43,781 nucleotides of DNA from a virus (IMGVR_UViG_2547132077_000004:1-43781), one strand, 5' to 3'. Shown: positions 1-43,781, counted from the first letter of the stretch. Notes: a model not told the origin generated them from the letters alone. Translations and numbers: made by a program.

Positions 1-799
1 CTGGCTTAAACGTTCCATCCCAGATACCGCTGTATTGCCGCGTCTGCGGGTTATAGTTCGACGGCACCTGCAGAATGCGCCCGCGCAGATGATAATTACG
101 GCTCACCTGCTGGCTGCCGAACTGCTCCGAATCCACCTGCACGCCGACCAGTGCCGTGTTCGGGTAGCCCTGTTTCACATCGATGATTTCGGTGTATGAC
201 GACCAGAGCGTTTTGTTCTGCAGCTGGTCTGTGGTGCTGTCCGGCGTCATCCTGCGCATCCGGATATTGAACGGGCGCGGCGGCAGGTTACCCACCACCA
301 CCGAGGCCAGATACTGCGAGGTGGTTTTGCCCTTAATGGTGATGTCTTTTTCCGTCACCCAGCCACCATTACGCTGGATCTGAACCAGCAGGCGGACTTC
401 CGACGGATTCCTGTCCCCCTTTGAGGTGGTTTCCACCAGTGCCTGCACGCCGAAGGTAAAACGCAGTCGGTCAATGTTTGCCGACGTGATGGTCCGGGTG
501 ATCGGCGTGTCGTATTTCACTTCCGTACCCAGCACCGTCTCGGAGCCGGAGGATTCAAATCCCTCCGGCGGTGTCTGCTCCTGCTCACCGGCCCGGAACA
601 CCACCGTGACGCCGGAGATATTGGTATTCCCCTCACTGTCCAGCACCGGCGTACTGTTCAGCAGCACGCTTTTTAATCCATCCACCGGACCTTCAACCGG
701 CCCTTCGCTGATGGCATCGATCACACTCAGCAACTGCGTGGACTTCAGGTTGTCCTTCGCTTCGCGCGGAGTATGCCCCTTACTGCTGCCTTTACCCAT
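1..799 (-). CDS. J: Tail tip/host-specificity protein J, N-terminal part only (gene runs off the window start)
   Basis: Reverse complement of 776-799 reads ATG GGT AAA GGC AGC AGT AAG G = MGKGSSKG, the lambda J N-terminus; sits directly after gene I in lambda order. No minus ORF in the track because it is open at the window edge; the plus-strand ORFs 183..383 and 426..815 are antisense artefacts. Confidence 0.8.
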   Translation of the reverse strand, partial: MGKGSSKGHTPREAKDNLKSTQLLSVIDAISEGPVEGPVDGLKSVLLNSTPVLDSEGNTNISGVTVVFRAGEQEQTPPEGFESSGSETVLGTEVKYDTPITRTITSANIDRLRFTFGVQALVETTSKGDRNPSEVRLLVQIQRNGGWVTEKDITIKGKTTSQYLASVVVGNLPPRPFNIRMRRMTPDSTTDQLQNKTLWSSYTEIIDVKQGYPNTALVGVQVDSEQFGSQQVSRNYHLRGRILQVPSNYNPQTRQYSGIWDGTFKP

Positions 800-858
800 T
801 CCTCACGCTCCATAAACGACAAAACCGCCCGGAGGCGGTTTCACATAAACGTTTTTCA

Positions 859-1530
859 TCAGCGACCAATCACCACAACCTGACCACCATCCCCTTCGTC
901 TGCCGTGCTGATCTCCTGAGAGACCACCCGCGACCCCACGCGCATTTCACCGTACAGAACCGGCAGAACATTGCCCTGGGCAACCATGTTATCCAGTGAG
1001 GAGAAATAGGTGTTCTGTTTGCCGTTATCCGTTGTCTGTGTACGGGGAGTTCTGGCTTTCGGTGCCAGCATCTGCGCCACACCACCGAGCACCATACTGG
1101 CACCGAGAGAAAACAGGATGCCGGTCATACCACCGGCCCCAATGGCTGCCCCCCATGCTGCAAGGGTGGCTCCGGCGGTAAAGAATGATCCGGCAATGGC
1201 GGCAGCCCCCAGGACAATCTGGAATACGCCACCTGACTTGGCCCCGGCGACTCTGGGAACAATATGAATCACAGCGCCATCAGGCAGAGTCTCATGTAAC
1301 TGCGCCGTTAACCCGGACGTGCTGACGTCCCGCCCGGCAATCCGTACCTGATACCAGCCGTCGCTCAGTTTCTGACGAAACACCGGGAGCTGTGTGGCCA
1401 GTGCGCGGATGGCTTCAGCCCCCGTTTTCACACGAAGGTCGATGCGGCGGCCAAATCGTTGCAAATCCCCGTAAAGGCAGATGCGCGCCATGCCCGGTGA
1501 CGCCAGAGGGAGTGTGTGCGTCGCTGCCAT
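859..1530 (-). CDS. I: Tail assembly protein I
   Basis: 223 aa, same length as lambda gpI; Gly/Ala-rich hydrophobic C-terminal half; position between K and J. Confidence 0.85.
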   Translation of the reverse strand: MAATHTLPLASPGMARICLYGDLQRFGRRIDLRVKTGAEAIRALATQLPVFRQKLSDGWYQVRIAGRDVSTSGLTAQLHETLPDGAVIHIVPRVAGAKSGGVFQIVLGAAAIAGSFFTAGATLAAWGAAIGAGGMTGILFSLGASMVLGGVAQMLAPKARTPRTQTTDNGKQNTYFSSLDNMVAQGNVLPVLYGEMRVGSRVVSQEISTADEGDGGQVVVIGR

Positions 1531-2171
1531 TTGTCGGTATACCTCTCTCGTTTGCTCAGTTGTTCAGGAATATGGTGCAGCAGCTCGCCATCACCACAGT
1601 AAATGGCGGCATGATTCGGCACCGATGAACCAAAACAGCACAGCAGCACATCGCCCGGTTGTGCTGATGACAACGGCACCTGATACAGCCCTGTGGCCTC
1701 CAGATTATCCAGATAGAGATTCTGACCGTGACGCCACCAGTCATCCTCGCGATGAAAATCCGGCATCTCAATCCCCGCCAGATGATAAGCATCCCGGAAC
1801 AGCGTGTAACAGTCCGTCACCCCGTGTTCAAAGCGCCGCCCGGTGAGATGCGGCACACAGCGGAACTTATGAATCGTCCCCCGGCAGACCAGCCACCACG
1901 GCAAATCACTCTGCACCTGCAGCCGCCGGTCAGCCTCACTCAGCCAGGGCAGACCACCGGGGTGACTGTGGACCAGCGCCACAATCTCACCCTGCATCTC
2001 TGCCCGCAGCCAGTCCTCCGGCGACATCCGGAAATACGCCTCCGGCTCACCGGAGATATTCACGCAGGGAAAATATCTTTCCCCTTCCGGCGTTCTCACC
2101 ACGAAGCCGCACGACTCCGCTGGCGCACATCGCCGGGCGTGCGCCAGAATCGCTGATTCTGTCTGTGTCAT
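1428..2171 (-). CDS. K: Tail tip assembly protein K (NlpC/P60-like plus JAMM/MPN-like domain)
   Basis: 247-aa ORF with HSHP metal-binding motif and a Cys/His pair; overlaps I as in lambda; start may be internal. Confidence 0.8.
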   Translation of the reverse strand: MTQTESAILAHARRCAPAESCGFVVRTPEGERYFPCVNISGEPEAYFRMSPEDWLRAEMQGEIVALVHSHPGGLPWLSEADRRLQVQSDLPWWLVCRGTIHKFRCVPHLTGRRFEHGVTDCYTLFRDAYHLAGIEMPDFHREDDWWRHGQNLYLDNLEATGLYQVPLSSAQPGDVLLCCFGSSVPNHAAIYCGDGELLHHIPEQLSKRERYTDKWQRRTHSLWRHRAWRASAFTGICNDLAAASTFV

Positions 2172-2176
2172 GGTAT

Positions 2177-2875
2177 TTACTGCGAAAGTTTGTTAATGGA
2201 AAGGAAGCCGCCAAAGTTGCCGACGTTATTGCGGAACTTACAACCGCTCAGGCATTTGCTGCATTTATCCTTCGTGATATCGGACGTTGGCTGGTCATAT
2301 TCATCCGCGACCGCCGGGCCTTGATAACCGCACTCATCGCCGCGATAGGTCCAGGTGCAGGTGTTGGCCAGCATGATACGTCCCGGAAAAACAGCGCCGT
2401 CCGTTTCCGTCGGCGTGGACAGTACAAAAGAGGCACTCACCGCGCTCAGTTCGCTGCACTGCTCAATGCGCCAGCGGCTGATCACCTCCTGCTCCGGATC
2501 GGCGTCACTGTTTCCGTTGACGAAGTTCACCGCATCCAGAAAACGGGCGTAAACCTTACGCCGGACCACCGTTCCGCCGACCAGACTCTGCAGATCTTCC
2601 GCCATCCCGGTGACCATACCGTACAGGTTAGAAACCGTCAGCGTGGGGCGCGTACTGGTGCCTTTGCCATTCAGTTCAAAACCACTCCCCTGAATGGGAT
2701 ACGGCTGATACTGTCGCCCCTGCCAGGTGACCGGCTCACCTTTTTCGTTCTGCTCATTACAGAAAAAATAACGTTCTCCACCGACCTCTGTCAGATCGAT
2801 TTCCCAGAGCACCACGCTGGCCGACTGCTCCGCACGGGTGCATTCATTCAATGTTTCCTGCCGGATATCCTGCAT
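2177..2875 (-). CDS. L: Minor tail protein L
   Basis: 232 aa, same length and position as lambda gpL; C-terminal Cys cluster (CSKCLSGC). Confidence 0.85.
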   Translation of the reverse strand: MQDIRQETLNECTRAEQSASVVLWEIDLTEVGGERYFFCNEQNEKGEPVTWQGRQYQPYPIQGSGFELNGKGTSTRPTLTVSNLYGMVTGMAEDLQSLVGGTVVRRKVYARFLDAVNFVNGNSDADPEQEVISRWRIEQCSELSAVSASFVLSTPTETDGAVFPGRIMLANTCTWTYRGDECGYQGPAVADEYDQPTSDITKDKCSKCLSGCKFRNNVGNFGGFLSINKLSQ

Positions 2876-3204
2876 CAGTTCACCACCTGTTCAAACTCTG
2901 CGCTGAACTCAACACGCAGCATACTGACCCGCGACGACCATTTTGCGCAGGTCACCTTTATCTGCCGCCACTCATAAGGCGGCGTCCACAGAAAGGATTT
3001 CCAGCCACCGTGCTCAGCCAGAAACGACTCCAGCGCCGTGGCCTCCCAACGGGGAACAGAAAGCGTCACACTGTACGTTTTCAGGTCGGCATTCAGCCCG
3101 GCAGGCGCTCGCTGGGAATAGCCATCACCAAAGCGCACCTTTCTTACGGAAGGGGCCGAAGCCACATCCATACCGGGTTTCACTTTCCAGCGGAAGGTTT
3201 TCAT
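2875..3204 (-). CDS. M: Minor tail protein M
   Basis: 109 aa, same length and position as lambda gpM; overlaps H stop and L start. Confidence 0.85.
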   Translation of the reverse strand: MKTFRWKVKPGMDVASAPSVRKVRFGDGYSQRAPAGLNADLKTYSVTLSVPRWEATALESFLAEHGGWKSFLWTPPYEWRQIKVTCAKWSSRVSMLRVEFSAEFEQVVN

Positions 3205-5762
3205 CGTCCACCTCCGGAGAACAGACCACCATCGCGCATCTGCCCGGTCACAACATCCATTGCCGCCTTACGGGCTACGTCATAAACCGCCTTCAGCGCC
3301 TGTGGCCCTATCTGACCGTTCGTGCCGTCGTTGTTAATCACCACATGGTTATTCTGCTCAAACTTCCCGGACGCCTGCGAGCGGCTGTCCGCCATGCTGC
3401 CCGGTGTACCGACATAACCGCCGGTGGCATAGCCGCGCATCAGCCGGTAGAGATTCCCCACGCCAATCCGGCTGGTTGCCTCCTTAGTGAAGACAAATTC
3501 ACCACGGTGAACAATCCCCGCTGGCTCATATTTGCCGCCGGTTCCCGTAAATCCTCCGGTCGCAAAATGGAATTTCGCCGCAGCTGCCTGAATGGCTGTA
3601 CCGCCTGACGCTGATGCGCCGCCACCAACAGCCCCGCCAATGGCGCTGCCAATACTCCCGACAATCCCCACCATTGCCTGCTTAAGCAGAATTTCTGTCA
3701 TCATGGACAGCACGGAGCGGGTGAAGCTGCGCCAGTTCTGTTCACTGCCGGTCAGCATCGCCGCCATATTCTGCGCAATACCATCAAAGGTCTGCGTGGC
3801 TGCACTTTTAACCTGCGACATACTGCCCGTGGCGCTCTCTTCCCACTCACTCCAGCCGGACTTGAGGCCTGCCATCCAGCTCCCGCGAAGCTGGTCTTCA
3901 GCCGCCCAGGTCTTTTTCTGCTCTGACATGACGTTATTCAGCGCCAGCGAATTATCGCCATACTGTTCCTTCAGGCGCTGTTCTGTGGCTTCCCGCGCTG
4001 CCTGCCGGTCAGTAAGCCCCCGGTTTTTCGCCTCAATGGCTGCCCGTTTTGCCCGTTGCTGCTGTGCGAATTTATCCGCCTGCTGCGCCAGCGCATTCAG
4101 GTGCTCCTGATACGTAACCTTGTCGCCCAGTGCAGCCAGCTGACGTTTGTACTCCAGCGTCTCGTCTTTATGCGCCAGCAGGGATTTCTCCTGTGCGGAC
4201 AGCTGGCGACGTTGTGCCGCCGCCTCCAGTACCGCAAACTGACTTTCCGCCTTCCACAAATCCCGGCGCTGCTGGCTGATTTTCTCATTCGCTCCGGTAT
4301 GCTTTTCCAGTGTCCGGAGTTCTGCCTGAAGCGCCAGCAGGGCAGCATGAGCACCATCTTCCTGACGATCGCCCGCAGACACCTTCACGCCGGACTGTTT
4401 CGGCTTTTTCAGCGTCGCTTCATAGTCCTTTTTCGCTGCCGCCATCAGCGTGTTGTAATCTGCCTGCAGGATTTTTCCGTCCTTCAGTGCCTTGTTCAGT
4501 TCTTCCTGACGGGCGGTATATTTCTCCAGCGGCGTCTGCAGCCGTTCGTAAGCTTTCTGCGCCTCTTCGGTATATTTCAGCCGTGACGCTTCGGTATCGC
4601 TCTGCTGCTGCGCATTTTTGTCCTGTTGAGTCTGCTGTTCAGCCTTCTTTCTGGCGGCTTCAAGCGCAAGACGGGCCTTTTCACGATCATCCCAGTAACG
4701 CGCCCGTGCTTCATCGTTAACAAAATAATCATCCTTGCGCAGACTCCAGATGTCGTCCGCTTTCTTAAACGCAGCCTCTGCCTTAATTAGCATCTCCTGA
4801 GCGGTATCAGGACGACCAATATCCAGCACTGCATCCCACATGGATTTGAATGCCCGTGCTGTCCTGTCTGCCCAGGTTTCCAGCGTGCCCATATTCTCTT
4901 TCAGGCGGCGGGTCTGGTCATCAAATCCCTTCGTGGCGGCCTCGTTCGCAGCCTGTAGTGCCCCGGCTTCATCGCCGGAACGCTGCAACTGAGCAACATA
5001 CGCAATCTGCTCCGCCGTCACGTTATGGAACTGGCGCGCCATCGCCGTCAGTCCCGACGTCGGGTCAGTGGTCAGCTTCCCGAAGGCTTCAGCAACTTTA
5101 TCCACCTCCACGCCCGATGCAGAGGAAAAACGCGCCACACTCTGGCTGATGGATGCAATCTGAGCCTCACCGCGTACCCCCGCCTTAACCAGTGCACTGA
5201 GTGATTCGCTGGTCTGGTTAAACGTCAGCCCTGCTGCCTGCCCCGCTCTGGACAGGACCATCATACGATCTGCCGTCAGACCTGACTGATGACCAGAAAG
5301 GACCAGCGTTTTGTTGAAATCAGACAGGGTTGAGTTGCCCTGGTACCAGGCATACGTCAGCGCACCGGTTGCCACCGCCAGCGAGGTGGCACCGACCATC
5401 GGCAGGGTGATCGCACCGGCAAGCCCCCTGAACATGGGGATCATCCCGCCGAAGGAGTCCTTCACCTGACCACCCTGTTGCAGCAGGATGAGCCACGGGT
5501 TCTGCCCGCCTGCAAGCTGCGTGGCCACATCGGTGAACTGCGCAGGCAACATACGCATGGCAGCTTTATACTGCCCGACGGAAATCCCCGCTTTCTGTGC
5601 AGCCAGCGCCTGTCGGCTCAGCGACTGTTCAACGATTGTCGCTGTTTTTTTCGCATCACTTTCCGTACCGGAAAAATGACGCCTGACTCTGGCCATCTGC
5701 TCGTCAAACCTGGCCGCATCCAGACTTAAATCAACGACCAGATCGCCTACCGGTTCAGCCAT
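3201..5762 (-). CDS. H: Tail tape measure protein H
   Basis: 853 aa, same as lambda gpH; long coiled-coil Ala/Gln/Lys-rich centre and Gly-rich C-terminus; downstream of G-T. Confidence 0.9.
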   Translation of the reverse strand: MAEPVGDLVVDLSLDAARFDEQMARVRRHFSGTESDAKKTATIVEQSLSRQALAAQKAGISVGQYKAAMRMLPAQFTDVATQLAGGQNPWLILLQQGGQVKDSFGGMIPMFRGLAGAITLPMVGATSLAVATGALTYAWYQGNSTLSDFNKTLVLSGHQSGLTADRMMVLSRAGQAAGLTFNQTSESLSALVKAGVRGEAQIASISQSVARFSSASGVEVDKVAEAFGKLTTDPTSGLTAMARQFHNVTAEQIAYVAQLQRSGDEAGALQAANEAATKGFDDQTRRLKENMGTLETWADRTARAFKSMWDAVLDIGRPDTAQEMLIKAEAAFKKADDIWSLRKDDYFVNDEARARYWDDREKARLALEAARKKAEQQTQQDKNAQQQSDTEASRLKYTEEAQKAYERLQTPLEKYTARQEELNKALKDGKILQADYNTLMAAAKKDYEATLKKPKQSGVKVSAGDRQEDGAHAALLALQAELRTLEKHTGANEKISQQRRDLWKAESQFAVLEAAAQRRQLSAQEKSLLAHKDETLEYKRQLAALGDKVTYQEHLNALAQQADKFAQQQRAKRAAIEAKNRGLTDRQAAREATEQRLKEQYGDNSLALNNVMSEQKKTWAAEDQLRGSWMAGLKSGWSEWEESATGSMSQVKSAATQTFDGIAQNMAAMLTGSEQNWRSFTRSVLSMMTEILLKQAMVGIVGSIGSAIGGAVGGGASASGGTAIQAAAAKFHFATGGFTGTGGKYEPAGIVHRGEFVFTKEATSRIGVGNLYRLMRGYATGGYVGTPGSMADSRSQASGKFEQNNHVVINNDGTNGQIGPQALKAVYDVARKAAMDVVTGQMRDGGLFSGGGR

Positions 5763-6189
5763 ACCGGACTCCTCCTGCGATCCCTTCTGAGACTGTCATC
5801 AGCATTACGTCATCCTCTGTCATATCCACCACATCCGGGGAAACGGTGATAACCTCATTCCCGTCCGGGCCAAAGCGGACGCCTCCGGCAAGCCCTGCCG
5901 CTTTCTGCATCAGCACATCATCTTCAGGCTCTTCGTCAGCCTCGCGCCGGTTCAGCAGACTGAAATCCAGCGGATGCATATCCGGATCGCTGAAAAACAG
6001 GCTGAGCACGGTATATGTCAGCCCGGAAAAGTGCATATCCAGCAGAACATCATGAAAATAATGGGTACTGTAAAAGCGGTGCCAGTCGGCATACTCCGTG
6101 GATGACATCCCGGCAAGCATGGCGCGCCAGTCGGGTCGCCCCATCTCACGCGCCAGTTTCAGGGCAAAACTCAGCTCACCGTCGAACAC
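5755..6189 (-). CDS. T: T segment of the G-T tail assembly chaperone, expressed by -1 frameshift from G
   Basis: 144-aa ORF in the -1 frame overlapping the end of G; slippery heptamer present at the junction. Confidence 0.75.
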   Translation of the reverse strand: MFDGELSFALKLAREMGRPDWRAMLAGMSSTEYADWHRFYSTHYFHDVLLDMHFSGLTYTVLSLFFSDPDMHPLDFSLLNRREADEEPEDDVLMQKAAGLAGGVRFGPDGNEVITVSPDVVDMTEDDVMLMTVSEGIAGGVRYG

Positions 6190-6593
6190 TTTCCCGCAGA
6201 AACAGGCTCTGCTGGCCCGGCGTCATCTGCCTGTTCAGGTGCATCATTCACAACAAACTCAGACATACCGGACAGACGCATTACCACATTTTCAGCCTGA
6301 GCAATTGCCTCTGTGGGCCAGGTGGTAAGCACTTCCTGCTCAATTTGTTTAACGGCTTCATTCATGGACGGCATCTTTGTCTTCTGCGGATGGCTATGCC
6401 ACAGGGACATCGCCACCAGAAAAGCACCGGTTCTGACGAGATCTTCCACGCTCACCTGTCGATTGAGACTGGATCCCGCCTGTTCTGCCTGTCGTTTCAG
6501 CAGGGCGAGATGCTCAATTCGCTGCAGGGCTGACAGTTCAGAAAGCGTGACGCTCACACCGTTATATTCAAATGATTCGGTTTTCAGGAACAT
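6171..6593 (-). CDS. G: Tail assembly chaperone G
   Basis: 140 aa, same as lambda gpG; immediately downstream of V. Confidence 0.85.
   Translation of the reverse strand: MFLKTESFEYNGVSVTLSELSALQRIEHLALLKRQAEQAGSSLNRQVSVEDLVRTGAFLVAMSLWHSHPQKTKMPSMNEAVKQIEQEVLTTWPTEAIAQAENVVMRLSGMSEFVVNDAPEQADDAGPAEPVSAGKCSTVS
6189..6195 (-). other. Programmed -1 ribosomal frameshift site (slippery heptamer GGGAAAG) joining G to T
   Basis: Reverse complement of 6189-6196 is CGGGAAAG, the canonical lambda G-T slip site, located in the G/T overlap. Confidence 0.7.
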
Positions 6594-6608
6594 CTCTGAC
6601 TCTCCGGA

Positions 6609-7379
6609 TTAACTGTCGGTGACGGTGATTTCTGCAACCACAGCAAGTTCACCATTACCGGATACAACCGGAATGTTGACCTTGCCTGCAGCAACACCTT
6701 TCACGGTGATGGTCATACCACTGACCGACACGGTGGCTTTTGTTTTATCCGCAGACACCGCACGGAAGCTCTTGTCGGTTGCGCCTTCCGGCTGGAATGC
6801 CACGGTCAGCGTGGTGCTCTGCCCTTTCACCACCGAAGTGCTGGCAGGCGTCACGGTCATGCCGGTTGCCGCTGTTACCGTGCTGCGATCTTCTGCCATC
6901 GACGGACGTCCCACGTTGGTGACTTTCACCGTGCGGGTGATCACTTCCTTCGCCGTCACCGCCTTACCGATACTGCTGACCCAGCCGCGGAACACATCGA
7001 CCGTGCCGTTCGGGAAGCGGATTTTATAGGCACGGGTATCCCCTTCATTAAACCACGCCAGCAGCGCCTGCTGCCCCTGCTCTCCGGGCATCCACGCCAG
7101 CGTGAAGCTGGTATCTCCGGCAGATTTCTGCCCCTGCCCGGTCGCAGTCCAGTCCGCATCTTCATCATCGAGATAGCTGTCGTCATAGGACTCAGCGGTC
7201 AGTTCGCCGGGCGTCAGGTCTTTAACTTTAGCCAGACGCGACCAGTCAACGTCTGAAAGCGGGTTCGCATAAGGGTCACCGTTCCCCTTATAAACCCACA
7301 GTGTGGTCCCGGCACCTTTCACCGGCATTGTTGGATTTGGTACAGGCATAGCGTCCTCACATTTCATAGGTAATGACAT
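6609..7379 (-). CDS. V: Major tail protein V with C-terminal Ig-like (Big_2-type) domain
   Basis: 256 aa; C-terminal Thr/Val-rich beta-strand segment typical of an Ig-like decoration domain; lambda position. Confidence 0.9.
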
Positions 7380-7752
7380 AAGTCAGATCAGCTGAACTCC
7401 ACAGGCCCGCATCATCATCGCGCCGGTAGTCATAACCGCTGGCCACCATACTGGTGATCAAATCTGACAGTGCCGGGATATCGCTCATCACCGGATAAAT
7501 CCGGGACTCCATCCACGCATCCAGCTCTGAATCCTGCACCTGAGCAGGCAGGAAAACTTCAATATGCAGCTCTGCCTGCCAGGTATCGCTGTCCAGCTCT
7601 TCGCCCGTGTATTCAGCGCCGGTGAGATAAACGGCAACTGCCGGAAAATCCGCCTCACCAAAAACAGCGGGGCGACCATCAAAAAGCGTCGCCCCGGTGT
7701 CATGCTTCTCCAGTGCATCCAGTACGGCTGCACGGAGTTCAGTATGTTTCAT
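7357..7752 (-). CDS. U: Tail terminator protein U
   Basis: 131 aa, same as lambda gpU; position. Confidence 0.85.
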
Positions 7753-8327
7753 CGCTTTATTACCATTCTCAGTTGATGCTGCGGCGCATAGCCCAGCTCT
7801 TTCGGAAGACGTTCACGCCGTATCCGCTCAATATTCTGTTTAAACGCCGTGGTCAGCGGCACCGCCATCGGGATTTTCACCACATCAATGGGGTAACGGT
7901 TTTTTCCGGCCACACGCTGCATAACATGCCACCAGCCATTTTTCAGTTGCTGAATAAACGCGCCGGGAATACGACGATTGCCCACCACAAGCACGCTGCC
8001 GCCACCTTTCAGGGATGAACGCTGCCCCTTTTTGCGTCGCCTGCGTCGGGACAGGACAACCCGCGCATTACCCAGCTTGATTACGGGCAAATCCCCCCGG
8101 TTAACTTTGATTCTGGCCTGCGGATTTTTGACCGTGGCCCTTTTCAGTCTGGCCCTTTCCTTTACCAGTTTCCGGCGTACCTTTGTCTCACGGGCAACCT
8201 GTGACGCCGACTGCGATATCGCGGATGAAGCAACGCGGTTAATGGCCATTGCGGTGGCACCGGGCACCGCCGTTTTGCTGATACGGCTGAGATTTTCAAC
8301 GGCCTGCTCAAGACCTTTTATGGACAT
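7749..8327 (-). CDS. Z: Tail completion protein Z
   Basis: 192 aa, same as lambda gpZ; basic Arg/Lys-rich segment; position. Confidence 0.85.
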   Translation of the reverse strand: MSIKGLEQAVENLSRISKTAVPGATAMAINRVASSAISQSASQVARETKVRRKLVKERARLKRATVKNPQARIKVNRGDLPVIKLGNARVVLSRRRRRKKGQRSSLKGGGSVLVVGNRRIPGAFIQQLKNGWWHVMQRVAGKNRYPIDVVKIPMAVPLTTAFKQNIERIRRERLPKELGYAPQHQLRMVIKR

Positions 8328-8338
8328 ACATCCCCCTT

Positions 8339-8692
8339 TCAGCGGCGACGGTTAACGGCAGGGGGCACACCCCGCCCCAGCCAGAGATGACAGCTTCCGC
8401 CATCATCCGGCGAAACCCGGTCTACCCAGAAGTTTTCCTCACCGATGGTCAGCGTGTCTCCGCGCCGCAGCTGCCGCACATCATCAGTCCGGACAAACAG
8501 GGACGGGCTGGAGCCTTCAACACGCACGCCAGGTCCGGCATAGCTGATATTTTCAGGGTCATCAAAAACACCACGTATTACTGCGCCGGACTGTTCACCG
8601 GATGTAATGGTGGCTGACGTTCCCATGTACCCGCGTATCGTTTCATCGGCGCGGGCAATGGCAGCATCGAACAGGTTATCGAAATCAGCCAC
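8339..8692 (-). CDS. FII: Head-tail joining protein FII
   Basis: 117 aa, same as lambda gpFII; position. Confidence 0.85.
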   Translation of the reverse strand: MADFDNLFDAAIARADETIRGYMGTSATITSGEQSGAVIRGVFDDPENISYAGPGVRVEGSSPSLFVRTDDVRQLRRGDTLTIGEENFWVDRVSPDDGGSCHLWLGRGVPPAVNRRR

Positions 8693-8703
8693 AGTGCCTC
8701 CCG

Positions 8704-9102
8704 TTATTGCATTCTGGCCAGGCCGCGCTCTGTCATTTCAGCTGCCACACCGGCAGAGACACGGAACGCCGTTCCCGGCAGCACAAAATCCACAGGCTCA
8801 TCCCGTGTGGCGTGAAGTGCATCGGTATGCAGCGTCACCAGTGCCACGACCGTGACCAGATCAGCCGTATCCTGAATTACGGTATCCGGCGGCTCTGATA
8901 CCACCTCATTTTCATGCCCGGTCAGCGCATTTTCCGGGCTGACAGGCGTGTCCTGGCCGGAAGTGTCATCCGAGTCATCAAGCTCCTCTTCCAGCTCTGC
9001 CACACGGAGCGCCAGTTCTTCCTTCGTCCCCGTCAGGCTGACATCACGGTTCAGTTGCTCACCCAGCACCTGAAGACGGGAAATCAGTTCATCTTTCGTC
9101 AT
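8704..9102 (-). CDS. FI: DNA packaging/head assembly protein FI
   Basis: ORF is 145 aa; an internal start at MTKDELISRLQ gives 132 aa, matching lambda gpFI; acidic linker. Confidence 0.75.
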   Translation of the reverse strand: MTKDELISRLQVLGEQLNRDVSLTGTKEELALRVAELEEELDDSDDTSGQDTPVSPENALTGHENEVVSEPPDTVIQDTADLVTVVALVTLHTDALHATRDEPVDFVLPGTAFRVSAGVAAEMTERGLARMQ

Positions 9103-9143
9103 GGACTCCTCCACAGAGAGAAAATGGCCCCGAAGGGCCATGA

Positions 9144-10169
9144 TTACGCCAGTTGTACGGACACGAACGCATCAGGGTCAGCCAGCAGCATCAGCGGTGC
9201 TGACTGAATCATGGTGAACTCACGCGCCGGATCGCCGGTGGTCACCCAGTTTTTCGGGTAGCGGGCAGAGGCGTTAATGCCTTCGCGCTGTGCGTCCGCA
9301 TCCTGAATGCAGCCATAGGTGCGCAGACCGCGTGCCTGAGTGTTCCCCAGCACCATCGTGTTGTCCGGCAGGAAGTTCTTTTTGACGTCGTTTTCCACGT
9401 ACTGTCCGGAATACACGACGATCGCCGTATCGCCATACATCCCCTTATAGGACACCGCTTCGCCCAGGTCTTTTACCGCTGTCTCCAGCTCGGAATTAGA
9501 TCCGCGACGGGTATCCAGCTTCTCCTTGACGGCTTTGAAGGAACGGAACAGCGCCCAGCCTTTCGGATCAAACACGATGATATTCACCACACCGCTGGCG
9601 TTCAGCGCATAGGCTTCGATATCGTCGGTCGGATCATACGTGGACTTGTCACGCTTGCTCCACTCCGTGCCGCCAGACTGCGTGATGTTATTCGCCGCAC
9701 TGCGGCCCATATCCACCTCAACCGGATCGAAGGCTTCACCGGTCATGGTGTATTTGCCCTTAAGCACAGCAGAAACTGCCTGCATCTCTTCGACCTGAGC
9801 AATGGCCAGCTCTTCATCACGCATGTTCTGCATGATGATGCGACGGCGGCGGTAAGCCGGGTCCGCCAGATTCTGCGGATCTTCATCCGGCAGGCGACGC
9901 AGGGTCATCTGCGGATTCACCTCATGCTTCGGCTTGACATAACCCGGCGTAAATTCAGAGGTGGAGCCGCCACGGGAACGGATAACCTCACCGGAAACAA
10001 TTGGCGAAACGTACAGCGCCATGTTTACCAGTCCAGGAATTTGTGAGAGATAGACTTTCTCCGTGGTGAAGGGATAGCTCTCACGGAAAAAGAGACGCAG
10101 AAACAGCGGATCAAACTTAAATTTCTTCTCATTTGCCGCCAGCAGCTGGGCGGTTGTGTACATCGACAT
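9144..10169 (-). CDS. E: Major capsid protein E
   Basis: From MSMYTTAQLLAANE the product is 341 aa and matches the lambda gpE sequence as I recall it; ORF track start at 10196 is an upstream extension. Confidence 0.9.
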   Translation of the reverse strand: MSMYTTAQLLAANEKKFKFDPLFLRLFFRESYPFTTEKVYLSQIPGLVNMALYVSPIVSGEVIRSRGGSTSEFTPGYVKPKHEVNPQMTLRRLPDEDPQNLADPAYRRRRIIMQNMRDEELAIAQVEEMQAVSAVLKGKYTMTGEAFDPVEVDMGRSAANNITQSGGTEWSKRDKSTYDPTDDIEAYALNASGVVNIIVFDPKGWALFRSFKAVKEKLDTRRGSNSELETAVKDLGEAVSYKGMYGDTAIVVYSGQYVENDVKKNFLPDNTMVLGNTQARGLRTYGCIQDADAQREGINASARYPKNWVTTGDPAREFTMIQSAPLMLLADPDAFVSVQLA

Positions 10170-10224
10170 AAAAAAATCCCGTAAAAAAAGCCGCACAGGC
10201 GGCCTTTAGTGATGAAGGGTCAGG

Positions 10225-10557
10225 TTAAACGATGCTGATTGCCGTTCCGGCAAACGCGGTCCGTTTTTTCGTCTCGTCGCTGGCAGCCTCCGGCCAGAGC
10301 ACATCCTCATAACGGAACGTGCCGGACTTGTAGAACGTCAGCGTGGTGCTGGTCTGGTCAGCAGCAACCGCCAGAATGCCAACGGCAGCACCGTCGGTGG
10401 TGCCATCCCACGCAACCAGCTTACGGGTGGCGGTGTCCGGCATCAGCGGGGTCATTGCAGGCGCTTTCGCACTCAATCCGCCAGGCGCGGTTGCAGTATG
10501 AGCCGGGTCACTGTTGCCCAGCGGCTGGTAATGGGTAAAGGTTTCTTTGCTCATCAT
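10225..10557 (-). CDS. D: Head decoration protein D
   Basis: 110 aa from the third Met ([12 protein letters not shown]...), near-identical to lambda gpD as I recall it. Confidence 0.9.
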
Positions 10558-10566
10558 AAACATCCC

Positions 10567-11866
10567 TTACACTGGTGTGTTCAGCAAATCGTTAACGGCA
10601 TCAGATGCAGGGTTACCTGCAGCCAGCGGTGCCGGTGCCCCCTGCATCAGACGATCCAGCGCAGTGTCACTGCGCGCCTGTGCACTCTGTGGTGCTGCGG
10701 CCAGAATGCGGCGTGCCGTTTCCACGGTCATACCGGGGGTTTCTGCCAGCACGCGTGCCTGTTCTTCGCGTCCGTGGGCCTCCTCACAATTGAGGATCCC
10801 CATGATGCGGCTGTTTTCTGCCGCAACCGCTGCGGTGATCTGCGCGTTCACGTCCGGCTGCGCCGCGCTGGCGTTTTCGCCCTCCGTCGCTGACACCACA
10901 TCAGTAACATCAGCCTGCGAAGCAGTGGCTGAAACAGTTGTTGATTGAGTCTCTTTGGTCATTCGCCCTCCTGAGAGTCGGGATTTACGTGCATCCAGTG
11001 CCTCACGCATAACGGTGATCGCATCGGTGCTGTTAACAAGTTCATCAGCCAGTCCGGCATCAATGGCCTCCTGACCGCTGTACACTGCAGCCTCGGTATC
11101 CAGAACAGCCTGCACGGACAGGCCGGTATATGCCGATACCTTCTGCGCAAACATCTGGCGGGTTGCATCCATCCGGGATTGCAGTGTTTCCCGGACGTCA
11201 TCCGGAAGATGGCTGTAGGGGTTGCCATCCACCTTATGGCTGCCGCTGTAAATCAGCGTGATTTCCACGCCCTGTTTCTCCAGCGCAGCACCGTAATTAC
11301 TGTGAGCCATCATGACGCCGATGGAGCCTGTCCGGGCGGTCTGTGTGACCAGACGCCGGGAGGCGGCACTGGCAAGCAGCTGACCTGCACTACAGTTCAT
11401 GTCGTTGGCCAGCGCCCATACCGGTTTTATGTCACGCACACGGGCGATGATGTCAGCGCAATCAAATGCCCCCGCCACCATCCCGCCTGGCGTGTCCATA
11501 TCGAGCAGAATGCCGTCCACCATCGGATCGCTGGCAGCCTGTTGCAGACGGGCGATAATGCCGTTGTAACCGGTCATCCCCGAATACGGCTGCAGCGCCC
11601 GCGTCCGGCTGACCAGCGTGCCGGACACCGGCAGCACGGCGATGCCATTCATGACCTGATAACTGCGGGCCTGTCGTGGCCCGTCATCATCACCGGATAA
11701 CGCCAGCGTCGCGGGTGACTCTCCGGCAGTCAGGCTGTCACCTGACACCGCATCCGTCAGGCGGCTTATCCCAATTTGGCCTGCAAGCGCACAAAAGAAA
11801 ACCCGCGCATAGGCGGGTTCAAGCATCAGCGGCTCATTAAAGGCCATGCTGGCAATATGCGGGAGA

Positions 11867-11886
<20 letters not shown>
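10567..11886 (-). CDS. C: Head protease/scaffold C (ClpP/S49-like) with nested Nu3 scaffold frame
   Basis: Matches lambda gpC over its length; start inferred at a GTG (V-TAELRNLPHIASMAF...) giving 439 aa; the ORF track ATG at 12021 is an in-frame upstream extension overlapping B. Confidence 0.85.
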
Positions 11887-15567
<3,681 letters not shown>

Positions 15568-15593
<26 letters not shown>

Positions 15594-16113
15594 TCAGCAA
15601 CCCCGGTATCAGTTCATCCAGCGCGGCTGCTTTGTTCATGGCTTTGATGATATCCCGTTTCAGGAAATCAACATGTCGGTTTTCCAGTTCCGGAAAACGC
15701 CGCTGTACCGAGAGAGGGATCCCGTCAAGAATACTGGCAATTTCACCTGCGATCCGTGACAGCACGAAAGTACAGAATGCGGTTTCCACCACTTCTGCGG
15801 AGTCTCTGGCATTCTTCAGCTCCTGGGCGTCAGCCTGCGCACGCGTAAGTCGATGGCGTTCGTACTCAATAGTCCCAGGCTGGAGATCTGCCTCGCTGGC
15901 AGCCCTGTAATCCTCAACCTCTTTACGGAGTTTTTCATTTTCGATATCAGCTTCCCTCTGCGCATACCACTGAATTGCCATGGCGGTATCAAATACAGAT
16001 TCAACGCCCTTACCACCTCCGGAGACGCAAGGGAGTCCCTGAGACTGCCAGCGTTCAATCGTTCGCGGATCCACGTTGAAAATTTCGGCAAGTTTCTTTT
16101 TATTAACCTTCAT
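15568..16113 (-). CDS. nu1: Terminase small subunit Nu1
   Basis: 181 aa, same as lambda gpNu1; N-terminal HTH ([23 protein letters not shown]); cos lies immediately upstream. Confidence 0.9.
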
Positions 16114-16139
16114 GAAACAGTCTCACAATAAATACAGGG

Positions 16140-16300
16140 TCCGACATGAAAGTGCCCGAAAATGACTTTTTTAGGCGTTTTCATGTCGGACCTTTACGGA
16201 TTCGATATTAGAAAAAACAAATAGTTATGTTCGAGAAGTACCGACATGATTTTCCCCGGAAAATTTTCATAAATAGCGAAAACCCGCGAGGTCGCCGCCC
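16140..16300 (-). other. cos site: cosN cohesive-end sequence (16289-16300) and cosB-like terminase-binding repeats (about 16140-16200)
   Basis: Reverse complement of 16256-16300 reads GGGCGGCGACCTCGCGGGTTTTCGCTATTTATGAAAATTTTCCGG, the left end of lambda DNA including the 12-nt cohesive end; inverted CCGACATGAAA...TTTCATGTCGG repeats lie between it and the nu1 start. Confidence 0.8.
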
Positions 16301-16499
16301 CGTAACCTGTCGGATCGCCGGAAAGGACCCGAAAAATGATAATAATTATCATCTACATATCACAACGTGCATCTACGCCATCAAACCACGTCAAATAATC
16401 AATTATGACGCAGATATCGTATTAATTGATCTGCATCAACTTAACGTAAAAACAACTTCAGACAATACAAATCAGTGACACTGAATACAGGGCAACCTC

Positions 16500-16733
16500 A
16501 TGTCAACGAAGAACAGAACCCGCAGAACAACAACCCGCAACATCCGCTTTCCTAACCCAATGATTGAACAAATTAACATCGCTCTTGATCAAAAAGGGTC
16601 TGGGAATTTCTCAGCCTGGGTCATTGAAGCCTGCCGCCGAAGACTGTGCTCAGAAAAAAGAGTTTCGCCTGAAGCAAACAAAGAAAAGAGTGACATTACT
16701 GAATTGCTCAGAAAGCAGGTCAGACCAGATTGA
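16500..16733 (+). CDS. Small DNA-binding-like protein (ribbon-helix-helix/DUF3950-like, YlcI-like position)
   Basis: 77-aa ORF with basic N-terminus and IRFPNPMIEQINIAL beta-strand/helix pattern; sits where DLP12 has small genes between bor and the nu1 homologue. Family assignment from memory. Confidence 0.4.
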   Translation: MSTKNRTRRTTTRNIRFPNPMIEQINIALDQKGSGNFSAWVIEACRRRLCSEKRVSPEANKEKSDITELLRKQVRPD

Positions 16734-16790
16734 AGCAATTTAGATAATCGTGCAGACTAGGTACCCTCATATCACATGGAAGGTACTACA

Positions 16791-17201
16791 ATGGCTCAGG
16801 TTGCCATTTTTAAACAAATATTCGATAAAGTGCGAAATAATTTAAACTATCACTGGTTTTATTCTGAACTAAAACGTCACAATGTCTCACATTACATTTA
16901 CTATTTAGCCACAGAGAATATTCATCTTGTTCTTGAAAACGATAATACGGTTTTAATAAAAGGACAGGGTAAGGTTGTAAATGTAAGATTTTCAAAAAAT
17001 AAATGCCTTATAGAAGCCACATTAAAAGGATTCAAATCAGGAGAGTTATCATTTTACGAATACAGGAAAAATCTTGCTACAGCAGGGGTTTTCAGATGGA
17101 TTACAAATATCCACAAAAACAAAAGGTATTACTATACCTTTGATAATTCATTACTCTTTACTGAGAACATTCAGAACACTACACAAATATTTCCGCACTA
17201 A
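16791..17201 (+). CDS. DUF1398-like protein (YbcV-like)
   Basis: 136 aa from [11 protein letters not shown]; AT-rich; same relative position as ybcV in DLP12. Assignment from memory, not searched. Confidence 0.45.
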
Positions 17202-17821
17202 ATCATAACGTCCGGTTTCTTCCGTGCCAGAACCGGACTCGCTGGCATGATGAAATATGTGTACCCGGTAACCCCGGTGTGCATCGTTTTTGATTATTCC
17301 CGCACACTCGCGCAGAAGGAGTTCCCCGTCGGGCTACGGTCTCTGTTAATACGGGAATACGGCGACGATACAGCGCATGATGTGTCAGGCTTGAATACCT
17401 TTATCCTTTAAAAGGGATATCAGTTAAGTTATCCCGTGTAGGGTATAAGCCATTATCAAAGCCACTCTGTAGGGAATGGCTTTTGTGATGGCATCACTTA
17501 CTCTTTACGCTGCTATCCCACTCATCCCGGAATTTTGATGGGTTATTGAAACCTTCTGCTGACATAACAACTCCTTCAATGTTTGGCTGAAATTAGGATG
17601 TCTTTCCATCAGTCCGCCACCACAAAGAATCTTTTTTGCCATAAGGCAGGAGGTTCATCTTTCAGTGGCTGCCGGTGTTATTTCCCCACTTACTGGCTTG
17701 GGTTGTTTCGTGGTACTGCCGTTAACTGGTGGCCCAGAATAAATTCCGGTTTCATTATCAAGCCCACCCGTAAATGGGCTTTGCAATGAAGAGCTGTTAT
17801 GAAAATTGCTCTAAACAAGCA

Positions 17822-18346
17822 TTAATAGCCATCAGAAGTAAGCGCTACAGATTTCAACCCCTCAATGTCATCCTTGGACAGGGCGAACCATTCACCGTGC
17901 TTTCTCTTTGCGGCAAATTTGCGATGAAGCATGTTTTCAGTTTCTCTTCCACCAGGGATCAGGCACTCAAGCTTCAAACAGTCTGGTCCAGAGTTGCCAA
18001 GCGATTTGATGCGTTGTGGAATGTTGGATGAATACCCAATTTTGGTTAGCCCAGTTTTCTTCGATGACAAAACGTATACCTGAGGAGGTTCTTTTCTCTG
18101 GTCTTCCATTACACGTCTCATTGTTGCCATAAGTCCGCCGTGCATCAGCATTTCAACAAAGAACGCTGACCGAACACCTGACGACTTAAGCATGCCAGAA
18201 AATTCACTTGCCAATTCCATTAACTCTGCGATGTTTTCAGGAACTTTTTGGCAGTTATCTTCCTTGTATAAGGAAATCATTCTTTGAAGCTTTTCTTCTA
18301 ATTGGTTCATAGCGTCTTTACCTTTTAGAAAGTGAGCCTGTCTCAC
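17822..18346 (-). CDS. T5orf172/GIY-YIG-like domain protein
   Basis: C-terminal half has VYVLSS..GLTKIGYSSN....R....E....GEWF, resembling the T5orf172 (GIY-YIG superfamily) signature; N-terminal 90 aa unassigned; start may be the internal Met at MNQLEEK. Confidence 0.5.
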   Translation of the reverse strand: MRQAHFLKGKDAMNQLEEKLQRMISLYKEDNCQKVPENIAELMELASEFSGMLKSSGVRSAFFVEMLMHGGLMATMRRVMEDQRKEPPQVYVLSSKKTGLTKIGYSSNIPQRIKSLGNSGPDCLKLECLIPGGRETENMLHRKFAAKRKHGEWFALSKDDIEGLKSVALTSDGY

Positions 18347-18519
18347 AGAAAAGCCGCCCGAGAGAGGTCGCCACCTATAACGGCAATTCTCAGGCCCGCT
18401 TACTGAAAGGCTCTCGTTAATATGCGCGTGAGATGCGCGTTTACTGCGGACATAAAAAAGCCCCGCTTCTGCGAGGCATTTTCCTGAAAGTCACTTGTTA
18501 AATTTCAGTGCAATTAAAA

Positions 18520-18978
18520 TTATTTTAAGCACTGCGTCCTAATGTACTCCTGCAGGTAGTTAACCTGCGCGGTTATCCTGTCGATTCCACTTCGGAGACG
18601 GTAATAATTGAGTTCAGCATCTGCTGTAAGTCCTGGGCTTTCTCCATCGCCCATGCCGCTGGCTCCGGTCGTTGACTTTGCACAGGTGGCGGCGACTTGC
18701 AGGCGCTTACGCCCAGCAGAAACATCAGCACGGAGACTTTCGATAGTCGCGTTAGCATCAGCAAGCTCCTTTGTGTATCTTGCGTCGAGTTCTGCTACAT
18801 CACGTTGACGCTTCCGCATGTCAGCGATGGTGGCGTTCGCCTTCTCCAGTTCACTGGCCTTGTTATCGCGCTGCTCTTTGTAGGCGATTGCGTTATCACG
18901 GTAATGATTAACAGCCCATGACAGGCAGACGATGATGCAGATAACCAGAGCGGAGATAATCGCGGTTACTCTGTTCAT
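18520..18978 (-). CDS. Rz: Spanin inner-membrane subunit Rz
   Basis: N-terminal TM helix ([20 protein letters not shown]), coiled-coil periplasmic domain, directly downstream of the endolysin; start taken at MNRVTAI. Confidence 0.8.
18573..18764 (-). CDS. Rz1: Spanin outer-membrane lipoprotein Rz1, embedded in the +1 frame of Rz
   Basis: 63-aa ORF wholly inside Rz with a signal peptide, lipobox Cys (LLGVSAC) and Pro-rich mature segment. Confidence 0.6.
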
Positions 18979-19472
18979 TGCTGACCCCACAAACAGATTT
19001 CACGCTCAATCTCACGACGAGTCATGAGACCTTTCCATTGCTTACCGCCAGCGTATGTCCAGCGCCGTAGCTGATCACATGCGCCTTTGATATCACCCTG
19101 GTTTATTTTGCGAAGAAGCGTCGATGTTCTGAAATTGCCAGCACCCACGTTGTAGACGAACGAGTAAAGAGCGCCGTGCGTTGTTTCCGGTATATCGACT
19201 TTGATGTACGGGTTAATTTGTCTGGCGACAGTGGCAAGGTCTTTATTCAGGAGGGCTTTGCATTCTGCTTCGGTATACGTTTTACCGAGCATAATGTCTT
19301 TTCCGGTGTGTCCGTAACATACAGTCCATACACCAACTATGTCTTTGTAAGGATTATGTCTCACACCTTCCAGACCATCGTTACCACTTGGGCCAGTGAT
19401 TAACACAGATGCTATAGCAATAGCCCCGCCACCAATAGCAGCAGCAACAGCTTTTCGTAATGATGGAGGCAT
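18975..19472 (-). CDS. R: SAR endolysin (phage-21 R-type lysozyme)
   Basis: 165 aa; N-terminal Gly/Ala-rich signal-anchor-release segment ([18 protein letters not shown]) followed by a T4-lysozyme-like core; overlaps the holin stop. Confidence 0.85.
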
Positions 19473-19687
19473 TATTCACCTCTCGCAGCCTTGCGCTTAT
19501 CTTCTTTAATCTTGAAATAAAGGTTTGTCAGGTACGTCAGCAGGCCAAATACCAAGCTACCCAGCACACCTATTGCTGCCCACTGTGAGGGCGTGACTTT
19601 ATCGAGCAGCTGTAAAAACCAGTAGCCAGCACTGCCTGCGGAGGTGCCGTAGGCAATGCCCGTTGTTAACTTATCCATGGATTTCAT
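19472..19687 (-). CDS. S: Pinholin (phage-21 S-type holin)
   Basis: 71 aa; two TM segments and charged C-terminus; matches S21 in length and pattern. Confidence 0.8.
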
Positions 19688-19782
19688 AGCCTCACCTCCG
19701 CAAATAACGGATGGTGTACACGGTTCGGAACGAAGAGGAAAGGTATAGAAGTTACATTAGCGTAAGGCTTGAACATCTATTC

Positions 19783-19812
19783 AAAAAGAAAAACGCCAGC
19801 GATTATTCTGGC
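19783..19812 (-). terminator. Rho-independent terminator downstream of the AraC-type gene
   Basis: Minus strand reads CGCCAGAATAATCGCTGGCG followed by TTTTTCTTTTT (stem at 19793-19812, T-run at 19783-19792). Confidence 0.5.
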
Positions 19813-19860
19813 GTAGCTGAAAGCATCATACAATTATCAAATACGAAAATTACAAAATCA

Positions 19861-20616
19861 TTAAAACGTATCACGTGACATCATGTCTTTTTCTAAAAAA
19901 AATCTTGATGAATATTGATGGGGAGGAACACCAAAATATCTTCTGAAAACACTTACAAAATATGACGTATTTTCATAACCGCATATCTCAGCAACTTTTC
20001 CAACAGAATATAAATTGTAGCTTAATAACCTTTCCGCCATCACCATTCGCTCTTCAAGAATTAACTTACTAAATGATAAGCCTTCGTGCTTTAATTTTCT
20101 TTTTAACAGACTTTCACTCAGATACAGTCTTGAAGATATATCACAAAGTCTCCATGCTGCAGATATATCCGTGTGAATAATAGCCTTAACTTTACTTCCT
20201 AAACTATTAAGACATCCAAATAAAAAACTTTGCACTATTTTCTCTGAAGATAAGATAGCAAGACATGCAAGTGATATTTGATTTCTAACAAAATCCACAG
20301 TTCTGCCATCACAATTCAAGCATGCAATCAAGTTCTTTAACAATGAAAAATCTTCACATTCCACCATCAAGTATGCCGGATAAAACCTTCTTACAGAAAA
20401 AGGTGAGAGTGTGTTGCTTTTAAAGAAATCATTAACTGTTTTCTCTTCAACATCTACGATCATTACATGATCTATATTTGATGAAAAAAAATCTTTTAAA
20501 TTGTAATCAATGAGAACAGCACTTCCTTTTTTAAACAAAATATCTTCTTTACCAATTCGGGCATCAAACGAGTTCAACACCAAAATGATAGAACATATGT
20601 ATGGCATATTATCCAC
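19861..20616 (-). CDS. AraC/XylS-family transcriptional regulator
   Basis: 251 aa; C-terminal AraC-type double HTH (GKVAEICGYENTSYFVSVFRRYFGVPPHQY); strongly AT-rich. Confidence 0.75.
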   Translation of the reverse strand: MDNMPYICSIILVLNSFDARIGKEDILFKKGSAVLIDYNLKDFFSSNIDHVMIVDVEEKTVNDFFKSNTLSPFSVRRFYPAYLMVECEDFSLLKNLIACLNCDGRTVDFVRNQISLACLAILSSEKIVQSFLFGCLNSLGSKVKAIIHTDISAAWRLCDISSRLYLSESLLKRKLKHEGLSFSKLILEERMVMAERLLSYNLYSVGKVAEICGYENTSYFVSVFRRYFGVPPHQYSSRFFLEKDMMSRDTF

Positions 20617-20956
20617 CTGATATCATTGAGGTTACACCAGGTAAGTATAGGTGGAAAATCAATATTCGCCAGTTCAACAATAAGGAAAATCTCATTGCAT
20701 CACAAGTATAAAATTATGTATTTAACTCACAAAGACAAATTATTAAACCAATCTGTTATATTATATATAGCTGCGTGGAATCATAATATTATATTTTGAC
20801 TGGCATGTTTACCAACTTTAAGTTGCATCTCAATGGTTTCTTCAGCGTAAACAGAGTTTTTATACAAACTGACACTCTGGGTATCATAGTGTAGTTTTTA
20901 CGATTGTAAATATCCTGCATGCAGGAACTCATCCTTTTGGATGATATCGCATACAA

Positions 20957-21916
20957 TTAATTTACCATCAGTCTTAGAGCCAGTTCGTCCGGATAGGGAT
21001 CGAAGTAATTCTGTGTAAGCAAGTAATCATTAGGATACTCACCCAGATAATGCTTCAGCAGAGTCAACGGCGCAAGAAGAGGTAATGTGCCAGAACGATA
21101 GTTAAGTATAACCTCGCTCAACTCTTTACGCTGGCGTGTACTTAAGTAGTTACTAAAATACCCCTGTATATGCATCAGCACATTCGTGTGATTTTTACGT
21201 GATGCAGGTTTTCTGAGAATCGCCATCAGCTTATCACGATACACCTCAAAGTATGATTCAAGGTCCGCCCACTCGTGTATTGCAGCCACAAATGGTCCCA
21301 TATCTTTATAGCCTGCCTGACTATGCGCCAACAACTGAAGCTTATAACGACTATGAAAAGCTAATAACTCTCTTCTTGATAATTTCTCCTTGTAAAGGTG
21401 ATTGAGCTCATGCAAAGCAAAAACTCTTTCAACAAAATTCTCACGAAGCACTGGATCATGTAATCGCCCATCCTCTTCAACCGGTAGCCAGGAAAACTTT
21501 TCCATCAAAGTGCTCGTAAATAGTCCCACTCCATCTTTACGACCTCGATTACCATTTTCATCATAGACACGCACGCGCTCCATACCACAGCTGGGAGATT
21601 TAGCACAAACCACAAACCCCGATACATCCTTTAATTTGTCCATATAAGAACGACTAAACTCTGTCATTCTCTCTGTCACATCCTCATTCTGGTCGTGGCT
21701 GAAACACATCCGTATATTTCCTTGCGTCGAGCGCACAAGACGTAGAGCAGGACGCGGAACTGGCAGCCCTATAGCCATTTCTGGACATACTGGTCTGAAT
21801 GTTACCCATTCCACTAATTTGTCCATTAAAAAGTCAGCTCTTTTGTGACCACCATCAAAACGAACAGCAGAACCGGCCAAACAACCGCTGATTCCAATCA
21901 CAGGTTTTTTTATCAT
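20957..21916 (-). CDS. DUF523/DUF1722 two-domain protein (YbgA-like)
   Basis: 319 aa; N-terminal IGISGCLAG...CPE and C-terminal helical region as in the YbgA family. Family assignment from memory. Confidence 0.55.
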   Translation of the reverse strand: MIKKPVIGISGCLAGSAVRFDGGHKRADFLMDKLVEWVTFRPVCPEMAIGLPVPRPALRLVRSTQGNIRMCFSHDQNEDVTERMTEFSRSYMDKLKDVSGFVVCAKSPSCGMERVRVYDENGNRGRKDGVGLFTSTLMEKFSWLPVEEDGRLHDPVLRENFVERVFALHELNHLYKEKLSRRELLAFHSRYKLQLLAHSQAGYKDMGPFVAAIHEWADLESYFEVYRDKLMAILRKPASRKNHTNVLMHIQGYFSNYLSTRQRKELSEVILNYRSGTLPLLAPLTLLKHYLGEYPNDYLLTQNYFDPYPDELALRLMVN

Positions 21917-22108
21917 ATTCTCCCCCTTGACTAATTCATTAACACATAAACTGTGTAGTGCACGGAATAAATTGCCTTTCTGGCGTCATCACTGACAATT
22001 TTTCTGTTATGGACTATTCCTAATATAGTATGAAAGTTCTTTAAGTGAACGGTCGTAATCATCTATCTTTCATACTTACTCTCAACTATCAAAAGTACAG
22101 GATTTATT

Positions 22109-22633
22109 ATGAAGTTATGGCCTGTGTTGACTGGCATTGCACTCTCTTTCACTCTTATAGCATGTAAGGCCCCGACACCACCTAAAGGTGTGCAGCCGAT
22201 TACAAATTTTGACGCCAACCGCTACCTCGGAAAGTGGTATGAAATAGCTCGCCTCGAGAACCGGTTCGAACGTGGTCTGGAACAGGTCAGCGCTACTTAT
22301 GGAAAACGGAACGACGGAGGGATTCGTGTACTTAACCGTGGATACGATCCAACGAAAAATAAATGGAGCGAGAGCGAAGGTAAAGCATACTTTACTGGAG
22401 ATACTAAAACTGCAGCGTTGAAGGTTTCGTTTTTTGGCCCCTTCTATGGTGGCTATAATGTAATCAAACTGGATGATGAGTATAAGTATGCTCTTGTCAG
22501 TGGTCCGAACAGAGAATATCTATGGATTCTGGCAAGGACCCCAACTATTCCAGATAAAGTAAAAGCAGACTATGTGCGAACCGCTCAAAAGTTGGGATTC
22601 AATGTCAATGAATTATTATGGGTTAAACAATAA
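22109..22633 (+). CDS. blc: Outer-membrane lipocalin (Blc-like lipoprotein)
   Basis: 174 aa; signal peptide with lipobox (LIAC); NFDANRYLGKWYEIARLENRFERGLE and KVSFFGPFYGGYNVI match the bacterial lipocalin Blc signature closely. Confidence 0.85.
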   Translation: MKLWPVLTGIALSFTLIACKAPTPPKGVQPITNFDANRYLGKWYEIARLENRFERGLEQVSATYGKRNDGGIRVLNRGYDPTKNKWSESEGKAYFTGDTKTAALKVSFFGPFYGGYNVIKLDDEYKYALVSGPNREYLWILARTPTIPDKVKADYVRTAQKLGFNVNELLWVKQ

Positions 22634-22659
22634 AATCCCTACTCGAAATAATACTTATT

Positions 22660-22688
22660 AGAAAAAACCAGCCTTTGGGGAGGCTGGC
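22660..22688 (-). terminator. Rho-independent terminator downstream of Q (tR'-like); the hairpin also follows blc on the other strand
   Basis: Stem CCAGCC(22668-22673)/GGCTGG(22682-22687); on the minus strand it is followed by TTTTTT (22662-22667). Confidence 0.55.
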
Positions 22689-22787
22689 TAAATCAGGAAA
22701 CAAGCTGTTATATGATAATAACTACGTTGCGATTCCAACATTTAAAATGTTAGACTAATGACAATCAGACAGCAACTTTTCCTTTAA

Positions 22788-23180
22788 TTATTTCGAACAA
22801 TCAGTATCCATCTCCAATCGGAGATCCAACACCATCAGCATACCCTCCACTACGCCCTCAGCTTTCTGGAGCATCCTGCCAACCCAACAATCAGATCGCC
22901 CATGCTTACGTGCAAGCGCCATAAAAGTCATGCCGCCGACATAATAGTCCACCAATAAATCATGCAAATCGCTGTTGTTCTTTTTCAGACGGGCCATGCA
23001 CCCGCAAATGATCATCGCGTCATCGTCACAACATTGTGGGCGAGATTTTACTTTTGAAGGAATTAATCCCTTAAAACCGGCGGCAATGGACGACCAGGTC
23101 ACATCTTCATGATTATTAGCCGCCCACGCTCCCCAACGCTCAAGAACCATCTGAATATCACGCATCAACTTACTCCACAA
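22788..23180 (-). CDS. Late-gene antiterminator Q (DLP12/phage-82 QuuD type)
   Basis: About 125-130 aa with Cys cluster ([13 protein letters not shown]) typical of short Q proteins; downstream of rusA as in DLP12; start may be the internal MRDIQMV. Confidence 0.7.
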
Positions 23181-23387
23181 AAATCAGACCAGAACGCCAA
23201 TTACAAGCAAAAATCAACAAAACAGTATTAGTTGATTGTTATCTCTGACTTCATACTCCTGCTCCTGTCAGGGTTTTGGCGTAATTCTTCAGTATCCGGT
23301 AATCGGTCAAAACAGAACCGGGGAAACGATATAAGCGCAGGCGCATCCAGCGGTGGCGAAGACGTTCTGCCACATAAAACTCAAACA

Positions 23388-23750
23388 TCATTCATTCCCC
23401 ATTTCGGTGATGGTCAGTTCCAGCCTCCCACCTTTGGTAACTGGCATCTTCACAACGCGGTAATCAACGACCTGAGCATCATCCAGCCAGAAACCTGCTT
23501 TGGTGAGTGCGTCAAAAGCGGCTTTTTGTAGATTATCCAGGTCACGGCGACGGCGATCCGGCATGTGGCACTCAATGCGGATTTTCACAGGCATAGCCAG
23601 ACCGATATCCAGCATTGCGTTTTTAATGATTCGGGCGACGTTATCGCGGTATGCCTGCCCTTCTGCGCTGATGTGCGTGCGCCCTCGATTATGGCGGTAG
23701 TAGCGGTTATTGCTCGGCGGCCAGGGTAGTGTGATGTGGTAAGTATTCAC
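23388..23750 (-). CDS. rusA: Holliday-junction resolvase RusA
   Basis: 120 aa; acidic catalytic residues in RRRRDLDN and FWLDDAQV; 4-nt overlap with the upstream gene. Confidence 0.85.
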
Positions 23751-24037
23751 GCCTTAATTACTCCCTCTTTCAGCCAGATAACCTGCGTTCTCGCCATACC
23801 TTCCAGCGCGCATTCTTTTGCATATGCAGCATCGACAAAATGTGTGCGGCGGTCGATTTCGTCGTGGCAGGCAGAACATGCAATGGTGGCAATCAGGTCT
23901 GGCGGTTTGGTACCGGTGCCGCACAATCCAGTCAGCCGGATATGTGCCAGTACAGACGTTTCAGGGTTGCCATTACATACGCCAGGGATTCTTACCTGGC
24001 ATTCCCGACTACGCGCTGCTTTTCTCAAATCAGCCAT
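23747..24037 (-). CDS. YbcO-like DUF1364 putative nuclease
   Basis: 96 aa from [10 protein letters not shown], preceded by AGGAGG; Cys/His metal-binding pattern (C..C...H...CSAC). Confidence 0.6.
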
Positions 24038-24200
24038 GATTCCTCCTTGCTGCCAGTCGCAACCATTTTTTATCAACCAGGCTGGCGGTATATCCGAGCA
24101 GTGTTGGTATTTCGGAAGGCTTCAGCTCCGGTTTACGCTTACGACGATCTGGTACTCTGTAGATGTGTCCGTTCATGACACGAATAAGCGGTGTAGCCAT
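24030..24200 (-). CDS. ninE: NinE-like small protein
   Basis: Hand-translated 56-aa ORF ([30 protein letters not shown]...[13 protein letters not shown]), below the ORF-track cutoff; start overlaps the upstream stop (TAATG) and stop overlaps the ybcO-like start. Confidence 0.5.
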   Translation of the reverse strand: MATPLIRVMNGHIYRVPDRRKRKPELKPSEIPTLLGYTASLVDKKWLRLAARRNHG

Positions 24201-24655
24201 TACGCCTCCTGCTTGTCGCGGAGCAGCTGGAACTCGCAGCTCTGCGGAATAGTCAGGTGGCAGCCAATATTCACCGCCCAGGCTTCAACCTTACACAGGA
24301 AGACATACATCTCTCCGGTATCAAGATCGGAGGTATGGCGTAACGACTGGATAGTGGTGATATCACCGGTTACGACATCAACCAGGTCTTTGGTTTCATA
24401 ACCGAGATATGTGTGTTTGAGAGCATCTTTTACCCAAGCTGGAGTAGCGAACGTTTTACCCCTGCTGATGAGGTATTCACTGATTTCGCTGTACCACATG
24501 TGGCTGAGTGCATTCTGGGAAAGACTGCGTTTCTCACGCCACGGTTTAAGCACCATGCGAAAGCATTTGCCCTCCTCCAGATAAGGCTGGATCTGCCGAC
24601 CGATAGCGGTGAAGTTACCGCGATGTAATTTGATGCCATCTTGTGGGAGATTCAC
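24200..24655 (-). CDS. NinB/YbcN-like recombination protein
   Basis: 151 aa; position and size match the first gene of the DLP12 nin-like block. Assignment by synteny and length. Confidence 0.5.
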
Positions 24656-24842
24656 GCTTCACCTCCGCAGAGGTCAAACGCTGGATACAATATATCGCAG
24701 GTGCATTTCTGCATCTGTGGAGGGAGAAGAGAGTTTGGATTGTGTGTGCGCATAAACGTCCCCGTTTAGCGCAGAAGTCACCGGAGTTGTTCAGGCTCCG
24801 ATGACATGATTATGGCGAGTTGATTATCGCAAATCAAAGGTT

Positions 24843-25199
24843 TTAATTGTGCTTTATTCCTTCAAGCGTTGCCTTCATACCAACCAAAGAAATGTTTAGC
24901 TCTCCAACTTTCTCAGGGCTATATAATTCAGAATGAAGCCAATATTCTGATTTATCTAAACATCTTTTAGCCAGCTCTCGATCAAAGTCTATGACTTGGG
25001 AAGACGCTTCATACCAAAGCCTATAAAGTTTTTCTTCTTCGTTTGGGTTATTAGGCTCACCACGTTTTAATTTTTCAGTATATAAAATTGTTGAATAAAT
25101 CGCAGGAGTTAATCCAGTGATTGCCCTCTGCCGCAGATCGGATTTGTTTGTTATCCACCCCAACAGACGATCTCCCATCCATGTGATAATTGTATCCAT
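24843..25199 (-). CDS. Hypothetical protein, AT-rich, no recognisable domain
   Basis: 118-aa ORF with a 460-bp ORF-free upstream region; composition differs from the lambda core. Confidence 0.4.
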   Translation of the reverse strand: MDTIITWMGDRLLGWITNKSDLRQRAITGLTPAIYSTILYTEKLKRGEPNNPNEEEKLYRLWYEASSQVIDFDRELAKRCLDKSEYWLHSELYSPEKVGELNISLVGMKATLEGIKHN

Positions 25200-25660
25200 G
25201 CTTTAGCCCTTCTTAGTAAATAGTGTGTAGGGCGACTGAAGGACCGAGTTTATGCTTTTTCGCATTGCTTTCAGTTAGTACACCGGTATCGCACCGGAAA
25301 CAATCCTACGGCAAATTGGTTGTCTGACCTCTCGGTTTTTCGTGCATTAACCGATACCCACTACAGTCTCGGCGAAAGCTGCACACCCCCAGGGTGTACT
25401 GGTAGCACTCGGCACAGCCTAGCACGCCACTTTCTTCTCACTATCCAGTCTAATTTTATCCCCTAGTCAGACACTCAGATGTAGTGCTCCGCAGCGGCAT
25501 GCGGGGGAATACAAAAACTCGGACAAAATTGGGCCCTCCTTTTTGAATCACTCGCGGGGATGTAGTTATTAATACATGGAAAAAGATCTGTTTTCAAATC
25601 CAACATTATATGGTTTCAATACCACGGGGTGGCTATGTGTTTCTCATTGTTAATTGGAAT

Positions 25661-25984
25661 CTACTGTAATCGATCCGAACGTAAATGCGGCAAAACTCGA
25701 CTCCACTTATCATCCTGCCACGGCCGGAATTTTACATGTGCCGTTTCTCTGGCAAGGATTGCCTGTGCCTTATTGAGTATCTGGGGATATTCTTGCTCGA
25801 TAGAAGTGAAGCGACCAGCTTCACGATGCTCCGCAACCTGAAGAAGAGGAGTAACGTTCTGGTAGGTAATTAACATCACATTCCCTGCTCGCCATAACCA
25901 GGCGAGTGTGCAAAGTTCGTTATCAGTGAATTGTTTTGTGATTGGGTATTGTTGAACTGCTAGAACGAGAACGCCAGCATCCAT
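25661..25984 (-). CDS. Hypothetical protein, possibly a gene remnant
   Basis: 107-aa ORF with no recognisable motif beside a stretch with no ORF of 60 aa or more. Confidence 0.3.
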   Translation of the reverse strand: MDAGVLVLAVQQYPITKQFTDNELCTLAWLWRAGNVMLITYQNVTPLLQVAEHREAGRFTSIEQEYPQILNKAQAILARETAHVKFRPWQDDKWSRVLPHLRSDRLQ

Positions 25985-26095
25985 TGGCAGTCTCTATAGT
26001 AAAACCATAGCTCAGGACGCTTCGTTCAGGATAGATAATTTTATTGTACTTACCTAACTTTCTTACTATAGCACGGTTGAAAAAGTGATTATTAC

Positions 26096-27622
26096 TCAAA
26101 AATAAACCTCACCATCAACCATATATTTGAGAGTACTTATCGCCTGCTGGGCGGATATTGTTTTCATTAAAGGATAGTGTTTAAAAACAATGCCATTCAT
26201 AAAATAGATATCACAGGTTTTATTATCTGTATTGATTATGATTTTTTCGAATGTTTTATAGGCAAGTGTACGACATAGCTCTCGCCCATTTTTACTGGTT
26301 AAGTCAATAGCATGAAAATCACCAAGTGAACTCACCGCTTTACTCTTCAAAGTTTTTAATGATACAGAAGCCCTTCGTAATTCCTTATCTAATACTCTGA
26401 TTTTTTCTGCTATAGCGGTAACTTCAGGCGCAACAGATAATGCAGCAATTAAATTATTAATTTTCATCTGGAGCTCAATAATTTTCAACTCTAAAGTTTC
26501 ATTAGCATCTTTCTTGTTTTCAACTGGTTGGATTTTACTACAATTAAAAAGCAACTCATTAATGATATTATAATCAACCAAATCTCTCTTTATTGATGGC
26601 CTGTCACATCGATGCAGTCTTCTCATCGGACAAACATAATAGCCATACAAACTTCCAGATACCGCATGAACAATCATGGTATTACCACAAGCCTCGCACT
26701 TCATAACTGTTCGAAGTAGATTTATCAACATAGGATTTTTGCTACTATTGCTAATACCAAAAGGTGCCAACCGAATTTCCTGTACAGCGTAAAACAAATC
26801 ATCTGATATGACTCTGGGATAATAGCCAGCGATTTCACTTATTCCTTTACCTCTTGCACGATATGAAGGTACGCATATACCTATCAGAGCTTTATTCGCT
26901 AATAATTTTTCAATTACAGAAGGTCCCCATGCACTTTCTTTTCCTGAGAAATTCTTTACAGCATGATCATTTAAATACTTGGCTATTGCATTCAATGAGC
27001 GCCTTTCCATCCTGAGTTTAAAAATTAGCTCAATAGTTTTCACCCTGTCGGGGTCTGGAACAAAAGCCGTTCTTTTGTCATCTAAGGAGAGCCATCTCGG
27101 ACAAGACGCCGTCATAATCGTACCTGATTCCAGTGCATCCTGCCGTTTTTTCTTCCATGATAATTTAACCCGACTTGACTTTATCTCGCTTTCTTCATTT
27201 GCCCTTTGTGCTATAAGTATGGCTTTTATTAATGAATATGGCTCATTCAAAGAGTCAATATTATAGACTGTATTGTCGCAAAGAGTTATAACATCAATAC
27301 CGTGATTCAAAATCAATTTCAGACGTTCAATCGCTTCACCGACTTTTTCTCTTGAAAGTCTGTCCAGACTTTCAACTAACAATGTAGTTCCTGGCAATAT
27401 ATAACCATGCTCTATAGCATCTAAAAATTCCGAAAAAGCTCCTGATTGTGCATGCTTTCCTTTGAATGCACTTAATCCTAAATCTTCATATGTTATGGTA
27501 TCAAGATAATAATCACTATTTACCTTTAACCATTCAGCAATAAGTCTTCTCTGTCGGTTTAATGAGTCGCCAGACATCTGACCTGGTGATGAAAATCGCA
27601 TATATGCTATGGCTTTTTTCAT
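26096..27622 (-). CDS. Large serine recombinase (YbcK-like)
   Basis: 508 aa; N-terminal resolvase catalytic domain (IAYMRFSSPGQ, nucleophile Ser), recombinase domain, Cys-rich zinc-ribbon (CEACGN...C..C) and C-terminal coiled coil; AT-rich. Confidence 0.8.
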   Translation of the reverse strand: MKKAIAYMRFSSPGQMSGDSLNRQRRLIAEWLKVNSDYYLDTITYEDLGLSAFKGKHAQSGAFSEFLDAIEHGYILPGTTLLVESLDRLSREKVGEAIERLKLILNHGIDVITLCDNTVYNIDSLNEPYSLIKAILIAQRANEESEIKSSRVKLSWKKKRQDALESGTIMTASCPRWLSLDDKRTAFVPDPDRVKTIELIFKLRMERRSLNAIAKYLNDHAVKNFSGKESAWGPSVIEKLLANKALIGICVPSYRARGKGISEIAGYYPRVISDDLFYAVQEIRLAPFGISNSSKNPMLINLLRTVMKCEACGNTMIVHAVSGSLYGYYVCPMRRLHRCDRPSIKRDLVDYNIINELLFNCSKIQPVENKKDANETLELKIIELQMKINNLIAALSVAPEVTAIAEKIRVLDKELRRASVSLKTLKSKAVSSLGDFHAIDLTSKNGRELCRTLAYKTFEKIIINTDNKTCDIYFMNGIVFKHYPLMKTISAQQAISTLKYMVDGEVYF

Positions 27623-27805
27623 GGTGACACCTGCTAACGTATGCTTTTATAAACCTTAGTGGTGGGATATAATTTTTGTTTAATTTTTATTTAAAAAGAC
27701 AATTAAGGTCACATTATCTTGAATATACAACAATAATCGTATTGCAATTTTCTTACGCCATAATCTTGAAAGCACAAAAGAATACATAAAAAAATAAAGA
27801 CATTA

Positions 27806-27847
27806 ACAAAAAGCATAAAACGAGGCTCATATAAATATAAGAGCCTC
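27806..27847 (-). terminator. Rho-independent terminator downstream of emrE
   Basis: Inverted repeat GAGGCTC(27822-27828)/GAGCCTC(27841-27847); on the minus strand followed by a T-rich tract. Confidence 0.5.
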
Positions 27848-27878
27848 CATATTTTAGTCGTTTAGAAACAAATTATTT

Positions 27879-28211
27879 TTAATGTGGTGTGCTTCGTGAC
27901 AATAAATTAATAACCAACACACCGGCACAAATCAACATCATGCCTATAATGGCTGGCAGGTCCAGCCGTTGGCCGAAAAGTCCCCATGACAGTAAGCTAA
28001 TCAGGACAATACCGACTCCTGACCAGATAGCATAAGCAATCCCTGTAGGAATATAAGCCAGCGTCTGAGCTAATAACCAGAATGATGCACAATAACAAAT
28101 AATTGTACCAACAGATGGCCATAACCGTGTAAAACCTTCTGAAAACTTCATTAAGGTTGTACCAATGACCTCTGCAAGTATTGCACCACCAAGATAAATA
28201 TAAGGGTTCAT
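27879..28211 (-). CDS. emrE: Small multidrug resistance (SMR) efflux protein EmrE
   Basis: 110 aa from MNPYIYLGGAILAEVIGTTLMKFSEGF, with the conserved membrane-embedded Glu; near-identical to E. coli EmrE as I recall it. The ORF-track start at 28265 is an upstream extension. Confidence 0.9.
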   Translation of the reverse strand: MNPYIYLGGAILAEVIGTTLMKFSEGFTRLWPSVGTIICYCASFWLLAQTLAYIPTGIAYAIWSGVGIVLISLLSWGLFGQRLDLPAIIGMMLICAGVLVINLLSRSTPH

Positions 28212-28278
28212 AGAATATTCTTTCCTGTTCAAACTGGAGAGAATTGTACTACAGTTTGAACTCAACTCACCTGTTTCA

Positions 28279-28581
28279 TCATTGTGTACCCATTGATGTT
28301 CTTTTATATACCCTCAATACCCGTTTCATCGCGGCACTCTGGCGACACTCCTTAAAAATCAGATTCGTGCTCACCTTTCCTTCCCGTTCTTCTCTGGTAG
28401 CAAACCGGTAATACACCGTTCGCCAGACCTTACCTTCGATAGCCAGAAGACCTGCCCGTGCCATTTTAGCCGCAGCCTGATTTATGCTGGTTACCGTTGC
28501 GCCTGTTACCGCGGCAACGTCCTGCGCACAGAATTTCTTATGAGTCCCCAGGTAATGAATAATTGCCTCTTTGCCCGTCAT
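28279..28581 (-). CDS. ren: Ren protein
   Basis: 100 aa beginning MTGKEAIIHYLGTH, close to lambda Ren; directly downstream of P. Confidence 0.8.
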   Translation of the reverse strand: MTGKEAIIHYLGTHKKFCAQDVAAVTGATVTSINQAAAKMARAGLLAIEGKVWRTVYYRFATREEREGKVSTNLIFKECRQSAAMKRVLRVYKRTSMGTQ

Positions 28582-29279
28582 ACCCTTGCTCCTTTCAGCC
28601 CAAACTTAGCTTTGATTTCTGCGATCTTCGCCAGAGCCTGTGCACGATTTAGAGGTCTACCGCCCATGACAGGAAGTTGTTTTACTGGTTCAGGTATAGC
28701 CTCACCACGGTTAATTCGTGCGGTCATACAGGACAGTTCATCGGCAGCCTTGCGCCGTAATTCCGCGTCAGTCAACGCATTGGCCCGCATGTTCTGATAC
28801 AGGTTGGTAACCAGCCAGTAGTGCGCGTTTGATTTCCACGGATAAGACTCTGCATCCGGATACAGCCCGCGCTTCCGGCAATACTCGTAAACCATATCAA
28901 CCAGCTCGCTGGCGTTTGGCAGCCCGGCGGTAACGGATGCTTCTTCCCGGCACCAGGCGACAAACTGCCCGGGTGATGGCAGGAATGGTCGATTCTGCCG
29001 ACGGGCTACGCGCATTCCAGCGTTAACCTGTTCCATTGTGGTGATCCCGTTTTCCCGAAAAGCCAGCACCCACTGGCGGCGGATTTCGTTCAGTTCATTC
29101 TGGTCACGGTTAGCCAGGCTCGCCGGGAAAGTTGCCAGTAACTGGCTGAACACACCGTTGATGATCTGCGCTACCTGCTGTACCTGCGGCTTTTCGTCGT
29201 ACTGTTCCGACATGTTGTTGGCGATCCGACGCATCTGCTCACGGTCAAAGTTAACCATCTGTGCGGCGATGTTTTTCAT
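28578..29279 (-). CDS. P: Replication protein P (DnaB helicase loader)
   Basis: 233 aa, near-identical to lambda P as I recall it (MKNIAAQMVNFDREQMRRIANNM...). Confidence 0.9.
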   Translation of the reverse strand: MKNIAAQMVNFDREQMRRIANNMSEQYDEKPQVQQVAQIINGVFSQLLATFPASLANRDQNELNEIRRQWVLAFRENGITTMEQVNAGMRVARRQNRPFLPSPGQFVAWCREEASVTAGLPNASELVDMVYEYCRKRGLYPDAESYPWKSNAHYWLVTNLYQNMRANALTDAELRRKAADELSCMTARINRGEAIPEPVKQLPVMGGRPLNRAQALAKIAEIKAKFGLKGARV

Positions 29280-30295
29280 AAATCCACCCCGTAAATCCAG
29301 TCAGTGTTTGTCAGGTCGAGTTTTGGTTTGCTGGCTATCATGCCTGCCTGTTGCTTGTTACGGTTGATTTCGAGTTGGGTCCACTTGTCGCGGAGTTTGG
29401 CCGGACTTAGCACGTTACCGGACCAGAAGTTGTCCTGGCATGCCCAGCGGAAAAGCACGCACATGTCGCGGTGGTTACGTCCGTCACGTTCACGCATCAG
29501 GCGGATATCGTTAGCCCACCCTGCAAAATTCGGTTTTCTGGCTGATGGTGCGATGGTCTTCACCATGTCAAACATCCACTCTGCGGCGGTCAGGTCTTCT
29601 GCTGTCCCCCACTTGCTGCCGCTCTGAATTGCAGCATCTGGTTTCACCACAGGAAGATCGTTTTCTGGTTGGTCAGAGGATTCGCCAGAATTCTCGGACG
29701 AAAAAGGTTTTATATTGTCTTTTGTTAGTTTGTCTTTTGTGTTTACCTGATTCGGGTAAACGCCTTTACCTGATTTGGGTAAACTTTTCTTACCTGATTC
29801 AGGTAAATTTACCTCTTTCAGGTAAACTTTATTTTTCTTACCTGATTCGGGTAATGTTGACCATTCACTGACCACATTATTAATACCGATATTCCGCCCG
29901 CTCTGAATCAAAATCCCACGCTTTACTAGAACACTTTTTGCAGCAGAACACTTGTGCGGTAATATCCCGGTCAATCCGGACAGTTGCTCGTTGCTCACCC
30001 AATCCAGTTTTTTATTAAAGCCATATGTTTTGCGCATGACAGCCAGGAAGACCAGAAGCTGGTGCTGTGTTAATCCGGCCAGCATCACAGCTTCCAGCAA
30101 CTCATTTGCAATGCGCGTATAACCATCATCGAGATCTGCCACGCGCGGCTCCTTTTGTGCCGCATCCGGCACTGGAAAATTGAATATCTCAGCAGTGTTT
30201 GCCATAATTCCTCCCGCAATGAGTGTGTTACGATTTGCACCTGAAAGTCGGTTCTGTTCCAGCAGACCGGCTTTCGCCATTTCTGAACCTGTCAT
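29276..30295 (-). CDS. O: Replication initiator O with ori iterons inside the coding sequence
   Basis: 339 aa; central LPESGKK repeats encoded by the iterons; C-terminal domain lambda-O-like; gene order cro/cII-position/O/P. Confidence 0.8.
   Translation of the reverse strand: MTGSEMAKAGLLEQNRLSGANRNTLIAGGIMANTAEIFNFPVPDAAQKEPRVADLDDGYTRIANELLEAVMLAGLTQHQLLVFLAVMRKTYGFNKKLDWVSNEQLSGLTGILPHKCSAAKSVLVKRGILIQSGRNIGINNVVSEWSTLPESGKKNKVYLKEVNLPESGKKSLPKSGKGVYPNQVNTKDKLTKDNIKPFSSENSGESSDQPENDLPVVKPDAAIQSGSKWGTAEDLTAAEWMFDMVKTIAPSARKPNFAGWANDIRLMRERDGRNHRDMCVLFRWACQDNFWSGNVLSPAKLRDKWTQLEINRNKQQAGMIASKPKLDLTNTDWIYGVDL
29744..29854. repeat. Replication origin iterons (4-5 copies of TTACCTGATTCGGGTAA-like 17-mers) with an adjacent AT-rich tract (29701-29743)
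   Basis: Direct repeats at about 29744, 29766, 29790, 29808 (variant) and 29838 inside O, the lambda ori architecture. Confidence 0.75.
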
Positions 30296-30831
30296 ATCGC
30301 CCCCAGCATGGTAGTAACCATCGCCATCAATGGACCAGCCAGATCTGGGTCCACACGAAACATCGATACAATACCTTCACTAATTTCCTTCAGTTTCTGG
30401 TGGCGTGGTGCGTTGAGAATGACAGCCTGTTTTGCCTCACTGAGTTCCTTTTCCATTTCAGCCAACCTGGCCATGAAGCTATCCTGCTCAACCAGGTAAC
30501 CGCGATATTCCAGCGGTAGTACCGCCAGAATTGCCGGGGTCAGTTCACGCACGTTATTTCGGTATTTTTCAGAATCGAATTTGTTATCGAGGAAGCGGAA
30601 CAGCTTCTGGCGTGCACGGCTGACATCATCAGGGAAATCGATGGTGCCGCCGCCCTGCTCCCGATACTCATTCACAATGAGTGTGGCAACGACATCCTGA
30701 TTATCTACAGCCGACCAGGCGCGGACGGCATCACGGATTTTTTCGTGGCCTGGCACCTGTTTTGTTTGAGAACGATTTATCACCGCAGTCGGGCTAAATC
30801 CGCTAGTCTGTTGGTATGGAAGTGGTTGCAT
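30292..30831 (-). CDS. Early protein at the cII position, unknown family (not lambda cII)
   Basis: 179 aa between cro-like and O; far longer than the 97-aa lambda cII and no resemblance to it. Confidence 0.4.
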   Translation of the reverse strand: MQPLPYQQTSGFSPTAVINRSQTKQVPGHEKIRDAVRAWSAVDNQDVVATLIVNEYREQGGGTIDFPDDVSRARQKLFRFLDNKFDSEKYRNNVRELTPAILAVLPLEYRGYLVEQDSFMARLAEMEKELSEAKQAVILNAPRHQKLKEISEGIVSMFRVDPDLAGPLMAMVTTMLGAI

Positions 30832-30900
30832 AATTGACTCCTTTAGTTTGAATTGACTGTTAAGTTGATTGCTTATTGTTAAAGAGCGTGAAATGGAAAT

Positions 30901-31131
30901 TTAAGCTGCGTTCTTTTCGGTGTGTGGAAACAACTTCGGAAGATCCGGGCGAATCTGGTATGCCTTCACTACTCCACCAGTAGCCGTAACAATGCTGCCG
31001 ACATGTTCAGGGGATACCTTTGCTTTGTTGTGAAGCCACTTATAGACGGCCTGCTGTGAAACTTCGCAAGCAGCGCCCAGTTTCTTTTGTGAACCAACGA
31101 TATTGATCGCTGTTTTGATAGCTGGGTTCAT
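30901..31131 (-). CDS. Cro-like HTH repressor
   Basis: 76 aa; HTH (LGAACEVSQQAVYKWL); divergent from the cI-like gene across an operator-bearing intergenic region. Confidence 0.6.
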   Translation of the reverse strand: MNPAIKTAINIVGSQKKLGAACEVSQQAVYKWLHNKAKVSPEHVGSIVTATGGVVKAYQIRPDLPKLFPHTEKNAA

Positions 31132-31235
31132 AACAACCTCCGTGGTTAATTTGAATCAAGATTAAAACTATGGTTGTTTTTAGTCAACAACCATTTTCGT
31201 TTGATGGAATAAAACCTTGGTTGTACATTTGGACT
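31132..31235. promoter_or_regulatory. Immunity-region divergent promoter/operator (oR, pR/pRM analogue)
   Basis: Intergenic region with reiterated ATGGTTG/CAACCAT half-sites in inverted orientation (aactATGGTTGtttttagtCAACAACCATttt). Confidence 0.5.
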
Positions 31236-31925
31236 ATGAAAACAACACTCTCAGAAAGACTTAAAGAAGCCAGATTAGCGCGAGGCCTTACACAAAAGGC
31301 GCTTGGGGATTTGGTCGGGGTTAGCCAGGCTGCTATTCAGAAAATCGAAACAGGGAAAGCTAATCAAACAACTAAAATCGTGGAGATCGCGAACGCTTTG
31401 GGTGTGCGCGCAGAATGGTTATCTTCTGGCGTTGGAAATATGTCAGACAGTACAGTGCAACCAATACAATCAACTGTCAGCCATTCCAAATACTTCAAGA
31501 TTGACGTTCTTGATATAGAAGTCAGTGCTGGGCCGGGAGTCATCAACCGTGAGTTTGTAGAAGTTCTACGCTCGGTTGAGTACTCGTTTGACGATGCTCG
31601 TCACATGTTCGATGGTAGGAAGGCGGAAAATATCCGCATCATTAACGTGCGTGGTGACAGCATGTCAGGAACGATCGAACCAGGTGATCTGCTGTTCGTT
31701 GATATCACAGTTAAATCTTTCGACGGTGATGGTATCTATGCGTTTCTGTACGACGACACAGCCCATGTAAAGCGCCTGCAAATGATGAAGGATAAGCTGC
31801 TGGTCATCTCTGATAACAAAAGCTACTCACCGTGGGACCCGATCGAGAAAGACGAGATGAACCGGGTGTTCATCTTCGGTAAGGTTATTGGGAGCATGCC
31901 GCAGACATATAGGAAGCATGGGTAG
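31236..31925 (+). CDS. cI-type prophage repressor (XRE HTH plus S24 LexA-like peptidase domain)
   Basis: From MKTTLSERLKEARL: HTH (LTQKALGDLVGVSQAAIQKIE) and C-terminal Ser/Lys dyad (VRGDSMSG ... HVKRLQ); the ORF-track start at 31170 is an extension. Confidence 0.8.
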   Translation: MKTTLSERLKEARLARGLTQKALGDLVGVSQAAIQKIETGKANQTTKIVEIANALGVRAEWLSSGVGNMSDSTVQPIQSTVSHSKYFKIDVLDIEVSAGPGVINREFVEVLRSVEYSFDDARHMFDGRKAENIRIINVRGDSMSGTIEPGDLLFVDITVKSFDGDGIYAFLYDDTAHVKRLQMMKDKLLVISDNKSYSPWDPIEKDEMNRVFIFGKVIGSMPQTYRKHG

Positions 31926-32046
31926 TACCAATTAAAAATTATCAACTGGGCATTGTGCTCATTCAGTAAAGAACTAATTCCTATCTTTGCTCTAGGTAGT
32001 AATATTAAGCCACCGCAATAATATCTTTACCTAACGGCGTAAGAAT

Positions 32047-32073
32047 CCCGGTCACCGTGCCGGGTTTTCTTTT
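32047..32073 (+). terminator. Rho-independent terminator downstream of the repressor gene
   Basis: CCCGG(32047-32051), loop TCACCGTG, CCGGG(32060-32064), then TTTTCTTTT. Confidence 0.5.
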
Positions 32074-32316
32074 GCCCTCCCCTCATCACACACACCGTTA
32101 AAAAAACCACCATAACCTCGCTTCAGTTATCGCTATGCGATTCAAGTCACAAAATAAATCCATCCTAAATACAACCAGTTATATCTAAAACAACCAATAA
32201 AACAACTTTTGTTGTTGACGATAAAACAACTATAGTTTTAAATAAGTTCATCGCAACAACACAACGATACGGCAACTACCTGATTCACCGTTGCGATGAC
32301 CGCTTAGATCCGCAGT

Positions 32317-32727
32317 TTGAATTTCAGCAGGCTTCGGGGAGTGCGAGGGGTGAAACGGACGCGTGAACGTCGGTGTGACCAGCTGAAATTAACTCAACAT
32401 TTCATACCTCAGTCGCTTCAACGAGGCGGCTTAGTTATGACAACCGGCGGCCATCCACCGCCTGAATATGCGCAGAAGTCTCTATATGTTCAGCAGCCCA
32501 GCTTACGGGCAGGAGTTTTTATGGTTCATCAACATTACGGAACACAGACCGTTAATCGCGGCGCGGTCATGCCAGGAATGCTGGTCAAACACAAAGATGG
32601 TACCTGGACTGCATCAGCTAATTTACGCGGACGGCTTTATCTGCATCGCGGCATCGAGCGCACTTATACCAGTGATTTGCTCGTGGAAGTTTTTCTCGAC
32701 GGACGCGGTAACGGCCTGAATCACTAA
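32317..32727 (+). CDS. ORF at the N (early antiterminator) position with an N-terminal Arg-rich motif; identity uncertain
   Basis: 136-aa ORF downstream of a promoter/operator-like region (TTGACG ... repeats at about 32180-32250); N-terminus RLRGVRGVKRTRERR could be an RNA-binding arginine-rich motif, but nothing else resembles lambda N. Confidence 0.3.
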   Translation: MNFSRLRGVRGVKRTRERRCDQLKLTQHFIPQSLQRGGLVMTTGGHPPPEYAQKSLYVQQPSLRAGVFMVHQHYGTQTVNRGAVMPGMLVKHKDGTWTASANLRGRLYLHRGIERTYTSDLLVEVFLDGRGNGLNH

Positions 32728-32803
32728 CCCCCCTTTCCTGTTTTCCTAATCAGCCTGGCATTTCGCGGGCGATATTTTCACAGCCATTTTCAGGAGTTCA
32801 GCC

Positions 32804-33100
32804 ATGAACGCTTATTACATTCAGGATCGTCTTGAGGCTCAGAGCTGGACGCGTCACTACCAGCAGATCGCCCGTGAAGAGAAAGAGGCAGAACTGGCAG
32901 ACAACATGGAAAAAGGTCTGCCCCAGCACCTGTTTGAATCACTCTGCATCGATCATTTACAACGCCACGGGGCCAGCAAAAAAGCCATTACCCGTGCGTT
33001 TGATGACGATGTTGAGTTTCAGGAGCGCATGGCAGAACACATCCGGTACATGGTTGAAACCATTGCTCACCACCAGGTTGATATTGATTCAGAGGTATAA
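32804..33100 (+). CDS. gam: Gam, host RecBCD inhibitor
   Basis: 98 aa, matches lambda GamS ([32 protein letters not shown]...). Confidence 0.85.
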
Positions 33101-33105
33101 AACGG

Positions 33106-33891
33106 ATGAGTACAGCACTCGCAACGCTGGCTGGGAAGCTGGCTGAACGTGTCGGCATGGATTCTGTCGACCCACAGGAACTGATCACCACTCTTCGCCA
33201 GACGGCATTTAAAGGTGATGCCAGCGATGCGCAGTTCATCGCATTACTGATCGTTGCCAACCAGTACGGCCTTAATCCATGGACGAAAGAAATTTACGCC
33301 TTTCCTGATAAGCAGAATGGCATCGTTCCGGTGGTGGGCGTTGATGGCTGGTCCCGCATCATCAATGAAAACCAGCAGTTTGATGGTATGGACTTTGAGC
33401 AGGACAATGAATCCTGCACATGCCGGATTTACCGCAAGGACCGCAATCATCCGATCTGCGTTACCGAGTGGATGGATGAATGCCGCCGCGAACCATTCAA
33501 AACTCGCGAAGGCAGAGAAATCACGGGGCCGTGGCAGTCGCATCCCAAACGGATGTTACGGCATAAAGCCATGATTCAGTGTGCCCGTCTGGCCTTCGGA
33601 TTTGCTGGTATCTATGACAAGGATGAAGCCGAGCGCATTGTCGAAAATACTGCATACACTGCAGAACGTCAGCCAGAACGCGACATCACTCCGGTTAACG
33701 ATGAAACCATGCAGGAGATTAACACTCTGCTGATCGCCCTGGATAAAACATGGGATGACGACTTATTGCCGCTCTGTTCCCAGATATTTCGCCGCGACAT
33801 TCGTGCATCGTCAGAACTGACACAGGCCGAAGCAGTGAAAGCTCTTGGATTCCTGAAACAGAAAGCCACTGAGCAGAAGGTGGCAGCATGA
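33106..33891 (+). CDS. bet: Bet (Red-beta) single-strand annealing protein
   Basis: 261 aa, matches lambda Bet essentially throughout as I recall it. Confidence 0.9.
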
Positions 33892-34568
33892 CACCGGACA
33901 TTATCCTGCAGCGTACCGGGATCGACGTGAGAGCTGTCGAACAGGGGGATGATGCATGGCACAAATTACGGCTCGGCGTCATCACCGCTTCAGAAGTTCA
34001 CAACGTGATAGCAAAGCCCCGCTCAGGAAAGAAGTGGCCTGACATGAAAATGTCCTACTTCCACACCCTGCTGGCTGAGGTTTGCACCGGTGTGGCTCCG
34101 GAAGTTAATGCTAAGGCGCTGGCCTGGGGAAAACAGTACGAGAACGACGCCAGAACCCTGTTTGAATTCACTTCCGGCGTGAATATTACTGAATCCCCGA
34201 TCATCTATCGCGACGAAAGTATGCGCACCGCCTGCTCTCCCGATGGTTTATGCAGTGACGGCAACGGCCTTGAACTGAAATGCCCGTTTACCTCCCGGGA
34301 TTTCATGAAATTCCGGCTCGGTGGTTTCGAGGCAATAAAATCGGCTTACATGGCCCAGGTGCAGTACAGCATGTGGGTGACGCGAAAAGATGCCTGGTAC
34401 TTTGCCAACTATGACCCGCGCATGAAGCGTGAAGGCCTGCATTATGTCGTGATTGAGCGGAATGAAAAGTATATGGCGAGTTTTGACGAGATGGTGCCGG
34501 AGTTCATCGAAAAAATGGACGAGGCACTGGCTGAAATTGGTTTTGTATTTGGGGAGCAATGGCGATGA
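33888..34568 (+). CDS. exo: Exo (Red-alpha) 5'-3' exonuclease
   Basis: 226 aa, matches lambda Exo; 4-nt overlap with bet. Confidence 0.9.
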
Positions 34569-34719
34569 CGCATCCTCACGATAATATCCGGGTAGGCGCG
34601 ATCACTTTCGTCTACTCCGTTACAAAGCGAGGCTGGGTATTTCCCGGGCTTTCTGTTATCCGAAATCCGCTGAAAGCCCAGCGGCTGGCTGAGGAGATAA
34701 ATAATAAACGGGAGGCGGT

Positions 34720-35964
34720 ATGAACGAGGCAGCAATAATTATTGTCCCAACAGACATCAGCAAGAAAATTCGCGAAATAGAAGAGTCCTACAACAGATAT
34801 ATAAATGAATTTCGCATCCCTAATGATCATAAGATAATCGTGAATTATTCAGCAGGAAAAGACAGCACTGCCACACTCGCAGTGGCGCACACATTATTCG
34901 GCAAACAGGTACATGCTGTTATGGCAGACACGGATAATGAGCATAATCTAACTGTCGAATTCGCCAGGAGCATTCATGAGCAGATCGGTTGTAGCCCTGT
35001 GCAGGTTGTGAAGCGGATTTACACTGAAGAAGATTTTGCCAAACGACGAATTTATCTGCAAAAAAACTGGTCTAAACGACAGATGATCCGCATGGGAGCA
35101 TACCGTGGCATAGTCATGCCTTCCCTCGCACGTTCTGACACCAAATTCGGGCAAGCCTGGAAGCGCACAGCAGAACGCTGGGGAATTGAGTTCGAAACTG
35201 CTCTTGATGCTGCGCTTTCCGTTATGCACCCATCCGGTAATAGCTTTTTGGATTGCTCCCTTCTGCATGGCAAGTTCCCTATGCTGCGCGACCGATTCTG
35301 TACAGACGAACTGAAAATTCAGATAGCTTTCGACGCAGCCATAAAGCCGCTCCTTGATGCTGGCGATGTTATCGTACAATGGTCTGGTGTTCGCGCGGAT
35401 GAGTCCTCTAAGCGCGCTGGATATGAGAGGTTTTCCCGCGATATGCGCGACGCCGATTTTCTCTACAACTTCCTGCCGCTCCACAAATGGACGGCTGAGG
35501 ACGTATTCGCAGTTCACAAATATTTCGGAATTAAGCCAAATCCACTTTATATGCAAGGTGCGTCTCGTGTTGGCTGCATGAATTGCGTGCTATGCAACAA
35601 AGAGGAAATTGCAGAGACGGCTGCGCGCTGGCCAGAGCACATCAAAAAGCACAAACAATGGGAGTTGAAGGTACGCCTTGCTAGTAGATGGGTACACTGG
35701 ATGAGCGTAGGAGAGATAAGCCAACGCTGGATGAAACAGTTCAATCTGCCACTTGGTCGAAATATTCAACTTTTTGGGCTAAAACCTGATGTGCAACACA
35801 TCGACTGGTCAGGATTTTATGGTCCTCGTGGAGATCTTAATTCTCCGGGTGTTTATGAAGTCGTAGAGTGGGCAAAAACAGGGCGCGGTGGCAAGGTCTA
35901 CGATCTTGTAAAAGCAAGTCTCGATATAGAGGTTTGCTCTTCACGCTACGGTCTGTGCGAATAA
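34720..35964 (+). CDS. PAPS-reductase-like (PP-loop ATP-pyrophosphatase superfamily) protein with Cys-rich C-terminal extension
   Basis: 414 aa; PP-loop motif (IIVNYSAGKDSTATLAVAH) near the N-terminus; C-terminal CMNCVLC cluster; same strand as the early-left operon. Confidence 0.65.
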   Translation: MNEAAIIIVPTDISKKIREIEESYNRYINEFRIPNDHKIIVNYSAGKDSTATLAVAHTLFGKQVHAVMADTDNEHNLTVEFARSIHEQIGCSPVQVVKRIYTEEDFAKRRIYLQKNWSKRQMIRMGAYRGIVMPSLARSDTKFGQAWKRTAERWGIEFETALDAALSVMHPSGNSFLDCSLLHGKFPMLRDRFCTDELKIQIAFDAAIKPLLDAGDVIVQWSGVRADESSKRAGYERFSRDMRDADFLYNFLPLHKWTAEDVFAVHKYFGIKPNPLYMQGASRVGCMNCVLCNKEEIAETAARWPEHIKKHKQWELKVRLASRWVHWMSVGEISQRWMKQFNLPLGRNIQLFGLKPDVQHIDWSGFYGPRGDLNSPGVYEVVEWAKTGRGGKVYDLVKASLDIEVCSSRYGLCE

Positions 35965-35975
35965 TACTAAGTTAT

Positions 35976-36578
35976 TTACTCATTATTTTTTGATAATACA
36001 ACTTTCTGCCAAGTTATCTGGTTACGTTGAAAACTATCTTTATTTATTGACGTAACTCGCAATGTTTTCAGACCTAACTGAGACGCTAACTCAAGAAGTT
36101 CCTCAGTATTAACAACGTTAATGTTTCTATCTGGTTCGGGAGGTCCTAAGCGCAATGTAATTATCATTCTCCCATTCAATGTTAAAAGATCAGTTAGCGT
36201 CTCTAGTGAGATTTTTTGCTCTTTTTTTGAAAGATGCATCCATACAGCACTGACTAAAATAAGGTCGAACTTTAGATTCATTGCTTTAACACTATGAAGA
36301 AAAGGCAATGAATCATCTAACCATATAATATGGTTAGATTTATAATATGAAGATGCCAAATTTCGCATCTTTTCACTTGGTTCAACAGCTATTACTTTAT
36401 AACCTAATTCATCTAACGCAGCAGCATCACGGCCGGAACCTGAACCGACATCCAAAGAGACACCCTTAGATTGTAAAATAAACTCTTCAACATCCTGAAA
36501 GATAGAGTAAAAATCAAGTGATATATAATCGGCAAATAAGCGATCAGCATTATTGTCATAAAACTTCCACGAAGTCAC
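35976..36578 (-). CDS. Class I SAM-dependent methyltransferase (small, TehB-like architecture)
   Basis: 200 aa; motif I (LDVGSGSGRDAAALDELGYKVIAVE) and motif post-I/II (FDLILVSAVWMHL); AT-rich; start overlaps the upstream gene by 4 nt. Confidence 0.7.
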   Translation of the reverse strand: MTSWKFYDNNADRLFADYISLDFYSIFQDVEEFILQSKGVSLDVGSGSGRDAAALDELGYKVIAVEPSEKMRNLASSYYKSNHIIWLDDSLPFLHSVKAMNLKFDLILVSAVWMHLSKKEQKISLETLTDLLTLNGRMIITLRLGPPEPDRNINVVNTEELLELASQLGLKTLRVTSINKDSFQRNQITWQKVVLSKNNE

Positions 36579-37207
36579 TTTGATAATCCTGATTTTGCTT
36601 CGATAAATAATCCTGACTCAATATTTTTAATTGTTGCTTTGTATGTATTATGTGAAATGTCTTTTGAAAACAAGTTTGGATGATATACCCCAGCAATATT
36701 AACAAAGAAGCAAACAATAAGCATTACTGCCCAGCACGACACTACTATGTAACCAGTTTCCTTATTATCATAGCTAGAGGGCAATTTAAATCCAGCGTCT
36801 CTAGTAATTTCATTTAAAATATAGTTTTTTGAAGGATCTTCAATGTTTTTTTGTAGTGCTATTTTCGAACCAATTAAAGACCTTAAGCGATAAAGTGTAA
36901 TCATTGTTGTGAAATCAAACAATGCTAACACTGCAAAGATAATCCATAGGGAACTTTCATTTGCCAGTGTTGTTGCATACCACAACCCACCATTGACAGC
37001 AATTACGAAACTAGGGATTTGCCACATGAGCTGATTTAAAGCCCGCATGTGTTGTCCTGCTTCAAGATAAGTAATCTCCTGCAGCTTCTGATACCAACGG
37101 ATTGCCTCAATTTTTAGATTTTCGTTAATCTGTTGCTGTTGCTGATTTACCATGTAATCCCTGCTCAACGAACTGAAACTTTTAATGATGCTATCACAAC
37201 TTATCAA
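36575..37207 (-). CDS. Predicted integral membrane protein (three hydrophobic helices), unknown family
   Basis: 210 aa; soluble N-terminal about 60 aa (poly-Gln QQQQQ) then helices IPSFVIAVNGGLWYATTL, LWIIFAVLALFDFTTMITLY, GYIVVSCWAVMLIVCFFVNIAGVY; translationally coupled to the methyltransferase. Confidence 0.55.
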   Translation of the reverse strand: MISCDSIIKSFSSLSRDYMVNQQQQQINENLKIEAIRWYQKLQEITYLEAGQHMRALNQLMWQIPSFVIAVNGGLWYATTLANESSLWIIFAVLALFDFTTMITLYRLRSLIGSKIALQKNIEDPSKNYILNEITRDAGFKLPSSYDNKETGYIVVSCWAVMLIVCFFVNIAGVYHPNLFSKDISHNTYKATIKNIESGLFIEAKSGLSK

Positions 37208-37521
37208 GAAGATGAATTTCGTTATTTAAATTTAATATATCGGAGGCTTTTATCAGAACTTATACATAATACAAGCCCGATGGCTGTCACCAGACAGGAG
37301 CATCAATAACATTTGCCGTAGCGTACTGAAGAAGCACCGCGAAACGGTAACGCTGAGGGATTCACACCGACTCATTTAAGCCTGGCGATCGGCATGTTAA
37401 ACGGCATCTTTAAGGAGCGATGAACATGAAAAGCAAAATCATCAGGGAGCTACAGGCTCCTTTTTTATTATTCGCATTCACCCTCAAGCGTATTAACCAA
37501 CAATTCAGAGATTAATGGAAG

Positions 37522-37740
37522 ATGGCAGACATCATTGATTCAGCATCAGAAATCGAAGAATTACAGCGCAATACAGCAATAAAAATGCGTCGTCTGAACC
37601 ACCAGGCTATATCTGCCACTCATTGTTGTGAGTGTGGCGATCCGATAGATGAACGAAGACGCCTGGCCGTTCAGGGTTGTCGGACTTGTGCAAGTTGCCA
37701 GGAGGAGATCGAACTTAAGAACAAACAATGGGGACTGTGA
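37522..37740 (+). CDS. DksA/TraR-family C4 zinc-finger protein
   Basis: 72 aa; CCECGDPIDERRR ... CRTCASC four-Cys zinc finger with acidic N-terminus; common upstream of xis in lambdoid phages. Confidence 0.75.
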   Translation: MADIIDSASEIEELQRNTAIKMRRLNHQAISATHCCECGDPIDERRRLAVQGCRTCASCQEEIELKNKQWGL

Positions 37741-37787
37741 TGGCCTCAAAGCAGCAAATTTCAACATCGTCCAATTGAGGTGTAAAA

Positions 37788-38066
37788 ATGTTCAGAATCA
37801 TTTTTCCTAACACCTGGTACGTCGACCACCACGGCACTCCCTGCAAAATCCTGCGTTCTACCCACAACAAAGTTCACTACATCCGAAAAGGCAGAACATG
37901 TATCGCCAGCATGTTCCGCTTTAATCATGACTTTGAACCTGTGAATAAAGCTGATGCAGATCGGATAGCAGAAGAGATCGAAACGGCAGAACACATTAAG
38001 AAGTTACGTGACATGCGTTCAAAAAGCAGAGGTAACCATGGAATCATACAGCCTCACACTCGATGA
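37788..38066 (+). CDS. Hypothetical small phage protein
   Basis: 92-aa ORF between the TraR-like gene and xis; no recognisable motif. Confidence 0.35.
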   Translation: MFRIIFPNTWYVDHHGTPCKILRSTHNKVHYIRKGRTCIASMFRFNHDFEPVNKADADRIAEEIETAEHIKKLRDMRSKSRGNHGIIQPHTR

Positions 38067-38482
38067 GGCCTGCCAGCTTCTCAAGATATCCAGACCTACA
38101 GCAATCATGTCAATCCAATAAATGGAGACTCCAAGTGGAAGAAGAAATCTTCACTCGTGAAGAGGCTGCGTCGTATCTGAAGGTAGACAAAGGCACTATC
38201 ACGCAGTGGATACGAAGTGGACGACTTCAAGCCGCAAAGATAAATCCAGATAAACCTAAAAGCCCATATCGCATTTGCAAGTCAGACTGCATTGCGGCGC
38301 TTAAGTCTGTGAGACACAATAGCGCGGTGAATGCGGTTGATGTGCAGGAGGTTAAAGCATGTCAATCAAACTGCGCGGTGGCACATGGCACTGCGATTTC
38401 GTCGCGCCAGATGGATCAAGAGTTAGACGCTCTCTTGAAACATCGGACAAGAGGCAAGCGCAAGAACTTCACGATCGTCTGA
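38063..38482 (+). CDS. xis: Excisionase/AlpA-like HTH protein (start uncertain; overlaps int)
   Basis: HTH segment FTREEAASYLKVDKGTITQWIRSGRL immediately upstream of int; the ORF overlaps int by 124 nt in another frame, so the true start, or an alternative start codon, is unresolved. Confidence 0.5.
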   Translation: MRPASFSRYPDLQQSCQSNKWRLQVEEEIFTREEAASYLKVDKGTITQWIRSGRLQAAKINPDKPKSPYRICKSDCIAALKSVRHNSAVNAVDVQEVKACQSNCAVAHGTAISSRQMDQELDALLKHRTRGKRKNFTIV

Positions 38483-39519
38483 AAGCAGAAGCGTGGAGAG
38501 TAAAAAATCTCGGTGAATCACCGAAAAAGCTATTCAAGGAAGCCTGCATACGGTGGCTGCGAGAGAAAGCGGATAAGAAGTCCATTGATGATGACAAGAG
38601 CATTATATCGTTCTGGATGTTGCACTTCAGAGAAACCATTCTCTCTGACATAACAACAGAAAAAATAATGGAGGCGGTAGACGGGATGGAAAACCGCCGC
38701 CATCGCCTGAACTGGGAGATGAGCCGGGATAGGTGTTTGCGGCTTGGCAAGCCAGTGCCGGAGTATAAACCAAAGCTGGCAAGCAAAGGAACGAAGACGC
38801 GGCATCTGGCAATACTTCGCGCTATTCTCAATATGGCTGTTGAATGGGGATGGCTTGACAGGGCGCCCAAAATATCAACACCACGCGTTAAGAATGGACG
38901 AATCAGATGGCTTACAGAGGAGGAATCGAAGCGCCTGTTTGCAGAAATTGCTCCTCATTTCTTCCCTGTGGTCATGTTTGCAATCACGACAGGCCTTCGT
39001 CGTTCCAACGTTACAGACCTTGAGTGGTCACAGGTCGATCTGGATAAGAAAATGGCATGGATGCACCCTGATGAAACAAAAGCTGGCAATGCGATCGGAG
39101 TTCCTCTTAACGAAACCGCATGCCAGATATTAAGAAAACAGCAGGGGCTCCATAAGAGATGGGTATTTGTCCACACCAAACCTGCCTACCGAAGCGACGG
39201 AACAAAAACAGCAGCGGTAAGGAAGATGAGAACCGACAGCAACAAGGCATGGAAGGGAGCGTTAAAGCGGGCAGGCATTAGCAACTTCCGCTTCCATGAC
39301 CTGAGGCATACCTGGGCAAGCTGGCTGGTTCAGTCCGGTGTCTCTCTTCTTGCACTTAAAGAGATGGGAGGATGGGAAACTCTCGAAATGGTTCAAAGAT
39401 ACGCCCACCTTTCAGCCGGGCATCTCACCGAGCACGCGAGCAAAATCGATGCGATTATAAGTCGCAATGGCACAAATACGGCACAAGAGGAGAACGTAGT
39501 TTACTTAAATGCGAGGTAA
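38359..39519 (+). CDS. int: Tyrosine integrase
   Basis: 386 aa; C-terminal catalytic signature (HDLRHTWASWLVQSGVSLLALKEMGGWETLEMVQRYAHL) with R..HxxR..Y; ends 15 bp from the att core. Confidence 0.9.
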   Translation: MSIKLRGGTWHCDFVAPDGSRVRRSLETSDKRQAQELHDRLKAEAWRVKNLGESPKKLFKEACIRWLREKADKKSIDDDKSIISFWMLHFRETILSDITTEKIMEAVDGMENRRHRLNWEMSRDRCLRLGKPVPEYKPKLASKGTKTRHLAILRAILNMAVEWGWLDRAPKISTPRVKNGRIRWLTEEESKRLFAEIAPHFFPVVMFAITTGLRRSNVTDLEWSQVDLDKKMAWMHPDETKAGNAIGVPLNETACQILRKQQGLHKRWVFVHTKPAYRSDGTKTAAVRKMRTDSNKAWKGALKRAGISNFRFHDLRHTWASWLVQSGVSLLALKEMGGWETLEMVQRYAHLSAGHLTEHASKIDAIISRNGTNTAQEENVVYLNAR

Positions 39520-39533
39520 CTTATTGATTTAGA

Positions 39534-39579
39534 TGGTGCCGATAATAGGAGTCGAACCTACGACCTTCGCATTACGAAT
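39534..39579 (-). other. Attachment-site core: 3'-terminal about 46 nt of a tRNA-Thr(CGU) gene (thrW-like), isolated, no 5' half adjacent
   Basis: Minus strand reads TTCGTAATGCGAAGGTCGTAGGTTCGACTCCTATTATCGGCACCA: anticodon loop with CGT, T-arm GTAGG-TTCGACT-CCTAT, acceptor 3' strand and CCA. The sequence to the right does not continue as D-arm or 5' acceptor stem. The thrW match is from memory. Confidence 0.7.
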
Positions 39580-40065
39580 TATAAGAATCCGCTTCTAATT
39601 CAAAGCATTACCCCATCAACACTGCGCTCACACGTCCCACCACATCAAAACATGTAAAGCCTTGCAAGTCATTGCGAGGCCTTATGTGTCTCAGTTTTGT
39701 CCCACCTTGTATTACGACTTGCATAGCCAATGAAGATAAATGTGACAACAAACGGCGCAGCAGTCTTCTTTTCCTTCATACTTTCCCCACCCAGCATGCA
39801 TACCTTCTACCATAACTGTAGTGAATGTGTTATGAGCGAGATGCGGACATTGGCAGCCTCAACAACATGACTGGCATTGAGGCGTATTAATCAGTGGGGA
39901 GCAGGTCACGCCATCTATAATGGAAAACGTGCTGGTGACCTGCCGATACTCAGTCTCAGGCAGCGAATACAATTACACATAGTTCGAAAAATATGTTAGC
40001 GCAACCAGTGATATCCGCGGCTTTCTCTGGAAAAATGTGTTAGTTTCTCTAAGCCATGTCCATTG

Positions 40066-41001
40066 CTAAAATAGGTATTCTTTTATTCTGTAAAAATCGG
40101 ATATTTTCTCAAGCGCTGATGTAGGAATGGTTTTTTTGTTTATACTCAAACCTGTTTGTGTATTTTTTAGTTCTGCGATAATGTATTCATCATCAATATA
40201 ATCCTCTCTCTCTCCAATGAAGTTTATTATGAATTCTTTTGCTTTTAAAGCTTTTGTGATGTGATATTTTTCATTGAATAGAATATACACTTTGAAAATA
40301 GAATTGATGTGCTCATTAAAAATCGGCATTATTGGGAAAGATTCATCCATCTGTGTCAGGTCAGTCTTTACCTGACTCCCCCACTTAGAAAATCCACGAA
40401 TCAATTCATCTCTCATGAAATATACGATTAACTCTACAATTAAAGTACTACTGGTTTCATCAAGTGATTTTGATATCGTGTACGAAAGTGGTGGCATTCC
40501 ACAATGCTGAACAAAATTTCTGAGCTTATACATGAATCTATATGAAAACTTGCTATCAAATTCATTTCCCGTCAGCGTTTTAAACTCGACAAATTCCGTT
40601 GAATTAGCCCCATACCTCCTGTTAATACTGGTTTCCATATGGTCAAGTAAAGTTTTCACTGACATCATATAGTTCAGTATTCTTGTATTTAAAAAGAATT
40701 TGAAGGTTTTGAAGGGATATGAACCAATAAAAGAAGGTTCTTCGGCTACTTTTTTAACCGTTTCATCCAGAAGTTCCATTAGTGACTCATAGTTCAATCT
40801 TACATATTCTACTAAGGCAAAATCATTCACAAACTCCATAAGTATATTTTTTTGTGTATCATACACTTCAATTTCCTCATTACTAAGGGGTCTTATTTCA
40901 TTTATCTCGTTTACTTCACTTCCATCTGAAATTGATTCTTTAGCAAGGATTATAGTGGATTCGCTCAAGCTTATCTCCCTGATTAATTTTCTGTTAATCA
41001 A
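40066..41001 (-). CDS. Hypothetical protein, strongly AT-rich, unknown family
   Basis: 311-aa ORF, Asn/Lys/Ile/Glu/Phe-rich, divergent from the DUF262/DUF1524 gene across a 585-bp intergenic region. Confidence 0.45.
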   Translation of the reverse strand: MINRKLIREISLSESTIILAKESISDGSEVNEINEIRPLSNEEIEVYDTQKNILMEFVNDFALVEYVRLNYESLMELLDETVKKVAEEPSFIGSYPFKTFKFFLNTRILNYMMSVKTLLDHMETSINRRYGANSTEFVEFKTLTGNEFDSKFSYRFMYKLRNFVQHCGMPPLSYTISKSLDETSSTLIVELIVYFMRDELIRGFSKWGSQVKTDLTQMDESFPIMPIFNEHINSIFKVYILFNEKYHITKALKAKEFIINFIGEREDYIDDEYIIAELKNTQTGLSINKKTIPTSALEKISDFYRIKEYLF

Positions 41002-41586
41002 TATGGAACCCTAAAAGAGCACACTTGATCTGTATTATATCGGCTTAAGTTGCCAAGAATAGCCCCATCTTGATCAATATAATAAGTTTTTTATTCCCCT
41101 CTGACCCTGCATACCACCAATGTCTGTTCCTGGCACTTAGCAGCCCTAGAGACAGTGGCGTAAAGTCATGGAGGAGCGGTGGGAGGAGGTGCAAATCCTC
41201 TCATACAAAAAATACGTAAAATCGATAACGGCTTGACATAATTCAATACTAGCACTATCGGAAGTTCACCAGCCAGCCGCAGCTGACTATTGTATACGAC
41301 ATGTCTGCAGCTTCAATACCCGATAGTGCCATCTACAATGATTTAGCAGCGCTTGGATAAAAAAACAGCAGCAACAATGTGCTAACAATCTCGAAAAAAC
41401 ACCGACGCAATGGAGAACAGACAAAAGAGAATATCCAATGAAACCGTAGCACGTCAGCATTCAAAAGCGGGATTTCTCGTTTTTACTTCACCAGCAACAA
41501 ATACACTGTATCATGACTACATAAAAATGATTATTCTGACTCAGATGAATTTCTTACTCTTGTGGAATGTCACTTATAGGTAAACA

Positions 41587-43476
41587 ATGAAATCCGAAAC
41601 GCTAACCATCCAGCAACTTTTCCAAAATCAACGACAATATCGTGTTCCATTCTATCAACGTGCCTACGTATGGACGCAACAAAACCAATGGTCAGCTTTG
41701 CTGGAGGATATCTTCGAAAAAGCACATAGCCGACTTTTGGGAACAAAACCAACTCCCCATTTCCTTGGCGCGGTGGTGCTGGAACCTCAACTCAAAAACA
41801 GCTTGTTAGGTGTAGATACCATACATATTATTGACGGCCAGCAACGTTTAACCACTCTTCAATATATTCTGGCATCCATTCGATTATCATTGCGTGCTAC
41901 AGGCCTTTCTGATTTGGAAGGGTTAGTATTGACTTGCTTGAAAAATACAAACGAAGCAACTATGCGAAATAAAAAGGTAGAATGCTTCAAACTGTGGCCA
42001 ACTTTTCGAGACCAAACTCATTTTATTCAAAGTTTTAATGTTGAAAACATTGACGATCTCCGTGATGTATTTTCTGATAGCTTCACGCAACATGGTACGT
42101 TACGTAAACATTTCAACCACCCGCCGTCACTAGAGGCATTATGGTTTTTTACTGAAGCCTTTATAAAATGGATTAAAATAGAAAAGTACTCACCACATGA
42201 AAATGCTGTAGCACTAATTGAGGCTGTCTTGACGGATCTGAAACTGGTAAGCATATTTCTCGAAGCTGAAGATGATGCCCAAATAATTTTTGAAACATTA
42301 AATGGCCGAGGGGCGGAACTTCATGCCACGGATCTTATTCGCAACTACATCTTTATGTGCGCTGAGCATGAAAATATTAATGCTATTGAATTATATGAAA
42401 ATGAATGGAAGAGCTTTGAAGATACATACTGGTCGGAAAGGCAACGCCGTGGACGTATTAATAAACCACGCATGGAGTGGCTAGTGCATGCGACATTGCA
42501 ATCAGAAAGGCAACGTGAAATTGATCTGTCTCGTCTTTACAATGAGTATCGTGATTATGTAAGTAAGGACTTGCCTTCACAACGAGCTGATCTGCAAGTA
42601 AAGCGCCTCAAACAATATGCATCACAATATAAAGAATTAGTTGGTGGTTTTGGCACAACCCCCATCTCACACTTTGGACATCGCATCGCAGCCTATGATG
42701 TGACGACACTTTATCCGCTTGCTTTGTTCATTTCGATAGCTAATATCGCCGATGATGAGAAAGCAGCCATGTATAATGATCTTGTCTCCTACGTAGTACG
42801 AAGAGCCGTATGTGGCCTGACGCCAAAGAATTACAACAATGTATTTATGAATGTATTGCGGCACTTGTCTAAAACGGAAATTTCCAGTGTTGAGTTACGT
42901 AATATCCTCAATAGCTTAAATGGCGAAGCCTCACGTTGGCCTGGTGACTCAGAATTTCTCAATGCTTGCATCAATGCTCCACTTTATCCTGGCAGGCTCG
43001 ACGCACCGAAAATGCGCTCAATGTTAACGGAACTTGAAAGAGAACTTTGTCGCCAAGTGAAGACAGAGAAGCCTGATGTTCCAAATCTTTCCAATCTCGA
43101 TATCGATCATCTTATGCCTCAAAGTTGGTATTCCTGTTGGCCTCTCGAAAATGGTCATATGGTGACAAATTCAGATGCAACGGTATTGAACCAAATTGTT
43201 CTGTCTGGAACAGATCTTACCCCTGAGCAGCTACTGGTAAGGAAACGGCAACAAGCGATAGCTACGTTGGGAAATCTAACTTTGCTTAACCTTAGCGTAA
43301 ACCGTTCTGTTCAGAATGCTGTATTTCTGAAAAAACGTGATGCTCTCATCGTCCACACCAATCTACGACTGAACATACCACTTATACTTAAGGATAAATG
43401 GGATGAGGGTGAAATCCTGAAGCGGGGTAAAAAGTTGGGGGAAATTGCATTGAAAGTATGGCCAAAACACGATTAA
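41587..43476 (+). CDS. DUF262 (ParB-like NTPase) + DUF1524 (His-Me finger nuclease) protein, GmrSD-family type IV restriction enzyme-like
   Basis: 629 aa; N-terminal YRVPFYQRAYVWT and IIDGQQRLTTLQ (DUF262 DGQQR motif); C-terminal LDIDHLMPQSW ... LGNLTLLNLSVNRSVQN (DUF1524-like). Confidence 0.75.
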   Translation: MKSETLTIQQLFQNQRQYRVPFYQRAYVWTQQNQWSALLEDIFEKAHSRLLGTKPTPHFLGAVVLEPQLKNSLLGVDTIHIIDGQQRLTTLQYILASIRLSLRATGLSDLEGLVLTCLKNTNEATMRNKKVECFKLWPTFRDQTHFIQSFNVENIDDLRDVFSDSFTQHGTLRKHFNHPPSLEALWFFTEAFIKWIKIEKYSPHENAVALIEAVLTDLKLVSIFLEAEDDAQIIFETLNGRGAELHATDLIRNYIFMCAEHENINAIELYENEWKSFEDTYWSERQRRGRINKPRMEWLVHATLQSERQREIDLSRLYNEYRDYVSKDLPSQRADLQVKRLKQYASQYKELVGGFGTTPISHFGHRIAAYDVTTLYPLALFISIANIADDEKAAMYNDLVSYVVRRAVCGLTPKNYNNVFMNVLRHLSKTEISSVELRNILNSLNGEASRWPGDSEFLNACINAPLYPGRLDAPKMRSMLTELERELCRQVKTEKPDVPNLSNLDIDHLMPQSWYSCWPLENGHMVTNSDATVLNQIVLSGTDLTPEQLLVRKRQQAIATLGNLTLLNLSVNRSVQNAVFLKKRDALIVHTNLRLNIPLILKDKWDEGEILKRGKKLGEIALKVWPKHD

Positions 43477-43509
43477 TGCAATTAATAAAATGATTATAGC
43501 GGCCTTACA

Positions 43510-43737
43510 TTAGTAAGGCCACAACTCACTATTAAATCCTTTAATTTGCATCAAGAACAGCAGTGTCAGCCCTAGGCTCTCGGACTTTGTACCGCTTATC
43601 TTGTCTTCAAAAATCAGCTCGCATCCTGCACAGTTCAACGCATTACGTTGTAGATCGATTTTCTGGTCATTTGTTGATACGAAAACATAGCCAATAAGCA
43701 TGGTAGCTCCCTCTGACAAAAGCAGGAATGATGCCAT
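43510..43737 (-). pseudogene. Truncated serine recombinase (resolvase/invertase family), N-terminal fragment
   Basis: MLIGYVFVSTNDQKIDLQRNALNCAGCELIFEDKISG matches the small serine recombinase catalytic N-terminus (nucleophile Ser in VSTNDQ), but the frame ends after 75 aa. Confidence 0.55.
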
Positions 43738-43781
43738 TTTCTCGTTATTTCTGCATTTTCATAAACGTTGGTTTGGGAGAA

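Follow-up and report, generated by a model that had tools for sequence, protein, structure and literature searches.

A GmrSD restriction gene and an independent single-gene cassette encoding a candidate HEPN-like RNase share the cargo end of a tandem prophage

DUF262/DUF1524 nucleases include BrxU and SspE, which are attached to BREX and to Ssp phosphorothioation systems, respectively. In the e14 prophage of Escherichia coli K-12 the gene order is stfE-pinE-mcrA-icdC, and McrA is an HNH protein unrelated to GmrSD that recognises methylated or hydroxymethylated cytosine. PrrC, an HEPN-type anticodon nuclease, guards EcoprrI restriction and fires when a phage inhibitor blocks EcoprrI. Rousset et al. 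are said to have described, in 2022, defence hotspots of prophages and satellites (P2, P4). The position of gmrSD just past prophage tail-fibre genes was published in 2015 (He et al., PMC4437046). Alanine mutants of Eco94GmrSD at the D507, H508 and N522 positions are inactive (PMC4437046), and the purified UTI89 enzyme is inactive in vitro, though the strain restricts some T-even phages. T-even phages in turn inject inhibitors of GmrSD, known as IPI*. Among partner-less effectors, the closest described protein is HepS of the Salmonella prophage Gifsy-1, a helical solo HEPN abortive-infection protein with a canonical Rx4H motif (PMC13043305).

Here we describe a locus in which a gmrSD gene lies beside an uncharacterised gene, near the right-hand end of a stretch of viral DNA of 43,781 nucleotides (IMGVR_UViG_2547132077_000004:1-43781; hereafter the window). 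The locus and its surroundings are composed of the following features:

38359..39519, plus strand: tyrosine integrase of prophage A (context, outside the feature under study); Pfam Phage_integrase, 9e-35.
39534..39579, minus strand: att core, a 46-nt partial 3' end of thrW, read against the thrW sequence; single copy in the window.
39580..39853, no strand assigned: att-proximal arm of prophage B, conserved whichever cassette comes next.
39831..41136, minus strand: mobile single-gene cassette of ~1.3 kb, delimited by variant breakpoints and by the unit common to other genera.
40066..40968, minus strand: gene of an uncharacterised family, its 300-aa length set by the homologues; the product, with the motif R150-N151-x-x-Q154-H155, is a candidate solo HEPN-like RNase.
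41137..41586, plus strand: gmrSD upstream (promoter) region, which travels with gmrSD and not with the cassette.
41587..43476, plus strand: gmrSD, 629 aa; Pfam GmrSD_N and GmrSD_C, PADLOC mREase_IV.
43510..43737, minus strand: truncated Pin-type DNA invertase, N-terminal 75 aa; Pfam Resolvase, 3.1e-06.

The base composition becomes AT-rich past the att core, as noted in the first-pass annotation, with a GC content of 32.3% in the 300-aa gene and 41.4% in gmrSD against 49.5% in the prophage to the left. The divergent layout given there, with an ORF of 311 aa at 40066..41001 (minus strand) and one of 629 aa at 41587..43476 (plus strand) set 585 bp apart, was confirmed, and the length of the first ORF and of the gap required correction. 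All homologues of the neighbour gene product are 300-301 aa long and start with MSES, and an AGGGAG ribosome-binding site precedes an internal TTG of the 311-aa ORF, so that the real gene spans 40066..40968, encodes 300 aa and leaves a gap of 618 bp. Both ORFs have many conserved homologues, and neither is therefore a chance ORF.

The att core at 39534-39579 separates two tandem prophages, which agrees with the boundary at a tRNA site that had been proposed earlier. This 46-nt segment starts 14 nt past the stop codon of the integrase gene, and we take it to be, on the minus strand, the 3' end of the tRNA-Thr gene thrW through to CCA. ARAGORN called no tRNA at 39534-39579; in another strain a tRNA-Thr is annotated next to proA and a prophage integrase, in keeping with the thrW reading. 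A single copy of the 46-mer is found in the window and none in 100 shuffles, and it recurs identically in the related loci L001, L012 and L013. To its left, positions 20000-38100 match lambdoid prophages with bet and replication protein P. To its right lies a second prophage (prophage B), an e14/SfII-like myovirus whose cargo end is formed by the gene pair. Prophage B extends beyond the window edge, and it and the lambdoid prophage that occupies most of the window are arranged in tandem at thrW. In strain LH13-b both genes are found between two direct copies of the thrW core ~40 kb apart, which enclose a complete prophage together with its integrase, and in locus L023 a second core copy directly follows the integrase of prophage B. 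The stretch had been described as an island outside att; it does lie outside the left lambdoid prophage, but the cores of LH13-b place it inside a second prophage and not in a free-standing island.

The att-proximal arm of prophage B is kept at 94.5-99.5% in loci L001, L012, L013 and L014, where the adjoining segment differs, and gives matches of about 89% to records of phage 21 and lambda recombinants. The truncated pin is the start of the tail-fibre module of prophage B, which leaves the window, and in most related loci examined an incomplete recombinase is annotated, followed by tail-fibre genes. The gmrSD-pin' block was found again at ssrA, icd, tRNA-Pro and thrW, with tail-fibre genes next in most cases, and in strain 181.1 gmrSD sits exactly between an icd fragment and pin'. 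The neighbours of gmrSD in every locus examined are a cassette gene, a truncated pin and tail-fibre genes, and no BREX, Dnd or Ssp genes were found near it. The gmrSD gene, with its own upstream region of ~450 bp, is a fixed feature of this prophage family, beside the truncated pin and the tail fibres.

Judged by its domains, identity and catalytic residues, the 629-aa protein is the known GmrSD type IV restriction enzyme. It matches Pfam GmrSD_N (PF03235; 6.4e-34, residues 8-256) and GmrSD_C (PF07510; 1.4e-18) and, over its full length, PADLOC mREase_IV (1478.8 bits), which bears out the DUF262-DUF1524 architecture and the type IV, modification-dependent class first assigned to it. The label "GmrSD-like" was right as to class and understated the relationship, as 609 of the 629 residues are identical, in a gap-free alignment, to Eco94GmrSD and CT596 GmrSD (96.8%), and 587 of 629 to the UTI89 enzyme (93%). 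The catalytic motifs, singled out earlier for checking, are all present: the DGQQR NTPase motif lies at residue 83, and none of D507, H508 and N522 is altered. The window protein departs from Eco94GmrSD at 20 positions; one of these changes, K280T, was considered as inactivating and rejected because it is a common natural allele. The enzyme combines an N-terminal DUF262 NTPase/sensor domain with a C-terminal DUF1524 His-Me-finger nuclease and, if the present allele is active as presumed, would protect the lysogen by cutting incoming T-even-type DNA with glucosyl-hydroxymethylcytosine.

The segment that separates gmrSD from att is a true site of exchange, in which the 300-aa cassette, retron Ec67 and a type ISP R-M enzyme replace one another; other occupants are flxA/ydfV', ParA with two hypotheticals and a GIY-YIG gene, and the slot may also be empty. 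The cassette comprises the 300-aa gene, preceded by about 168 bp and followed by about 235 bp of sequence, and comparison with E. coli variants places its breakpoints at about 39853 and about 41118-41130. It alone is common to loci of Pantoea, Klebsiella, Yersinia and Morganella (81-91% nucleotide identity), in which the flanks differ in every genus and the unit contains a single gene. The upstream region of gmrSD at 41137..41586 is kept with gmrSD in L012 (99.6%) and L013 (90.2%), where the cassette is different. The intergenic region yielded no Rfam family or ncRNA above threshold, its promoter-like and terminator-like sites occur at chance level, and it contains no meaningful repeats. The ends of the cassette carry inverted 20-nt half-sites, at 39834 on the plus strand (39834-39853) and at 41117 on the minus strand, which are halves of a 73-76-nt double-hairpin REP-like intergenic repeat; the copies in the window are degenerate and fail to fold. 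The repeat is also found beside ordinary genes, among them GNAT, TauE, AraC, LysR and GGDEF genes, in Erwinia, Pantoea, Serratia and their relatives. An integron-like or dedicated cassette recombination system was considered and rejected, given that the terminal 20-mers are halves of the REP-like repeat. The cassette moves by itself between prophages and islands of several enterobacterial genera.

The first-pass annotation had proposed that the two genes form a new two-gene defence module, had suggested checking their co-occurrence across genomes, and had named lack of conservation or pseudogenisation of the neighbour in related genomes as a finding that would speak against it, and this is what the genomes show. 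Among 5426 complete E. coli genomes, 306 carry gmrSD, and the neighbour gene is present in 17 of these and absent from 289. Only five of the 17 copies are intact; two are disrupted by IS5 and ten bear one shared 538-bp deletion, so that the neighbour is deleted or IS-disrupted in 12 of 17, and gmrSD remains intact where the neighbour is deleted. In other taxa, the 7-8 kb on each side of homologues from 13 families of the 300-aa protein contains neither a DUF262 gene nor a conserved partner gene. A small partner of the type II toxin-antitoxin kind is likewise missing from the 1.3-kb unit, and the neighbours of distant members are unrelated. The two genes are independent single-gene modules, and the neighbour is not a partner of GmrSD. 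The view that they constitute one system, in which the 300-aa protein modulates, guards or backs up GmrSD in the style of PrrC, draws on the adjacent and divergent arrangement of two plausible defence genes, and a guard would make biological sense because T-even phages inject the IPI* inhibitors of GmrSD. It is nevertheless highly improbable, and largely refuted by the co-occurrence data, on which a PrrC-like guard of GmrSD was rejected. An identical GmrSD protein (WP_021540779.1) adjoins retron Ec67 and not the 300-aa gene in another locus, four other genera carry the cassette and have no DUF262 gene within 8 kb to either side of it, and the intergenic region is composite, 168 bp being inherited together with the cassette and about 450 bp together with gmrSD. 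That the neighbour modulates the nuclease, as was also suggested at first, is not supported by the same co-occurrence data, by the swapped slot or by close homologues in other genera, which have no DUF262 gene within 7-8 kb.

The 300-aa protein has no match in Pfam, PADLOC or NCBIfam, which upholds the initial description of a protein with no recognisable domain. The family to which it belongs comprises ~3790 representative clusters (50% identity) at E<=1e-3, distributed across Proteobacteria, Bacillota, Bacteroidota and at least one archaeal MAG, and the protein is conserved at 81-93% aa across genera. Pfam searches with E values up to 10 (26 members) and 0.01 (111 members) returned no consistent family, and neither did PADLOC on the 111 members, one of which matches CARF_HEPN (E 0.0033). 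The sole PHROGs match is phrog_30874, a family of unknown function. Sequence and profile searches of the PDB were negative, Foldseek searches of the PDB and BFVD gave no match with E below 0.001, tblastn of 50,697 deposited phage genomes found no homologue, and the literature held no mention of the protein's accession numbers. Homologues are encoded in prophage accessory slots, as in Klebsiella, where the gene occupies a lambdoid slot following the replication genes, and in defence islands with TIR, Mrr, HD, MmeI-type R-M and AAA_15/AAA_21 ATPase genes; around some distant members the genes are ordinary hypothetical ones.

Within this family, 111 diverse members (20-38% identical to the window protein) have R150 and H155 as their sole invariant columns, with N151 conserved in 98%, Q154 in 95% and D109 in 94%; D109, H110 and D138 are the other conserved residues. 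HEPN domains are defined by an Rx4-6H motif in which a polar residue (N, D or H) follows the arginine and which sits where a core helix (helix 3) ends and the next loop begins (Anantharaman et al., PMC3710099). The R150-N151-x-x-Q154-H155 motif of the 111 members has both this spacing and a polar residue after R. In the AlphaFold2 (AF2) model, a helical bundle of mean pLDDT 91.3, the motif falls at the end of helix 141-156, which stops just past H155 and is followed by a G157-M-P-P loop, so that its predicted position also agrees with the definition. The model has an additional beta-hairpin and C-terminal alpha/beta parts. HEPN RNases, which act without metal, are four-helix up-down bundles in which a conserved acidic residue of helix 2 lies near the motif; in the model D109 falls in helix 89-119, and by helix register N99 may be nearer to the motif. 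Homology searches returned no HEPN family in the Pfam scans of 26 and 111 members, and hhalign gave a probability of 0.1% against a neighbouring HEPN_RiboL-PSP-like protein and below 1% against two nearby DUF5677 proteins. From the motif, its place in the model, the genomic contexts and the precedent of HepS we infer that the 300-aa protein may be a stand-alone HEPN-like abortive-infection RNase; the Abi-like effector suggested in the first-pass annotation is plausible. The R-N-x-x-Q-H active site would be borne on the helical bundle, and the RNase would remain latent until activated by a phage component, then cleave tRNA or mRNA and cause abortive infection, as HepS does. More tentatively, the family as a whole could be a large, unnamed group of partner-less HEPN-like RNase anti-phage effectors, which would sit as single-gene cassettes in hotspots of prophages and islands and be missed by defence tools, although we consider this somewhat short of an even prospect.

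The conserved D109, H110 and D138 could equally indicate a metal-dependent site, and together with H155 they would suit a different helical-bundle enzyme, a metal-dependent nuclease or phosphohydrolase acting on DNA or nucleotides in place of RNA, which might still be a solo defence gene or toxin. This is unlikely, as strict invariance is limited to R150 and H155 with the exact HEPN spacing and a polar residue after R, and no Pfam match to the HD, DinB or hemerythrin families was obtained. It is similarly doubtful that the gene is an accessory "moron" with a role outside defence (for instance in counter-defence, in regulation or in the fitness of the host), or a selfish passenger that is mildly toxic and brings the host no benefit. 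Its inactivation in 12 of 17 E. coli carriers, the failure of any defence library to recognise it and the ordinary hypothetical genes around some distant members would fit such a role, but the strong conservation across genera (81-93% aa) and phyla, the catalytic-looking invariant residues, the recurrence of the family beside known defence genes and in prophage accessory slots, and the occupation of the same E. coli slot by retron Ec67 or a type ISP R-M enzyme all argue against it. Taken as a whole, the explanation that prophage B carries as cargo an independent GmrSD and a mobile cassette, the latter with a putative HEPN-like RNase, is in our judgement probably correct.

On the GmrSD side the locus concerns a known enzyme and adds one allele and another case of its fixed place at the end of an e14/SfII-like prophage. 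The orphan 300-aa family is the only lead: it is large, bears a catalytic-looking invariant motif and is unnamed in current domain and defence libraries. Should it prove to be a solo HEPN-type Abi nuclease, defence catalogues would gain a widespread single-gene system, and there would be a second model, after HepS, for how an RNase toxin with no partner is silenced until infection. The slot between gmrSD and att is also the kind of site where unrecognised defence genes can be sought by position.

Compared with described systems, the 629-aa protein is closest to Eco94GmrSD, EcoCT596GmrSD and UTI89_C2960 (the "UT enzyme"), single-chain E. coli GmrSD enzymes with the same 629 aa, DUF262 and DUF1524 domains, DGQQR motif and D507/H508/N522 residues (He et al., 2015, PMC4437046). 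These genes likewise lie right past the tail-fibre genes of an SfII-like prophage (PMC4437046); the window enzyme differs from Eco94GmrSD by its 20 substitutions, and the integration site here is thrW. BrxU and SspE have the two-domain architecture in common with it, and weak PADLOC matches to SspE cover only ~100 N-terminal residues; unlike them, the window protein is a near-identical orthologue of a stand-alone GmrSD. The mcrA gene of e14 is likewise a type IV restriction gene between the pin/tail-fibre module and att of an e14-type prophage, whereas in the present locus pin is truncated and an extra variable slot separates the nuclease gene from att. This slot resembles the hotspots attributed to Rousset et al. 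in that unrelated defence systems (the 300-aa cassette, retron Ec67, type ISP R-M) are swapped at a fixed prophage position, but unlike the P2 and P4 hotspots it belongs to an e14/SfII-like prophage, beside gmrSD, and is sometimes empty or filled by non-defence genes (flxA, ydfV'). HepS and its standalone homologues are shorter than 250 aa, with the motif at R100-H105 (PMC13043305), compared with 300 aa and R150-H155 in the window family, which further differs in its predicted beta-hairpin and C-terminal alpha/beta parts and in showing no detectable sequence similarity to any PDB chain. The two are alike in being single, partner-less genes in prophage accessory slots, and in Klebsiella the 300-aa gene occupies the lambdoid slot that matches that of HepS.

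The two divergent genes that the first-pass annotation had described in AT-rich DNA beside an att core, separated by 585 bp when the smaller ORF is read as 311 aa, were both found with coordinates and spacing in agreement, and one of them was assigned a new start:

40066-41001, minus strand: smaller ORF, 311 aa from TTG
40066-40968, minus strand: the same gene with its corrected start, 300 aa (from homologue lengths and starts and the AGGGAG site)
41587-43476, plus strand: larger ORF, gmrSD, 629 aa

Homologues of the smaller protein are 300-301 aa long in every case and begin MSES..., and an internal TTG of this ORF is preceded by an AGGGAG ribosome-binding site, so the 300-aa gene is taken as the real neighbour of gmrSD. 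The GC content is 32.3% in the 300-aa gene and 41.4% in gmrSD, against 49.5% in the prophage to the left, which bears out the AT-rich composition.

The further proposal that the two genes form a new paired defence module is not supported. Co-occurrence was counted in 5426 complete E. coli genomes, with gmrSD present in 306 and the neighbour in 17. An identical GmrSD protein (WP_021540779.1) elsewhere adjoins a retron Ec67 gene instead, and the slot between gmrSD and att holds, in other E. coli genomes, a 4-fold-beta-flower gene together with flxA and part of ydfV, a restriction-modification enzyme of type ISP, ParA and two hypothetical genes, a GIY-YIG gene, or a dinI remnant only or no annotated gene. 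Pairwise alignment places the swapped segment at window ~39854-41129 and shows that ~450 bp upstream of gmrSD are always kept with it. No DUF262 gene occurs in the 7-8 kb examined on either side of the neighbour homologues in Pantoea, Klebsiella, Yersinia, and Morganella, nor in eight more distant contexts of the family. Given these counts, slot exchanges, and DUF262-free contexts, the neighbour is, as a partner of gmrSD, unconserved or pseudogenised in related genomes, whereas the ORF itself is real and conserved. Five of the 17 E. coli carriers have it intact, in two it is interrupted by an IS5-family element, and in the other ten a shared 538-bp deletion takes its start and first ~175 codons and leaves gmrSD intact. 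Inactivation in 12 of the 17 carriers fits a costly gene; it goes back to no more than two events, a deletion and an IS insertion. The site beside gmrSD in e14/SfII-like prophages is a real cassette-swap slot.

The att core reported earlier (39534-39579, minus strand) is real, in that this 46-mer is present as a single copy in the window and sits 14 nt past the stop codon of a tyrosine integrase; read against the thrW sequence, we take it to be the last 46 nt of this tRNA-Thr gene up to CCA. ARAGORN finds no complete tRNA at 39534-39579. Window 1-39519 is a lambdoid prophage (prophage A) with its integrase at the end. The last 55 nt of this int gene and the 14-nt spacer (window 39465-39533) also occur at comparison loci L001 (20001-20068) and L013 and L014 (both 6001-6068), adjoining the thrW core directly beside the yagP pseudogene in strains without an integrase there; either the att identity block extends ~68 nt past the tRNA into the int 3' end, or a remnant of an older element has been kept.

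To the right of the core, the order in every related E. coli locus is att, a short conserved arm, a variable segment, gmrSD, and pin' (a truncated Pin-type DNA invertase gene), followed in most loci by genes for tail fibres and baseplate that bear e14-type names (ymfQ, stfP, tfaE). In E. coli LH13-b, gmrSD and its neighbour adjoin one copy of the thrW core (L001 20069-20114), and ~40 kb further lies the integrase of a complete myovirus-type prophage with tail, head, terminase, lysis, Q, replication, and repressor genes; a second core copy in the same orientation is found at most ~30 nt from the end of this integrase gene. Because the two core copies flank the LH13-b prophage, both genes are placed inside the att boundaries of prophage B, the e14/SfII-like prophage on the right, at the end opposite its integrase. 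The description of an island outside att therefore holds for the left prophage but not for the right one. The gmrSD-pin' block, usually with tail-fibre genes next, is found in prophages at ssrA (UTI89), icd, a tRNA-Pro gene, and thrW; at icd the order is icd fragment, gmrSD, pin', and the matching position in the E. coli K-12 e14 element is that of mcrA. Tandem arrays of elements were observed at thrW in E. coli TBE6 (L012 1-5800) and LH13-b (L023 16451-25001), as were a Zorya (zorD) island carrying YagK/YfjJ genes, located past the att core, in one strain and a CP4-like element with cbtA/cbeA and Ag43 after the prophage B integrase in another. The thrW site is a multi-occupancy integration hotspot.

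The DUF262/DUF1524 assignment of the 629-aa protein was right, with Pfam matches to GmrSD_N (6.4e-34) and GmrSD_C (1.4e-18) and an end-to-end match to the PADLOC mREase_IV model (1478.8 bits). Compared with the reference sequences printed by He et al. 2015 (PMC4437046, supplementary Figure S1), it is identical without gaps at 609 of 629 residues to Eco94GmrSD and likewise at 609 of 629 to the resequenced single-chain CT596 GmrSD, and 93% identical to the UTI89 'UT' enzyme. The catalytic motifs are intact, namely DGQQR (residue 83) and D507, H508, and N522, the last three being residues whose alanine mutants abolish cleavage (PMC4437046). An E278A/K280A double mutant is nearly inactive, K280 lying within an ExEx4ExK motif (PMC4437046); the window protein has T280 (codon at 42424-42426) and R285, as against K280 and K285 in Eco94GmrSD, CT596, and UTI89. 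Both T280 and K280 alleles are common among natural full-length copies, and the T280/R285 difference may bear on specificity or on sensitivity to inhibitors, rather than on activity. A gmrSD gene directly downstream of SfII-like prophage tail-fibre genes has already been reported (PMC4437046), and the 629-aa nuclease is the known GmrSD in a known prophage position. A 68-bp segment upstream of gmrSD (window 41213-41280) has 87% identity to DNA between ecpE and ykgJ (L001 13011-13078), which lies in the same region of the chromosome, and resembles a short dispersed repeat.

The neighbour has close homologues (79-93% aa identity) in Pantoea, Klebsiella, Yersinia, Leclercia, Enterobacter, Morganella, and Tatumella. 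The DNA common to the window and the four genera examined is exactly 39831-41136, at 81-91% nt identity with nothing outside. This cassette lies in a small chromosomal islet in Pantoea, in a lambdoid prophage accessory slot after the replication genes in Klebsiella, in Yersinia in an island that is bounded by an integrase and contains HD, TIR, and Mrr genes, and in Morganella in a prophage at icd, at its integrase end. In Morganella morganii (L009-L011, 9696-10667), an unannotated 323-aa gene follows the 301-aa homologue, between the prophage integrase and icd, and provides another uncharacterised candidate in a slot of this kind. The cassette ends in the window carry inverted 20-mers:

39834-39853, plus strand: cassette-end 20-mer, GAGCGAGATGCGGACATTGG
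41117-41136, minus strand: cassette-end 20-mer, inverted, GTGCCAGGAACAGACATTGG

Half-site pairs at other loci:
L012: 6324/8560
L013: 6371/7970
L002: 7834/9115
L003: 7834/9103
L006: 7844/15725
L115: 4938-6530

Viral and genome collections were scanned for these half-sites (consensus G[AT]GC[CG]AR..RCGGACRTTGG) and the hits analysed. The retron Ec67 and flxA cassettes of the slot are bracketed by this pair too, as are the Pantoea and Klebsiella copies. A dedicated, integron-like recombination site was considered for this arrangement. The 20-mers are, however, halves of a 73-76-nt double-hairpin intergenic repeat, of which one full copy folds (z = -5.3), and this reading was rejected because the repeat also separates ordinary genes (GNAT, TauE, AraC, LysR, GGDEF, metallo-beta-lactamase-fold) in Erwinia, Pantoea, Serratia, Rahnella, and relatives, and because the copies in the window, being degenerate, do not fold. 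The best reading of the 73-76-nt element is a REP-like repeat that happens to fall at module boundaries, where it may help recombination or serve as a substrate for module exchange. On two IMG/VR contigs, half-sites bracket a 928-aa NB-ARC/TPR (STAND/Avs-like) gene (L036 8705-11961) and a 221-aa T5orf172/MUG113 nuclease-like gene adjoining a 1209-aa SF1 helicase gene (L043 1395-2826); some repeat-bounded units are therefore defence-like.

The neighbour had been described as lacking a recognisable domain, and Pfam, PADLOC, and NCBIfam indeed give no match to the 300-aa protein, its sole library match being a PHROG of unknown function. A profile search of 1.84 billion representatives recovered 3790 clusters when the cutoff was E<=1e-3 and 1839 when it was E<=1e-10, almost all with lengths of 280-310 aa. 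Each source name given for the best 120 of the 3790 matches reads 'hypothetical protein', and the sources of these 120 are Proteobacteria, Bacillota, Bacteroidota, and one archaeal MAG. Across 111 aligned members, 20-38% identical to the window protein, only R150 and H155 are invariant, within a motif L-R-N-x-x-Q-H-C-G-x-P in which N151 (98%) and Q154 (95%) are nearly so. The family is thus large and unnamed, consists of single genes, and carries an Rx4H motif that is invariant. A 285-aa DUF5677 (PF18928) gene lies two genes upstream or directly downstream of distant members in a Priestia prophage (L029 5242-6099) and a Dethiobacter island (L031 7903-8760); hhalign of the family against DUF5677 proteins gives a probability <1%, and the sole local alignment, not significant, is the ...HC.M segment of the motif region.

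The HEPN active site has been described as Rx4-6H, in which the R is usually followed by N, D, or H, carried by an up-down bundle of four helices, often with an insertion separating helices 2 and 3 (Anantharaman et al. 2013, PMC3710099). The AlphaFold2 model of the 300-aa protein, built with 26 homologues (mean pLDDT 91.3, pTM 0.85), has long helices at 30-76, 89-119, 124-139, and 141-156, beta-hairpins both at the N-terminus and internally, and a C-terminal part of alpha/beta type, and places R-N-x-x-Q-H at the end of helix 141-156, directly before a loop. Since family sequence and model are compatible with this description, the protein may be a HEPN-like RNase, a reading to which we give roughly even chances. 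The main alternative is a metal-dependent site formed from D109, H110, and D138, which, together with N59 and N99, are conserved in >90% of the 111 members.

The points of interest that remain, the swap slot beside gmrSD and the Rx4H family, are modest. No conserved partner or antitoxin was found inside or beside the mobile unit in the genera and distant contexts examined. Family members reside in prophage accessory slots and in islands with TIR, Mrr, HD, MmeI-type restriction-modification, and AAA_15/AAA_21 ATPase genes, and the E. coli slot otherwise holds a retron or a restriction-modification enzyme. Such surroundings suggest that the protein acts alone in defence or abortive infection, for which HepS (PMC13043305) would serve as the model.
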